From the NCBI GenBank assembly GCA_965226795.1, contig CBDDDZ010000002.1, positions 544,001 to 608,000 on the forward strand: a DNA stretch of 64,000 nucleotides. The letters run 5' to 3'. The stretch is from Candidatus Latescibacterota bacterium. Lineage in GTDB: Bacteria > Latescibacterota > UBA2968 > GCA-2709665. A program made the translations under genes and the position numbers. The notes beneath the pieces are model-generated. The model did no database searches. It worked only from the letters and a program-made list of their open reading frames with translations, and was not told where the DNA came from. This document shows, one piece after another, positions 1 to 64,000 of the stretch (the first letter of the stretch is position 1; the number at the start of each line of letters is the position of its first letter).

Positions 1-2706
1 AAACAGGTCCTCCACATTAAGACTAAGGCATCGGAGATAGTTCGCGGCTTCAATGGTTAAGTTCCACGCGGGCTGCTTGGTATTGGTTTCGTTTTCATCA
101 TAGCGAAGGTAGGCGGGAATGCAAGTCGCGCCACGGTCCATTAGATCCAGACAGCCGAGTTGGGAGATCACCTGAGGTGGCGACCAATCACGACGAGGCT
201 TGTGTTGTGTGACCAACCACATATTGTTCACGAACACATGTGGCATGTAGTCGGGTACAGGTCGCCCAAGCAGTCCGTGCTTTGCTTCCCAGTAGAGCCA
301 GCGATGGTCGAACGGCCGGTAGGCATGGGAAACAAAGCGGGTTTCGATTGGGCCGCCGCGTTCGAGCAAAGCGTCGCGTACCGAGCGGGCGTCAGGAACC
401 ACGAAACCAGAAGAACTCTTCATTGCTGCGGGATAATCTTGTACGATTTGTTCGTGGCTCAAAGCCACGTCGAAATAATCGGCGACCCTTGCCTTTAGCC
501 TTGCAAGATCGAAGTCAATTAGAAACGAGTCGCGCTTGGTCTGAACGCCCGGAAACGATACCGGGAAGAGATCGGTCAATGCCGGCCATTCAAACCATTC
601 CTTACTCACGGCCAATGGAAAAAACGGCAGGCCAAGCGGCAAGACAGGCTTAATATTGTGGTAAAGCGTATAAGGTTCTGCCTCCGCCGTCTCATTCAGA
701 TCTGCGGGCTTGGCTTTTCCCCAAAGATGGCGAAATCCGACTGACTCTGCAGGGGCGTGGTCCGATTTGCGCACGAGTGTCGTAATCGCAGTTCCTACCT
801 GTATACCGACAGGATCACCATCGGATGAGAAGATGCTTGGATCTGGCGCACCTTGTGGTGTGACTTTGCCGGTCTTGTACTTGTCGCCATTCAAGCAGTC
901 AATGCGGATCCCGTCGAATTCCGCCAGATAGCGCTCTCGCATTCCTGTGAAAGACAAGCCGTCCAGCCAGGAATAGTTGGAGATGAAACAGACGACGCCT
1001 TGGCCTGTCTTGGCAATGCGGCGTTCCGCCATCCGGAAGAAGCGGACGTAGAGATCGTTCAAGCCCTGGCCTTCAGGCCGGCGCACTCGCTTTGTATTGC
1101 GATAGGCTTGCGACAACTCCCGCTCCTCGTCGACTGCCATGCCAGCGAAACCGTTATAAGGCGGATTGCCCAGTATCACCAGGATCGGCGTGTCCTGCTT
1201 TACCCGGCCGGCGTGGTCCCTTTCCTTTTTCAGTTGAGGAAAAGCATCCATTTGCGAGCCATCGCCCGTGTTCTCCCAGTCGGTCAGCGCATTGGTGAGA
1301 AAGATGGCGGGGCGCTCGATTCCATCATCCGGCAGGGCCGCGTCAAGATCTCTCAAAGCGAGGTCCACAAGAAGATGGGCGACGACGAAGGGCGCAGGCA
1401 TGATCTCGAAGCCGAACACCCGCTTTGTCGCTGCGTGTCTTATTTTTTCGCCGGTGAGAGCGCCGAGGCCTTGTCCTTTCAGATTGGCGGCGATGCGGCG
1501 AAGAACCTCGGCGAGATACGCCCCCGTGCCGCAGCACGGGTCCAGCACGTAGACGTTTTCCGCGGCAAGCCCACCTGCGATCCCGAGGTCGTCCTTGAGT
1601 GACTTATCCACGCGGGCTACCATGTAGCGCACCACTTCAGACGGGGTATACCAGACACCCAACTCCTTGCGCAGTTCTGGGTCGAAGGCTTCCAGGAACG
1701 GCTCGTAGAAATAGGTTACGGCTTCCCCCTCCTGAAAGCGCGCAAAAAAGGCGTCGTGGTTTACCCGGTCGAGCGCAGCTGTTGTCGATGCCAGCACTTC
1801 CTTCAAATCAAGCGTTTCCAGGTACTCGGAAAGTCGGTGAAACAACTCCCGAAGTACCGGCGCTCGTAGTTGCCGCACCGCCTCGAGCCAGGCGAACTTG
1901 TCTGTTCGCTTCTGCGCCCGTGCCCACAGCACCCAGGCAGAAAAAACGCCGTAGAACAACGTCTGCACCATTGTCGAATGAAAGAAGCGCGTTCCTCGCT
2001 CGTCTTCAAAGTGGACACCGAGCGACTCTTCCAGTGCAGATCTTACCGCATCGAGCGAAGAGGTATCCCCGGCGGCTTCGACACGGGCGAGGCCGTCGCG
2101 GGCGTACGACGCAAGTAGCCACGCAAGGTCCTTCGGTTCGGTGATCTCCGCCTGGTGAGACAATGCGCGGCAAAGATATTCGCCTAATCCTGCGCCGACC
2201 TCGTTTGCGAAGGCGCGTGGCTTGTCCAACTTGTGCCAAAACTCTTCTTCGGTGTTGGCGAGACGATAGCGCTCGAGCAACGTCTCTCCACCCGTCGCGT
2301 CCGGGCCGACGAGAGCGAACTCTCGCAAATTGGTGGTCAGCACGAGGCTGTACCGGTTCAGATAGCGCACGACTTGGCCCCGAACCTGCGATGCGCCCAT
2401 ATTTTCGGCAGGGGTTTTAACTTCCACTACGCCCCGTTCCGGCGTTTGTCCCTGGCGTGGACGACCCTTCTGGACCTGCTTCGCCTCGTAAAGGCCAAAA
2501 TCGGGATGTCCCGCACCCTGGTCTGCCAACTCGCTTACACAGAACACCTTTGGCTTCAGCGACGCGCCGACGGCGTTCAGGAGATTCGCCAGCGGACCAT
2601 AGCTCGAGCGCTCTCCAGTCCCGCCGCCTGTCGCACGGATTCGCCCCAAATCGTTGAAGTAATTCTCAACCGCTGTAACGAGTCGTGATGTCGTTCCCTT
2701 GTTCAT
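1..2706 (-). CDS. Single-polypeptide restriction-modification enzyme (type IIG/ISP-like N6-adenine methyltransferase with N-terminal nuclease); 3' end lies beyond the left edge
   Basis: Absent from the ORF track because it has no stop in the window. Manual translation from ATG 2706 gives MNKGTTSRLVTAVENYFNDLGRIRATGGGTGERSSY..., PD..EVK (GHPDFGLY...GVVEVK), GVWYTP, motif I VLDPCCGTGAYL, motif IV ILGNPPY and NDLYVRFF. The frame is open to base 1. Confidence 0.9.
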   Translation of the reverse strand, partial: MNKGTTSRLVTAVENYFNDLGRIRATGGGTGERSSYGPLANLLNAVGASLKPKVFCVSELADQGAGHPDFGLYEAKQVQKGRPRQGQTPERGVVEVKTPAENMGASQVRGQVVRYLNRYSLVLTTNLREFALVGPDATGGETLLERYRLANTEEEFWHKLDKPRAFANEVGAGLGEYLCRALSHQAEITEPKDLAWLLASYARDGLARVEAAGDTSSLDAVRSALEESLGVHFEDERGTRFFHSTMVQTLFYGVFSAWVLWARAQKRTDKFAWLEAVRQLRAPVLRELFHRLSEYLETLDLKEVLASTTAALDRVNHDAFFARFQEGEAVTYFYEPFLEAFDPELRKELGVWYTPSEVVRYMVARVDKSLKDDLGIAGGLAAENVYVLDPCCGTGAYLAEVLRRIAANLKGQGLGALTGEKIRHAATKRVFGFEIMPAPFVVAHLLVDLALRDLDAALPDDGIERPAIFLTNALTDWENTGDGSQMDAFPQLKKERDHAGRVKQDTPILVILGNPPYNGFAGMAVDEERELSQAYRNTKRVRRPEGQGLNDLYVRFFRMAERRIAKTGQGVVCFISNYSWLDGLSFTGMRERYLAEFDGIRIDCLNGDKYKTGKVTPQGAPDPSIFSSDGDPVGIQVGTAITTLVRKSDHAPAESVGFRHLWGKAKPADLNETAEAEPYTLYHNIKPVLPLGLPFFPLAVSKEWFEWPALTDLFPVSFPGVQTKRDSFLIDFDLARLKARVADYFDVALSHEQIVQDYPAAMKSSSGFVVPDARSVRDALLERGGPIETRFVSHAYRPFDHRWLYWEAKHGLLGRPVPDYMPHVFVNNMWLVTQHKPRRDWSPPQVISQLGCLDLMDRGATCIPAYLRYDENETNTKQPAWNLTIEAANYLRCLSLNVEDLF

Positions 2707-2804
2707 GATTCGTTATTGCCTCTTTGATGGCTCCGGTTGTAGCTTGTCATCGGAGGCGCAATGCTTCAAGGAGCCCGTATTTCTGGTCGTTTTGACCGTC
2801 TGAA

Positions 2805-5800
2805 TCACGTCATGCCACGTTCTGCAGCGAGTTCCTTCATTTGTTGCTTGAGTTCACAGGAAAGGTCGGCTTTAAGGAGTTTGTCGACGAGTTCCTTGCC
2901 ATTCGACCACGCGCGAGTACGTGATTTGATTCGGCCCAAATGAATCAATAGCTTCGCAACCGCCTCAGGATGACGATTCCACAGATCGCCCTTTTCAATC
3001 ATATACACTATCCGGTTACTATCGGCACTTGGATCGGTAAACTCCGCCAGCTGCATCTGAACGGCCAAATTTACCGCCTCCGGAAACACCCCTTTCAAAT
3101 CAGGCAACCAGCAAAACATAATTCCCATTTCACCGTCACCAAGTCGTTCGGGTACACCTTGAAGGCGATTCTCCCAATAAGCCTTGAGCCAACGATTCCA
3201 CCATTCCTGTTGCTGGGAACCAGTCATGTCTTCTAAATGACTCTTGATAGATAACGCGAAGTATCTCCGAGCATTTTCGTTACAATGCGTAAAGAACGTA
3301 GGAATCCAAATGTCAAGGGGATCGTCGGAATAATACGCCAGCATAGTGAGATAGCGTCCAATAAACTGTTTTCGTTCTTCACTCGATGCGTCACAGACAA
3401 TGTGTGGAACAGCGTCAAGGAATGCGTCTCCCATCAGTTCAGCCACGGGCGGGCTGAGAGGTCCATACAGAAAGCCTCCCCAAAGTGCTTGATAGTCGTC
3501 ACCATCGGCATGTTTTGTAAGCAAAGGAATCAAATGTGCCTCTGTCCAATCTCGATCGACACGTAGTAGAAAGGAAAGATACCGCGCGAGGACTGATCTA
3601 CCCAATCTACCGGCAAGTGTCTTATCCTCGACGATATCTGCTAGTGCGTCACGATAGTCAGAGCTTAGGCCATCGGACGCCCCGGCTTGCTGTTTTCGCC
3701 AGCAATTTAGGCTATTCAGCCAGAAACCGGCGAGAAGACCGGCAGTGCTGTCAATCGCTGCTGTAAGCCAGGATCCGATTTCTCTTCGCGCATCGTCGCG
3801 GTCACTGTAGCGCCATAGGTTAGCGGCAATCTGGTTAACTTGTGTAAGCGGTATGTGGGTATGTTGGGTCTTGTCATTCGTCACCAACTTGTAGAGGAAT
3901 TCAGCGATAGGACGTGCACAGTTTCTTTGTAATTCGATCCTTTCCAATTGCTGAATGACTTGACGAATTTGATTCTGGTCGAGTTCTGTCTCCGACCACA
4001 ACCGCATTAGAGTGTTCCATAAATCGGTATCCCAGTTCCGTCCACCGGCCAATGCTTCCGCCAGATCGATTCCCCAGTGGAATTCCGTCTTCGCCGCCTC
4101 CGAGACGGCCATGTTAAGCCCGAGACGGTCTGGTTCATGAATTCCTGTATCCTGGAATGACACTAGTTTTTCGGCCCATTCCTCAGCGGGTTTTGAAAGG
4201 AGTTCGTCTACGGTCCAGGGGCTCTGGTGGCCTCCCGGGACAGAACTCATCCAGTGAGTGAGATCAGGACGGTCGCTCGGTTTAAGTTCAGGATACCTTC
4301 TCAGCACATCGTCCAGAGCTTCTCTGGTGAAGGGACATTCGTGTGCCGCGGTATAGAGCCAATGGAACCATTGGAAATGATAATCGGCTGTACGGCGCTC
4401 GGTCACGTCATCTTCTTCTGCTGGCAGACGATGGGCTTGAATTTTCTCGATAACGGCTTTACGGCGGCCCCCATCGATATAGCAGTAAATTTTCTTCAGA
4501 ACCACGAACAGTTCATGATGCGCAAAAAAGTCGTTCAGATCCATCCTGGAAAGCAGCCAGTCGATTTTTTTGTTCGGATTTAGGTCCTTGCGAAAGGATA
4601 ATGTATGCACTGACATACGGCGCAAAAGCGGTGACTCCTCCCTTGCAAGTCTATCACACCATTGCGCGGCCGCTTCCTTGCAATTCGATGCGAGCCATTC
4701 CAGACAGTCCCGCGCAGAATCGATCAACACATCAACGGTCTCCAGATACTCGTCCTGTTCGTGTGGTTCGATGGCGCTTCGGGTATAACTGACCGGATTC
4801 CAATCTCGGGTGGCCTCCTGCCATGCGCTGAGTGTGCGGTGCTGTGCAGTCAGATGCCCGATAACGGATGCAAGTAGCGGCTCCGCTACACGATCGAGAT
4901 TTGGCTTCAATCCTTCAATCCACAGTTTGTTGATCGTGAAGTGCTCGCTCACAAAGCCCAATTCCACATCAATACGGGGACTCTGTTCTTCCTCATCGGA
5001 ATCGGGCCACGAAAACCCCCGCTTGACCACAACGCGGTTTGCTGCCATCGCATCGAAGACATCGACGACACGGTCAAAAAGCTTGCGATTAACGCAATAT
5101 TTGCCTAACCACAACAACGGATGTTCCTTTTCCAATCCTGCGGGAGCAGTAGCAAGTAGAAGGGAAACCCAGCGGGACAAGGTATCTGAATCACATGGCG
5201 TATCATTCTTCAACGCGATGGATCGACACAGTGCGTCCCAGAATATCGGATGTGGCTGCACATTCCGCCGTCCGATCAACAGAAAAAGCTCATCTGGATG
5301 ACTGTATGCAAATCTCTCGGCTAGCCAGCGTCCCAATAGCCCATCACGCTCACTTAGCTCGGTGGTTCCAAACATGCCGGCGAGAATATGGTGCTTGTCT
5401 AGCCAATGGACCCATTCAACTGAAACGGCGGCAGCCGTAAAGAAGCGTGTCTTCACTGGATCCTTGAGCGCGTCCTTAATGAGATCTATTTCTTCTTCAT
5501 CGAGTGGAGGCGGATTCGTGGCGATTTCCGTAATCTCTCGCTTCCAGTCGAGGATGCTGCGCCTCGTATTCTTCGCAAGACCGTTAACACCCCTATAGAG
5601 AGCGCCGTGGTCATTATCGGACGATTTCACATAGGTGATTGGCTCAATCCCGAGATACTGCCAACGACTGTCGTCAGTTTCGTGGGTGACCGCGAAACGA
5701 CTCTCCGTTTCGTCTACCGGCAAAGCACGTGACAGATAGTTCATGATCGTATCGTTGTGCCTGTAGCCCACGAAGAGCACCGTATAGGATCGAAATACAT

Positions 5801-6360
5801 CCACAAGAAATCGCCGTGCCCAACCCTCGGTCAGATACGCGCGACCGAAGTCTGCGTCCGTGAGAACCATGTCTTTTGGTCGACTGAGCATCCCGTGCAC
5901 ATGGACGATCCCCGTGAAGTGTCCACCTGGAGGCAGGGCAGGAGATGTAAAGACGTCAGGCCGCGATACGAACAAACACTTTTCCGCTTGCTCGAATAGC
6001 GTATCGAAATTCGTTGTGACGATGCGAGGCGCCATGGATTCCGGATACAGCTTCAGCAGATCTCGGTGCAGGTCAGCGGGTTTCGGGATTTTTCCACAGC
6101 AGTTTTTTTTCAACTCTTCTGCCGCGATCTTATGTACGTCCACACCTTATGTGTTTGAGCCTGCCGAGAAAACGGTCCTCGGGTTCGTTTTCTTTCAACT
6201 CTTCCCCAGTGCCTTGCGCAATCGCCATTGCCAACTTCGTGAAGCTCGGAAGACTCGCAGGTTTTCCCATTGAAACTCCCGCACCGGCGAAAACGACAAG
6301 CTTGTCGTCACGCAATGCGTTTAATATTGGCCGCGGGAAATCTAAGCCGCCTATTTTCAT
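2805..6360 (-). pseudogene. DSR1-like defence sirtuin (SIR2_2 plus large C-terminal region, DUF4020-like), split by one frameshift near 6148
   Basis: ORF 6130-6360 carries VVFAGAGVSMG..LPSF. ORF 2805-6143 carries IVTTNFD, HVHG, DFGRAYLTEGWARRF and VLFVGY. One extra base in CAC-ATAA-GGT-GTG separates the two frames. Confidence 0.75.
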
Positions 6361-6418
6361 AGCTTACTTGTCCGACAAAATCGTGAAACATGGATGGGTG
6401 CCGTTTGCGCAAGGCCGC

Positions 6419-6983
6419 TCAATCCGGCCCTTCGCCGACGGTGTTCTTTTCCCAGATTTCCCCGAGCGCGTATTCCTCCACCTATGTGTCGAGTTCTTCG
6501 GCGTGGGGCCTCTCGAACTCCGTGGCTTCTTTGTTTCGTTCCACGACCACGATATCGCCCGGCTCGAAGCTGTCGACAAATGCGCTGGACTGCGTGCTGA
6601 CGAGCACCTGCGCATGCCGGCTTACGGAACGAAACAACGAGGCAATCACATCAACCGCGCACGGGTCCAATCCTAGTTCCGGTTCATCCACCACAATCAG
6701 AGACGGCAGTTTCTCAGCAGGCTGTAACAGAAGCGAAATCAGGCAGATGGCTCGCAAAGTGCCGTCCGAAAGCTGATGAGGACCGAAAACGAGGTCGGAC
6801 TCCCGATGCCGCCAATTGAGAATGACGTCCCTTGTATCGGCGGGCTCCAGATCGAAGTCATCGAAAAACGGCGCCACCTGCCGGATGGTGGTCACAATCC
6901 GCCGGTAGTCGGTTTCACTATTGGACTTGAGCGCGTAAAGCATGGCTGCGAGGTTGCCCGCGTCGGGCTTGAGCCAGCGGTTG
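6419..6983 (-). pseudogene. Truncated paralog (3' half) of the 8241-9341 ATPase
   Basis: Closely similar to 8241-8805 (LSDGT, VVDEPELGLDP, STQS). TGG>TAG premature stop at 6482-6484; the original stop is at 6419-6421; the N-terminal half is missing. Confidence 0.9.
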
Positions 6984-7074
6984 CTCCGCCGGTCGCACGT
7001 ATTCGTCGAAGGTCAGTGAAATAGCTCTCAACTGCAGTCGTCAATCGGGTCGCTGGGTTGGTCGTGATACGCAT
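6978..7074 (-). pseudogene. 5' stub of a second R-M gene paralogous to 1-2706
   Basis: PATRLTTAVESYFTDLRRIRATGGAT aligns with TSRLVTAVENYFNDLGRIRATGGGT. The upstream motif tcttt..ggctccgg.tgt is shared with the 2722-2740 region. Confidence 0.85.
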
Positions 7075-7200
7075 CTTTCAAGGCTCCGGGTGTCTGCGAC
7101 ACTTGAACTTTGCCCCTAATTCCTATATGTTTCGGATATGGCCGGCATGAAACCTGTCACCTGCCGGCGAAAGTTTCCCTTGCCGACGCAGACCGCCGAC

Positions 7201-7629
7201 ATGCAAATGAAACCCTGCCAGATCCTGAACCAGCGAATCGCGAGCATACTCGAACCTCGCCCGGAGGTTCTTGAGGCTTATCTATTCGGCTCTCGCGCGC
7301 ACGGCCGGGCACAGTCCCACAGCGACATCGACGTCGCCGTTTACATCGATGAAACTGTCGTTGAAAAGAGCACATTCGGGTATCGGGCACAACTCATCAC
7401 AGAGATCATGGCCGGCCTCCACAGCAACGACATCGATCTCCTGATTCTCAACCAAGCCCCTCCAACTCTGTACTACCATGTGCTGCGCGACGGCATACGT
7501 GTCTTGTCCCGTGATTTGGCGGCGACAACGACGCGGGAAGGCCGTGCGGTTTCCCGATACTGCGACTTTGTTCCCCAGCTTGCAAAAATGGATGCGGTGT
7601 GGCGTTTTCGCTTCGGTGGTGAACGGTGA
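7201..7629 (+). CDS. mntA: MntA-type minimal nucleotidyltransferase antitoxin (type VII TA)
   Basis: AYLFGSRAHG...SDIDVAV (GS..DxD) and DIDLLILNQAPP. Overlaps the downstream HEPN gene. Start uncertain (7138, 7201 or 7207). Confidence 0.85.
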   Translation: MQMKPCQILNQRIASILEPRPEVLEAYLFGSRAHGRAQSHSDIDVAVYIDETVVEKSTFGYRAQLITEIMAGLHSNDIDLLILNQAPPTLYYHVLRDGIRVLSRDLAATTTREGRAVSRYCDFVPQLAKMDAVWRFRFGGER

Positions 7630-8063
7630 CTCCCGGACTACCGAATCCCTCTGTCGTGCGGCGGCACCTCACCGCATTGAGTTTCGCGGTTGGCAACTTG
7701 CGTCGGCATTCGGATACGACGGCCGCTCAGCTCCGCGACAATTCCGATCTTCGCTGGTTAGTCGAACGCGGCCTTCATCTCTGTGCCCAGAACGCGCTCG
7801 ACGTAGCAACCCATCTGGCATTATCCGCCGGCCTTGATGCGCCGGATTACGCAACCGCCATTGACCGACTTGCAGAGATGAACGTGTTACCCGATGATTT
7901 CGCAGCGCACTTTCGGGCTGTGGCGGGTTTCCGCAACGTGCTCGTCCACGGCTACCTTGACGTCGACCTCGATCTGATCGGGCAACTCCTCGTCCGGCAA
8001 CTAGATGACTTCGAGACGTTTGCTCGCCACGTCGAACGATGGCTTGCCAGACTTGTCGATTGA
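7626..8063 (+). CDS. hepT: HepT/DUF86 HEPN ribonuclease toxin
   Basis: GFRNVLVHGY (Rx4HxY) and VERGLHLCAQ; GTGA overlap with the MNT gene. Confidence 0.88.
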   Translation: MTPGLPNPSVVRRHLTALSFAVGNLRRHSDTTAAQLRDNSDLRWLVERGLHLCAQNALDVATHLALSAGLDAPDYATAIDRLAEMNVLPDDFAAHFRAVAGFRNVLVHGYLDVDLDLIGQLLVRQLDDFETFARHVERWLARLVD

Positions 8064-8240
8064 GGAACAGCGCATTGAGATGTGTCGGCCGGAGCAGTGC
8101 TTTGACTGTCAACCAGGCGGATCTTCGATTGTCAATCCGGTCGGTCTCAGCTCTCAGAGGCAGCGCGCCTTGCAATAAAAGTCGAGTGTTCAGCCACTTC
8201 TTGAGATACTCTGTTTGATCTTCCGCCAGGTGTCGAACCC

Positions 8241-9341
8241 TCAATCCGTCCCTTCGCCGACGGCGTTCTTTTCCCAGATTTCTCCGAGCGCGTATTCCTC
8301 CACCCATGAGTCGAGCGCTTCGGCCTGGGGCCTCTCGAACTCCGTGGCTTCCTTATTTCGTTCCACGACCACGATATCGCCCGGCTCGAAGCTGTCAACG
8401 AATGCGCTGGACTGCGTGCTGACGAGCACCTGCGCATGCTGGCTTACGGAACGAAACAACGAGGCAATCACATCCACCGCACAGGGGTCCAGTCCGAGTT
8501 CCGGTTCATCCACCACAATCAGAGACGGCAGTTTCTCAGTAGGCTGTAACAGAAGCGAAATCAGACAGATAGATCGCAACGTACCGTCCGAAAGCTGATG
8601 AGGACCGAAAATGAGATCGGACTCGCGATGCCGCCAATTGAGAATGACGTCCCGTGAATCGGCGAGCTCCAGATCGAAGTCATCGAAGAACGGCGCCACC
8701 TGCCGGATGGTGGTCACAATACGCCGGTAGACGGTTTCACTACTGGACTTGAGCGCGTAGAGTATGGCTGCGAGGTTGCCCGCGTCGGGCTTAATCCATC
8801 GGTTGTCTCCGATGTAACCATATTGCCGGACTCTCGAAGTCGGCGATGTATCGTGGAAATGATAGACGCGACAACGATTCAGCAAAACCCTCAGCGTTTT
8901 CGCCGTGGGCTCTCCTGTTTCTGCCACTTCTCCAATTTTCGTTTCCAGATGGCCAACTCCCAGTTGTACCGTTTTCGGGTTGGGATACCCTTGTTGGTGG
9001 AACGCAAGTGTTTCTTCAGCAAAAATCAGAGAATCGCCGGCGGCGTGGAAGAGTCTCATATTGTAGGTGTCCGTTCCGTTCTCCACCTCAAACACCATTC
9101 TCGCTTCCAGTTGAGGCGTCACTCTGGGGCCGAAGTGCAGGTTTCCCGTGGCCCGACCGGTCGACCCGATGTGTTGCTGGAGGCGTCCGCCCATCAATTC
9201 ATTCACCAGCTTGAAGAAGGCAATGAGATTGCTCTTGCCGACTCCGTTTGCGCCGATGAGGACGTTGAGCGGTCTGAGTTCCAATTTCATCTCTTTGATG
9301 GACCGAAAACCCTTAATCTCGACATTCTTCAGCGTTGTCAT
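8241..9341 (-). CDS. ABC/SMC-like AAA_21 (COG4637-type) ATPase
   Basis: N-terminal KNVEIKGFRSI, Walker A GANGVGKS, signature LSDGT, Walker B VVDEPE and STQS. Confidence 0.88.
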   Translation of the reverse strand: MTTLKNVEIKGFRSIKEMKLELRPLNVLIGANGVGKSNLIAFFKLVNELMGGRLQQHIGSTGRATGNLHFGPRVTPQLEARMVFEVENGTDTYNMRLFHAAGDSLIFAEETLAFHQQGYPNPKTVQLGVGHLETKIGEVAETGEPTAKTLRVLLNRCRVYHFHDTSPTSRVRQYGYIGDNRWIKPDAGNLAAILYALKSSSETVYRRIVTTIRQVAPFFDDFDLELADSRDVILNWRHRESDLIFGPHQLSDGTLRSICLISLLLQPTEKLPSLIVVDEPELGLDPCAVDVIASLFRSVSQHAQVLVSTQSSAFVDSFEPGDIVVVERNKEATEFERPQAEALDSWVEEYALGEIWEKNAVGEGTD

Positions 9342-9463
9342 GGTGTTTACCCCAAATATGACACATTAAAGATCGTACATTGCAAATTCGCCAACAGCAA
9401 ATGATTCTACTCGCCAACGGCTTCCAGTCCCTGGATGTACGGTCATCGTCGGATTCTCCACCC

Positions 9464-12400
9464 TCAAAACACGTACCTCATCCCGATCTGCATTTCGCGC
9501 GGATCGCCGAGGCCGGACTGGACGGTGCCGTCGAAATTGAACAGCAGGCCCGCGGTGGAGGGGTCGCGGTAGTTGTCCGTGTTGAGCAGGTTGAAGATCT
9601 CGACAATGGCCTCCAGCGTGCCGTTGCCCATCGGAATGGGGCGCGTGAGGCGAACGTCCCATGAGAAGAATCCGTGATCCTTGCGCAGGGTGTTGCGCTG
9701 GACGATGGCGCCGTCTGCGCAGATCCGGTCGGACGTGGGCCCCCAGGGATTGGTCGTGGGCCGGGTAGACGCCCGGTTGTTGCCGCCGCAGGCGGCGGAG
9801 GTCGGCTGCGGCGAATAGAAGCTCAGGCGATTGTTCATCAAAACGTCGCCGGGCAATGCCGCCACCGCCCAGGCGTTGAAGCGATGGCGCTGGTCGCGAT
9901 CCGAAGAGCCCCATTCCCGATCCAGCCGGGTCGGATCGACGTACCGGTAGGTGAATGGGTCGCGTTCGTTGTCGTCGTCGGACCTGTCCCAGGACAATGT
10001 ATAGTTGATCTGGAACTGCAGGTCGTCATGCACGACACGCCGCAACCCGAAGCTGACGCCATGGTAGCGGGATCGGGCGGTGTTCTCGGTCACGGTCAGG
10101 TTGCCGACGCCGTTGTCGCCGTCCGGACCCAGGCCGGTTGACCATGGTAAACCGAACACCGCGTCGTTACGGTTGACGAAACGCGTGAGATTGTCGGTGC
10201 GGGAGTAGGTGTAATCGAAGGAGCCCACAAGCCCCGACGCCTGCAACTCGTGCTCGATACCCGCGTTGAGGCTGAGGGTTCGCGGGTTCTTGAAGTTCTT
10301 ATCGAAGACATGGATGTTGGGGCGATAGGGGTCCCCCTTGGGCGAGGGCAGCAGTTCGCCGTACGTCGGAGGCGGACCCAGGACCGGCGTCAACTCGCTG
10401 GACCGGAAAAGAGATTGCCCGCGCGAGCCGTTTGTCGAGCGGGCGCTGGCCAGGTTCAACCCGGGTATGCGGGCGTAGTAAATCCCGGCGCTGGCGCGCA
10501 AGAGGGTCTTGTTGTCACCGTGCGCGTCGTAGGCCAGGCCGATCCGCGGCTGGAACATATCCAGGTCGGAGGGGATTCTGCCGTTGGACGGGAAGCTGTG
10601 GGCGCCCACGTCGTTGGTCACGGTCTTGCCGATGAAATCGGCGAAGAAGACCCTGGAAGGATCGGTGATGGGGTCGGGCTGAATCTGCGACTCCCAGCGC
10701 AAACCGTAGTTGACCGTCAGTCTGTTGGAGGCCTGCCAGCTGTCCTGAACGAACAGGGCCAATTCGTGCTGCGGGATGTTCTGGGTGCCCGCTTCCTCCA
10801 CGGACAACCCGCCCGCGCCGGCCTGCTCCATGTAGAACATGACCGGTCCCGTGATTTGCGCGCCTTCGGCGCATACGCCCTCGGTGCTGAAACTTCCGTC
10901 GGAACATTCGACGTAGCGGTTGCCCTTTTCCACGAAGTTGAGGAACCCGTCCACCGAGTCGAAGATGTACCGTCCGTTGGCGAAACCGATAAAGGTCTGC
11001 GCGGATTCGACGCGGTTCCACTCGACGCCGGCCTTGAACAGGTGGCCGCCCCTGGCCAGGGAGATATTGTTGAGCAACTGGACGCGGGTGTCGTAGTATT
11101 CCACCGGTATGAAGAACGGCATGCCGAAGCGATAGCCGTGCATGTAATCCATGCCGGTGTCCGGGAAGGGGCGCCCGGTATCGGGGTTGACCGGACCCTT
11201 GTAGGGGCGTGGCCGATCCTCGCGGGAGACCTGGAATCGGAATTCATTGATGGTGTTGGGGGATAGAAGCGATACCAGGCTGCCGTTGAAGGCGTGCGAC
11301 CAGTCTCTTTCTATCGCATTGGCGCTGCGCGCCCAGGAGTCCACGTCGAAGGTGCCGTTTTCCTGTTCCGACCATGTGTAATTGTACTTGAAGGTGGCGG
11401 AATGGTCCTTCGAGAGGTGAAGATCCACTTTGGCCAGAAAGGCACGGGCGTCGTTGGTGCGGTCGATGGGGCCGTAGTCTTCCCGCAACGCCCCGTTGAA
11501 CCCGGTGTCCATAAAGCGCCGCAAGCGGGCGTCAATCCGCTCGATGTCGCTTTGCCGGGTGTCTCTTAACACCTGCTGGTCGTACGCCGCGAAGAAGAAC
11601 GCCTTGTCCCGGATCAGCGGGCCACCGAGCGTGAACCCGAACTGCCCCTGCCTGAAGCGGGGTCTGCGTTCGGCGCCGTTGTGCCTCGCGATTTCGGAGA
11701 GCGCGTCGTGCTTGCCGAAAAAATGCGCCGATCCGCTCAGTCTGTTGGTGCCCGACTTGGTGATGACGTTGACGAAGCCGCCGCTGGAGCGCCCGAATTC
11801 CGCATTGGCGCCCTGGGGAACCACAACGATTTCCGCAACGGCGTCCAGATTGAAGGTGAAGGCCGGGCGCTGACCCCCGCGTTGTTCGCCGAAGAACGGG
11901 TTGTTGAAATCGGCGCCGTCTACCGAGATATTGTTGTGGATGCCGCGTTGTCCGGCAATGGTCAATTCGTCTCCGTCCGGCCCCTGGACGATGCTCACGC
12001 CGGGGGTCAAGAGCGTGAGGTTCAGAAAATTGCGCCCATTGTTCGGCAGATTCTGTACCGCCTCCTCAGGCAGGCGGGTGGCCGTCTCGGTCCGGGTGAC
12101 GTCGACGGCGGGCCTTCTGGCCACAACGACGAACTCCTCCATTTCAATAATCATCTTGATGGTCAGTTCGACCGTCTCGCCAACCCGAACCTGCACCCCG
12201 GTCTGACGGGCATCGGCCCATCCCTCCGCCCGAACCGTCACGTCGTAGAAACCGAGAGGCAACAGGGTCGCGGTGAACAGACCCAGTTCGGACGACGCAA
12301 GGATTCTCCGGTAATTGGTACCTGCCTCCCTGAGGATAACGGTGGCGTCTCCAATGGGATTGTTGAACTGATCGCACACGAATCCGCGGATCACACCCGT

Positions 12401-12475
12401 GGTCGCCTGGGATTGGGCGCCCGCCGGGCGGTACATCAGGGCGATTGACAGCAGGAGGAGGAACAGCGTGCGCAT
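9464..12475 (-). CDS. TonB-dependent receptor (Oar-like) with carboxypeptidase-regulatory-like N-terminal domain
   Basis: Signal peptide MRTLFLLLLSIAL...AGA, LPNNGRNFLNL, AEFGRSSGGFVNVITKSGTN and C-terminal REMQIGMRYVF. ATG 12475 chosen over the extended ORF start. Confidence 0.9.
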   Translation of the reverse strand: MRTLFLLLLSIALMYRPAGAQSQATTGVIRGFVCDQFNNPIGDATVILREAGTNYRRILASSELGLFTATLLPLGFYDVTVRAEGWADARQTGVQVRVGETVELTIKMIIEMEEFVVVARRPAVDVTRTETATRLPEEAVQNLPNNGRNFLNLTLLTPGVSIVQGPDGDELTIAGQRGIHNNISVDGADFNNPFFGEQRGGQRPAFTFNLDAVAEIVVVPQGANAEFGRSSGGFVNVITKSGTNRLSGSAHFFGKHDALSEIARHNGAERRPRFRQGQFGFTLGGPLIRDKAFFFAAYDQQVLRDTRQSDIERIDARLRRFMDTGFNGALREDYGPIDRTNDARAFLAKVDLHLSKDHSATFKYNYTWSEQENGTFDVDSWARSANAIERDWSHAFNGSLVSLLSPNTINEFRFQVSREDRPRPYKGPVNPDTGRPFPDTGMDYMHGYRFGMPFFIPVEYYDTRVQLLNNISLARGGHLFKAGVEWNRVESAQTFIGFANGRYIFDSVDGFLNFVEKGNRYVECSDGSFSTEGVCAEGAQITGPVMFYMEQAGAGGLSVEEAGTQNIPQHELALFVQDSWQASNRLTVNYGLRWESQIQPDPITDPSRVFFADFIGKTVTNDVGAHSFPSNGRIPSDLDMFQPRIGLAYDAHGDNKTLLRASAGIYYARIPGLNLASARSTNGSRGQSLFRSSELTPVLGPPPTYGELLPSPKGDPYRPNIHVFDKNFKNPRTLSLNAGIEHELQASGLVGSFDYTYSRTDNLTRFVNRNDAVFGLPWSTGLGPDGDNGVGNLTVTENTARSRYHGVSFGLRRVVHDDLQFQINYTLSWDRSDDDNERDPFTYRYVDPTRLDREWGSSDRDQRHRFNAWAVAALPGDVLMNNRLSFYSPQPTSAACGGNNRASTRPTTNPWGPTSDRICADGAIVQRNTLRKDHGFFSWDVRLTRPIPMGNGTLEAIVEIFNLLNTDNYRDPSTAGLLFNFDGTVQSGLGDPREMQIGMRYVF

Positions 12476-12805
12476 CGGGGATTGGATATGGCGGCAGGTC
12501 ATGGCGTTTGCTGGCGTAGCGGATGTAGCTTCAGCTGAAGAATAACTTCCTTTGTGAATACCATTTGTCAACGGCGATGTGCCGGATCGCTCCCATTCGG
12601 GCCGAGGAAGGGTAGAACCATAGGGTTGGGCGGGTACTCCGCAGGGCTGGGACGCATCGCGACAACCGGAATGGATCCTTACCAGCGGGCGCCGTTCGGC
12701 ACCGACTGCACGTCCCGTCACCTAATAAAAAAAGCGACCTATAGTCGCCCGTGATTGCACTGCTCCGCCTAGTGTCCCGTCCCAGAAATATGTCACCATT
12801 CTTCC

Positions 12806-12840
12806 GCCTGTCTGCGTGCAGGGCTTCCGCACAGGCAGGC
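12806..12840. repeat. Palindromic repeat GCCTGTCTGCGTGC...GCACAGGCAGGC (degenerate copy of the 47654 family)
   Basis: Imperfect inverted repeat sharing GCCTGTCTGCGTGC with 47654-47693. Confidence 0.55.
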
Positions 12841-12977
12841 CGATTCATCCCGTCTGGCGGCGTTGCCTTCCCTCGCCGACCTTGCCCAGGTCGCCTCGCT
12901 CAGGCGCCTTGCCAGCCGGGCGACTCGACGCCCGAATTTCGGCAATCTATTTCCGGGACAGAACACCCGTCCCGCGC

Positions 12978-13490
12978 CTATGCTGCCGAGCCAGGCCGGC
13001 GCAACTCGACCCGCCCGCGTTCGAGCAGGATGACCACCCTGGCCACCGAACACTGCATCCGCTCGGCGATCGCCGCGATTGTTTCGCCCTCGTCCCGATA
13101 GAGGCGTACGACCTCTGCCTGGTCGATTCCGGGTACGTACCCTTTGTTTCCCTTCAACCCCGCGTGTTTGGTGACCTGTACATCTCCGGTAACCCCCACC
13201 TGGCAGGCCAGGCGCAGATTCCCTTTCAGCAGCAGAAAGCGCAGATTCTCCCTGGCGCCCCTTCCGGTGAGGCCGTCCTGCGGGACAACTTCGACCGTGC
13301 AGGTTCCGCACAACCCGTTGCCTTCGCAATTCACGAACCGGGAGATCCCGTTATAGAGACCGATATCGTTTTCAATGGCCAGTTGCCGGAGGTTGGTATG
13401 CGGTTTGCACTCGACCGTTTTGTCCCAGTTCGTGAACGTAACCTTGCAAACCTTTTTGCGCTCTGGCAGGCTGCCAATAAAAGTGGACAT
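12978..13490 (-). CDS. 2Fe-2S ferredoxin domain protein with C-terminal helix-turn-helix
   Basis: CEGNGLCGTC...RLACQ cluster ligands; tail EVVRLYRDEGETIAAIAERMQCSVARVVILL is HTH-like. Confidence 0.8.
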   Translation of the reverse strand: MSTFIGSLPERKKVCKVTFTNWDKTVECKPHTNLRQLAIENDIGLYNGISRFVNCEGNGLCGTCTVEVVPQDGLTGRGARENLRFLLLKGNLRLACQVGVTGDVQVTKHAGLKGNKGYVPGIDQAEVVRLYRDEGETIAAIAERMQCSVARVVILLERGRVELRRPGSAA

Positions 13491-13905
13491 GAAAACCTCG
13501 AAAATCAGCGGTCAGCAAACGGCCCGAAAAAAGCAAGACGCTAGACGTGAGAAGACAACCCCTCGCCCCGCTGATGTCGTGCCCGTATTTGCTTTCCCCC
13601 TGTCGAATCTCCTTTAGCTTCTCGCTAACATGGGTCCGGAGGCGGGGGGGCATGAACGCAGAGTTACCGACCCGTCTCCCTTCATACCTCTGACTTCTTG
13701 CCGACTACAAGGTATCGATTTTCGGCCCGGAAAACAAGCGGAAAACGGCTCTGACGCGATACAAAAAAAGACGGTTTTAAATCGGTGCGCGAGACGGCTA
13801 ACTTTGGTATATTGCAATAGGAATGAGCGCCAACCCCATCCGGGCAGATCGCTGCGGAACGAAGCAGGGCAGACAGGCGCCATACCGATTGACGAAAGCG
13901 AATAT

Positions 13906-14790
13906 ATGGCGAATCCATCCGCCGAGGCGGCCGTACGGCGGGCCGTGACCTCGCACTCCAGGCTCTTCGAAAACAACCGGTACGTCTATCCGGTGCTCTC
14001 GCGGCGCTCCGGAGGCATCTCCGTTGGCATCAATCTGAACCCGGACAAAATCTGCAACTTCGACTGCATCTACTGCCAGGTGGATCGCACGGTCGCGCCA
14101 GTGCTGCGCGACGTGGACGAGGACCGGCTGATCGACGAACTCAACGGCCTGCTTGGAGACACGATTGGAGGCCGCCTATTTCAGCACCCGGCCTTCCGGG
14201 AGATCCCCGATCGGCTCAAGCGGATCAACGACATCGCTTTTTCCGGCGACGGCGAGCCCACAACCTATCCCCGGTTCAGGGAGATCGTCGAAAAAACCGC
14301 GGCTGTAAAGCGGACGTTCGACCTGTCCGAGGTGAAAATCACCGCCATCACCAACTGCACCCGGTTCCACGTCCCGGCGGTTCTGGATGCCTTTGACGTC
14401 ATGCACAGGAACAACGGGGAGATCTGGGCAAAGCTGGAGGCTGGCACCGCCGAATATTACCACCTGGTGGAACGCACCCGCATCTCATTCGAACGGATCG
14501 TGGACAATCTGAAACTCGCCGCACGAAGATGGCCCCTGGTCATCCAGAGTCTGTTCATGCGGGTTCACGGACAGCCCCCTCCTCCGGAAGAAATCCTCGC
14601 CTTCTGCAATATCCTCTCCGACGTCATCGACGAGGGCGGAAGCCTCAAAAATGTCCAGATCTACACGGTCGCCCGGGATCCCGCCGAATCGTACGTGACC
14701 GCCCTGAGCGACGCCGAAGTCGATCTCATCACCCGAACCACCCGCGAAATCCTGCCCGGCATCCCCGTCGAATCCTACTACGGCGCCTGA
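13906..14790 (+). CDS. Radical SAM protein (COG0731-like)
   Basis: YVYPVLSRRSGGISVGINL, CNFDCIYC and FSGDGEPT; ATG 13906 chosen. Confidence 0.85.
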   Translation: MANPSAEAAVRRAVTSHSRLFENNRYVYPVLSRRSGGISVGINLNPDKICNFDCIYCQVDRTVAPVLRDVDEDRLIDELNGLLGDTIGGRLFQHPAFREIPDRLKRINDIAFSGDGEPTTYPRFREIVEKTAAVKRTFDLSEVKITAITNCTRFHVPAVLDAFDVMHRNNGEIWAKLEAGTAEYYHLVERTRISFERIVDNLKLAARRWPLVIQSLFMRVHGQPPPPEEILAFCNILSDVIDEGGSLKNVQIYTVARDPAESYVTALSDAEVDLITRTTREILPGIPVESYYGA

Positions 14791-15051
14791 ACCACATCAA
14801 TTTACATGGATGAACAGGATTGAAGCGGCGTGGTTTCAATCCTGTCTAACCTTATTTCCCGCCTTGCCGCACTTATATTAACTCCCTGGAATCAGCCCGA
14901 ATACAAACGTGCGACCCACAGCTCGCACTTGACCTGGTGCCATATCCCGCGCGATACCTGCCATTCCCTCTGCGTGTGGGACAGGTTAAATGCGAAATCT
15001 GTCTTGATTTATTTGATTTTCATTGTATCTACCAAATAATGGAGGAACGAT

Positions 15052-15294
15052 ATGGAAACCCGTGTGCAGAAATGGGGCAATAGTTTAGCCCTGCGCATTC
15101 CCAAGCCACTCGCTGATCAGATTGGACTTGAACCTAATTCACCGGTCGAATTATCGCTGCGCGGTAAGGAGTTGGTCATTGAACCTGTGAGCCCTTCCGA
15201 CTTGAATTTGGACGACCTTTTAGCCCAGGTGACCGAACACAACTTACACGGTGAAGTGGATCCTGGACCTCCGATAGGCGGTGAAGTCTGGTGA
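15052..15294 (+). CDS. mazE: AbrB/MazE antitoxin
   Basis: VQKWGNSLALRIPK...LDDLLAQVTEHNLHGEVD.GPPIGGEVW; RBS GGAGG. Confidence 0.9.
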   Translation: METRVQKWGNSLALRIPKPLADQIGLEPNSPVELSLRGKELVIEPVSPSDLNLDDLLAQVTEHNLHGEVDPGPPIGGEVW

Positions 15295-15332
15295 GGCCGA
15301 ACGAGTACGTACCACAGCGCGTCGATGCGGTC
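15291..15332 (+). pseudogene. mazF: 5' stub of a mazF toxin
   Basis: GTGA-coupled to mazE; begins MRPNEYVPQRVDAV (MazF-type YVPxRGDxV) and similarity then stops. Confidence 0.6.
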
Positions 15333-15434
15333 GGGCACAAACAAACCCTCTCAATATCAGGGCTTGAATCCAATATACAGCTTGACACTCTTTCCTCAAT
15401 TGCACATATTAAGTGTGCACTTCAAGGAGGAAAT

Positions 15435-15680
15435 ATGAAAGCAACCATTCTCGATTTACGTAGACGCATGAAAGACGTATTGCTCGCGCTCGACCGAAAC
15501 GAATCGGTCACCATCTATTATCGAGGCAAGGAAAAGGCAATCCTGTCACCCAGCCGTCAGAAGACGGAAATATCGGTAACAGACCATTCAGCTTTCGGGA
15601 TGTGGCGAGACAGGAAAGATATGGCAGACGTGGACAATTACGTCCGCAATCTGAGAAAAGGCCGGCTGGATGATCTTTGA
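15435..15680 (+). CDS. Phd/YefM-like antitoxin
   Basis: RBS AGGAGG; MKATILDLRRRMKDVLLALDRNESVTIYYRGKEKAIL; overlaps the PIN toxin. Confidence 0.8.
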   Translation: MKATILDLRRRMKDVLLALDRNESVTIYYRGKEKAILSPSRQKTEISVTDHSAFGMWRDRKDMADVDNYVRNLRKGRLDDL

Positions 15681-16047
15681 TACCGATGTTTTGATCTGGG
15701 TATTCAGGGGCCATGAAGGGGCTGCGCAATTTGTAGAAAGGCAAGATGACCGCCAGATATCGGTTGTAACGTATGCGGAACTGATCCAGGGTGCGAGAAG
15801 TCGGCAGGAATTAAGGGAAATCAAGTATTTCCTCAAAGATCACGCCTTTCAGACCTTGCCACTGACTGAAAATATCGGTCACAGAGCATCCGTATACATG
15901 GAGGAATATACGCTCAAGACGGCACTGTCACTGGCGGATGCCTTGATTGCGGCAACCGCCGTTGAACATCATCTGACACTTTGCACCGCCAATCGAAAAC
16001 ACTACCGCGCAATCAGTGAACTCGACTTGAAAACCTTCCGGCCATGA
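15670..16047 (+). CDS. vapC: VapC PIN-domain toxin
   Basis: MIFDTDVLIW, ISVVTYAELIQG, LADALIAATA and TANRKHY. Confidence 0.9.
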   Translation: MIFDTDVLIWVFRGHEGAAQFVERQDDRQISVVTYAELIQGARSRQELREIKYFLKDHAFQTLPLTENIGHRASVYMEEYTLKTALSLADALIAATAVEHHLTLCTANRKHYRAISELDLKTFRP

Positions 16048-16492
16048 TCGTTCAAGGCCGTTGAATCCCGGCAAACGGATCGCAAATCCACATGCACAAC
16101 GAAACCCAACGGACTCCATCAAACCGTTGGGCTTTTCCTATCACGGCGTCAAATCTGAAGACCCACCAACTATCGTTTGTCCCGCCAGCATGAACAGCCA
16201 ATGCGAGACTATCTACGTTCCGACGAATTTCTTTCCTTTTGCGAAATATAAACTGATATCCTGAATGAGGGCGGAAGACGCTTTGAAACGCCTGTGGCTC
16301 TTGGGAATGGGCTCAAACAACCCCAACATCAATTACGAGCAGAATAGAACAATGATAAAGATGAAATCTTGGGGACATTTGGTCTTAGCCTGACCAATTC
16401 ATGAATTGTCACGGCTAGCTGCCTTAGTCGCCAATCAATCAACTCAACCTCCGCCTAATGGCTTGTCGAGCCGTTGAGGAAACGGGCGTGAA

Positions 16493-16517
16493 GGTGGGGC
16501 AGACATTCCTGTCTGCC
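16493..16517 (+). repeat. REP-like palindrome GGTGGGGCAGACATTCCTGTCTGCC
   Basis: GGCAGACA/TGTCTGCC hairpin with a GTGG foot; inverted copies at 16840-16865 and 62801-62826. Confidence 0.8.
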
Positions 16518-16577
16518 GTTCTCAATGTCCGTCTCCCGGAACGCAGACAGAAGAAGGGCTTGCGCCGCCTTTATAGC

Positions 16578-16603
16578 GTAGGGGCGACCGGCCGGTCGCC
16601 CCC
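16578..16603 (+). repeat. GTAG-family REP (GTAGGGGCGACCGGCCGGTCGCCCC)
   Basis: GTAG foot plus a perfect GC-rich palindrome; a degenerate relative lies at about 62070-62088. Confidence 0.8.
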
Positions 16604-16612
16604 TTCACGCAT

Positions 16613-16795
16613 TCAGGCTTTTGAGGGATCTTCCCACTCGGTGTCAGTCCACGGTTCGGGGTGTCCCTTGAGCCAAAGCTTACGCGCTGCCTTAAAGGCG
16701 CGGCGTTTGTCCCGAGGGATCTCGTCAGCGAGGCGAAACGTGATCCAATAGATAGCGCCGTCCTTCTTCCAGTGCGGGAGACGGCGGCGAGTCGT
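16613..16795 (-). pseudogene. N-terminal remnant of a REP-associated tyrosine (HUH/Y1) transposase, RAYT-like
   Basis: RRRLPHWKKDGAIYWITFRLADEIP matches the typical RAYT N-terminus. It ends before any HUH motif and lies between inverted REPs. Confidence 0.75.
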
Positions 16796-17028
16796 GGCGT
16801 GCCGGACACAGGATTCTGAGGTTTCGGTTTGATTTATGTGAGCAGACAGGAATGTCTGCTCCACCTTTTCAAGCTTTGGTTCGAGGTATCGCTTGAGCGC
16901 GTGAACCATCTGAGACAAATCGCCTGTATTTGCTTCCACTTTCCGAAGCAGCAAGGTGTCACTGTCCCCTGTCTGGGTGCAGGTGACGCACAGTCAGGCT
17001 GGTCAGGACGCCCTCGTCGAAGGCGCCT
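16796..17028 (-). repeat. ~230-bp structured non-coding element including a REP (copy 1)
   Basis: Colinear and highly similar to 62756-62981; several hairpins. Confidence 0.85.
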
Positions 17029-17143
17029 TCCATATTCTTGCCGCATCGACTCGCAAGAGAGACCCTGTCATAATTATTTTGAATATCCACCGTAGTTTGA
17101 TCCCAATTCATTGTTATAACATTATTTGCGTCACCACAATACA

Positions 17144-17509
17144 ATGACTTGGGTAAGGGAACTCCTTGTTTATGAATTATCCAGGTTAGCAGTCGTTTAT
17201 GTGTTGCTCTACGTCGCGCAGTTTTGGGTTGTAATGTCTCAGGTGTCCAGATGGACCGGTAAGATCTGGCTGGCCCTGATCATATCGTTAGCTATTGTAT
17301 TTCTACGGATTCCGATCCGTATTCTTCCATTTGATGTTCCGTGGTTTTTGGCTGTGAATTGGTATTTCGAGGGCACAATATGGATCGGACAATGGGGATT
17401 ATGGACCTGGGGTTACCTATTTACTTGGATCATAATTGGGTTAATCGAAAACATCTACGGCGGATCTCCTTTGAAAGATGGCTCTGGAGATTCCAAGCCT
17501 ACAGGATGA
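17144..17509 (+). CDS. Hypothetical membrane protein, low GC
   Basis: About three hydrophobic segments; AT-rich relative to the window. Confidence 0.55.
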   Translation: MTWVRELLVYELSRLAVVYVLLYVAQFWVVMSQVSRWTGKIWLALIISLAIVFLRIPIRILPFDVPWFLAVNWYFEGTIWIGQWGLWTWGYLFTWIIIGLIENIYGGSPLKDGSGDSKPTG

Positions 17510-17531
17510 ACCCAATTTTACATATTCTCTT

Positions 17532-17789
17532 ATGAAAGTGCCTCTTCACAAACTCGGCCGACGCGTGAAAGACGTATTGCTCGCGCTTGACCGGAACGAA
17601 TCCGTCACCATTCTCAATCGAGGCAAGGAGAAATCCATCCTGTCTCCCAGCCGGCAGCGAACAGATAAATCCGAAACGGACCATACAGCTTTCGGGATGT
17701 GGCGAGACAGGAAAGATATGGCGGACGTCGACGTTTACGTCCGGAATCTGAGAGACGGACGTCTGGATCGCAGTCTGAACACCGGATAG
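17532..17789 (+). CDS. Orphan, possibly degenerate, paralog of the 15435 antitoxin
   Basis: KDVLLALDRNESVTI..RGKEK.ILSPSRQ...AFGMWRDRKDMADVD.YVRNLR.GRLD is shared with 15435-15680; no toxin follows. Confidence 0.75.
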   Translation: MKVPLHKLGRRVKDVLLALDRNESVTILNRGKEKSILSPSRQRTDKSETDHTAFGMWRDRKDMADVDVYVRNLRDGRLDRSLNTG

Positions 17790-18110
17790 TCGATCGCGAA
17801 TCCCCAGGGACCCGGCGATTGCCCGTTCTTTTCGCCAATCGGGACGAAAATCGGCATACACAATAAAGAAGCCCAACGTTCGCTTTTGAGCCGTTGGGCT
17901 TTTACAATCAGAGCGTCGAATCTGTAAAACCTGCCAACTGCCTTATCCGAACGCATTTCGCCAATAGTGCGGCTGGACGTCCCGCAGTTTTCTGGCTTGC
18001 CATTTGTGGGGATTGCCGGGCACTGGAACGGCGACTTCGACGTCGAGTCCCCAAAGCGCGAGCATTTCGACAAGCTTGCTTCGACAAGCCGTTTCGACAG
18101 GCACCCCGAT

Positions 18111-18893
18111 CTACGGCCAGACCTCGGGGAAGTGTTCCCCTTCCATCAACGCCCCGTCCGGGACCTCCACGAACGGCTTCATGACGTGTTGTCCGGCGGC
18201 CACGTACCGCGTCTCCTGGGTCATGTAATGGATGGCGATGGCGCGGCGCGGGCGGTTGCTCGTGTTGGCGTGCGACCCGTGCCAGGTCAGCGCGTGATGG
18301 TAGTGCACCTCGCCCTTCCTTACCGGACACCGCACGATTTCCACTCGGCGTCCGGTCCACTCCCGGGGCATGCCCTCGTAATTCTTGACCGACCGTATGA
18401 AGTCGATCTGGTTCCCCCATCCGTGGGATCCCGGGACCATACTCATGCATCCGTTCGCCTCGTCCACGTCGTCCAGCGCCACCCACGCGCTCACCTCCGT
18501 CATCGGTTCGATAATCGGCCACAGGGGCGCATCCTGGTGCCACATGGTGACCCCGCCCCGCTCCGCGGGCTTGTACTGGATCTGATCGTGCCATACCCGC
18601 AACCGATTCGCTCGTGTCAGTTGCGCCACCTCCTCCACAACCTTGCGCATGCCCATCAGTTCCCGAAACGGGTCGCTAGCGGCCCAGATATTGACAATTT
18701 GCCAGACCGGCGTATCCGGATCCGGGTTCAGATTCCGCAGGTGGACCGGCTGCGGCACGTCCGGTCGGCCCCGTTCCGCAATCACCCGGTCCAGCTCAAG
18801 CCGCAGCGTTTCCACCTGCGCGACGTCCAGGAGGCGCCCGGCGTTCAGGAAACCCCGACTGTGAAATTCGGTGATCTGTGCGTCGGTCAACAT
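18111..18893 (-). CDS. Phytanoyl-CoA dioxygenase family (PhyH) protein
   Basis: WHQD, AWVALDDVDEANGCMSMVPGSH and HGSHANTSNRPRRA. Confidence 0.88.
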   Translation of the reverse strand: MLTDAQITEFHSRGFLNAGRLLDVAQVETLRLELDRVIAERGRPDVPQPVHLRNLNPDPDTPVWQIVNIWAASDPFRELMGMRKVVEEVAQLTRANRLRVWHDQIQYKPAERGGVTMWHQDAPLWPIIEPMTEVSAWVALDDVDEANGCMSMVPGSHGWGNQIDFIRSVKNYEGMPREWTGRRVEIVRCPVRKGEVHYHHALTWHGSHANTSNRPRRAIAIHYMTQETRYVAAGQHVMKPFVEVPDGALMEGEHFPEVWP

Positions 18894-18936
18894 CGTTCTG
18901 TGCCCCTTCAGAATTCGGAAATAGTGTGGTTCCCGT

Positions 18937-19749
18937 TTACGCCGGACCGGCAAGGATCGGATGCAGCGGGTGTTCCCACGGCCCGCCCGCCGTCATCTCG
19001 TCTCCGGCCCCGGCCGCTTCCTTTCCGCCTGTAAACCGGACGTAGTCGGGTATGTAGATCACTGCGAACGCCCGGCGCGGCCGATCGGTCAGGTTGGGGC
19101 CCGCGTGATGAAAATTGCAGCCGTGATGAAAGGTCACCCCACCGCCGGCCATTTCCATCGCGATGGGTTCCGCCACCTCGTGGCCCTTTTTCGCCATCTT
19201 ATCCACGATGCTTTCACCCGCCACCCCCAGCGCGATCGGCTCCTGCGGGCCCAGCTTGTGCGAGCCCGGCACGAAGTGAAGACAGCCGTTCTCGGCCGTC
19301 ACGTCGTCCACCGCCACCCAGGCCGAGAGCGCCCCGTCCGGTTCCATGGGCCAGTATGGCATATCCTGATGCCAGTTGGTCGCGCGGCTGCCGGCCCCGC
19401 CTGGCTTGACCATGGCGTGATCGTGATAGATCCGCACGTTGCGGCAGCCCGAAAGTCGCCGCGCGGTTTCGGCCAGGGCGTGGCTGAACGAATATGCTTT
19501 CACGTCCGGGAAATCCGTCCAGAGGTTCACCATCTGGTTGAAGACCTTTTCGTACGCGTCGGATGTCCGGCCGCCGCCGGGTGCGCCGACAATCCGTTCC
19601 CTGTTGGCCGCGATGGCCCGGTCGATGGCCTCCCTCAGCGCTTCCACCTCTTCTCCGGAAAAAAACTCGGGATACCTTATAAAGCCGTTTTCCCGGTAAA
19701 ATGCCACGTCTTCCGGCGTCGCCGGGCTTTGTTTTGCCTCCACCGACAT
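18937..19749 (-). CDS. Phytanoyl-CoA dioxygenase family (PhyH) protein
   Basis: WHQD, ENGCLHFVPGSH and HHAGPNLTDRPRRA. Confidence 0.88.
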   Translation of the reverse strand: MSVEAKQSPATPEDVAFYRENGFIRYPEFFSGEEVEALREAIDRAIAANRERIVGAPGGGRTSDAYEKVFNQMVNLWTDFPDVKAYSFSHALAETARRLSGCRNVRIYHDHAMVKPGGAGSRATNWHQDMPYWPMEPDGALSAWVAVDDVTAENGCLHFVPGSHKLGPQEPIALGVAGESIVDKMAKKGHEVAEPIAMEMAGGGVTFHHGCNFHHAGPNLTDRPRRAFAVIYIPDYVRFTGGKEAAGAGDEMTAGGPWEHPLHPILAGPA

Positions 19750-19906
19750 TCCTGTCCTCCGAATGGCAAACCAACCGCGTTCATCCCCGAACCGGCATAA
19801 AAAAACCGCCGGTACTCAATGCATAAAAATACCTAAATTCAGCATCGGTACCAACGGTTTTTTCCAATGTCGGAGGCGAGATTGGAAGGATGCTCCGCCG
19901 GTTTTT

Positions 19907-20095
19907 TCAATAGGCGATTCGATGTTTGTCGCGCGTCAACAGCCGGTACCCCACGTAGATCAACAACAGCGGTACGGCGAACTTGATCACGAACCAGACG
20001 AGCCCAAGCGCGATTCCGATGAGTCCGCCCAGCATAATCATCGCCGCGAGTCCGCCGGCAGCCAACAGGCAGAGCCCCAGGAATTTCATCAACAT
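19907..20095 (-). CDS. Small two-TM membrane protein downstream of pspA
   Basis: Hydrophobic 62-aa ORF with RBS GGAGGG, 15 nt after the pspA stop. Confidence 0.7.
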   Translation of the reverse strand: MLMKFLGLCLLAAGGLAAMIMLGGLIGIALGLVWFVIKFAVPLLLIYVGYRLLTRDKHRIAY

Positions 20096-20110
20096 CGTTC
20101 CCTCCGTAGT

Positions 20111-20803
20111 TTATTGTCCATCCCGTTCCGATTTCGCATCGGCCAGCTTCTGTTTCATCTCTCGCAATTGCGAGTCAACCCGTTCCTTCCGCGCCATTTT
20201 CTCCAGGCGTTCGTCCGCTTCCGAGGTGTTGCCGGCGATTTCCTCGTAAATCTCGGCCGCGGCCTCCTCGTGGTCGACCCGCTGGCATAACGCGTCGAAC
20301 CGCTCGAACGCCTCTTCGCGAATCCGGGCGGGGGAACCTGTCGCTGAAACGCAACCTCCCGCCGAGCGGCTTCTGGCGATAAGGGTTCTCTGCCGCGCCC
20401 GCGCCTCCTGAAACCGGTCCTTCAGGCGCGCGCATTGCCGCTCGAGTTGTTCGGCCACCTTCCCGGCTTCGGCCAGCACCTTTTCAAGCCCCTCGGCTTC
20501 CGCTTCTACCTCGGCCTTCCGCACCAGCGCCAGGCGGGCGAGGTCGTCGTCGCCCTCCGAAACGGAACGCTCGGCCGTCCGGTCCCAGGCTTCCGTATCC
20601 GCCCGCCGTGCCTTCACCCTGCGTTCGAGCAGCCGCCGGCCGGCCATGGCGTCGGCCACCGCGGCAACGGCATCGTTCACGGCGTTCTCCATCTCCGTCA
20701 TCATCAGGCGCGACATCTTGTCCGGATCCTCTATCCGGTTCAGCAGATCGTCCACGTCCGCCCGAATGATATTGGCAATCCGCGACAATGTCCCCGCGGC
20801 CAT
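20111..20803 (-). CDS. pspA: PspA/IM30 family protein
   Basis: LSRIANIIRADVDDLLNRIEDPDKM, GDDDLARLAL and a coiled coil. Confidence 0.88.
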   Translation of the reverse strand: MAAGTLSRIANIIRADVDDLLNRIEDPDKMSRLMMTEMENAVNDAVAAVADAMAGRRLLERRVKARRADTEAWDRTAERSVSEGDDDLARLALVRKAEVEAEAEGLEKVLAEAGKVAEQLERQCARLKDRFQEARARQRTLIARSRSAGGCVSATGSPARIREEAFERFDALCQRVDHEEAAAEIYEEIAGNTSEADERLEKMARKERVDSQLREMKQKLADAKSERDGQ

Positions 20804-20875
20804 GTCGGTCTCCTTTCACTAGTGGGTGGGATATTTCCTCCCGCGGATGTTCATATACCATCCTGCCCAAAATGT

Positions 20876-20892
20876 ATACAAATGCCGTGCCA
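20876..20892 (-). promoter_or_regulatory. Sigma54-type promoter for pspA (TGGCACGGCATTTGTAT), with an IHF-like site at 20910-20922
   Basis: TGGCACG-N4-TTGT is the -24/-12 layout with GT instead of GC. Upstream AAACAACTACTTA is one mismatch from WATCAANNNNTTR in an AT-rich tract. Confidence 0.7.
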
Positions 20893-21186
20893 GAAAATGT
20901 ATTTGGAATTAAGTAGTTGTTTAATAATATTTTAAAGACAGAGATTAAAAAAGGGCCGCACGGGATGTTGGCGTGACGCGCCAACCCGGGCGGCCGAATT
21001 CACCTTATAGAGGCAATTTGAGGTCGTGCCTGTTATTACGGGGAGTACCTTATAGTTTACATCATATGCCTCTGCAATATGTGCGAAAAACGTCAGCCAT
21101 TTGCCGCTGACTGCTGCTTTACCCCGCCGGGCGGGCCTCTTCCTTCTCCCGTCTCGCGCCTTTGGTGGTCTACTTACGTCGCCCGA

Positions 21187-22311
21187 TCAGGATGCCGCGC
21201 GGGCTCCGGCCAGTGACCTGGCCCCGTGCGAGGGTTTGCCACCGGAACGGCGCGCCTGGATCAGTTCGGAGACCACGCTTATGGCGATCTCCTCCGGGGA
21301 ATCCGCGCCAATGTCCAGTCCGATAGGCGCGTGCACCTCTTCAAGGCGCTCCCTGCTTATTCCCTTCGCCTCCATTTCCTTCCACATCAACGCAATCTTG
21401 CGCCTGCTGCCGATCATACCGATATAGGCGGCGTCCGTCCATACCGCCTGTTCCACCACCGGCTTATCGTGCTGGTGTCCCCGGGTTACCGCCACAATAT
21501 AGGACAGGTCGTCGATCTCCAGATGTTCGAACGCCGTCTCCATCTCCAGCGTGAGCGTCTCGTCGGCCATGGGAAACCGCTCTTTGTTGGCAAACATGGG
21601 GCGATCGTCGATGACGACGATTCGAAAGCCAACGGTTGCCGCGATCCGGGCGATGGCGAACGAAACGTGACCGCCGCCAAACAGATAGAGCGTCGGCTCC
21701 GGGCAGATCGACTCCATGAAAACCTTCAGCGGGCTTCCTGACTCGCCCACGTCCAGCGATACCACCTCCAGCAGATCCTCCTGAATCGTCTCCATTTCGG
21801 CCACTTCGCTCAGGATCGCAGCGTCGGCCTCCGCGCAGCCCAGGGACCCCACGGTCGTCCCGTTTGCCCGCACCAGCAGCTTGTCACTCCATTTCGCGGG
21901 ATCTCCTCCGGACACGAGGGTGGCCAACACCGCCGATTCCCGTGCCCTGTGGACCTCCGCCACGTTTTCGAGCACGTTTTCGGACCGGCCCCTGTACAGC
22001 GGCTCCGTGAAAATTTCCACGTTTCCACCGCAGTTCAATCCGTTTTCGCCCGCATGTTTTTCGGTCAGAATGAAATGCTGAAGCGTAGGTACACCCGTTT
22101 CCATCACCTCCCGGGCTTCGGCCCACACATCCGCCTCGAGGCAGCCGCCACCCACCGTACCCACAATCTGGCCATCGGGACGCACCAGCATCTTTGCCTT
22201 CTTGCTCATCGGCAAGGACCCCTTACTGGAGACGATTGTCGACATCGCCGCATTCTGTCCCGAAGAAATCAAATCCAGGGCTTCTGAGAACACGTCTTTC
22301 ATCAGGACCAC
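21187..22311 (-). CDS. xdhC: XdhC/CoxI family molybdoenzyme maturation factor
   Basis: GTVGGGCLEA, CGGNVEIF, LFGGGHVS, YIGMIGSRRK and APIGLDIGADSPEEIAIS. Confidence 0.9.
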   Translation of the reverse strand: MVLMKDVFSEALDLISSGQNAAMSTIVSSKGSLPMSKKAKMLVRPDGQIVGTVGGGCLEADVWAEAREVMETGVPTLQHFILTEKHAGENGLNCGGNVEIFTEPLYRGRSENVLENVAEVHRARESAVLATLVSGGDPAKWSDKLLVRANGTTVGSLGCAEADAAILSEVAEMETIQEDLLEVVSLDVGESGSPLKVFMESICPEPTLYLFGGGHVSFAIARIAATVGFRIVVIDDRPMFANKERFPMADETLTLEMETAFEHLEIDDLSYIVAVTRGHQHDKPVVEQAVWTDAAYIGMIGSRRKIALMWKEMEAKGISRERLEEVHAPIGLDIGADSPEEIAISVVSELIQARRSGGKPSHGARSLAGARAAS

Positions 22312-22366
22312 CCCCTTCAGTTCCGTATGCCGGATTGGGATTCCGTGTTTTCGAACGCTCGCGGTC

Positions 22367-23566
22367 TCATCTCCAGACCGAACGCAACGTTTTCGCCAGT
22401 TGCACGAGACTCTCGAGGTTGTGTGCAGCCATGAAATGATCCAGGTAGGGCAACGCCGTTTTCATGCCCAGACAAAGCGGCTGGTACCCGGGGCTGCCCA
22501 GCAGAGGGTTCAGCCACATCAGTTTATGTACGCGTCTGCGCAAACGCACCATTTCGCGCCGCATGAGTTCCGCGTCTCCACGGTCCCATCCGTCGCTTAC
22601 GATAATCATCACCGTCTTGGCCTTCAGCATCTCCCTGGCAAAGCGATCGTTGAACTCCCTCAGGCAGCCGCCGATATCCGTTCCTCCGGCCCAATCATGC
22701 ACGGTTTCCGCCACTTCCCGGAGCGATTCCTCCACGCTCTTGTTCTTGAGCAGCCTGGAGATCGGGGTCATCCGCGTGGAGAACACCCCTACCTCCACGT
22801 CGCGAATTTCCCGTTTCAGCGCGTAGATGAACTGAATCAGGAACTGGCTGTAGCAGTCCATCGACCCGCTCACGTCGCACAGCAGCATCAGCTTCGTTTT
22901 CTTGATCCGGCGCCGGCGCCTGGCCAGGGCCACGCCGTCGCGCCCGTAGAGCGCGTTCCGCCGCCAGGTCCTTCGGAAGTCGATCTCCGCGCCCCGCTTC
23001 TGCGGCTCCCTCCGCCGGCTGCGCCTGTTGGCGATGATGTCCACGATCTGCGCGATAACCTGCCGGGCCTTCTCAATTTCCTTGTCGCTCATCGCGGCCA
23101 GGTCCTTGCGCATCAACACTTCCTCGGGGCTGTACCCCACTTCGTCCGAATCCCCCTCGGCGTTCCCGTCTTCCTCCTCCTCTGTCACCGTATCGACCGG
23201 CTCGTCGAGTTGATCCGACACTTCGAGGTTCTGATCGTCGGCGTCATCTTCGGCAGCCTCCATTTCCATGGTCCGAACCGGGGAGTTCCAGAATGCATAA
23301 AATACCCGGTCGAACGTTTCCAGGTCGTCGAACCGGGAAACCAGCGTGGCGCGCGCCGCCGCGTAGAAATCTCCGCGTCTGCCGATATCGATGAACTCGA
23401 AACTCTGGCAGAAGTCAATCAGATTACCGGAATTCACATCCACGCCGGCCACGTGCAGCGCCCGTGAAAAGGCCACCACCCGGCTCATCATGCTCCTGTC
23501 TTCGACCCTTCCTCTATTCATGCGGTCCAACCCGTGGGAACGTCGTTTGGTCTGTCTTGTCGTCAA
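22367..23566 (-). CDS. CoxE-like vWA domain protein
   Basis: MIDAS motif DVSGSM, WAGGTDIG, IVSDGWD and WLNPL. Confidence 0.88.
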   Translation of the reverse strand: MTTRQTKRRSHGLDRMNRGRVEDRSMMSRVVAFSRALHVAGVDVNSGNLIDFCQSFEFIDIGRRGDFYAAARATLVSRFDDLETFDRVFYAFWNSPVRTMEMEAAEDDADDQNLEVSDQLDEPVDTVTEEEEDGNAEGDSDEVGYSPEEVLMRKDLAAMSDKEIEKARQVIAQIVDIIANRRSRRREPQKRGAEIDFRRTWRRNALYGRDGVALARRRRRIKKTKLMLLCDVSGSMDCYSQFLIQFIYALKREIRDVEVGVFSTRMTPISRLLKNKSVEESLREVAETVHDWAGGTDIGGCLREFNDRFAREMLKAKTVMIIVSDGWDRGDAELMRREMVRLRRRVHKLMWLNPLLGSPGYQPLCLGMKTALPYLDHFMAAHNLESLVQLAKTLRSVWR

Positions 23567-24477
23567 TTCTTCAGTCGCAACGCCCGATCCTTCAACGCCC
23601 TTGCCTTTTCGATGATCTGGGGCAGGCCATCCTCCTGGAGTTTTTCGATATCCTCCTTGTACTTCAACACGCAGCCCAGCGTGGCGTTCACGGTTTCGGA
23701 ATCGAGTTCATCAATTTCCAAATGCATCAATGCCAGCGCCCAATCGATGGTTTCCGCGATGCCCGGCCGCTTGTAGAAATCGCGTGTTCGCATCAATTGC
23801 ATGAACCCGCACACCTGCTGAGCCAGCCCCGCCTGAATGCGGGGAACCCGAGACGCGACAATTTCCATTTCTTTCTTGAACGTGGGATAGTCGATCCACA
23901 GGTAAAGGCAACGCCGTTTTAGCGCATCGTGCAACTCGCGCGTTCGGTTGGAGGTGAGCACGACAAACGGCACCTTCTGCGCTGAAATCGTGCCGATCTC
24001 GGGGATGGTAATCTGGAAATCCGACAGCACTTCCAGGAGAAAGGCCTCAAATTCCTCGTCGGATCGGTCCACCTCGTCGATCAACAACACCGGCGCGTTG
24101 ATTCCGTTGCCTTGAATAGCCCGCAGAAGCGGTCGTTTAAGCAGGAAATCCTCGCTGAAAATATTGCGGCCGATCTCCTGTTTTTCTATTCCCCTGGCCT
24201 CTTCCAGGCGCATCTCCAGCATCTGCCTTGGATAATTCCACTCGTACAGAGCCGTATTGGCATCCAGCCCTTCGTAACACTGCAACCGGATCAGATCCGT
24301 TTCCAGGATCTGCGCCATTACCTTGGCGACTTCCGTCTTGCCTACGCCCGGCTCGCCCTCAAGAAATATCGGTTTACCCAGCGCCACGGCCAGGTAGATC
24401 GTTGTGGCCAGCGTCCGATCCGCGATATACCCCTCACGACCAAACCGCGCCTCGACTTCTTCTATAGACTTTAACAT
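23563..24477 (-). CDS. CoxD-like MoxR AAA+ ATPase
   Basis: GEPGVGKT, LQCYEGLD, LLIDEVD and TSNRTRELHDALKRRC. Confidence 0.9.
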   Translation of the reverse strand: MLKSIEEVEARFGREGYIADRTLATTIYLAVALGKPIFLEGEPGVGKTEVAKVMAQILETDLIRLQCYEGLDANTALYEWNYPRQMLEMRLEEARGIEKQEIGRNIFSEDFLLKRPLLRAIQGNGINAPVLLIDEVDRSDEEFEAFLLEVLSDFQITIPEIGTISAQKVPFVVLTSNRTRELHDALKRRCLYLWIDYPTFKKEMEIVASRVPRIQAGLAQQVCGFMQLMRTRDFYKRPGIAETIDWALALMHLEIDELDSETVNATLGCVLKYKEDIEKLQEDGLPQIIEKARALKDRALRLKN

Positions 24478-24498
24478 CCGACCCGTATCTCCCCTTTC

Positions 24499-25050
24499 TC
24501 AGCCCAGGGACCGACTCCTGGAACGCTCGGGGCGCGCATATTTCTCAATCCACGCGCTAAGCGCCTCAACCGTACTGCGAAATGCAACTTCGGACCAGGG
24601 AATCCGGCCTGGAGAATATGTCCGTACCTCCAGCGTCTCGAAGTTCCCCTTCAGTTCACCTCCGACCACCGCGCCCGTGTACACAACCAGGACCGTTGGT
24701 ACGTTCGGATAAGAATAGACGCCCAGCAAATCTTCAATTTCGACATCCAGCCCCACCTCTTCCCTGGCTTCGCGGGCAGCCGCGGCTTCCACCTGTTCGC
24801 CCCGGTCGACGTATCCGCCCGGAAAGACCCACTTTCCCATCCCGGGTTCGATGCCCCGCTTCAGGAGCACCACCTCGTCATCCAGTGTAACGATCACGCC
24901 GGCGGCCACTTTCGGATCCAGGTAGACCACGAACTCACACGCCGGGCAAACGGGGCGGTTATGGCCTTCGATCCGTTTCAGTACCAGCGCCGCGCTGCAT
25001 CGCTCGCAGAAGCGGGCGCCGTCGACTTGATGCGCGGTATGATCGCTCAC
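24499..25050 (-). CDS. Zinc-ribbon NUDIX hydrolase
   Basis: CERC...CPAC and Nudix box GGYVDRGEQVEAAAAREAREEVG; GTG 25050 chosen. Confidence 0.85.
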   Translation of the reverse strand: MSDHTAHQVDGARFCERCSAALVLKRIEGHNRPVCPACEFVVYLDPKVAAGVIVTLDDEVVLLKRGIEPGMGKWVFPGGYVDRGEQVEAAAAREAREEVGLDVEIEDLLGVYSYPNVPTVLVVYTGAVVGGELKGNFETLEVRTYSPGRIPWSEVAFRSTVEALSAWIEKYARPERSRSRSLG

Positions 25051-25270
25051 CACCGAGAAGAAACCCTCCCGAAAAATGGTCCCATAGCGTCTAAATATAC
25101 GGGTTTGGAACCGCAGAACAAGCCCTTTTTCGCGACCATGCGGGCACGGACCATCCACAAAAAACCGCAGCCTATCGGCAGGCATGCAGTCGTAAATCCG
25201 GACGTTGCGGACAATCATGGATATCGTCGGGAAACGAAGGCTTTCGGATCCAGGACTCTCGTATATCCCG

Positions 25271-25948
25271 TCATTCCTCGCCGATATTCTCCTTCTGGTG
25301 GCGCACAATCCGACCCTGTACCAGGTATACCACGTTCTCGGCGATATTGGACGCGTGGTCGCCCATGCGCTCCAGGTGCCGCGAGACCAGAATCAGGTGA
25401 ATCGCGCGATCGATGGCGTCCGTCTCCACCCGATAATGCAGGTACGTGAGCAACTCCCTGAAAATCTGATCCCTTAAACCATCCACCACGTCGTCCCGGC
25501 GGCGCACGTCGTTGGCCAGGTCCACGTTCCGATTAACGAAAGCGTCCAGCGCGTCCTTGACCATGCCCCGGGCAAGTTCCGCCATCCGTGGGATATCGAT
25601 AAGCGGCTTCAGAAGCGACGCCCGGTTCAAGACAAGCGCCCGCTCCGCGATATTCACTGCCTGATCGTTGATCCGTTCCAGGTCGTAGTTGATCTTCACC
25701 ACGGTCGCGATAAAGCGAAGATCTCCCGCCACCGGCTGGCGTACCGCCAGCAGCTTCAGGCATTCTTCCTCGATCGACACCTCCCACTCATCGATCGCCT
25801 TACCGCCGGAAATCACGGTTCCCGGTAGATCGTTGTCACGGTCCACCAGTGACTTCACGGCGAGGGCGATGGACTCCTCCACGGCCCCACCCATCTTCAG
25901 CAATTCGCTCTTCAGATGCTCCAGCCGTTGATCCAATGTACGTTCCAT
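25271..25948 (-). CDS. phoU: Phosphate signalling/transport regulator PhoU
   Basis: QPVAGDLR, DLERINDQA and HLERMGDHASNIAE; last gene of the pst operon. Confidence 0.95.
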   Translation of the reverse strand: MERTLDQRLEHLKSELLKMGGAVEESIALAVKSLVDRDNDLPGTVISGGKAIDEWEVSIEEECLKLLAVRQPVAGDLRFIATVVKINYDLERINDQAVNIAERALVLNRASLLKPLIDIPRMAELARGMVKDALDAFVNRNVDLANDVRRRDDVVDGLRDQIFRELLTYLHYRVETDAIDRAIHLILVSRHLERMGDHASNIAENVVYLVQGRIVRHQKENIGEE

Positions 25949-26001
25949 AATGTTTATCCCGTTCGATTAAATCCTCGCACATCTGCCGTGCGCCGTTCCG
26001 G

Positions 26002-26781
26002 CTATCCAAATCTTCCCGTCACGTAGTCCTCGGTCTGCTTCAACCTCGGGTTAGTGAACATCTCCTCGGTCCGTGAATGCTCCACCAGCTTTCCCAGATA
26101 AAAGAAGGCCGTCCAGTCCGAAATACGGGAAGCCTGCTGGAGATTGTGCGTGACTATCGCAATGGTATAACGAGTTTTCAGTTCTTCGATCGTCTCCTCG
26201 ATGTGCCCCGTTGCAATCGGATCCAGCGCGGAACAGGGTTCATCCATCAGAATCACGGAAGGCTCGACCGCAATCGCCCGCGCGATGCAGAGCCGCTGCT
26301 GCTGGCCACCGGAGAGTCCCAGCGCGGACGCATCCAGGCGATCCTTGACCTCGTCCCAGAGCGCAGCCGCGTGAAGGCTTCGCTCCACGGTCTCGTCCAG
26401 AATGGATCGCCGGTTTTCGCCGGCAATGCGCAACCCGTACACCACGTTTTCGTAGATCGATTTGGGAAAGGGATTCGACTTCTGAAACACCATCCCCACA
26501 AGGCGCCGGAGTGAAATAACGTCGTACCCGTGGGCGTGAATATCCTCTCCCTCGATGCGCACCCTGCCCTCAATTCTTACCGTGTCGATCAGATCGTTCA
26601 AACGGTTCATACATCGTAACAGCGTCGACTTCCCGCAGCCCGACGGCCCGATAAATGCGGTGACGTTGTGTCGAGGTACGTTGAGACTGATATCGTACAG
26701 GGCCTGGGTGTCGCCGTAATACAGGCTCAACGCTTCAACTTCCACTACGGGGCGTTCCAGCGTCGCGGCTTCCGCGCCCAT
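26002..26781 (-). CDS. pstB: Phosphate ABC transporter ATPase
   Basis: [31 protein letters not shown] and [10 protein letters not shown]. Confidence 0.96.
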
Positions 26782-26865
26782 CTCGTTTGACTCCTCAGAG
26801 GTAATTCCGCTCAAGGACTATTGGATTGTCGTATGCCAGCGTTCTTGTCAACGGCCGAATAGTCG

Positions 26866-28470
26866 CTAGAAGCCTGTTTTCTGGAAACGCTTCCGCAACC
26901 GGGAACGGACCTGGATCGCCGTCAGGTTCAGTGCGAGCACGATGAATATCAGCAACAGGGTTGTGGTATACACCATTGGACGGGCCGCCTCCACGTTGGG
27001 AGACTGAAAGCCCACGTCGTATATGTGAAACCCCAGGTGCATGAACTTGCGTTCAAGGTGAAAAAACGGCCAGGCGCCGTCCACGGGCAGCGTGGGCGCA
27101 AGTTTAACCACACCGGTAATCATCAACGGCGCCACCTCGCCCGCGCCTCTGGCCACCACCAGCACAATCCCCGTGAGAATCCCGGGGAGCGCCGCGGGCA
27201 GAATGATCCGCCAGATGGTCTGGAACTGGGTGGCACCCAGCGCAAGCGACCCTTCCCGCACCTCCCCTGGTACAGAGGCCAGCGCTTCCTCCGACGCCAC
27301 GACCATTACCGGCACCGTCAACAACGCCAGCGTCAACGACGCCCAGAGAATGCCGCCGGTGCCAAACGTGGGCGCCGGCAACGCCTCGGGGAAAAAGAGA
27401 AGGTCCAGGCTGCCGCCCACACCGTAGACGAAGAATCCCAATCCGAACATCCCGAAGACGATCGAGGGCACCCCGGCGAGATTGTTCACCGCGATCCGGA
27501 TCGCCCGCACAAGCGGACCCTGCCTGGCATATTCACGCAGATACAGCGCCGCCAGAATCCCGAATGGCACCGCCGCCAGACTCATCAGAATGACCATCAT
27601 GACCGTACCGAAGATCGCCGGAAACACGCCGCCTTCGGTGTTGGATTCGCGGGGTTCCGCAGACAGGAACTCCCAGACCCGATCCAGGTAGACGCCCGTC
27701 TTTTCGAAGACGCTCAGCTGGTTCGGCCGATACGCGCGCACCACGTCGGCCACCGAGAGCCGCCGCACCTCCCCGCCGATCAGATGGACCTCGAGTTGCG
27801 GTACTTCGCTCTCTACCCTGAGGCGGTTCAGTTCGGCGGCCAGAGATTCATAACGTGTCCAATATCGGCGGCTTGTCTCGTCCAGTCGCGAAATGTCCGC
27901 CTGCTGTGCATCAGCCGCCAGTTCAAGCTTTCGTTTTTCCAGGCGAAGCTGCTCGATTCTCCGGTTCAGATCAGAAATGGCGTTGTGCTCAATATCGCGG
28001 ACTTTCTCCAGGACCGCGCCGGTTCGCCGAATTTGGCTTTGAAACGCGGTCCAGCCGGCCGGACCGCCTCCGGCCACTTTGTCTTCACCTTCGAACACGC
28101 CCCGCAAGAAACCGTACAGATGTCCCCATTCCCTCCGCTCAAACACCACCGCGCTGTCCGGCAAAGTTCGATCCAGAATCCGTGACTCGTCAATCCATTG
28201 GAAGTCGGCCCCGTAAGCGTCCCGGTTCGCCACTTTCACTTGAACCCGGTATTCCCCTTGCCGGTTCGGAATCTCCTGCCGATTCCAGACCTGACCCATC
28301 GCAACCCCGTCACCATGGAGACGAAACTCGGTCAGGTCGGCGGGCCAGAAAAAGCCCAGGCCGTTGTAGATCACCAGGCCGATCAACCCTACGATCATCA
28401 GGACGCAGAAAGCGAGCGCGCCGCCTGTGAGCCAGATATACGCCTGGCCTGACTTCCAGAACCCGTTCAT
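26866..28470 (-). CDS. pstA: Phosphate ABC permease PstA (long form)
   Basis: EPRESNTEGGVFPAIFGT, NLAGVPSIVFG and REGSLALGAT. Confidence 0.95.
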   Translation of the reverse strand: MNGFWKSGQAYIWLTGGALAFCVLMIVGLIGLVIYNGLGFFWPADLTEFRLHGDGVAMGQVWNRQEIPNRQGEYRVQVKVANRDAYGADFQWIDESRILDRTLPDSAVVFERREWGHLYGFLRGVFEGEDKVAGGGPAGWTAFQSQIRRTGAVLEKVRDIEHNAISDLNRRIEQLRLEKRKLELAADAQQADISRLDETSRRYWTRYESLAAELNRLRVESEVPQLEVHLIGGEVRRLSVADVVRAYRPNQLSVFEKTGVYLDRVWEFLSAEPRESNTEGGVFPAIFGTVMMVILMSLAAVPFGILAALYLREYARQGPLVRAIRIAVNNLAGVPSIVFGMFGLGFFVYGVGGSLDLLFFPEALPAPTFGTGGILWASLTLALLTVPVMVVASEEALASVPGEVREGSLALGATQFQTIWRIILPAALPGILTGIVLVVARGAGEVAPLMITGVVKLAPTLPVDGAWPFFHLERKFMHLGFHIYDVGFQSPNVEAARPMVYTTTLLLIFIVLALNLTAIQVRSRLRKRFQKTGF

Positions 28471-28578
28471 TCGATTGGCTCCAGACGTACGATGCGGGCA
28501 ATTGAGGCGCTAAAACCAGAATCCATCGTGTCGTCTCCGTTGTATTCCTTGTCTCGGGACTCGAGACAACCAGCGTGA

Positions 28579-28805
28579 CGAAACGTGGTCATTGAGCTTG
28601 TCGAAATGCCCGCGTTTCGGTACCCTTCGACTGGCTCAGTGTCCGGCACAGGGGGCACCGACCCTTGTCGTTCGACAGCCCTTCGCCGACCCTTCGACAA
28701 GCTCAGGGAGCGGCTCAGGGTGCCGGCCCAATGTCGTTAGTTGCGGGCCTTGCTTGCGTTGCCTGTGCTGGGTGCGTTGAGCCTGTCGAAACGCGCCCGT
28801 CGACC
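28579..28805. repeat. Cluster of TGAGCTTGTCGAA / TTCGACAAGCTCA palindromic repeats between pstC and pstA
   Basis: Several units in both orientations; shares longer stretches with 46615-46750, and short relatives lie at 18060-18102. Confidence 0.8.
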
Positions 28806-28875
28806 TTCCGGCCGATTTTCGGCGATATTTTCCGGGACAAAACATCAGGGATCACCAGCCTGAATGCGTCGGGAT

Positions 28876-31128
28876 TTATATTTGGCTGTACCGCTCCCGA
28901 AGCCGCTGCCGTACGATTTCCGCCAGGGTGTTGACGATGAACGTCACTCCTGCAAGTAGCAGACCGGTCAGAAAGAGGACCCGGTAGAGCGTTCCTTCGT
29001 GCGGCGCCTCGGGGATTTCCACGGCAATATTGGCCGACAGGGTGCGCATCCCGTTGAAGATGCTCCAGTCCATAATGGGCGTATTTCCGGTGGCCATCAG
29101 GACAATCATCGTTTCGCCGACCGCCCGTCCGAATCCAATCATTGTCGCCGAAAAAATGCCCGGGCTGGCGGTGGGGAGCACCACGCGAACGGCCGTCTGC
29201 CACGGGGTGGCGCCCAGCGCCAGGGATCCGGCCCTCAGGTGTGACGGTACGCTTGTGAGCGCGTCGTCGCAAATCGTATAGATGATCGGGATCACCGCAA
29301 AACCCATTGCGAAACCCACAACCAGGCAATTCCTCTGGTCGTAGCGGGTGCCGGCGGCATCCGCCAGCCAGCGCTGAAAATTACCGCCCCAGAATGCGCC
29401 TTCCAGCAACGGCCCGAGCGCCAGCGCCAACCAGATACCCAGAAGGGTCACCGCCACGTAGAACGCCTCCGGTCCCGGCAACCGGTTCTTCACGCACCCG
29501 GGCAGACGGGACCAGACCCAGGACGCCGCGATAACCGTCAGGGCCACCGTTGGCAGCAGCAGCAAGACGCCTACCACCTGGCGTTCCAGCAACGGCGCCA
29601 GCCATAGACCGCCCAGAAAGCCTAGAATCACGCTTGGCAGCGATGCCATCAACTCCACCATCGGTTTCACCACATTTCGCACGCGCGGGTGAGCGAACTC
29701 GGACGTATAGATGGCGGCGAGAACCGCCAGCGGAAGAGCGAAAAACATTGCATAAAACGTCCCTTTCGCGGTGCCATACGCTAGAGGAATGATGCTCATC
29801 TTGGGCTCGAATTCGTCGGTTCCGCCGGTGGACTGCCAGACGAACTCAGGTTCGGTGTATCCCTCGTACCACACTTTTCCAAACAGCGTTTTCAGTGTCA
29901 CTTCAGGATGCGGATTGGATAGCGCATAGTGGTTCAAACGACCGTCGGCGTGAAGGCTCAGGAACCCGTCTGCTTTGGGCGCGAACGTCAGATCGGTCAC
30001 CTCCGATCCATCCGCCAGTTCGAAAAACGTCTGGCCGGACGTCATGTGGTGCAACATCAGGTGTCCACCGACGCTGCCGGTCAAAAACTGTTTGTCACGC
30101 GCGGACGGGGCAATCGCGTTCACCGCCGTGCGATGTGGCCGAAAATCGTGGATTTTTTGAAACGTCCCGCGGATATTGCCGCGTGGTCCGCGCACGGGGA
30201 ACCACGTACTTACGTGTCCACGGGCGTCACCCACGACCACCGATACGTCGCCAAGCAGAAACGCAAGGGCTGTAATCGCGTGGTCCGAAGCACGAAAGCG
30301 CTGAACGAGTGATGGAGGTGTCTTGAGGTTGGATATATTCCAGAAATACACCTCTCCACGGTCCGTCCCCGCCAGAAGTTGACGACTGTTCCCTTGAACC
30401 ACCACGGCCGTTGGCCTGCCGTCAACCGCATCGGTCAATTCGTAAACGAATGATTCCTGCTTACCCCCGCCCGGCAGCCCCCTCTTTTTCTGTCTGCCCG
30501 CCACCAGTAGCCGGCCGGACGCCGTGATCCCCGCCGCAGTGGAGCGCCGCACCCCGTCCGCACCATATGAGACCTGAGCGATGGGTTCGCCTCTCCGGTC
30601 CAGCGCTATGTTATCCAGAACCTGAAACTCGGGTGTGACCCTGCGCTTACCATCCGGATAATCCACCCGATAATTCACCTTCGCCAGAGCAATGCGGCCA
30701 TCCGACATTCCCAGACCCAGGTGCCCGTCCGTAAGCGAAGGATGGACCGATACGACGTGCCGGCCCCGAAATTCGTCGCCACGTTCCCGGCGAATCGTTT
30801 CTCCATTGATCAATCGGATAAAATCGATTCCTTCCGGTCGCACGACGTATCCGACATCGCGGTACGGATCGGTGCCCGCCGCAAGCGCCCGCTGGCCGTC
30901 GCTACCCTGCAGCGTGTGGCTATTTACAATCGTCGCCGGCGCCGGAGACAGGAACAGGGGAAAGGATTCACGAAGCACAAAAGCCAGAATGCCCAGTACC
31001 ACCAGGATCACCCCCACACCGCCCACGGCGATCACCCAACGGCCCAGACGGTCCATAGTGCGTGCCGTGGGCGTGATGCCGGGAAGCGACCGGGGTTTTC
31101 CTGGATCGGTATTCTTCGGTTGCGCCAT
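28876..31128 (-). CDS. pstC: Phosphate ABC permease PstC with beta-propeller-like extracytoplasmic domain
   Basis: KVWYEGY..P.FVWQS, VELMASLPSVILGF and GRAVGETMIVLMATGN. Confidence 0.93.
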   Translation of the reverse strand: MAQPKNTDPGKPRSLPGITPTARTMDRLGRWVIAVGGVGVILVVLGILAFVLRESFPLFLSPAPATIVNSHTLQGSDGQRALAAGTDPYRDVGYVVRPEGIDFIRLINGETIRRERGDEFRGRHVVSVHPSLTDGHLGLGMSDGRIALAKVNYRVDYPDGKRRVTPEFQVLDNIALDRRGEPIAQVSYGADGVRRSTAAGITASGRLLVAGRQKKRGLPGGGKQESFVYELTDAVDGRPTAVVVQGNSRQLLAGTDRGEVYFWNISNLKTPPSLVQRFRASDHAITALAFLLGDVSVVVGDARGHVSTWFPVRGPRGNIRGTFQKIHDFRPHRTAVNAIAPSARDKQFLTGSVGGHLMLHHMTSGQTFFELADGSEVTDLTFAPKADGFLSLHADGRLNHYALSNPHPEVTLKTLFGKVWYEGYTEPEFVWQSTGGTDEFEPKMSIIPLAYGTAKGTFYAMFFALPLAVLAAIYTSEFAHPRVRNVVKPMVELMASLPSVILGFLGGLWLAPLLERQVVGVLLLLPTVALTVIAASWVWSRLPGCVKNRLPGPEAFYVAVTLLGIWLALALGPLLEGAFWGGNFQRWLADAAGTRYDQRNCLVVGFAMGFAVIPIIYTICDDALTSVPSHLRAGSLALGATPWQTAVRVVLPTASPGIFSATMIGFGRAVGETMIVLMATGNTPIMDWSIFNGMRTLSANIAVEIPEAPHEGTLYRVLFLTGLLLAGVTFIVNTLAEIVRQRLRERYSQI

Positions 31129-31181
31129 AGCCAAACCTTGCAGTTTCTCCCGCCGGACCGGGGAAGGGGTTCTCCTGCAGA

Positions 31182-32159
31182 CTAAATTCCCGCTGCTGCC
31201 AGCTTCGCCAGTTCTTCTTCAACGACTTCGTAGGGCACAGGCATATATCCATCCTTGATGACGATTTCCTGACCCTTTTTCGAGAAAATATACTTGCAGA
31301 ATTCGCGCACCATCGGGTCAAGGGGCTTACCCGGGGTTTTGTTGATGTAGATGAACAAAAAACGGCCCAGCGGATAGGAGCCGTCAAGTACATTATCCAT
31401 GCTGGCGTCTCTGAACCCTTCCTCCGGATTCTCCGCAAGCGGCACCACCCGCACGTCAGACGTCTTATATCCGATTCCACTGTATCCGATTCCGTATCGG
31501 TCTTCCGCCACACCCTGTACAACCGAAGCCGACCCCGGCTGTTCCTTCACTTCATCTTTGAAATCGCCCTTGAACAGCGCGTTTTTCTTGAAAAAGCCAT
31601 AGGTTCCTGAGGCCGAGTTTCGACCGTACAGACTGATTAACGCCGTTGCCGCCCCGCCCGTCCATCCCACCTGGCTCCACCGGACGATATTTTCAGGAAA
31701 TTCACCACGGCGGGTTTTGGAAAAAATCGCATCCACCTGTTCCAGCGTCAAGCCTCTTACAGGATTGTCTTTATTCACGAAAACCGCCAGCGCATCGAGA
31801 GCCGTTCTCAGCGGCGTGGGCGGGTACCCGAACGCGTTCTCGAACTTGTCAACCTCCGTTGCCTTCATTGAACGGGACATCGGACCGAACCGGGCCGTGC
31901 CTTTGATCAGCGCCGGAGGCGCCGTGCTGGACCCCTTTCCTTCGATCTGCACGTTTACGTTCGGGTAGTATTTGCGAAAACCCTCCAGCCACAGCGCCAT
32001 CAGGTTGTTCATCGTATCCGACCCGATGCTGCTGGCGCTTCCTGAAATCCCCCGCGCCGCTTTGTAGGCCGGAATACGAGGGTCGACCTCAATCGTCTGC
32101 GACCGAACGGGAACCGCGGTCAGCAGGAGCAACATTACACCGGCAACTGTTCGAATCAT
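31182..32159 (-). CDS. pstS: Phosphate-binding protein PstS
   Basis: RBS GGAGG, signal peptide, GSDTM, GKGSSTAPPAL and GRNSASGTY. Confidence 0.95.
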   Translation of the reverse strand: MIRTVAGVMLLLLTAVPVRSQTIEVDPRIPAYKAARGISGSASSIGSDTMNNLMALWLEGFRKYYPNVNVQIEGKGSSTAPPALIKGTARFGPMSRSMKATEVDKFENAFGYPPTPLRTALDALAVFVNKDNPVRGLTLEQVDAIFSKTRRGEFPENIVRWSQVGWTGGAATALISLYGRNSASGTYGFFKKNALFKGDFKDEVKEQPGSASVVQGVAEDRYGIGYSGIGYKTSDVRVVPLAENPEEGFRDASMDNVLDGSYPLGRFLFIYINKTPGKPLDPMVREFCKYIFSKKGQEIVIKDGYMPVPYEVVEEELAKLAAAGI

Positions 32160-32336
32160 CCGTCTACACCTCCCGATTTTCAGGGTGATTGTCTGAAGGA
32201 ATTCAGAGATCAATGTAAACCGCCAAGGTTACGTTTGTGTGCCAACAGGAGAGGGAGTCGAAATTTCGCCGGGCGGGCGATCCCGGGACCGACTATGGCG
32301 CGAGGGCTCCAGGCGTGGCAGCGGCCTCGACTCCAA

Positions 32337-33311
32337 CTAGAACTTGAAGTGCACCGTCATCCGCGGGACCACCTCGGTATCTGCATTCGAGGAAGCGTAA
32401 ATCGTCGCCATTACATTGGGCATGATGTGAATGTTTCCGGCAGGCGTCACATCGATTCCGCCGATAATCATATACTCCTCGTCCCGTACTGTGCTCTGGC
32501 CGGGATCGTAATAATCCAGGCGTGCAAATGCCTTGACCCGGGGTCTTACGGTTGCGGTGCCAGAAGCCGACATGCCCAGCACCTGTGCGTCGCCGTCGGC
32601 TTCCCCCTTCTTGTTTTTTCGAACAAACGCCTCAATGCCGCCACGGAAATTCTCGCCCGACGTACCGAGCATCCCCGCGAAGGTGACACGATTTCTGCCT
32701 TCGGGCTTGCCTTCCCAGTCGAGGTAGACCGTGGCTTCGATGGCGCCCGCAGGTTTCACGTGCAAAAGTGAGTACACCTTTTTTCCGTTATCGGCTTCCG
32801 GGCGCTGCCCGTTTCCGTTGCCGAACATCAGTTGGGCGTTCACCCTGCCCTCACCATCCAGCATACCGTTGAAACCTACCCCGAGATCTGCCGAAGAACC
32901 AATCTTGTGCAAATCCATAATTGTCTTTCCAATCGATCGGTATCCCCATATCCGCTCGGACACATTCCAGGTGGGTGTGCCGAAGAGCCCCATGTACACG
33001 GTTCGACCGTTCGATCGGTAACGCAAATAGCCGTGCTTCACGAACGGCCTCATCTTGTCTTCGGCGCCAAATCCCGAGTCGTTGGCTTCGTATCGCACCC
33101 GTCCGGACCAGCGGTCATTCCATTTCAGGTCGTACGTCAGATATATCCGCCGGAATTTGAAACCGTTTTCATTTTTGTTCGCTCCGGTAGTGACGAAATA
33201 ATAGTCGCCGAAAGCAACCCCCGTAATCTTGCCTTCCGCGCCTTCGGCGGGGCCGAAAAGGCCAAAGCTCAACACGGCGACGCTTCCCCGGATCGTGTAC
33301 TTAAACAGCAT
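32337..33311 (-). CDS. Outer-membrane porin-like protein (probably phosphate-selective)
   Basis: Signal peptide, GFKFRRIYLTYD, amphipathic strands and terminal HFKF; heads the pst operon. Confidence 0.7.
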   Translation of the reverse strand: MLFKYTIRGSVAVLSFGLFGPAEGAEGKITGVAFGDYYFVTTGANKNENGFKFRRIYLTYDLKWNDRWSGRVRYEANDSGFGAEDKMRPFVKHGYLRYRSNGRTVYMGLFGTPTWNVSERIWGYRSIGKTIMDLHKIGSSADLGVGFNGMLDGEGRVNAQLMFGNGNGQRPEADNGKKVYSLLHVKPAGAIEATVYLDWEGKPEGRNRVTFAGMLGTSGENFRGGIEAFVRKNKKGEADGDAQVLGMSASGTATVRPRVKAFARLDYYDPGQSTVRDEEYMIIGGIDVTPAGNIHIMPNVMATIYASSNADTEVVPRMTVHFKF

Positions 33312-33503
33312 TGCTCCTCCCCATAGTGGCGGTTAATTCACCACCTGGACTCCACTCCCGGCGGCCGCGGCGGTTCACCGATTTTATGTACCGGGGTGGC
33401 GGTTCGACCGGGAAGTAAAACGCTGAGGTTCAACTTCAAGCGCAGACCCGAGGTCTCCCGGACTTACCGCTACATATCATGACCCATAAGAATAGTTCAA
33501 TAT

Positions 33504-33530
33504 GTTCCGTTTCCGTTACGAATAGGTTAC
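33504..33530 (-). promoter_or_regulatory. Pho-box-like array for the porin-pst operon
   Basis: GTTCC, GTTAC and GTTAC at 33504, 33515 and 33526 (11-bp period; GTAAC on the minus strand). Confidence 0.7.
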
Positions 33531-33600
33531 GATACCTGCCTTTAGTATCCTGATCCCGGAATTATGTCACCGTTCTTCCCAGTGCGACGTCGGCAAAAAT

Positions 33601-33638
33601 GTAATAGAATCGTAACCGTTCCGTAACCCGGCCTTAAC
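33601..33638 (+). promoter_or_regulatory. Pho-box-like array for the rightward TonB operon
   Basis: GTAAT, GTAAC, GTAAC and TTAAC at 33601, 33612, 33623 and 33634 (11-bp period). Confidence 0.7.
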
Positions 33639-33712
33639 ATCCGACTCGTTACTTTGGCGCCGTGCAATGGCAGCGGAGCCGGCGCTGAAAACAGCGACCC
33701 GACTTCGGCAAT

Positions 33713-35957
33713 ATGACCAACCTGGACGGAAGGTTCAGTCTCAGCCTGCCCGTGGGAACGCACAGCATCGAGATTTCATACGTATCCTACGCCTCGAAAA
33801 CGGTAACCGGTGTCGAGGTCCGCGCCGATCAGCCGTTTCAGCTAAGTGAAGCCCTTACGCCCGAAGCGATCGAAGTAGAAGCGATTACGGTGACGGCCAG
33901 GCCGGAGCGGTCCAGCGAAGTCTCAATGCTGGTCATCCAGCAGAAGGCCGGTGTTGTCACGGACGGCATCAGTTCGGAACTTGATGAGCAAGGCCTCCTC
34001 CTCCGACGCCGGAGATGCGCTTAAGCGTGTCACGGGCATCACGGTGGTCGGAGGGCGATACGTTTACGTGCGCGGCCTGGGTGAACGTTACAGCAATACG
34101 CAGGTCAACGGGGCGCAGATGCCCAGCCCCGAGCCGAACCGCCGCGTCGTTCCTATGGATATTTTCCCGGCCGGACTCCTGGAAAACATCCAGGTGGCCA
34201 AGACCTTCTCTCCCGACCAGCACGGCGATTTTTCCGGGGGATCGGTCCGGATCAGAACCAAGGATTTCCCGGACCAGTTGACGCTTTCGCTTTCGGCCTC
34301 CACCAGCTTCCATTCCCAAACCAGCTTTGAAGATATACAGACCTACCCAGGCGGATCCTGGGATTTCATCGGCATCGACGACGGCGGGCGCAACCTGCCC
34401 GATCTGGTTCAAACCCAGGCCGCCGAGCAACCGGTCCGCAAACGCGGGCGTTTTTCCACGACGGGGTTTACGAGTGACGAGATCCAGACCCTCGGTCGTG
34501 CTTTCACCAATGTCTGGTCGCCCGAGACCCGGACGGCACCGCTCAACCAGAGCTACGGCTTCAGCGTGGGGAATGCCGTTTCTTCCGAAAACCGGGAACT
34601 GCGTTTCGTCCTGTCCCTCATTTATGATAATAGCTTCAAGAACCGGAGCCAGGAATGGAATAGCTACCGCCTCACGGCCAAAGACGGTCAGGAATTCCTC
34701 TCCCCGTTTACCAGTTACACGGTCAGCGGCACCACGAACAATGTCCTGTGGGGCGCCCTTTTTAACAGCAGCTTCCGATTCTCGCCGCTTCACAAGATAA
34801 GCCTGAAGACCCTCTATAATCGTAACACCGATGACGAGGCCCGCGGCTATACCGGGTTCAATTCCGACCGCGGCACCGACCTTCGCAACTTCAGGCTTCG
34901 CTATGTGCAGCGCAGCGTTTTTACCGGGCAGCTTGGAGGCGAACACCACATCGACCCCCTCTTCAGATCCAACCTGAACTGGCAGGTCGGCTTTGCCGAA
35001 GCAACGAGAGGCGAACCCGACAACCGCGAAGTCGTCTACGAAATGCGTAATCAGGTGTGGACCTTTTTCGACATTACCCAGAGCGGCAGCCGTTTTTATT
35101 TCGATCTCGCCGATACGGAATGGAGCGGCAAGCTCGACTGGACCGCCCCGTTCACCTCGCCGGCCGGCCTTCCCGAAAAGTTCAAGGTGGGCGGCCTCTG
35201 GCGAAAAAAAGACCGCAGTTTCGACGCCCGCCGGTTCCGCTTGTAAACAGTCCAGCGGCATCCAGCGGCACGTGGATCTTACCGCTGACCCCGAAGCTAT
35301 TTTCGCAGAGGGAAATATCGCTCCCGGGCGGTTTGAGCTGCGGGAAACAACCCGGTCTAACGACAACTACTCGGCAAAACAGGATCTCTGTGGCGGGCTA
35401 CATGATGGTGGACATGCCCGTATCCGCGGCCTGGAGGCTGGTGACCGTTTTGAGGGTCGAATCCTCCAGGCAGGAACTGAGATCTTTCGATCCGTTTGCC
35501 CTCAATTCCGTGCCAATTGTCGTTGTGCTGGACAATACCGACTTCCTGCCGGGCGTGAATCTGGTTCGCCGCCTTTCCGACCGGTCCAATCTGCGGGCGG
35601 CCTACTCCCGAACCCTGGCACGGCCCGATTTCCGGGAACTGGCCCCGTTCGAATTCACCGACTTCGTGGGCGGCAGGGCGGTTGTGGGCGACACCTTACT
35701 GACCCGTACCGTGGTGGACAACTTCGATCTCCGCTGGGAAATCTTCCCCAGGCTGGGCGAGTTGGCGGCTTTCAGCGTTTTCTACTAGAAATTCCACGAC
35801 CCCATCGAGCAGATCATCCAACCCACCGCCCAGCTCCGCGTCAGTTTCGCAAATGCCGCTTCGGCCAACAACTACGGCGTCGAATTCGAGTACCGCCGCA
35901 GACTCGACGCCCTCGTGCCGGACCTGGAGAAATTTTCGGTGAGCGCCAATGTCACAC
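33713..35957 (+). pseudogene. TonB-dependent receptor pseudogene
   Basis: ALKRVTGITV, YVRGLGERY, YSRTLARPDFRELAPF and NFDLRWE. No signal peptide, frameshifts near 33980, 35243 and 35395, an in-frame TAG at 35786 and a missing 3' end. Confidence 0.88.
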
Positions 35958-37422
35958 TACGTTTGGCACTCTTCATCGTCCTGGCGCTCGGCCTTCCCGC
36001 CATGATTCAGGCGCAAACCGTCTCGAATGCCCGCGTCGATTTCGACGGCGACGGGACAATCGGATTCGGCGACTTCATCCTGTTCGGACAGAATTTCCAG
36101 TCGGACCATCCGATGTTCGACCTGAGCGGCAATGGCACGGTGGATTTTCCGGACTTTGTCGCATTCGCGAGCGTCTTTGGCCAGACGGTCGTGCAGGTTG
36201 AAGCCCCCAGGATGTCTTGGGCAACATCACGTCAGACGACGTATGGACGTCGGATCGAGACGATCTTCTCTCGGGTCCGGTCTTTGTGCAGGACGGCGCT
36301 ACACTGATCGTTATACCCGGCACAACGATCAGTGGCGAAGGGGCGTCGCAGGGCACGCTGATTATCGCACAGGGCGGGAAGCTCATCGCCGACGGAATCC
36401 CTCGAAACCCGATCGTGTTCACCAGCGATCAATTTGAGGGGGAACGCGACCGTGGCGACTGGGGCGGTCTGATCGTCAATAGCCGCGCCCCGATCAACAC
36501 GGGCACAACGGCTTTCGGTGAGGGCGACACGGGCGAGTATGGCGGCACGGATCCGGAGGACAACAGCGGCATTCTGTGCTACGTGCGCGTGGAGTTCGCG
36601 GGTATCGAGTTTTCGCCGGACAACGAATTGAACGGCATCGCCTTCCAGGGTGTAGGCTCGGGCACGGTGGTGGATTACGTACAGGTGCATTTCAACCAGG
36701 ACGACGGCATCGAGTTTTTCGGCGGCACGGTAAACGCGAAGCACCTGTATTGCACGGGGATCCGTGACGACTCGTTCGACCGGACGGACGGCTGGGTGGG
36801 GAAAGGTCAGTTCTGGGTGGGGCAGCAGTGCGGCGACGCCGCGGACAACGGGTTCGAGTCCGAGACAACAACGAAGCGACGCCGCGGTCGAATCCGACGA
36901 TCTACAACGTGACGCTGGTGGGGGACCCGGACGGGCCGAAGAGCGACACGGGGTTGGTGCTGCGTGAGGGCACGGCGGCGACGCTGAGGAACTTCATTGT
37001 GATGGGCTTCAACGCGAGCGGTCTGGACATCGATACGGAGTCGTCCATCACGCTGGCGAACAACGGGGACTTGTCGGTACAGAACTCGATTTTCTTCAAT
37101 AACGCCGCCGTCGACGATCAGGGCGTACGCACGTTGAGCAACTTCAGCGGTGACGGCGACGGGATCGACGAGGGTTCGTGGGCGACGACGTCGGGCTTCA
37201 ACAACTCGGAGTCGGACCCGGATCTGCGCGCACCGTATAGTCTGCGTTCGCCGAGTTACCAGCCATCGTCCTCGTCGCCAGCGGTGGACGGAACGGTGCC
37301 GGTCGCGAGCCCGCCTTCGGACGGGTTCTGTCGACGCGGTGGACTTCATCGGCGCGATGAGCGCGGACGACGACTGGCTGGCGGGGTGGATCACCACGGA
37401 GCAGCCCGCCGCGGCTCCATAG
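35957..37422 (+). pseudogene. Secreted protein (EF-hand/dockerin-like tag plus beta-helix-like domain) pseudogene
   Basis: Signal-peptide remnant LALFIVLALGLPAMIQA, DFDGDGTIGFGDF, NPIVFTS, GDWGGLI, DNSG, YVRVEFAG and DDGIEFFGGTVN; frameshifts near 36210, 36865 and 37330. Confidence 0.8.
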
Positions 37423-37627
37423 ACACATTCCCGGAAACGGAGGAATAGAAGGGGAGGAAACCTCGCTCCCCTCCCCCTTAGAAACCGGACAGGCTCGCAC
37501 GGAGCGTGACCGCTTCATCGCCTGTTCGGTCTTCCTTGTTTTTTATACCGATTCAACGTATTATTATTGGGTGGACACAATGCTTTTTTTAAAAGCAGAA
37601 AGACACAGCCGTCGCAACTTGAACTTG

Positions 37628-38007
37628 ATGAAGATGCACATATTGTCCGGCGCGCTTGCCATCCTGCTGGCGGCGGGATGCGCCAAGGAAATTGGGGAGG
37701 CGGACTCGCCGGAGAGGCTGGCGCGTGCCGTCGTAGTCGCCCTCAACAAAGAAGACCGCGAGGCCCTTCACAGCCTGCGAGTCCAGAAGGAAGAGTACCT
37801 GAGAAGCATCCTTCCGGCGTTTCCGCCCATCGGTTTCTCGCCGGTATTCGATTTGAGAAGCCGGAGGAAACCTATAAGGGTCTGAAACTCCTTCGCGGGA
37901 CCGTCTTAACTGTGCAGACCAGAAAAGGCGAGCAAGTGGACCTGCGTATCCTCGGATCGGTAGTCCTCAGAGACGGCCGCCACAAGCTCCTGAGCTATGA
38001 CGACTGA
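37628..38007 (+). pseudogene. Frameshifted lipoprotein
   Basis: Lipobox LLAAGC in one frame; a plausible C-terminus (GIRFEKPEETY...KLLSYDD) in another frame, switching near 37830. Confidence 0.6.
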
Positions 38008-38668
38008 ACGAAATGTCCGAAGCGAAGCGCGAAACAGGCTGATGTCTCTGGGCATCGGCCTTCTGTTTATCGGGCCTGTACTCCCGCTCCAGGCAGCGGA
38101 ACTTTCGTCCGTTCCGAGCATGGATGAAATCCGTTCGCTTCCGGTTTCGCTGACGCCGCTCGAACGCGAGCTTCTTGCGGACGTCGGCGACGGCCGCCTG
38201 GACCGGTTCGATCTGATCGCGTCCGGCGCTACCGAACCCGTTCTCCTGTCCCGGTACAAGAGAAGCTTCCGACATCTCCAGCAGCACGCCCTGCTCTCCA
38301 TTCCCTATCTCATGCAGACTGAACAGATGGCCGCCGAACTGTTTCACTATCTCCACCGTTACGTACTCCGTCAATTCGAAACCCGTCCGGTCACCGTGAT
38401 CAACCTCTGGACGGATGGACGGTATAACTGCATCGCCGCCTCGCGGCTGTACGTCGCATTCCGAAACGCCCTCGGGGCCCAGCTTACACATTCGGAAGAC
38501 AAACAATACCAACAGCTTACGCTCGACTTGGGTTTGGCCTATGCGACCTTTCTCCGTCAACGGGGCGACCGCGCCGGCGAAAGCGGAATCATCGCCTATC
38601 TTCGCGGATTGAAAAAAAATGTCCGCGGCGCATATCCCCGGCGGACTCTGACGGAAGTCATCCGATGA
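37997..38668 (+). CDS. Hypothetical secreted protein
   Basis: Signal-peptide-like N-terminus; ATGA overlap with the CHAD gene. Confidence 0.55.
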   Translation: MTTERNVRSEARNRLMSLGIGLLFIGPVLPLQAAELSSVPSMDEIRSLPVSLTPLERELLADVGDGRLDRFDLIASGATEPVLLSRYKRSFRHLQQHALLSIPYLMQTEQMAAELFHYLHRYVLRQFETRPVTVINLWTDGRYNCIAASRLYVAFRNALGAQLTHSEDKQYQQLTLDLGLAYATFLRQRGDRAGESGIIAYLRGLKKNVRGAYPRRTLTEVIR

Positions 38669-40200
38669 AAAACAAAGTATGTGCGCTGCGCCTGCCGGCA
38701 TCGATTGATTCGCACAGGGTATGGGAGGAGGCCGCCCGTTCCCATGCCAGCGAACCGATAGAGGATACAGAGCAGGTCCAGACCTTCCTCGATACCTTCG
38801 ACTGGCGCCTTTTCAACAGGAACATGGCTCTGCTGAAAGAAAAGGATCGCTACCTCCTCTACAGCCTGCCAAACCGTGAAACCGTCGCATCGCTCAGCCT
38901 GCCGCGTGGAACCGAACCGGTATTCAGCGCGGATTTTCCCGAGGGGCCATTCAAGAAGACCCTGCAAGCACATTTGAGCGTACGGGCGCTGTTACCGCGC
39001 GCGCGCGCCAGGACCCGCCGGCAGACCATGCGCGTCCTCAACAGGAATGAAAAGACCGTCCTCATCGCAACGCTTGAACAGGCCAGGGTGACGGACACCG
39101 CGCGTACCGAACAACCGTTCAACACGCTCTTGTTGCGGCCGATCCGGGGATATGAGAAACATCTGCGCAGACTGAACCGGTCCCTGCGAGAAGCCGGGGC
39201 CGAACCCCAAACCGAAGACCTGTTCCACGCCGCAGTGCGGGCGACCGGCAGGAGACCGGGAGACTATACTTCAAGACTCAATATCGCGCTTGAACCGGAT
39301 CTGACGGGCGCAGAGGCTGCGAGGCGGATTCTGGGGCTTCTGTTCCGAACCATCAGATGCAATGAAGCAGGGATAAAAGAGGACATCGATACGGAGTTTC
39401 TGCACGATTTCAGGGTGGGTATCCGGCGCACCCGGTCGGCGCTCGGTCAGATCAAATCCGTTTTTCCCGAAGCCCGTGTTGCCCGCTTCCGGAATGACTT
39501 TTCCTTTCTCGGCAAACTCACCAACCGCCTGCGAGACCTGGACGTCGCCTTGCTCAGGCAGGACGCGTACCGCCTTCTCCTGCCGGGATATCTGCGGCCT
39601 CGACTGGACTCTCTCTTTGAATCCCTGCGGGCCGAACGTACGGGTGAACACCAACGCCTATCCGCCGCCCTGGACGGCGACAGGTACTTGAAAATAGCCA
39701 CCGACTGGGAGGCGTTTCTGGAATGCCCGCCGGAGTCCGGATCGCCCGACAACGTCGATGTGCCGGCGACGGGGCTGGCGCAGAGGTTTATTGGAAAGAG
39801 ATACGGTCGCGTGATCGCAATGGGAACCGCAATCGATGAGGCAACGCCCGACGCCGACCTGCATCGGCTTCGGATTGAGTGCAAGAAACTACGCTACCTC
39901 CTCGAGTTTTTTTCGTCGCTTTTTCCCGTGGAAGAGATCCGGCTGATTGTCGAGCACCTGAAGAGCCTGCAAGACAACCTGGGCGACTTCAACGACCTCT
40001 CCGTTCAACAGGCAGACCTGAAGACGTACCTGGAAGCGTTACCGGCCGAGAGGGCTCAACCGGAAACCTTTGCCGCTATCGGCGGGCTGATCGGCTGCCT
40101 TTGCCGTGAGCAGCAGACCGTCCGTGCGGCCTTTTCAAAGACGTTTGCGCAATTCAACCGGGCGGAGGTCGCCGCGACGTTCCGACGTCTGTTCGTCTGA
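38665..40200 (+). CDS. CHAD-domain polyphosphate-binding protein with N-terminal CYTH-like region
   Basis: EFLHDFRVGIRRTRS, LRDLDV, LHRLRIECKKLRY and LQDNLGDFND. Confidence 0.9.
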   Translation: MKNKVCALRLPASIDSHRVWEEAARSHASEPIEDTEQVQTFLDTFDWRLFNRNMALLKEKDRYLLYSLPNRETVASLSLPRGTEPVFSADFPEGPFKKTLQAHLSVRALLPRARARTRRQTMRVLNRNEKTVLIATLEQARVTDTARTEQPFNTLLLRPIRGYEKHLRRLNRSLREAGAEPQTEDLFHAAVRATGRRPGDYTSRLNIALEPDLTGAEAARRILGLLFRTIRCNEAGIKEDIDTEFLHDFRVGIRRTRSALGQIKSVFPEARVARFRNDFSFLGKLTNRLRDLDVALLRQDAYRLLLPGYLRPRLDSLFESLRAERTGEHQRLSAALDGDRYLKIATDWEAFLECPPESGSPDNVDVPATGLAQRFIGKRYGRVIAMGTAIDEATPDADLHRLRIECKKLRYLLEFFSSLFPVEEIRLIVEHLKSLQDNLGDFNDLSVQQADLKTYLEALPAERAQPETFAAIGGLIGCLCREQQTVRAAFSKTFAQFNRAEVAATFRRLFV

Positions 40201-40218
40201 CCATTTAGAGCGCATTCT

Positions 40219-40968
40219 ATGCCAACAGTCGCCCTGTACAACATCAAGGGCGGGGTGGGAAAGACCGCCACGGCTGTAAATCTGGCCTACCTCGCCGCAC
40301 ACGACGGCGCACAGACCATTCTGTTCGATCTGGACCCCCAAGGATCGGCCGCGTTTTATTTTCGCATCAATCCCTCCAAAAAACTCCCGGGTCGAATATT
40401 CGTCCGCGGGGGCCGAAGGATTGAGAAGCGCATCAGAGGCACCGACTACGAAAACCTGGATCTGCTGCCGTCTAACCTGTCATTCAGAAACCTGGACACG
40501 ATTCTGAGCAGATTGAAACGCTCCTCGAAGCGGCTCGATCGCATTCTGAAGCCGTATCTGAAGACATACGACTACATCTTTCTGGACTGTCCGCCCGGTA
40601 TTGGCCTGGCGTCGGAAAATATGCTTTTCGCCTCTGACATCGTCCTGGTGCCGTGTATCCCAACCACGCTGTCCATGCGGACCTATGACCAGCTGTTGCG
40701 GTTCTGTCATTCCAGACACCTGGATGTCTCCCGGATCCACCCGTTTTTCACCATGGTCGAGAAACGGAAACGGATGCACAGCGAACAGCTGGCAACCAGT
40801 AGAGATCTGGAAGACGGTTTTCTGGATACGCAGATACCCTACGCTTCGGAAGTCGAGAAAATGGGCATCCACCGAAAACCGGTGCCCTGCTTCGCGCCGG
40901 GTTCGCCCGCCTCAAACGCGTATCAGGATCTTTGGGATGAACTGAAAGCCATGGCTTCGAAACGTTGA
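40219..40968 (+). CDS. ParA/MinD-family ATPase with no adjacent parB
   Basis: Deviant Walker A KGGVGKT, DLDPQ and DCPPG. Confidence 0.92.
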   Translation: MPTVALYNIKGGVGKTATAVNLAYLAAHDGAQTILFDLDPQGSAAFYFRINPSKKLPGRIFVRGGRRIEKRIRGTDYENLDLLPSNLSFRNLDTILSRLKRSSKRLDRILKPYLKTYDYIFLDCPPGIGLASENMLFASDIVLVPCIPTTLSMRTYDQLLRFCHSRHLDVSRIHPFFTMVEKRKRMHSEQLATSRDLEDGFLDTQIPYASEVEKMGIHRKPVPCFAPGSPASNAYQDLWDELKAMASKR

Positions 40969-41076
40969 CAGGTGATAACACAGCCCATCAAACCCCCGCG
41001 CCGTAAAGACTTGCAAACCTGATTCCGTTTGACTCCTGCCTTGTGTTGGCTTATCTTGAGCCGAATGCAGGTATCG

Positions 41077-43194
41077 ATGACTCCAATTAACCACGAGAAA
41101 CGCGTCATGAACCTGGACGATCCAAAACTCTATACCAACCGGGAAATCTCCTGGCTTCGCTTTAACGAACGCGTCCTCGAAGAAGCCCGGGACCCGAAAA
41201 ATCCACTGCTGGAGCGCGTGAAATTCCTGGCGATCGTCGCCAACAACCTGGACGAGTTCTTCGAAATCCGTGTCGCAGGATTGCTTCAGCAGATGGAAGC
41301 CGGCGTACACGATGCCGGCCCCGACGGGCTTTTGCCGGAAGAACTGTTCGAAGTCGTTTCCGAAGAAGCCCATCGGATGGTCGACGAACAATATGCCTGC
41401 TGGAACCAAGAGCTTTTGCCCGCGCTGAAAGAGGCGGACGTGCATATCCGTTCGTCGCAAGACCTCGAACCTGCCGAACAGGCATTTATCCGGGATTACT
41501 GGTTGAGGGAACTCCATCCGGTTCTGACGCCCCTCACCGTCAACCCGGCCCATCCCATTCCGCGCGTGGTAAACAAGTCGCTTTGCCTGGCCGTATTGCT
41601 CAAGGACAGTAAGGGTGACACCTTATTCGGCGTGGTTACGGTTCCGCGCATGTTGCCGCGTCTCATCCGCTTGCCCAGGGACGACGAGGGCCGGCGCGTG
41701 GATTACGTGTTTCTGGCCGACCTTGTGCGGGCCCACATCCCGGAGCTGTACAGAGGGTACGAGATCCTGGGTACCGCCGCTTTTCGTATCACGCGCAACA
41801 GCGACCTTTACCTCGATGAAGAAGAGGCCGACGACCTGCTCCTGGCCATTGAAGATGAACTCAAACGCAGACGCAAGGGCGATACCGTCCGGCTGGAAAT
41901 CGACGCCGCGGCGCCGAGACAGATCGAACGGCGACTTCGGGCCATTTATAATCTGGGCGAGAAACAGGTTTACCGGGTGAACGGTCCGGTCAATCTCAAT
42001 CGCCTCATGATGCTCTACGGGGCGACGCGGCGTCCGGACCTGAAGGACGCGCCGTACCATCCTGCGGAGTATCCCTTTGCCGAAGACCCCGACCATCTTT
42101 TCGCCGAAATCCGCCAGCGGGACATTCTGTTACATCATCCGTACGACTCATTCCATCCGGTCATTCAGTTTGTCCAGTCCGCCGCGCGGGATCCGGACGT
42201 CCTGGCCATTAAACAGACGCTGTATCGCACCACCGCGGACTCTCCCGTCATGGACGCTTTGCTCAAGGCAGCGGAGGCGGGCAAAGAGGTTACCGTGATT
42301 GTGGAACTCAAAGCCCGCTTCGACGAAGCTTCCAACATCCGATGGGCGCGGCAACTACAGGATGCAGGCGTCTACGTCGCCTACGGCGTGGTTGGCCTCA
42401 AGACCCACTGCAAGCTCTCCATGCTGGTCCGGCGCGAAGCCAATGGCCTCCGCCGCTACGCCCATATCGGTACCGGAAACTACAATGCATCGACGGCGCG
42501 GGTGTACACGGACCTGGGTCTGATGACCGCAAGGGAAGACATAACCAGCGACGTTGCCGAGGTATTCAACCTGCTCACCACCCAGTCAGATTGTCCTGAA
42601 GTCAAGAAGCTGCTTGTTGCGCCCTTCAATATGATGGATTCCATCCTGGCGAAAATCGATCGGGAGATTGAACACGCCAGGGCCCGGCGACCGGCACGCA
42701 TTGTCTGCAAAATGAACTCGCTTCAGGATGCAAAGGTCGTGAAAGCGCTTTACAGAGCCGCACAAGGCGGCGTGGACGTCGACCTGATCGTCCGCGGGAT
42801 CTGCAGCATCCGCCCGGGCATCCCCGGAATCAGCGACCGGATTCGCGTGAGAAGCATTGTCGGGCGTTACCTCGAGCACAGCCGCATCTACATGTTCGAG
42901 AACGGATCCAATCCCGAGATATACATCGGCAGCGCGGACTGGATGCCTCGTAATCTGCGTCGACGCGTGGAAATCCTCTGTCCCATAGAAGACCCGGTTC
43001 TTATCCGGAGAATCCAGTCCCGGATTCTCTCCCCGTGCCTGGCGGACAATATCAAGGCCCGTGAGCTTCTTCCAGACGGCGACCATCGCCGCGGAGGGGC
43101 CTCGAACGGACGGACGGCCATTTCGTCGCAGGAGATCCTGATGGGGCTGGCCAGAGGAGAACAATTCGACATCCCGGACCCGCCGCCCGTTTGA
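41077..43194 (+). CDS. ppk1: Polyphosphate kinase 1
   Basis: NREISWLRFNERVL, LLHHPYDSF, ELKARFDE, KTHCK, GRYLEHSR and SADWMPRNL; start 41077 or 41107. Confidence 0.96.
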   Translation: MTPINHEKRVMNLDDPKLYTNREISWLRFNERVLEEARDPKNPLLERVKFLAIVANNLDEFFEIRVAGLLQQMEAGVHDAGPDGLLPEELFEVVSEEAHRMVDEQYACWNQELLPALKEADVHIRSSQDLEPAEQAFIRDYWLRELHPVLTPLTVNPAHPIPRVVNKSLCLAVLLKDSKGDTLFGVVTVPRMLPRLIRLPRDDEGRRVDYVFLADLVRAHIPELYRGYEILGTAAFRITRNSDLYLDEEEADDLLLAIEDELKRRRKGDTVRLEIDAAAPRQIERRLRAIYNLGEKQVYRVNGPVNLNRLMMLYGATRRPDLKDAPYHPAEYPFAEDPDHLFAEIRQRDILLHHPYDSFHPVIQFVQSAARDPDVLAIKQTLYRTTADSPVMDALLKAAEAGKEVTVIVELKARFDEASNIRWARQLQDAGVYVAYGVVGLKTHCKLSMLVRREANGLRRYAHIGTGNYNASTARVYTDLGLMTAREDITSDVAEVFNLLTTQSDCPEVKKLLVAPFNMMDSILAKIDREIEHARARRPARIVCKMNSLQDAKVVKALYRAAQGGVDVDLIVRGICSIRPGIPGISDRIRVRSIVGRYLEHSRIYMFENGSNPEIYIGSADWMPRNLRRRVEILCPIEDPVLIRRIQSRILSPCLADNIKARELLPDGDHRRGGASNGRTAISSQEILMGLARGEQFDIPDPPPV

Positions 43195-43206
43195 ATCCAC
43201 AACAAA

Positions 43207-43241
43207 GAAGACGGAGGGCATTCTTTCGCTCCTCCGTCTTC
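43207..43241. terminator. Hairpin between convergent ppk1 and phoR
   Basis: GAAGACGGAGG...CCTCCGTCTTC 11-bp stem. Confidence 0.7.
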
Positions 43242-43269
43242 CATACTTTCGGGACACACGGATGTACGA

Positions 43270-45141
43270 CTATGCAATCGGTAGGGTGAAGCCGAACGTC
43301 GCCCCGGCGCCGAGTACACTCTTCGCGTAGACCCGTTCCCCGTGGGCCTCAATGATATGCCGGACAATCGAAAGCCCCAGACCGGTTCCACCCAGGCTTC
43401 TGGAGCGCCCCTTGTCCACCCTGTAAAACCGTTCGAACACCCGCGGCAGCGAATCCGACGGGATCCCGATACCCGAATCCACGACTTCCAGAGCCACACG
43501 TTCGACCGCCGCGACCGGCCTCGAATCCCCGGCCGGATGGCCGGCGCCCGTTTCCAGAATAAACCGCGGTTCGTTCTCCGCATCCGCACCCGCGAAAACC
43601 GCATCCGTACCCAGCCGCCTGGCAGCCACCCACACCTGCCCGCCTTGAGGTGTATATTTCACGGCATTGTCGAGCAGGTTGACCACGGCCTGTTCAATCA
43701 ACTTCGTGCTGCCGCGGACCGTCAGTTCATCCTGAACCGTAATCGCAACCGCAATGCCCTTGCCTTCGGCCTGCTGCCTGATTGAATCGTACGCCCGGTC
43801 CACCACCGTTCGGATTGCGAAATCTTCCATTTCAATCGCCAGCCTGTCGGACTGCAGCCGCGAGAGATCGAGCAGATCTTCCAGCAGCAATTGGAGCCGG
43901 TCTGAATGCGCGAGTATGGTCTGCACAAACCGTTCGGCGGTTGCGCGGTCTTCAAGCGCGCCCTCGGCCAGCGTATCCGCACACCCCTTGATGGCCGTGA
44001 GAGGCGTTCTTATTTCGTGGGAAACATTTGCCACGAAATCCGTGCGTGCCCGCTCCAGCCGGTGCAATTCGGTCATATCGTAGAAGACCGCCACCACACC
44101 CGTCCCCCCGCCCTCCCGGCGAATGGGTCCCACGTGCACGTCGAAATGGCGTTCCGGCAGACCGGACGTCGTCATTATCTGCGTCCGGGCGTCGCCGGTT
44201 TTCAGGGTGTGTTCGATTGCCTCCTGAACCTGCACGTCACGGATCATTTCCACCGGCGGCCGGCCTTCCGTGGGCGGCATCACGCCGAAAAACCGCTCGA
44301 AGGTGTGATTGGTCAGCAGAACGCGGCCGTCGCGCCCCGTGACAAGGATGCCCACGGTAATGTCCGACAGGATCGTCTCCAGACGGGATTTTTCCGCAAC
44401 CATATCCGCGAAACGGTCGCGGATATTCTGCCGCGCCGAATCCAGAGTTCGTGCCAGATCCTTAATTTCCCGGGAAAAAGCAACGGCCGGCACCTCGTCA
44501 TCGAAGTTACCCGCTGCCACTGAGCGCGCAACCTGCGTCAGTTTCTCTATTGGCCGCGAGACATATTGCGAGACGTTGTAGGACAGCAGCAGCGCCAGGG
44601 CCAACCCCAGCGCGGATGCCGTCCACATCGTGCGGTTGACGCGATCCTGGAGTTGTCCCACGTGCGTCAGCGGCGCGGCCAGCCGCAGCACCACCCGCCC
44701 GCCCTCCGGCCCTTGAACGGTTTTTGCCACATACAGCATATCCTGTTCGGGCGTTTCGCCGGAACGCATGTGTCGCCCAACCGAACCTTCCCACGCGGAT
44801 CGGACCTCAGGGCGGTCTGCCTGATTCGCCAACCGCGAAAGATCCTCCACGCGCACCTCCGAATCCCACAACACCTTCCCGGCGCCGTCAATAACCGTCG
44901 CACGAGCGTCCAGCCGCCGGCCGATCCGGTTCACGATCTCATTTACGGTTCCCGAAGTCGCGGCCTCTTCCCATTGGCCTGCAAGATAGTCAGCGGCCGT
45001 CCTGACCTCTTTCGTGAGTGCGTCCCGGCGTTGCGCCAGCAGGATATCCCGAATCGTACGGGTCAGATACATATGTACGGCCGCCATGGCCATTGCGACA
45101 ACCGCCATGCAGATCAACATCAGCCGCCAATGCAATCGCAT
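43270..45141 (-). CDS. phoR: PhoR-type sensor histidine kinase (TM-HAMP-PAS-HisKA-HATPase)
   Basis: DFVANVSHEIRTPLT, NLLDNAVKY, DSGIGI and FYRVDKGRSR..GGTGLGL; ATG 45141. Confidence 0.9.
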   Translation of the reverse strand: MRLHWRLMLICMAVVAMAMAAVHMYLTRTIRDILLAQRRDALTKEVRTAADYLAGQWEEAATSGTVNEIVNRIGRRLDARATVIDGAGKVLWDSEVRVEDLSRLANQADRPEVRSAWEGSVGRHMRSGETPEQDMLYVAKTVQGPEGGRVVLRLAAPLTHVGQLQDRVNRTMWTASALGLALALLLSYNVSQYVSRPIEKLTQVARSVAAGNFDDEVPAVAFSREIKDLARTLDSARQNIRDRFADMVAEKSRLETILSDITVGILVTGRDGRVLLTNHTFERFFGVMPPTEGRPPVEMIRDVQVQEAIEHTLKTGDARTQIMTTSGLPERHFDVHVGPIRREGGGTGVVAVFYDMTELHRLERARTDFVANVSHEIRTPLTAIKGCADTLAEGALEDRATAERFVQTILAHSDRLQLLLEDLLDLSRLQSDRLAIEMEDFAIRTVVDRAYDSIRQQAEGKGIAVAITVQDELTVRGSTKLIEQAVVNLLDNAVKYTPQGGQVWVAARRLGTDAVFAGADAENEPRFILETGAGHPAGDSRPVAAVERVALEVVDSGIGIPSDSLPRVFERFYRVDKGRSRSLGGTGLGLSIVRHIIEAHGERVYAKSVLGAGATFGFTLPIA

Positions 45142-46604
45142 CTCACTCGCCTTCCTCCGGCGAATCCATTGAACTCGTCCAGGAACCACTCGGCTTGCTT
45201 TGTCATAAAGACGCCGATTTCCTCCCCCTTGAAGGCGAAAGATATCCTGAGCCCTCCAAGGTAAATATCCGTGATGTAGACTTCCATGTTGAGCGTCTGT
45301 GCGTCGATCCACGCGGCCGATGCCAGGCAATCGTATTCGATGCCGGGGACCGAGCCGATCTGTTCGCCGAAGTAGCCGCGTTGAGGGAACTTGCCCGGCA
45401 GCACGCGTCCGATACCGAACCGCAGCACATTGTCGCCCTGACCGTTGATGTACTCCCAGGCGCCTTCATCCTCCTCTAACGACAGGCGCATCCGCGTGAT
45501 CCCCATCGGGTTGTCATCCAAAGCATACCACGCTCCGTTGACTTCCGAAGCCGCCCTTGCGTCGGGGTCCCCCGGGATCGGCAGGACTGCCAGCCGCTCG
45601 ATCTTATCGCAGAGTTCCTCGTGGGCGTCACGGTTCTCCGGAAGCGGCGCATCTGAAAGGTGGGGGTAGAGTTCCTCCCGCATCACGGAAGGAATGGCGC
45701 TGCCGGCCGGCGCGCCCTGTGTGTCGGCGATGCAGGTGAACAGAAACTCCCTTTCGGGGAAACAGATGGCGTACTGACTGCCCATCCCGCGGAAGGAGAA
45801 TCCGTTCTCTTTATCGCGCCAGATCTGATATCCATACCCGCAGTTGCCCCGGATCGTGTTGTCGATTTGCCTGGAGGTCGCGGCACACACGTACTCTTCC
45901 GGCAGGACCCTTTCATCGCCCCACATACCGCAGTTCATGCAGGTGAGTGCGACTCTGGCCAGATCGCGAAGCGTACAGATCACCCCCGATCCGCCCCACG
46001 ACACACCCTCGGGCGTGCGGATGCACCATGCGTCAGCGGAGAATCCGATCCGGTCCAGAAAACGCGGTCGCATATAATCCAGAAAGGGAATACCGGCAAG
46101 CCGTTCGACCGTGGCCGTAAGCACGACGGTTGCCGCGGTGTCGTACGAGAAGATCGTTCCGGGAGGATGCGAGGGGATCCGGTTGAAGAAGGTCCAGACC
46201 CAGTCCGGGTCGTTGCGTGTATAGGAGTTTCTCGAATGGGGGGTCGACATCGTCAGGAGATCCCGGACGGTCGAGGCGGAAAGCCAGGGATGAAGGTTTT
46301 CCGGAAGTTTGTCCGGGAAGTATTCGGCGACCCGATCGTCGAGCGCGAGCCTGCCTTCGTCGACCATCATCCCCACCGCCAACGCGACAAAGCTCTTGCT
46401 GACCGAATACATCCGGTGTTTGCGCTCAACCGACCACGGGGACCAGTATCCCTCAGCAGCAATTCTGTTGTGACGCACCAGCAGGAACCCGTGCATACAG
46501 ATTCGCTCGGAATCGATCCGCTGCAGGAAATTCAGGATCGCCCGCGAAGGGATTCCCTGGCTTTCAGGTGAGGGCATCGTTGTAAACACTTTTTCGCTTT
46601 CCAT
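45120..46604 (-). CDS. Serine hydrolase, beta-lactamase family
   Basis: SxxK motif YSVSKS, TVRDLLTM, PGTIFSY and YGYQIW. Confidence 0.88.
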   Translation of the reverse strand: MESEKVFTTMPSPESQGIPSRAILNFLQRIDSERICMHGFLLVRHNRIAAEGYWSPWSVERKHRMYSVSKSFVALAVGMMVDEGRLALDDRVAEYFPDKLPENLHPWLSASTVRDLLTMSTPHSRNSYTRNDPDWVWTFFNRIPSHPPGTIFSYDTAATVVLTATVERLAGIPFLDYMRPRFLDRIGFSADAWCIRTPEGVSWGGSGVICTLRDLARVALTCMNCGMWGDERVLPEEYVCAATSRQIDNTIRGNCGYGYQIWRDKENGFSFRGMGSQYAICFPEREFLFTCIADTQGAPAGSAIPSVMREELYPHLSDAPLPENRDAHEELCDKIERLAVLPIPGDPDARAASEVNGAWYALDDNPMGITRMRLSLEEDEGAWEYINGQGDNVLRFGIGRVLPGKFPQRGYFGEQIGSVPGIEYDCLASAAWIDAQTLNMEVYITDIYLGGLRISFAFKGEEIGVFMTKQAEWFLDEFNGFAGGRRVRCDCIGG

Positions 46605-46614
46605 ATCGGCTCCA

Positions 46615-46750
46615 TGAGCTTGTCGAAACGTGGTCGTTGCCCGTGCTGAGCTTGTCGAAATGCCCGCGTTCAGCTATCCGTTCGACACCCTTCGCCGACG
46701 CTTCGACAAGCTCAGGCGACCGCAGGTTCAGGGAGCGGCTCAGGATGCCG
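46615..46750. repeat. Second TGAGCTTGTCGAA / TTCGACAAGCTCA repeat cluster
   Basis: Shares TGAGCTTGTCGAAATGCCCGCGTT, CCCTTCGCCGAC and CAGGGAGCGGCTCAGG with 28579-28805. Confidence 0.8.
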
Positions 46751-46757
46751 CCTCATC

Positions 46758-47465
46758 TCAAGAGCGTTCGCCCATGAATCGATAGCCAACGCCCCGAACC
46801 GTCTCCACCATTTCGCTCGCGCCGCCCAGTTTCTCTCTCAATCGGCGAATGTGCGTATCCACCGTCCGGCCATAGCCGGCGTAGTCGTAACCCCAAACCG
46901 TATTCAGCAGTTCCTCACGCGACTGCACGCGCCCCCTGCGTTCGGCCAGTGTAACGAGCAAACTGAATTCGGTGGATGTCAACGCCAGCACGTCGCCGCT
47001 CACGGTTACCCGGTGGGCGGCCTGATCGATGGTGAGCGGTCCGAATCTCATCGCTTCCGGATCGGACTCGGTCGTCGCCGAGTCCCGCCCCTCCTCCAAC
47101 CGCCTCAGGATGGCCTGGATACGGAGCACCAGTTCGCGGGGCGAGAACGGCTTTACGACATAGTCGTCCGCTCCCAGTTCGAGCCCCACGACGCGGTCCA
47201 CCTCCTCGGCGCGCGCCGTTAGCATCAGAATAGGCAGATCGCGGGTGGCTGCATCCTGCTTTAGCAGCCTGCACACTTCCAGGCCGTCTATTCCCGGCAG
47301 CATCAGGTCCAGCACGACCAGGTCCGGACGCCCCTGCCGAATCTGATCGAGGGCCTCCTCGCCCGTTTCGACGGCGGCTACCGAAAAACCAGCCTTCTCA
47401 AGATTGTAAGAGACGATCTCCTGAATATCGACTTCGTCTTCAACCACCAGAATATTGCCTTTCAT
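46758..47465 (-). CDS. phoB: PhoB/OmpR-family response regulator
   Basis: VVEDE, LDLMLP, GADDYVVKPF, RTVDTHIRRLR and TVRGVGY; context of phoR, pst and ppk. Confidence 0.88.
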   Translation of the reverse strand: MKGNILVVEDEVDIQEIVSYNLEKAGFSVAAVETGEEALDQIRQGRPDLVVLDLMLPGIDGLEVCRLLKQDAATRDLPILMLTARAEEVDRVVGLELGADDYVVKPFSPRELVLRIQAILRRLEEGRDSATTESDPEAMRFGPLTIDQAAHRVTVSGDVLALTSTEFSLLVTLAERRGRVQSREELLNTVWGYDYAGYGRTVDTHIRRLREKLGGASEMVETVRGVGYRFMGERS

Positions 47466-47653
47466 GGTTGTCCTCGTATAAGCAACGGACCCGTCGCCCG
47501 GCAAGGAATCGAGACGTCATCTCCTCGGTGAAATGTAATATACAAAAAGGAAAAAAATGGGCAATCCTCCAGAGCATTTATAGGACCGCCGGCGAAAAAA
47601 TCCGAAATACCATCTCGAAGGAAATCAACGAAACAAAAAGGCAATCCGAATGA

Positions 47654-47693
47654 TCCGGCCTGTCTGCGTGCGACAGCACGCAGACAGGCCGGA
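47654..47693. repeat. Perfect 18-bp-arm palindrome (REP-like or terminator)
   Basis: TCCGGCCTGTCTGCGTGC-GACA-GCACGCAGACAGGCCGGA. Confidence 0.75.
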
Positions 47694-47723
47694 AGAGTGG
47701 TGACATTTGTCCGGTAAAGGACA

Positions 47724-49694
47724 CTATGCCATAGAAAAGGAAATATCGCCCCGCCAGGGATCGCATCGTCCCAATCGGACGGACACGGTGTCTCCCGGTT
47801 GCACCTTCGAGGGCGGCCTGATTTGCGTCTGGAACGCGAAATCCAGTACTTCCACGTTCAGTGTCCGACCACGTACTTCCAGCGCCACCGCCTCGAACAC
47901 CTCTCCCACGCGACCTTGCAGATAGCGTAACAACCAGTACCGCTCACGCTGCCGCTCGATGCGGATCAACGTCCGCATCCTTTCCTCGGCTTCAAAAACC
48001 ACACGCTGGATGCGCTCGTCGTCATAAGCCAGCGGCTGATCCAGCAGATAGGCCGCCACCTGCCGTTGAACCGCCAGATCCGTATACCGGCGCAGCGGCG
48101 AAGAGGTCTGGCAGTACGCCTCGACACCCAGCCCGCCGTGCAAATCCGGCGTCACGCTCATCGACGCCCGCCGCATTCTGCGCAACACGCTGTACCGGCG
48201 CAACACTTCGTTCTCCACGTCGCTGAAATCCGCCAGGTCCGGTGCTGTCTGGATCCGGTACACCACCGGAATGTTCAGGTCCCTGCAAAATCGGGCGACT
48301 GCCACATTGGCCATCACCATCATTTCGCTCACGAGCAAATTGGCCGGGGATCTGCCGTCCTGCATCGAAAACTCGATTTCTCCGTCCGGTGTTATCCCGA
48401 TTCGCCGATTCGGATGTTCAACGTCGATTGCGCCGTTCTGCAGTCGCTCGATACAGTGCCACTCCGCCACGGTGTGCAATGCCGAAAAGTCGTTGTGCAG
48501 CGAATGGGATGAATCCTCCAGAATCCCGTCCACGGCCTCATACGAGAGTTTCTCACGGCACCGTATAATGGACGGAACGATATCAACGTCTTCCACCGTT
48601 CCATCCGCCGAAACCTCGAAGAGCTGACTCAGCGCCAGCCGGCGCGCGCCCGGTCGCAGACTGCCCAGATTGCTTGAAACCGTCTCTGGGAACATGGGTA
48701 TCTTTCGGTCCGGGAAGTAAAGACTGGAAACCCTCGCCGCCGCCTCCCGGTCCGTCTCGGAATCCAGGGGAATCAACCCCGCCACGTCGGTGATATGCAC
48801 CCCTACCTGCATAGTCCCGTCTGCACGTATCAGGACCGATACACCATCGTCCATGTCGGTCGTTGTCGCGTCGTCAACCGCGTATACCGCGAGATCTGAA
48901 AGATCCCTGCGCCGGCCGTCATCCAGAAGCGGAGCCAGGCGCAATGCATCCGCCGCTTCGCTGACAACCGCCGGAAATTCGACCGGCACCTCGGCTCGAA
49001 TCAGGTCGAGGTGTTCATCCGGACCCCAGACGCCATGCCGCACAAGCCGATTGAAGACGAAGCGCGCGTCCATCCTGCCGCCCGCCATGCGTTCCACCCA
49101 GCCGACATGGGCACTCTTTTCACCGTGCAACACGTAATCCTTCAGCCGATCGACCCATCCACCAACAGATTCCGGCGATTCCTCCCCGTATTCCTCGAAC
49201 CAGTGCTGAAAACGCGCCTTTTCCGCGACGCGCGCCGCCTGACGCCCGGCAGCGGCCTGTCGAGCCTGAACCTCTTCCCCACTCAACGCGCGGTACCCGC
49301 CCCCGCGCCTCTCCGCCTCGAAATAAAGGTTCTGCTCGAGATGGACCAGTAACGCCGCGCGCTGATCGGGCGTTACGTCCCCACCGAAATAGAGATCCGC
49401 CAATCCGTCCACGGTCCAGATCTCCAGGTCGTCACGCACGAGTTCCCACGCGTCCTGAAGGTCTATGCCTTCGCTCTCCTCTTCGGCACGCGCCATCCAC
49501 TCGGCCGCCCCGGTCCAGTCTCCGGCCGTCTCACCGGTGCGGAGCAACACATTCTCAACCGGCGTATTCACCGTTTCCTTACGGGCAGTCGTAAAACGCA
49601 CCTTTCCTCCGCGCAAAGACAGGCATACCCCCGCCATCAAACGGTTGCGGTACCTGAAAAAGGCAATCTCGTTTTCCGTGACAGCCATTGTCAC
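47724..49694 (-). CDS. RNB-domain exoribonuclease (RNase II/R family)
   Basis: VDDATTTDMDDG, SEMMVMAN, HGGLG and TSSPLRRYTDL. Confidence 0.9.
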   Translation of the reverse strand: MTMAVTENEIAFFRYRNRLMAGVCLSLRGGKVRFTTARKETVNTPVENVLLRTGETAGDWTGAAEWMARAEEESEGIDLQDAWELVRDDLEIWTVDGLADLYFGGDVTPDQRAALLVHLEQNLYFEAERRGGGYRALSGEEVQARQAAAGRQAARVAEKARFQHWFEEYGEESPESVGGWVDRLKDYVLHGEKSAHVGWVERMAGGRMDARFVFNRLVRHGVWGPDEHLDLIRAEVPVEFPAVVSEAADALRLAPLLDDGRRRDLSDLAVYAVDDATTTDMDDGVSVLIRADGTMQVGVHITDVAGLIPLDSETDREAAARVSSLYFPDRKIPMFPETVSSNLGSLRPGARRLALSQLFEVSADGTVEDVDIVPSIIRCREKLSYEAVDGILEDSSHSLHNDFSALHTVAEWHCIERLQNGAIDVEHPNRRIGITPDGEIEFSMQDGRSPANLLVSEMMVMANVAVARFCRDLNIPVVYRIQTAPDLADFSDVENEVLRRYSVLRRMRRASMSVTPDLHGGLGVEAYCQTSSPLRRYTDLAVQRQVAAYLLDQPLAYDDERIQRVVFEAEERMRTLIRIERQRERYWLLRYLQGRVGEVFEAVALEVRGRTLNVEVLDFAFQTQIRPPSKVQPGDTVSVRLGRCDPWRGDISFSMA

Positions 49695-49735
49695 CGCCGT
49701 TCACCCGCCTGCCGGCCCGGGTATCGTGTTCAGTG

Positions 49736-50119
49736 TTATTGTTGCGGTTTTCTGGCGACCACGTCGATTTCCACCAGGATACCCGGCAGGACGGACTGCA
49801 CCGTCGTCCTGGCCGGCCGGACACCCGTAAAGAACCCCGAATACACCCCGTTGAATGCCGCGAAATCGCCGATATCCGCCAGGTGACAGGTGGACTTTAC
49901 CACGTCGTCCATGGTACAGCCCGCTTCGTGGAGAACCCTTCGGATATGCTCCAGCGTCGTACGTGTCTGAGTCTCGATATCGTTGCCGAGCACCTCGCCC
50001 GTGGCCATATCCAGCGACGCATGCCCGCTCACGTAAACCCAGCCATCCACCTCTACTGCCGCCGAATACGCCCCCGTATCCACCTGCTTATCCGGGTGTC
50101 TGATCTCCCGCTTGCCCAT
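49736..50119 (-). CDS. RidA/YjgF family protein
   Basis: YSAAV, YVSG, FNGVY, PARTTV and VEID. Confidence 0.9.
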   Translation of the reverse strand: MGKREIRHPDKQVDTGAYSAAVEVDGWVYVSGHASLDMATGEVLGNDIETQTRTTLEHIRRVLHEAGCTMDDVVKSTCHLADIGDFAAFNGVYSGFFTGVRPARTTVQSVLPGILVEIDVVARKPQQ

Positions 50120-50412
50120 CGTGTGGCCCCCATTAGAGAAAGTTCCTTTGTTGTTTGACGTGTCAATATAGCGAATTCCAACGTGCCAATCCAGCCGGTT
50201 CTGAGTATCGGATCATCGAGCCGATGCACCTTGCATTTCGTGCCCCGGGGCTTTATCTTTTCCGCTATCCATCCACGCCGGACGATTTCCTCCACGGATT
50301 TCGATACGCACTGCCCGGGCCCCGCCGGATGGGCGGGTGGTCGTTTCCGGTTTCAGATTCCCGCTGAACTGTCCAAACGGCACGCGCAATAGGTGCTCAG
50401 GAGAAACCCTCC

Positions 50413-52392
50413 GTGTCTACCGTTGCAGATCAGATCTCCGAGGCCATGCCCGACGCCCGCCTCGCGGAGTCCCGTCACGTCCACACCCCGTGGACGCTGG
50501 CGGCCTGTTCAACGCTTGAAGAATGGGAAGCCCGTGCCGCGCATATCAGGAAACACATTCTCGTTGTTCTGGGTCTGTACCCTTTACCCGAAGAGACCCC
50601 TCTCAATCCCCTTGTGTTCGGAAGGGTGGAACGCGGGGCCTATTCCGTCGAGAAAGTTTTCTTCGAGTCGCTACCGGGGTTCCTGGTGTGCGGCAACCTG
50701 TATCGTCCGTTGACTGAAGGACCTCACCCGGGCATTGCCTGCCCCCACGGCCACTGCCGTCGAGGTCGCCTGGAGAACGACGACACCGCTTTCGGGTCCA
50801 TTCCGGGTCGCTGTATCAATCTGGCTCGTCAGGGTCATATCGTCCTTTCCTACGACATGGCGGGGTACAATGACAGCAGCCAGATCGAGCATCGGAAATA
50901 CGGCGGGCGCGTGGAAGACCTATGGGGTATCGGCATTCTGGGGCTGCAACTGTGGAACAGCATCCGCGTTATCGACTTCCTGCAGTCCCTTCCAGACGTG
51001 GACCCGGACCGGATCGGCTGCACCGGCGCATCGGGCGGCGGCACCCAGACCTTCATGCTCGCCGCCGTGGACGACCGGGTCAAGGTTGCGGCGCCGGTCA
51101 ATATGATCTCGGCCCACATGCAGGGCGGATGCAACTGTGAAAACCAGGCCCATCTCCGCCTGGACGTCAACAATGTCGAGATCGCGGCCGCAATGGCGCC
51201 GCGCCCGCTTTTCCTCGTCTCCGCCTCCGGCGACTGGACCTGCAATACCCCCGAGGTGGAGTATCCGGCAATCCGGGAAATTTACCGTATGTACAACGCC
51301 GAAGACAGAGTAGGCACCGCCCAGGTGGACGCCGGGCACAACTATAATCGAAAGAGCCGCGAATACGTTTACAGATGGTTCGGAAAATGGCTGCTCGGCA
51401 GGGACGAACCGTTCATGGAGCGTGCCTTTACTGTGGAACCCGACGAGGATTTGCTGGTTTTCCACAGCCGGAAGCCGCCCTCCCACGCACTGGATGCGGA
51501 CGGGCTCACGAATTTCCTGATCGCCAGATCCGAGGTGCGCCTTAAAGACGCACTGCCGGATAACCCGGCCTCCATGCGCCGGTTCAAAGAGGGGATGGGT
51601 CCGGCGCTTCAACACGCAATCTCCGCCACGTACCCGAAGGCGCTTATCGCGAGGGATATGGGGCGTACCAGGAACAGGAACCGCATCATCCAGCGGCTCC
51701 TGCTAGGCCGGCGGGATTTCGGGGACCGCGTTCCGGCCCGACTGTTTCTGCCTCGAAACGGCCTGGAGAAGTCCCCGGGCACGCTCCTGGTACACCCTGG
51801 CGGAAATGACGCCCTCTCCGATCCGGATAACGGCTCACCCGGCCTCGTGGTCGCCGACCTGCTCCGCCGGGGCCAACGGGTTCTTGCCATCAGCCCGTTC
51901 CTCGTCGGTTCGTCTCCTTCAAACTCGGGTCGCCGCGACACCGATGTGCCCCTTTTCCACACCTACAACTCCTGCGATGCGACCTGTAGAATACAGGACA
52001 TCCTCACGGCCCTGGCCTATCTTCGGACCCGTGCCGACGTGACATCCATTCATCTTCAGGGCATGGGCGCCGCGGGGCTCTGGTGCCTGTTCGCGCGCGC
52101 CCTGGCGCCTGGCGTCGGCCGCACCGTCGTCGACGGCAACCGGTTACGGGCCAGCGACGACGCGTATTGGGCCGAACACCTCTTCATCCCGGCCATCCGC
52201 GCCGCCGGCGACCTTCGCACGGCCGCCGCGCTGATCGCGCCTGCGCCGCTCTTCGTCCACAACACGGGCGCAGACTTCCCCATAGACGAATTTCGCTCGT
52301 CTTACCGCGCCGCGGAAGCCTGCTCATCCCTGACGATCTCACGTCGGCGGGTCAACCGAAGGGCGTTGCACGACTGGCTCACGGATTCCTGA
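50413..52392 (+). CDS. Two-domain alpha/beta hydrolase (acetylxylan esterase-like)
   Basis: VEKVFFESLPG, PHGH, VDPDRIGCTGASGGGTQT and GHNY. Confidence 0.85.
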   Translation: MSTVADQISEAMPDARLAESRHVHTPWTLAACSTLEEWEARAAHIRKHILVVLGLYPLPEETPLNPLVFGRVERGAYSVEKVFFESLPGFLVCGNLYRPLTEGPHPGIACPHGHCRRGRLENDDTAFGSIPGRCINLARQGHIVLSYDMAGYNDSSQIEHRKYGGRVEDLWGIGILGLQLWNSIRVIDFLQSLPDVDPDRIGCTGASGGGTQTFMLAAVDDRVKVAAPVNMISAHMQGGCNCENQAHLRLDVNNVEIAAAMAPRPLFLVSASGDWTCNTPEVEYPAIREIYRMYNAEDRVGTAQVDAGHNYNRKSREYVYRWFGKWLLGRDEPFMERAFTVEPDEDLLVFHSRKPPSHALDADGLTNFLIARSEVRLKDALPDNPASMRRFKEGMGPALQHAISATYPKALIARDMGRTRNRNRIIQRLLLGRRDFGDRVPARLFLPRNGLEKSPGTLLVHPGGNDALSDPDNGSPGLVVADLLRRGQRVLAISPFLVGSSPSNSGRRDTDVPLFHTYNSCDATCRIQDILTALAYLRTRADVTSIHLQGMGAAGLWCLFARALAPGVGRTVVDGNRLRASDDAYWAEHLFIPAIRAAGDLRTAAALIAPAPLFVHNTGADFPIDEFRSSYRAAEACSSLTISRRRVNRRALHDWLTDS

Positions 52393-52417
52393 CCACGCTT
52401 CTCACCTGGACCTCGTA

Positions 52418-53728
52418 ATGAAGATCGCCCACATTTCGGATTTTCATCTCCGCCATCATCTCCCCGGCACTTCCACCATATCCCGCCGTCTCAGCCGGCA
52501 CATGCCTGGCCTCATATCACAGGCGGTGGAACGCATTCGCGTGGAATCTCCCGATCTCGTCGTGGTCACTGGCGACCTGGTCGACCATCCCTTTTATGGA
52601 ATGCACGACCCGGAACTCATCGCGCTTGGAGAGAAGGACCTCCGTCTTGTCCGGGAATGCTTTGCGCCGCTGACCTGTCCGGTCGCCTGGCTCTACGGCA
52701 ACCACGACCATCCGGGATCCTTTCACAGCGTCTTCGGCGACCTGCCCGTGGATTTCGACGTGGCGGGTTATCGCGTCGTGATCTTTTTGGATGACGAAGT
52801 TGAAGACCACTTTCCGCAGCGAATGGGGGCGCAGCGCGAACGGTTTCTCGCCGCGTTGAACGACGACAATCCGCAGCCGCAGATCCACCTCCAGCACTAC
52901 CTGGTCGCGCCCGAGCGTACGGGCGGCTATCCCCACGCCTACCGCGAGGCCGGAAGCCTGAAGGCGGCCCTCCTGGCCGACAGCCGGGAGCGCCTTGTGC
53001 TGAGCGGACACTATCACAAAGGCGACAGCCTCTTCAGCGAGGGTCGCGTCCACTTCGCCAATGCGCCCGCATTCGGGGAACCGCCCCATCCGTTTCGCAT
53101 CTACACCACCGATGAGACCGGCGTCACACAGACCGAACATCAACTGTGTTCGCCAGATGCACAAAAGCGCGGCGCCGTCTTCCTGGACCGCGACGGCACC
53201 GTCAGCCCTGAGCCGGCCTACCGTACCGGTCCTGAGCACTTTAGCCTGCTTCCCGGCGCGGAGGAAGCCCTTTTGAGATTGAAGCGTGCCGGTTACGCCC
53301 TCGTTATTGTCTCGAACCAGACTGCCGTTGGCCAGGGATACGTCACCACCGAAACCGTCGGCGCCGTGAACGACCGCATGGCCGCGATGCTCGGATCTTC
53401 CAGTGTGGAACTGGACGGGGTCTACTGCCGGTACGACAGTCGGGGAGCGGTGTTACCTGAACATCGTACGGACACCCCGGAAACCAAACCCAGTCCCGCC
53501 ATGCTGTATGCCGCGGCCGACGACCTCAACCTTAACCTTGCCTCGTCTTTCATGATCGGCGACAGAAATAGCGACGTGGACGCCGGGAGAAACGCCGGCT
53601 GCCGTGCCACCATTCTTGTGAAAACAGGCTCCGGTCTGGAGGCGCTCGCGAATATGCCTCCCGGACACGCGGATTTCGTAGCCGCCGACCTCGCCGCCGC
53701 CGCGGACTGGATTCTGGAGCAGGGATGA
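52418..53728 (+). CDS. Calcineurin-like metallophosphoesterase fused to a GmhB/HisB-type HAD-IIIA phosphatase
   Basis: HISDFH, TGDLVD, GNHD and SGHYH, followed by FLDRDGT, VSNQ, KPSPAM and MIGDRNSD. Confidence 0.88.
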   Translation: MKIAHISDFHLRHHLPGTSTISRRLSRHMPGLISQAVERIRVESPDLVVVTGDLVDHPFYGMHDPELIALGEKDLRLVRECFAPLTCPVAWLYGNHDHPGSFHSVFGDLPVDFDVAGYRVVIFLDDEVEDHFPQRMGAQRERFLAALNDDNPQPQIHLQHYLVAPERTGGYPHAYREAGSLKAALLADSRERLVLSGHYHKGDSLFSEGRVHFANAPAFGEPPHPFRIYTTDETGVTQTEHQLCSPDAQKRGAVFLDRDGTVSPEPAYRTGPEHFSLLPGAEEALLRLKRAGYALVIVSNQTAVGQGYVTTETVGAVNDRMAAMLGSSSVELDGVYCRYDSRGAVLPEHRTDTPETKPSPAMLYAAADDLNLNLASSFMIGDRNSDVDAGRNAGCRATILVKTGSGLEALANMPPGHADFVAADLAAAADWILEQG

Positions 53729-54351
53729 TGACAGGACTCTCCGTCCGATCCGTTCTTCGGGTCCTGATTCCGGCGGCCGCCGTGGCCGTGCTCATCGGTG
53801 TTGTCCTCACCGTGTATTCACGGGAACTGGACCGACGCCTTGGCTCCGGGCCGGAAAAACCCGCATCATCCGATCTACCGTCCATCCTGCACAGAGTCGC
53901 TGACTCGCTTTCGGCGGCGGACCTGGCCGGGACGCTGGCCCAACAATTGGTTCCGCCGCGAAGCCCGAATCATGCAGACGGTCTGAAGCGGATCTGTTTC
54001 GCCGTTCTGCTACCCCTCAAATACAAAAAAGAAAGCCTGCTGGCTTTCTTTTTTGACCGCACTTCGTTCGCCTTTCCTCGAAAAACCCCCGTGCGGGGCT
54101 TCGCGCGCGCCGCACGCGCCTATTTCGGCCTATCTCCGTGCCGGCTGACCACGGGGGAAGCCATCCTGCTGTTCCATATTGCCCGCTTTCCCGACGCACC
54201 GGTACCGGTAAACGACCCTGAACGAACCCTGGAACTTCGGAACCGCCTCCTTCTGGATCTCCAGAATGACAAACTGATTACGCCGGCACAGTACCGTTCC
54301 GAATCCAGCCGCCCGCTCATTCTGTCCGGCCGCCATCCGGCCGTGTGGTGA
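53725..54351 (+). CDS. Degenerate GT51 transglycosylase-like protein
   Basis: N-terminal TM, GTLAQQL and GFARAARAYFG...LTTGEAILL; no EDxxFxxHxG motif. Confidence 0.6.
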   Translation: MMTGLSVRSVLRVLIPAAAVAVLIGVVLTVYSRELDRRLGSGPEKPASSDLPSILHRVADSLSAADLAGTLAQQLVPPRSPNHADGLKRICFAVLLPLKYKKESLLAFFFDRTSFAFPRKTPVRGFARAARAYFGLSPCRLTTGEAILLFHIARFPDAPVPVNDPERTLELRNRLLLDLQNDKLITPAQYRSESSRPLILSGRHPAVW

Positions 54352-54605
54352 GAGACAGCGTTTTCGCCCCGCGCCAATCGTATTCTCGTGGCTTGCGCGA
54401 GGTTACCGGTGTATGCGGCTCCGGTCATAATTCGTTATATTGTCGTGTCCTGAGCAGGTGTACGGCGTCCAACCCGCAAGCCCAGATGTGAAACCCTGCC
54501 CACCTGCATCCGAGTGACGATGCGATAGCTATTGCGGCTACGGCTACCGGTTGACCACCCTCCGCAAGGCGTCGCCAGCCCATCTCCCGTTGCCGTCCTA
54601 TCCAT

Positions 54606-54754
54606 TGAGGGGTCATATAATTCGGGCCTCTATCCGTATTTCCGCCAACCGGGAGGGTTTGGCAAGCGGATTGCGCGACAGAGGCCCGCGTCCTGATTCA
54701 TCATATGTTATCCGAATTTTCGACTCCGAGTCAACCCCCGGCGATCGAATCCGG
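54606..54754 (-). ncRNA. Candidate promoter plus structured RNA element (copy 1)
   Basis: TTGACT-18-TAACAT followed by a CGGGCCTCT/AGAGGCCCG stem; homologous to 59935-60084. Confidence 0.5.
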
Positions 54755-54807
54755 TGGTTTTTTTTCTGACTGACCCGGATTAACGGTGGCAACTTGCGGT
54801 TCTACGC

Positions 54808-54846
54808 AATTAACTTTTTACGGACCACGTTTTTGACGTTCGCGCA
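54808..54846. repeat. 39-bp direct repeat, left copy (duplicate of the 3' end of the 61241-61984 gene)
   Basis: 36 of 39 bases identical to 61244-61282. Confidence 0.85.
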
Positions 54847-55417
54847 CGGTTGGTCGAGTCATCAATACCGATCGCCTGGATTCCGAACCACACGCAGGAG
54901 TGTGTGTGGATAATCGAAGGCGGGAAGGTCCTGGATCGCCACACGAAGGCAGGGAAAGCGATCACTCCTTCCATGGCGTTGGTTGAGTGATCGGCCACTG
55001 TCCATATTCCCGCTACGTCGTCCCCAAGTCAGGGCGCTCGATGATGCGTACGCTCGTTGTGGTCAACCGGGGAAGAAGCGCTCGCGCAGGGTCCCGATCT
55101 CTTGTGCAGGCTCCTCTGTCGGCTTGATTCGCCCCTCCTCGTTCCGCCGTTGTGACCCGAGTGTTTGGAACCGACACCATGCACCCGGTATTTTCAGTGA
55201 AAAAAAGACCGGAATTTCATTGGGACTTTACAAATCATATTGCAACGCTGATAGATTTGATACATATTCAGCGACAGACAAGCGTCGCGGTCGGTGCGGG
55301 CAGGCGGGTGAAGGATGCCCTCACAAGAGGCTGGCGCTGTCGTATTTCAGGCTATGGAGACCATGGTCGATCCTTGTGGAGGTGTTTTCCGCAATGGCAA
55401 CAGTAAAGGAGTGCGGC

Positions 55418-58400
55418 ATGGGTAACGAAATCTTCGACAAGAAAACGGCGGTGTCGATGCTGGTGCTCATCGCGCTGTTTTGCAGCCTTTCGGTGTCTGG
55501 CGCCGGTGTGGGTGGAATGGAGGAGGACCACCGGACGTGGCATCTGCCTGAGGGCGCGACTACGCGCCTGGGAAAAGGAGCTATTGGATCGGGGGACCGT
55601 GCGCTGGCCCTTTCTCCGGACGAGGGAACGCTGGCCGTGGCCAGCAGCATCGGCGTTTGGCTGTACGATGTGGCCACGGCCCGTACCCTGGCGCTGTTGC
55701 CGAGTCCAGTCCGGGTCAATTCGGTTGTGTTTTCCACGGATGGCGGTACGCTGGCCACAGCGTCGGAGGATGGGGCTGTGAGGCTGTGGGACGTGGCCAC
55801 GGGAATGGAGATCGCCACCCTCGAAGGGCATACGGGTAGAGTCACTTCGGTGATGTTTTCGCCGGAAGGGGACATGCTGGCCTCCGCGTCGGCGGACGGC
55901 ACGGTGAGGCTGTGGGACGTGGGCACCCGAACGGAGGCCGCCACCCTCGAAGGGCATACGGGCAATGTGAATTCGGTGATGTTTTCGCCGGATGGGGGGA
56001 CACTGGCCTCCGCGTCTTCGGATGGATCGGTAATTCTGTGGGACGTGGCCACGGAATCACAGGTCGGCGCTCTCGAAGGGGATACGGGTGCGGTCAACTC
56101 GGTGGCGTTTTCGACGAATGGGGACACGCTGGCCTCCGCGTCTTCGGATGGATCGGTAATTCTGTGGGACGTGGCCACGGAATCACAGGTCGACACTCTC
56201 GAAGGGGATACGGGTGCGGTCAACTCGGTGGCGTTTTCGCCGGATGGTGGCACGCTGGCCTCCGCGTCTTCGGATGGATCGGTGTTGCTTTGGGACGTCG
56301 CCAGGCGAAGAGTGGCCGACACCCTCGAAGGGCACACGGGTAGCGTCACTTCGGTGGTGTTTTCGACGGATGGTGCCACGCTGGCCTCCGCGTCGGAGGA
56401 TGGCACGGCCAGGCTGTGGGACGTGGAGACAGGGTATTTCGTCGCACTGACCGGGTATAAATCCGCGGTCAACTCGGTGGTGTTTTCGACGGACGGAGAC
56501 ACGCTGGTCTACGGGTCGGCGGATGGATCGGTAATTCTGTGGGACGTGGCCACAGAATCACAGATCAGTGCTTTCGAAGGGCACAGAGGGGGTGTCACTT
56601 CGGTGGCGTTTTCGCCGGTCGGGGACACGTTGGCCACTGCGTCAGCGGATAGCACGGTGAGGTTGTGGGACGTGGCCTCGCAATCACAGGCCGCCATCCT
56701 GGAAGGGCATACGGGTAAAGTCACTTCGGTGGTGTTTTCACCGGATGGCGGCACGCTGGCCTCCGGGTCGGAGGATGGTACGGCCAGGCTGTGGGACGTG
56801 GCCTCGCAATCACCGGCAGCCGCCCTCGAGCGGCATACGGGTAAAGTCACTTCGGTGGCGTTTTCACCGGATGGCGGCACGCTGGCCACCGTATCAGAGG
56901 ATGGCACGGTGAGGTTATGGGACGTCGCCATGCGAAGAGTGGTCTCCACCCACGAAGGGCATAGAGGGGGTGTCACTTCGGTGGTGTTTTCACCGGACGG
57001 CGGCACGCTGGCCTCCGGGTCGGAGGATGGCACTGTGAGGTTGTGGGACGTGGCCTCGAAAACACACGTCGCCACCCTGCAAGGACATTCGGACGGGGTC
57101 GAATCACTGGCGTTTTCGCAGGACGGCAGCAGGCTGGCCTCCGGGTCACACGACAACACAACCAAGGTTTGGGACGTGACGGCGCGAACCGAGGTCGCGA
57201 CATTGGAGGGACATAACGGCGACGTCCGTTCGGTTGTGTTTTCGTCGGATTGGGCCACGTTGGCCTCCGGGTCGGAGGATGGCACGGTGCTGCTGTGGGA
57301 TCTGTCGGCGTGGCCGGGTCTCCGACCATTCGGTCTGGAGGTTATCTCCGGCGACGGACAGGAGGGCGCGCCGGGTAGTGCGCTTGCCAACCCCCTGATC
57401 GTGGAGGTGAAAGATCAGAATGGCGAGCCCCTGCCGGATGTCGGCGTCACCTATACTGTCACGGCCGGCGACGGCAAGCTCAGCGGGCGGTTCACAGTCC
57501 AGCATACGCGGACGGATGCGGATGGCCTCGCAGCCACCACCCTGACGCTGGGTGCCCGGGCGGGCACGAACACCGTTGCGGTAACGCTCGGCGGTCGTGA
57601 GTTAGCGACGTTTTCCGCAGAAGGTGTGGGAACCCCCGTGGTCGTGTTGGACGGGGACTACCGGAAGTGGCGTCTGCCCGAGGGGGCTACGGCGCGCCTG
57701 GGCAAAGGCGCCATTGGCCAGAGCGACCGCGCGGTGGCTCTTTCGCCGGATGGACGAACACTGGCCGTGGCCAGCGGTATCGGTGTCTGGTTGTATGAAG
57801 TGAGCACCTCCCGCGCCACCGCATTGCTCCCAAGTCGCGCTCGTGTCCATTCAGTGGCGTTTTCAGGGCACGGCACCCTCGCGGCGGGGTTGAACGACGG
57901 CCAGGTCGAACTATGGAATGTAGAGTTTGGCGCACGGGTCGCCACCCTGAAGGGTCATGCGGATCGGGTCAATTCGGTGGTGTTTTCGACGGACGGCGCA
58001 ACGCTCGCCTCTGGTGCGGAGGATGCCACGATCAAGCTGTGGGACGCGGCCACGCAAACAGAAGTCGCCACATTGCGGCGGCACACGATTGGGGTCACTT
58101 CGGTGGCATTTTCTCCGGATGGCGGCCGGCTGGCTTCCGGATCGAGCGACCATACGGTTAAACTCTGGGACGTGGCCGCTCGATCCGAGGTCGCCACTCT
58201 CGAGGGGCATACGGATGGCGTCACTTCGGTGGTGTTTTCACAGAATGGGAGCACGCTGGCCTCCGGGTCGACTGACCGCACGGTTAAACTCTGGGACGTG
58301 GTCGCTCGATCCGAGGTCGCCACTCTCGAGGGGCATACGGATGGCGTCACTTCGGTGGTGTTTTCGCAGAATGGGAGCACGCTGGCCTCCGGATCGGGCG

Positions 58401-59653
58401 ACCGCACGGTCAAGCTGTGGGACGTGGCCACGCGAGATCTGATCAACACCCTGGAAGAGCATGCGGATAGAGTCTATTCGGTGGCGATCTCGCGCGATGG
58501 CTCCCTTCTCGCCACCGGGGCAGCGGACGGCACGGTCATCGTAAGGGATGTAGAGACGGGCAATGCCGGGGCAGTCTACGGGCATACGTCTCTGTCGTCG
58601 ATGGCGCTTACGTCAGATGGCGGCGTACTGGCCTCGGGGTCGCAGGATGGGACGGTCCGGTTATGGGACGTGGCCACGCAAACCGAGGTCGCCACTCTCG
58701 AAGGACATAGTGGCTGGGTCTATTCGGTGGCGTTCTCGTCGGACGGGAGCACGCTGGCCTCGGGGTCGCAGGACGGCACGGTCCGTTTATGGGACGTCGC
58801 CACGCGAACCGAGGTCGCCACGCTCGAAGGGAGTAGTAGCTGGGTCTATTCGGTGATATTCTCGCCAGACGGGAGCACGCTGGCCTCGGGGTCGAGGCAT
58901 GGCACGGTTAAGCTGTGGAACGTGGCTACGGGTACCGACGTCGCCACGCTCGAAGGCCAAGGGCACACGGGCGGAGTGGGCTCAGTGGCGTTCTCGCCGG
59001 ATGGGAGCACGCTGGCCGCCGGGTCGAGCGACAACACGGTCAAGCTTTGGGACGTGGCCACACGGACCGAGGTCGACATTCTCGAAGGACATACTGGCTG
59101 GGTCAATTCGGCGGTGTTTTCGCGGGACGGGACGACGCTGGTGTCGGGTTCGCAGGATGGCACGGTCCGGTTGTGGGACGTGGGCACGCGAACCGAGACG
59201 GCCACGCTCGAAGGGCACAGTGGATGGGTCTATTCGGTGGCGTTCTCGCCGGATGAGGACTCACTGGCCTCGGGGTCGCAGGACGGCACGGTCCGGCTAT
59301 GGGACGTGGCCACGCGAACCGGGACGGCCACGCTCGAAGGGCACAGTGGATGGGTCTATTCGGTGGCGTTCTCGCCGGATGGCAGCACGCTGGTTTCCGG
59401 ATCACGGGATGGCTCAATGCTGATGTGGAATATCGCGCCGGCGGTTCCACCGCCGACGGATCAACCGCAGACTGCCGATCCCGACTTCAACGACGACGGT
59501 AGTGTCGGCTTTGCCGATTTTGTGCTGTTCGCGCAACAGTTCGGCTTGCGCGAAGGCGATGCGGGATATGACGCGAAGTACGACCTGGACGAGGATGGCG
59601 CCATCGGCTTCGGTGATTTCGTGATATTCGCCAACGCGTTCGGGAAGAGTTAA
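55418..59653 (+). CDS. Secreted WD40-repeat protein: two WD40 blocks, central Ig-like domain, C-terminal EF-hand/dockerin-like tag
   Basis: RBS AAAGGAG and signal peptide; many GH..VxSVxFSPDG..LASGS.DGTVRLWD units; ISGDGQEG..PLIVEVKDQNG; DFNDDGSVGFADF..YDLDEDGAIGFGDF. Confidence 0.92.
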   Translation: MGNEIFDKKTAVSMLVLIALFCSLSVSGAGVGGMEEDHRTWHLPEGATTRLGKGAIGSGDRALALSPDEGTLAVASSIGVWLYDVATARTLALLPSPVRVNSVVFSTDGGTLATASEDGAVRLWDVATGMEIATLEGHTGRVTSVMFSPEGDMLASASADGTVRLWDVGTRTEAATLEGHTGNVNSVMFSPDGGTLASASSDGSVILWDVATESQVGALEGDTGAVNSVAFSTNGDTLASASSDGSVILWDVATESQVDTLEGDTGAVNSVAFSPDGGTLASASSDGSVLLWDVARRRVADTLEGHTGSVTSVVFSTDGATLASASEDGTARLWDVETGYFVALTGYKSAVNSVVFSTDGDTLVYGSADGSVILWDVATESQISAFEGHRGGVTSVAFSPVGDTLATASADSTVRLWDVASQSQAAILEGHTGKVTSVVFSPDGGTLASGSEDGTARLWDVASQSPAAALERHTGKVTSVAFSPDGGTLATVSEDGTVRLWDVAMRRVVSTHEGHRGGVTSVVFSPDGGTLASGSEDGTVRLWDVASKTHVATLQGHSDGVESLAFSQDGSRLASGSHDNTTKVWDVTARTEVATLEGHNGDVRSVVFSSDWATLASGSEDGTVLLWDLSAWPGLRPFGLEVISGDGQEGAPGSALANPLIVEVKDQNGEPLPDVGVTYTVTAGDGKLSGRFTVQHTRTDADGLAATTLTLGARAGTNTVAVTLGGRELATFSAEGVGTPVVVLDGDYRKWRLPEGATARLGKGAIGQSDRAVALSPDGRTLAVASGIGVWLYEVSTSRATALLPSRARVHSVAFSGHGTLAAGLNDGQVELWNVEFGARVATLKGHADRVNSVVFSTDGATLASGAEDATIKLWDAATQTEVATLRRHTIGVTSVAFSPDGGRLASGSSDHTVKLWDVAARSEVATLEGHTDGVTSVVFSQNGSTLASGSTDRTVKLWDVVARSEVATLEGHTDGVTSVVFSQNGSTLASGSGDRTVKLWDVATRDLINTLEEHADRVYSVAISRDGSLLATGAADGTVIVRDVETGNAGAVYGHTSLSSMALTSDGGVLASGSQDGTVRLWDVATQTEVATLEGHSGWVYSVAFSSDGSTLASGSQDGTVRLWDVATRTEVATLEGSSSWVYSVIFSPDGSTLASGSRHGTVKLWNVATGTDVATLEGQGHTGGVGSVAFSPDGSTLAAGSSDNTVKLWDVATRTEVDILEGHTGWVNSAVFSRDGTTLVSGSQDGTVRLWDVGTRTETATLEGHSGWVYSVAFSPDEDSLASGSQDGTVRLWDVATRTGTATLEGHSGWVYSVAFSPDGSTLVSGSRDGSMLMWNIAPAVPPPTDQPQTADPDFNDDGSVGFADFVLFAQQFGLREGDAGYDAKYDLDEDGAIGFGDFVIFANAFGKS

Positions 59654-59934
59654 GCCACTGAAGTCAGATCGCCCTTCATTGAATGATCCGGGCCACCTTG
59701 TCGGAGGTTGCGGTCGGGTTTTGTCCTGGAGTAATGTCCGGTCGCCGCTGCGGTTGAGCACACGCCCACAGTTTTTCGGATTCGCTCAGTACGCATCTCG
59801 AACGCCGCCTCACAACGTCCCGACACGCCGAAGGACCGTCAATTCCCGGATCGAAACGGCCGCCATGTCGGCCTCTCGGTGAGCATCGCCGTCACCGACA
59901 GTGTCGAATGGAAGGCACACATCCCCGGAGATCC

Positions 59935-60084
59935 TGAGGGGGATAATTAATTCGGGCCTCCATCCGTGCGTCCGCCGGCCGGGAGGGGAGGCAAACGGCG
60001 CGCACTATAGAGGCCCGCGTCCTGATTCATCCAAAACTTTACCCGATTTCCGATTGCGTGTCAAGCCCCTGCAATCGAAACCGG
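59935..60084 (-). ncRNA. Candidate promoter plus structured RNA element (copy 2)
   Basis: TTGACA-17-TAAAGT followed by the same GATGAATCAGGACGCGGGCCTCT...GAGGCCCGAATTA. Confidence 0.5.
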
Positions 60085-60396
60085 AAGATTCATTGGCGTA
60101 CGGCCATATCGGGGTTCAATCCGGCCGCAAGCGGTTTTACCTGTTTAACTCGATGCACACTACTTCTCCACGCCCCGGCGCTCGTTGATGTGCACGCTCG
60201 CAGGGTCAACCGGGATTGAGGCGCTCACGAAGTGTTTCAATCTCGTGCACCATATTTGTTGCAACGCAAACGAATCTAATACTTTTTCAGCACCAGACAA
60301 GCTCGTCATAGAGGCGGGATCGTGTCTTGATTTTCTCACCAAGGTCGATACAGGTGGAGGGATTCTCCACAACGGCAAGGAAAGAGGAGTGCGGTT

Positions 60397-61249
60397 TTGG
60401 GTAACCCTATCTTCAACAAGAGAGCGATCGTGTCGAGGCTGGTGGTCTTGATGGTGCTTTGCGGTCTCCCGTGGGCGGGAGCCGCCGTGGAGGTGATGAA
60501 CGAGGACTCTCAGACCTGGCATCTGCCCGACGGCGCGACTGCACGCCTGGGCAGAGGTAGCTTTAGACTGAGTTATGGCATACTGGCTTATTCACCGGAC
60601 GGACGACATCTTGCAGTGGCCACGAATATCGGCGTGTGGCTGTACGAAATGGCCACGTTGCACGCCGTGGCGCTGCTGCCGAGTACTGCGGATGTGGATG
60701 CCGTAGTATTTTCCCCGGATGGCGGGACACTCGCTACCGGGTCGTGGGATCGGACGGTGAGGCTGTGGGACGTAGCGACGCGAACTGAGATCGCCTCCCT
60801 GGAACGCCACCGCACGCCAGTCCTTGTCGGTGGCGTTTTCGCCGGACGGTGGTATGCTGGCTTCCGGGTCGGGCGATGGTACGGTCAGGCTGTGGGATAT
60901 AGCCATGCGGTCTAAAGTCGCCACCTTGGAGGGACATCGGTGGAGCGTCGAGTCGTTAGCATTTTCGTGGGATGGCGGGACGCTGGCCTCTGGATCGGAG
61001 GATGGCACGGTGCTACTGTGGGATATGTCGCCTTATATCACTCCCCAATCCCGCGATCCCGATTTCGACGGCGACGGGTCTGTCGGGTTCTCCGACTTTT
61101 TGCAATTCGCGCAAAAGTTCGGATTGCGTGAAGGCGATGCGGGATATCACGCGAAGTACGATCTGGATAAGGATGGCGCCATCGGATTCGGCGATTTTCT
61201 GGAATTTGCCAATGCGTACGGGCAGAGTCAAGTCACTCTATTAAATTAA
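60397..61249 (+). pseudogene. Short paralog of the WD40/dockerin protein, frameshifted near 60822
   Basis: Same leader, signal peptide, WHLPDGATARLG cap and tag. There is one extra base at CCAGTCCTTGTCGG, and the TAA of the paralog is CAA here. Confidence 0.85.
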
Positions 61250-61984
61250 CTCGATACGGACCACGTTTTTGACGTTCGCGCATCTGTCGTCGGTTTCAGG
61301 AACGAAAAGCCGCAACGGACCGCCCATGCGTTCCGGCAACGGATGGCCGTCCATACGGTAAACGAGAATGCCGTTTTCGACCGCCGCAGCAAGGGAGACC
61401 CGGGCAAAGAACCCGTCATCGGCCGAATGAAAAACGGCTTGGCCCGCGCTGGCGTCGATGTTCACGCCTTTCAAGAGCGCGGCAACGGATACGGCTGTCC
61501 CGCGGCGGCCGGGTAGAAGACGGCCGATGTCGTCTATCCGGTCCGCAATCCCATCGATATCCGCATACGTGAAGACCATCGGTCCGGGTAGACACCCCTC
61601 TATTGTGAGTAACGGCGCGCCGTCGTCACTGTGCAGCCCCGATACCGTCTGGTCGATGTAATCCTGCGCGATTTCGACCAGCCTTGCGTCGAAGCCGACC
61701 GTCGGCGCGACGTGGATTTCCATATCGGCATGGTCCTTGTGAAACCTGCCCACACGCTGTCGGATACGACGCAAAACCTGTTCGTCCTCGCGAAACAGGA
61801 ACGGCAGGACCGCGATCCGCTCCGCTCCGCGTTGAACGCACGCCGCCAGCGCGTCTTCAAGGGCCGGATGGCCATTCAGGACGCCGGCTTCTACCGCGAC
61901 GCCCCGATCCCGAAGCGCGTCGACAACCCGCGTCAGGCAGTTGTCATCCGCACGACCCGCAACAAGCACGGTGGCGTGGGACAT
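61241..61984 (-). CDS. CbiX/SirB-like domain fused to a molybdopterin-oxidoreductase (sulfite oxidase family)-like domain
   Basis: PALEDALAACVQRGAERIAVLPFLF and PTVGFDARL, followed by YRMDGHPLPERMGGPLRLFVP..CANVKNVVRIEL; RBS GGAGG. Confidence 0.7.
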   Translation of the reverse strand: MSHATVLVAGRADDNCLTRVVDALRDRGVAVEAGVLNGHPALEDALAACVQRGAERIAVLPFLFREDEQVLRRIRQRVGRFHKDHADMEIHVAPTVGFDARLVEIAQDYIDQTVSGLHSDDGAPLLTIEGCLPGPMVFTYADIDGIADRIDDIGRLLPGRRGTAVSVAALLKGVNIDASAGQAVFHSADDGFFARVSLAAAVENGILVYRMDGHPLPERMGGPLRLFVPETDDRCANVKNVVRIELI

Positions 61985-62096
61985 TGAATTACCTCCATCG
62001 CGCGATGGCAATTGTCTCGCATGTTCGACCGGTCCGAGGATCGGGTCGGACGAATCCATCGCTTCACTCGCGACCGCGCGGTCGCCCCGTTAGAGT

Positions 62097-62234
62097 ATGT
62101 TCCCCTTCTTCGATGATCTTCCGCTTCTCGTTCGAGTGGTTCTGCTGATTTCCGCCGTGCTCGTACTGGTGGTCGGCGCCGGCCTGGTCTGGCGAATGGT
62201 CAAGGCCGTGTTGGGAAGGAAAAACAGCGGCTGA
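62097..62234 (+). CDS. 45-aa single-pass membrane protein
   Basis: MFPFFDDLPLLVRVVLLISAVLVLVVGAGLVWRMVKAVLGRKNSG; below the ORF-track length cutoff. Confidence 0.5.
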   Translation: MFPFFDDLPLLVRVVLLISAVLVLVVGAGLVWRMVKAVLGRKNSG

Positions 62235-62432
62235 CCCGCCGGTCGCAAAATCCTTCCCTGAGTCAACCTTAACCGCAAACCACCGCGACAGGCTCCATAA
62301 TACGCGCTACTCATCCTGTCGCATCGTTGTTACCGATCAAGCCGATCGTGATCCACACATATAAGTGTGTGTGGATTTGCCAATACCTTGATTTTGCGGC
62401 AGTTATTCCCAACCGCACGTCGCGTAATCACG

Positions 62433-62714
62433 CTATCTCTCCGGTCGATCCGAAGCCTTTTTCAACGTGCTTCGGGCGTAAGAGAGGGCCATAACTTCCA
62501 GGGCGTTGATGAGGTAGACGTCGCGCGCGCGGTCGTCCAGGGCCTCAGCCATCTCCCTGGCCAGCGCCGGGATTTCGGCCTCCAGGGAGGCCCTCATATC
62601 GTCCCAGCCGGAAAGGTGACCGTGTTTTTCGCGGTAGGACTCCCGCGCGGCGCGGTAGAGAGCCTTGGCGAGTTTGCGCGGGTCTCCGTCGAGCTGGATC
62701 TGAGAGTTATCCAT
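62433..62714 (-). CDS. Hypothetical helical protein (93 aa)
   Basis: GC3-rich ORF MDNSQIQLDGDPRKLAKALY...; the longer ORF call runs into the non-coding repeat. Confidence 0.55.
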   Translation of the reverse strand: MDNSQIQLDGDPRKLAKALYRAARESYREKHGHLSGWDDMRASLEAEIPALAREMAEALDDRARDVYLINALEVMALSYARSTLKKASDRPER

Positions 62715-62755
62715 TGGGATTTTGTGTTTTTGGTCGTGATTGTGGTTGATGGGGC

Positions 62756-62981
62756 GGCGTGCCCGGACACAGGATTCTGAGGTTGCGGTCTGATGTATAT
62801 GAGCAGACAAGAATGTCTGCTCCACCTTTTCAAGCCTTTGTTCGCGGTATTGCTTGAGCGCATTAACCAACTGCGACAAAACGCCTGTACTTGCTTCCAC
62901 TTCCCGAAGCAGCAAATGTCACCTGACTGCGTGCGGTGACGCACATGCAGGCTGGTCAGGACGCCTCCATCGAAGGCGCCT
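62756..62981 (-). repeat. ~230-bp structured non-coding element including a REP (copy 2)
   Basis: Homologous to 16796-17028; REP at 62801-62826. Confidence 0.85.
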
Positions 62982-63012
62982 ACCAGTCGGACGACACGAA
63001 ATCCATGATCCG

Positions 63013-64000
63013 CTATTCGCTCGAGCCGACAGGTTCAAAGAGGACCGTATCGCCGACCACGTAGTCCACGATTTGTACCCATGCGCCGGGCGCGAGATTG
63101 CGCAGCCGGTCGCCGTCGCCTCTATTGGGGTCGATGCGGACGGTGGTGCGGACGCGGCCGGGCGGCCAGGAACCCTCATTGCTCGCGTTGGAAATTACGG
63201 CCCAGTCGTCATTCGCGCCGGTCTGGATCCGCGTACCGTTGAGATTGCCGGATTTGGCCAGGATGTGAAAGCCGAAGTCGATCCTGCCGCTTTCGGCGGC
63301 GACCACCTTCGCGCGCCCGAGGAGCGAGGTGACGTCGAGCGTGAGTCGACTGACCCGGACGCCCGCGTCCTCGGCGGCTTCAACGCGATAGCTGTGCGCC
63401 CTGCCGTCCGGGTTGACGGTGATGCGGTCGCCCGCAGCGATGCCCTCCAGGCCTTCCACGTCGACCGTACACGCGTCCCTGTTGAGGGCGACGATGCGGC
63501 CGGTTTGATGGGCGTGACTGATTGCGAGTGACGCCGCGGAGTCCTGGAATGCGGATGCGCCTACGGTTGAAATCCGACCGTTGACCACGGTCGCCAGGGC
63601 GCCGTGTAACGTGACCCCGTCTTCAAAGCGCGTGGCGTCCTCGGGACCGGCATCGGGCGCCCAGTAAAGGGCGATTTCCTTGCCATGCGCGGTGGTGAGC
63701 CGCACGCCGGCGGCGGTGGGAGACTGCGCGGGAACGGCGACCGCTTCGGCAAGGGTCGGTTCGCCGATCCGGGGTTCGAATACCAGATCGACGCATGTGG
63801 TATCGTCTTGCGGCGTCCGCCGCCAGATGACGGGCTGATACAGGTAGTTGGACGTTTCGGGGGTACCCATCGACTGCGCCGCGCGGGCCGTGAACAGACG
63901 GGTTTCCGGGGAAACGTTGACCTGATGGAGATCCATGTGGACGGTGCGCTCGGCCTGCGATTGCCAGGCCCCGCTGAAGGCCGGCGGCGCTGGGCCGGCC
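63013..64000 (-). CDS. C-terminal part of a large beta-rich protein (possibly heparinase II/III-like); 5' end beyond the right edge
   Basis: The frame is open to the window end and has typical codon bias; the family guess is weak. Confidence 0.6.
   Translation of the reverse strand, partial: AGPAPPAFSGAWQSQAERTVHMDLHQVNVSPETRLFTARAAQSMGTPETSNYLYQPVIWRRTPQDDTTCVDLVFEPRIGEPTLAEAVAVPAQSPTAAGVRLTTAHGKEIALYWAPDAGPEDATRFEDGVTLHGALATVVNGRISTVGASAFQDSAASLAISHAHQTGRIVALNRDACTVDVEGLEGIAAGDRITVNPDGRAHSYRVEAAEDAGVRVSRLTLDVTSLLGRAKVVAAESGRIDFGFHILAKSGNLNGTRIQTGANDDWAVISNASNEGSWPPGRVRTTVRIDPNRGDGDRLRNLAPGAWVQIVDYVVGDTVLFEPVGSSE

Follow-up and report, generated by a model that had tools for sequence, protein, structure and literature searches.

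In the McdA/McdB system an orphan ParA-type ATPase acts together with a cargo-binding partner according to a nucleoid-gradient logic (PMC13556221, PMC13052382), a scheme that the gene pair described here would resemble, with the differences that its cargo would be an inorganic polymer, that its partner protein joins a CYTH fold to a CHAD domain, and that McdA reaches only 56 bits against the profile of the ATPase clade. Spacing of polyphosphate (polyP) granules can be ParA-independent, as the granules of S. elongatus are spaced without McdAB, which according to the available text of that report does not position polyP (PMC13556221). The same text calls the mechanism of granule placement undefined, and the available part of another report lists its ATP dependence as unknown (PMC13052382), both papers dating from 2025-2026. 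In Pseudomonas aeruginosa, polyP granules depend on AlgP for their even spacing (PMC13052382, PMC9239181); this protein differs from the present pair in being a DNA-binding tether, for which the accessible portion of PMC13052382 likewise leaves ATP dependence as unknown and identifies no ATPase. CHAD proteins (phosins) are given no role apart from polyP binding in the available sections of PMC10892726, and the portions at hand of the literature on them hold no description of an ATPase partner. The only published mention that was found is a ppk-parA-CHAD gene order, namely an Acidithiobacillus folD-ppk-parA-(CYTH-)CHAD neighbourhood in which parA is drawn between ppk and the CHAD gene (PMC10892726, PMC6416229). 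As far as the text of these papers is available, the accounts are descriptive and read ParA as a partition protein. The Acidithiobacillus locus also differs in that its CYTH domain retains the active-site residues and that parA precedes CHAD, and its ATPase may be the second, short type of ParA that we also found beside CHAD.

The locus analysed here lies in a 64,000-nucleotide stretch of DNA (the window) from a Candidatus Latescibacterota bacterium, and its features are collected in Table 1. A sequence-only reading had described a CHAD gene, a ParA/MinD ATPase gene and ppk1, separated by 18 nt and about 110 nt and co-oriented inside a cluster of phosphate genes, with neither parB nor minE. 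The spacings were measured as 18 nt and 108 nt. Co-orientation applies to the three genes among themselves and not to their surroundings, where pstS-pstC/A-pstB-phoU (25271-32213) and phoR/phoB (43270-47504) run on the opposite strand. As had been noted, ParB and MinE are missing: tblastn with the genome's own ParB as query matched nothing in the window, nor anything at the 79 related loci, and no MinE was found in the 96%-complete genome, whose soj-parB pair sits on a different contig. The ppk1 product scores 918 bits against TIGR03705 (NCBIfam cut-off 466). A promoter-like site before ppk1 (41029-41057) was discarded, since such sites occur at chance level (3 found vs 2.4 expected). Two upstream ORFs (37567-38007 and 37997-38668) have no Pfam or NCBIfam match and were left outside the system, being patchy and fragmentary in close relatives and missing from distant loci.

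Table 1. Features of the locus, in window coordinates (genes from the ORF listing of the window)
Feature	Position	Strand	Remark
Protein of 511 aa with pseudo-CYTH and long CHAD parts; predicted adaptor for polyP granules	38665..40200	+	
N-terminal CYTH/TTM-fold domain, residues 1-200, without ExExK; predicted ParA-docking domain	38665..39264	+	
Hairpin N128-E129-K130-T131; predicted contacts to ParA 48-51 and 76; K130 invariant	39046..39057	+	
Loop I160-R161-G162-Y163; predicted contacts to ParA 72-74 and 81	39142..39153	+	
CHAD domain with H247, R250, R254, R290, R410, Y411	39265..40194	+	Residue mapping from alignment
Orphan ATPase (249 aa), ParA/Soj-like and from a distinct, basic clade; K10, K15, D37, D39, D123 intact	40219..40968	+	
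Predicted partner site on ParA, F48-R49-I50-N51; aligned with L50-G51-F52 of HpParA (loop L23)	40360..40371	+	
Predicted partner site on ParA, I72-D81 (RGTDYENLD); D76 aligned with Q79 of HpParA (loop L34)	40432..40461	+	
Basic patch K182-R183-K184-R185, with R183 aligned to R182 of T. thermophilus Soj (DNA-patch residue)	40762..40782	+	
ppk1, ordinary polyphosphate kinase 1; frequent, optional neighbour	41077..43194	+	

At the level of polyP binding, the CHAD domain of the first gene product is recognized by PF05235 (Pfam, residues 222-450, E 1e-55) and resembles polyP-bound CtCHAD of C. tepidum (6QVA), with 40% identity and a TM of 0.94 (Foldseek). Residues H247, R250, R254, R290, R410 and Y411 align with CtCHAD H253, R256, R260, R296, R418 and Y419, which mutant data in this Chlorobium relative tie to polyP binding in the available text (PMC6537752). 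All six equivalents are present, each conserved in 111-112 of 112 proteins, so that the protein combines the PF05235 fold with the basic polyP-cavity residues of the polyP-binding class. Describing the gene as CHAD alone had overlooked a 200-residue N-terminal domain, modelled by AF2 with a pLDDT of 93 as a TTM barrel and matched by Foldseek to YgiF (5A60, E 1.5e-10) and to TTM enzymes (E about 1e-4). E. coli YgiF has the same CYTH-CHAD architecture; the CtCHAD construct, as far as its description is available, comprises residues 208-522, so that some 200 residues precede it at the N-terminus, a length matching the window protein. The ExExK motif is the N-terminal metal-binding motif of active CYTH/TTM enzymes. 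It is absent from the window protein, which has no Pfam CYTH match, and its pattern occurs in only 2 of 61 full-length rows. What sets this domain apart from CtCHAD and YgiF, besides the lack of ExExK, are clade-specific K130 and RGY motifs: in the alignment of adjacent pairs K130, G162 and Y/F163 are found in 112/112 and K/R161 in 108/112, and K130 is missing from three pseudo-CYTH-CHAD proteins of genomes without this ParA.

ParA/MinD ATPases are defined by a deviant Walker A with a signature lysine, an aspartate pair in switch I and a Walker B aspartate. The corresponding residues (K10, K15, D37, D39, D123) are kept in 112/112 ParAs of the same alignment. The signature lysine (K10 of KGGVGKT) and the basic patches EKRKRMH (181-187) and IHRKP (217-221) of the sequence-only reading are all in place. 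The protein matches AAA_31 (E 3e-35) and stays beneath all NCBIfam cut-offs, with 78 bits against ParA_partition (cut-off 180) and MinD models far below threshold; ESM Atlas returned generic ParA names only. Its chain ends 10 residues past W239, like that of T. thermophilus Soj, and C-terminal tails in 61 relatives are short (7-27 aa) and unconserved, from which it follows that there is no MinD-type membrane helix, as had been supposed. With such a tail in place of the C-terminal amphipathic helix of MinD, no MinE found and MinD models far below cut-off, this ParA does not match a MinD, and with no ParB found in the window or the related loci it does not match a chromosomal or plasmid ParABS system either. 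Its nearest solved sequences are Soj/ParA proteins (the HpParA-ParB N10 complex and TtSoj, 87-121 bits), with which it shares length and the Walker A signature; in contrast to those, it has no ParB nearby, and the clade has a median net charge of +8 vs -6 for the genome's own Soj.

The CHAD-ParA pair is encoded back to back in many bacterial phyla. The proposed check of its linkage turned out positive: of 79 related loci, 76 carry CHAD immediately upstream of ParA, as do 60/60 informative loci of a distant branch (those whose sequence extends 600 nt or more upstream, all absent from the alignments), and the ATPase is thus an orphan that has an adjacent partner of its own. Genes overlap or lie at most 25 nt apart in 64 of 75 pairs, and the ParA and CHAD trees agree (patristic r 0.87), with 39 of 56 supported ParA splits found again in the CHAD tree. 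The wider setting is linked as well, since 60/79 loci have a ppk1, ppk2, SixA-like or CYTH gene nearby. The membership of ppk1 in the module did not hold up: the gene is nearby in 40/79 loci, went undetected at all 80 loci from another branch, and agrees less well in its tree (in 33 loci with ppk1, Spearman 0.82 for ParA-CHAD vs 0.51 for ParA-PPK1). The core unit consists of two genes, those of the pseudo-CYTH plus CHAD protein and of the orphan ParA. An apparent CHAD-ParA fusion (P0093) was set aside, its CHAD being truncated and followed by non-homologous sequence resembling frameshift read-through.

In an even sample of 251 genomes from the class of G001, CHAD linkage was observed in 21 of 30 clade-bearing genomes. 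Fisher tests on this sample (p 2e-16 and 5e-12) were given no weight, because kin are non-independent and the pseudo-CYTH profile derives partly from the same genomes. The clade is patchy (5/121 in a phylum sample around G002; 1/151, the centre genome only, around G004), and 52 of 78 CHAD-bearing genomes lack this ParA. No CHAD was found in 12 of 23 selected genomes holding clade members, and thus the clade does not always depend on CHAD. There are partner-less members with unrelated neighbours, and around a copy on a Marinobacter plasmid CHAD is missing for 4 kb, as expected if linkage were mere co-regulation within phosphate-starvation clusters and ParA served another cargo or the chromosome, not binding the CHAD protein. 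This explanation is very improbable, given that stop and start codons overlap in 27/75 pairs, that the pair is retained in the 80-locus branch, where phosphate genes were not detected, and that the predicted complex and the decay of its interface, described below, speak against it.

Prediction of the ParA-adaptor complex, suggested by the sequence-only reading, passed its controls, with a score of 0.61 and a best control of 0.00; the score mark is reached by 116/157 solved pairs and 2/215 mismatched pairs, counts that hold only roughly for the alignments used here and the 2+1 job. Three runs scored 0.25, 0.64 and 0.61, with at least 59% of contacts in common and a partner pLDDT of at least 83. 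In the model, built without ATP, a small interface on one protomer brings the hairpin with K130 and the loop with RGY onto ParA residues 48-51, 72-76 and 81, coinciding with the invariant residues of the pseudo-CYTH domain. K130 is predicted to lie at ParA residues that align to L50-F52 and Q79 of HpParA, in the available text the site of Helicobacter ParB Arg9 (PMC11229316), a site that the prediction could favour by reproducing solved ParA-ParB complexes. The CHAD protein had been proposed as the adaptor; the protein is predicted to dock, with the pseudo-CYTH domain as its docking part and no CHAD-domain residue in the confident interface. The model thus predicts docking by the pseudo-CYTH domain, while CHAD would hold polyP. 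R49 and D76 are kept together in 108/112 adjacent pairs and in 4/4 ParAs with the partner elsewhere in the genome, vs 1/20 ParAs where no pseudo-CYTH was found. Among 68 conserved positions, retention in 19 partner-less rows is lowest at the interface (R49 0.16, F48 0.32, D76 0.32; mean elsewhere 0.84). A tree-aware analysis of co-decay counted 6 changes and only 3 supported independent pairs (median p 0.5).

Tight gene pairing and predicted docking at the ParB site of ParA make a putative machine for the spacing of polyP granules the likely reading, held with moderate confidence. CHAD would coat the granules, and the pseudo-CYTH domain would dock on ParA and trigger ATP hydrolysis, with K130 as the presumed stimulating basic residue. 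ATP-bound ParA dimers would hold DNA with a basic face that has been rearranged (K182-R185, R/K188, K214, R219), and their local release near granules may produce a McdAB-like gradient, by which granules would be distributed and passed on at division, the nucleoid being the most likely track. A different output, in which the ATPase would serve as a nucleotide switch, recruiting or regulating enzymes of polyP (PPK1, PPK2, CYTH phosphatase, SixA) at the granule and thereby controlling turnover instead of position, is unlikely. In its favour, genes for PPK1, PPK2, SixA and CYTH are common neighbours, ParA directly follows ppk1 with CHAD not adjacent at the loci L061 and L165, and among the top 150 representatives there are 7 ParA-CYTH fusions, 6 with ExExK. 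These fusions are confined to one clade and therefore count as a single event, however, while the enzyme neighbours differ between loci and went undetected across the 80 loci from one branch, and the domain predicted as partner is without the catalytic motif and would dock at the ParB-type activator site.

The nucleoid as track is the weakest step of the spacing model, because of the residues at the canonical DNA patch. In HpSoj, K227 and K230 (R215 and R218 in B. subtilis) are among four DNA-binding lysines, according to the available text (PMC6393308). Those two are replaced here by Y208 and E211, with Tyr and Glu/Asp in the clade and a basic residue in 0/112, and the HpSoj K247 position is basic in 30/112. 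New basic positions are near-invariant (R90 112/112, K/R184 111/112, K/R219 110/112), and R219 is retained in just 5/20 partner-less members, as if a ligand had left with the partner. These replacements would fit a version of the same pair and docking in which the ATPase surface binds polyP and not DNA, cycling on and off the granule to control nucleation, size or fusion. This version is rather unlikely; R183 (TtSoj R182) is still basic in 95/112 and position 188 (HpSoj K199) in 79/112, and the DNA-binding face varies among ParA-family proteins, as in pNOB8 ParA (PMC6393308, in the part available).

Returning to the spacing model, the pair may well be the first ATP-driven machine for positioning polyP granules, with a dead triphosphate-tunnel enzyme as ParB mimic that presents one invariant lysine to a dedicated ParA with a rebuilt binding face, the track possibly being polyP itself. 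If true, the ParA/MinD family would gain both a class of cargo and an activator fold that are new to it. The pair supplies a candidate ATPase and adaptor, with targets for point mutation on both faces of the predicted interface, and its culturable hosts include Paracoccus aestuarii DSM 19484 (genes JHW48_RS15835 and RS15840) and P. marcusii (on plasmids). Sulfur and sediment bacteria have it too, among them a record of Ca. Electrothrix (L060); thin filaments of cable bacteria are described, in the available text, with a single granule per pole (PMC9159916).

CHAD and ParA form a real and widespread two-gene module. The three ORFs of the locus, their intergenic gaps and the sequence motifs described in the sequence-only reading agree with ORF calls and family searches, and the genes are flanked by pst/phoU and phoR/phoB genes on the minus strand.

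Features of the locus and of related sequences
Feature	Position	Strand	Basis or remark
CHAD gene	38665-40200	+	ORF call, family match
ParA	40219-40968	+	ORF call, family match
ppk1	41077-43194	+	ORF call, family match
TonB-dependent receptor pieces and further fragmentary ORFs	33713-38668		between pst/porin genes and CHAD gene
Plug domain of TonB-dependent receptor	33951-35246		lies within this range, broken across frames
223-aa ORF	37997-38668		runs 4 nt into CHAD start
Second orphan ParA-like protein of the window's genome	C5:2109454-2110041		
Short ParA-like gene	L221:2709-3341		CHAD adjacent; SixA or ppk1 near
Short ParA-like gene	L226:4979-5635		CHAD adjacent; SixA or ppk1 near
Paracoccus plasmid run	L334:3299-6651		
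Paracoccus plasmid run	L335:3288-7249		
Marinobacter plasmid ParA copy	L336:4001-4747		

Residues 1-200 of the CHAD protein are predicted to fold as a CYTH/TTM barrel (pLDDT 93) with a structural match to YgiF (E 1.5e-10), and a Pfam search of this part gave zero matches. ExExK, the catalytic signature of CYTH enzymes, is absent from this pseudo-CYTH domain, in which K130 and G162 are invariant. For residues 201-510 the structural match is C. tepidum CHAD with bound polyP (6QVA; 40% identity, TM 0.94). According to the available text of PMC6537752, mutation of H253, R256, R260, R296, R418 and Y419 weakens polyP binding by C. tepidum CHAD; these align here with H247, R250, R254, R290, R410 and Y411, each conserved in 111-112 of 112 relatives.

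The nearest relatives of this ParA (82-90% identity) come from records titled Ca. Latescibacterota or Gemmatimonadota. CHAD lies directly 5' of ParA in 76 of the 79 nearest loci; in two exceptions (L016, L061) the long CHAD is encoded at another place in the genome, and the third (L076) is interrupted by a contig end. Among 75 measurable pairs, a count that leaves out L009 for its broken ParA call, 27 overlap and 37 more are at most 25 nt apart. These loci carry ten NCBI phylum labels in their record titles, some of them designating one lineage, with 10 unassigned. Since they are best matches, even samples were taken as well. In the class of genome G001 the ParA clade occurs in 30 of 251 genomes, with CHAD adjoining in 21 of the 30 and pseudo-CYTH in 18 of those 21; in the phylum of G003 it occurs in 49 of 201 (CHAD adjoining in 31 of the 40 examined, lowest-scoring included), in that of G002 in 5 of 121 (CHAD adjoining in 4, one convergent) and in that of G004 in 1 of 151, namely the sample centre. 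Relatives of the window's genome hold the clade in 33 of 41 cases and the pair in 5/5 examined, though in two of these five one gene is broken. Counting the other way round in the class of G001, without the sample centre and G233 and with a pseudo-CYTH profile built in part from these genomes, gave pseudo-CYTH with ParA in 18, pseudo-CYTH alone in 4 (including G042, flagged unpublished), ParA alone in 11 and neither in 216. In a distant branch (80 loci of one lineage, included in no alignment), CHAD is 5' in 60/60 loci with at least 600 nt upstream; nearly all its loci share the motifs of the main set, and the 80 gave no match to ppk1, ppk2, SixA or CYTH marker proteins.

The pair thus stands as the sequence-only reading had it, but ppk1 does not hold as its fixed third member: it is near in 40 of the 79 loci, SixA in 33, CYTH in 24 and PPK2 in 20. 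On these linkage counts the unit is CHAD plus ParA, the others being variable company. That the ATPase controls polyP enzymes, genes for which recur in this company, is a doubtful reading. The window's genome (96% complete) has a separate soj-parB pair and gave no match to MinE, nor to Ppx-GppA, though it holds ppk1 and two ppk2 genes; its SixA-like gene and both PPK2 genes sit away from the locus.

Prediction of a complex of two ParA copies with the full CHAD protein, the putative adaptor, scored 0.61 (runs 0.25, 0.64, 0.61), against 0.00 for the best of three controls; 116 of 157 solved pairs and 2 of 215 mismatched ones attain the mark, figures that are only rough for this job. The runs have at least 59% of contacts in common, with partner pLDDT of at least 83. 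The docking proposed earlier is therefore predicted, but not through CHAD: confident contacts join adaptor residues 123, 128-131 and 160-163, in pseudo-CYTH, to residues 48-51, 72-74, 76 and 81 of one ParA protomer. The model favours binding rather than showing it, and could be biased towards this ParA site, already known from solved ParA-ParB complexes; no ParA-CYTH complex was among the PDB matches of this analysis. Aligned by position to 8JMJ, ParA F48-R49-I50 corresponds to HpParA L50-G51-F52, and D76 to Q79. In the available text of PMC11229316 these HpParA residues hold ParB Arg9, so that adaptor K130 would stand in place of the activating Arg of ParB.

Retention of interface residues was compared in rows outside the alignments supplied to the complex model, with L076 left out for its truncated context. 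R49 and D76 are both retained in 108 of 112 adjacent pairs and in 4/4 ParAs whose genome holds a pseudo-CYTH-CHAD at another site. Where the genome, possibly incomplete, gave no pseudo-CYTH match, 1 of 20 ParAs retains both. For 19 of these 20, interface positions are retained at 0.52 versus 0.84 for other conserved positions. The pseudo-CYTH-CHAD proteins of three genomes without the ParA (G234, G107, G180) miss K130 and the RGY loop. Joint loss of interface residues and partner is suggestive, not established, because on the tree it amounts to no more than 6 changes, with 3 independent pairs supported (median p 0.5). ParA and CHAD patristic distances correlate across the 112 pairs (r 0.87), 39 of 56 supported ParA splits are found again in the CHAD tree, and Poribacteria and Chloroflexota copies cluster with Desulfobacterales copies in both trees. 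In 33 loci with ppk1 the Spearman correlation is higher for ParA-CHAD (0.82) than for ParA-PPK1 (0.51). Such agreement of trees speaks for co-inheritance, not binding, since kinship alone gives much of it. Mere co-regulation of CHAD and ParA is very improbable beside the predicted docking, and a physical partnership of the two proteins at the granule is highly likely.

As for the surface on which the ATPase would act, the DNA patch described in the available text of PMC6393308 comprises HpSoj K199, K227, K230 and K247, as well as TtSoj R182 and BsSoj R189/R218. A basic residue stands at the position of ParA R183 (TtSoj R182) in 95 of 112 sequences, at 188 (HpSoj K199) in 79, at 208 and 211 (K227, K230) in none and at 228 (K247) in 30; newly basic are positions 184 (111/112), 214 (93/112) and 219 (110/112), and net charge is +8. 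DNA binding by a surface other than the standard one is plausible from this pattern, with polyP as a genuine alternative. That polyP is the ATPase's own surface, with which the basic positions are also compatible, is unlikely. Among single mechanisms the spacing of granules on the nucleoid is preferred, with slightly better than even confidence. The pair would by prediction work like the McdAB system. No membrane helix was found in ParA, bearing out the earlier remark that no obvious MinD-like helix follows its core.

No functional study of the pair was found in the literature searched, the text of mostly open-access papers, in line with the earlier statement that such a system is not known to have been characterised. 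In their available text, PMC10892726 and PMC6416229 include parA in the ppk-CHAD cluster of Acidithiobacillus but do not connect it with granules, and PMC13052382 and PMC13556221 call the mechanism of polyP granule placement open; the main text of PMC9239181 contains no whole-word ParA, Soj or MinD. PMC6537752 Fig. 1B (the CtCHAD locus) and PMC10892726 Fig. S3 (a neighbourhood analysis) may either show the pairing.

A C-terminal CYTH domain occurs in 7 of the 26 longest among the top 150 ParA representatives (P0005, P0015, P0064, P0067, P0073, P0118, P0149; all one clade), with ExExK in 6/7. In a single case, P0002, a clade ParA is fused to a sucrose-phosphatase-like HAD domain (PF05116), which could be an assembly artefact. 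Two of the 39 further CHAD loci taken from the class of G001 have an unrelated short ParA-like gene (about 205 aa) next to CHAD, a hint that ParA-type ATPases were recruited to CHAD proteins more than once.

The pair occurs twice in one locus (L070, divergent) and twice in genome G001. Among plasmid matches to the clade 6/9 are from Paracoccus, two of them with a 62-aa gene, CHAD, ParA, CYTH and NUDIX in one tight run. The Marinobacter plasmid copy has lost R49 and D76, with phbB 4 kb away and no CHAD within 4 kb. A clade branch in the phylum of G003 (L147-L153, L176) has intact Walker motifs and unrelated neighbours; no pseudo-CYTH was found in these genomes, nor CHAD in 7/8. The window's genome encodes a second orphan ParA-like protein. 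Upstream of the CHAD gene, the 223-aa ORF gave no match in domain and family searches, and relatives hold only fragments of it; the TonB-dependent receptor region, mostly retained in two close relatives and left as scraps in others, suggests either an uptake cassette in decay or errors in the sequence.
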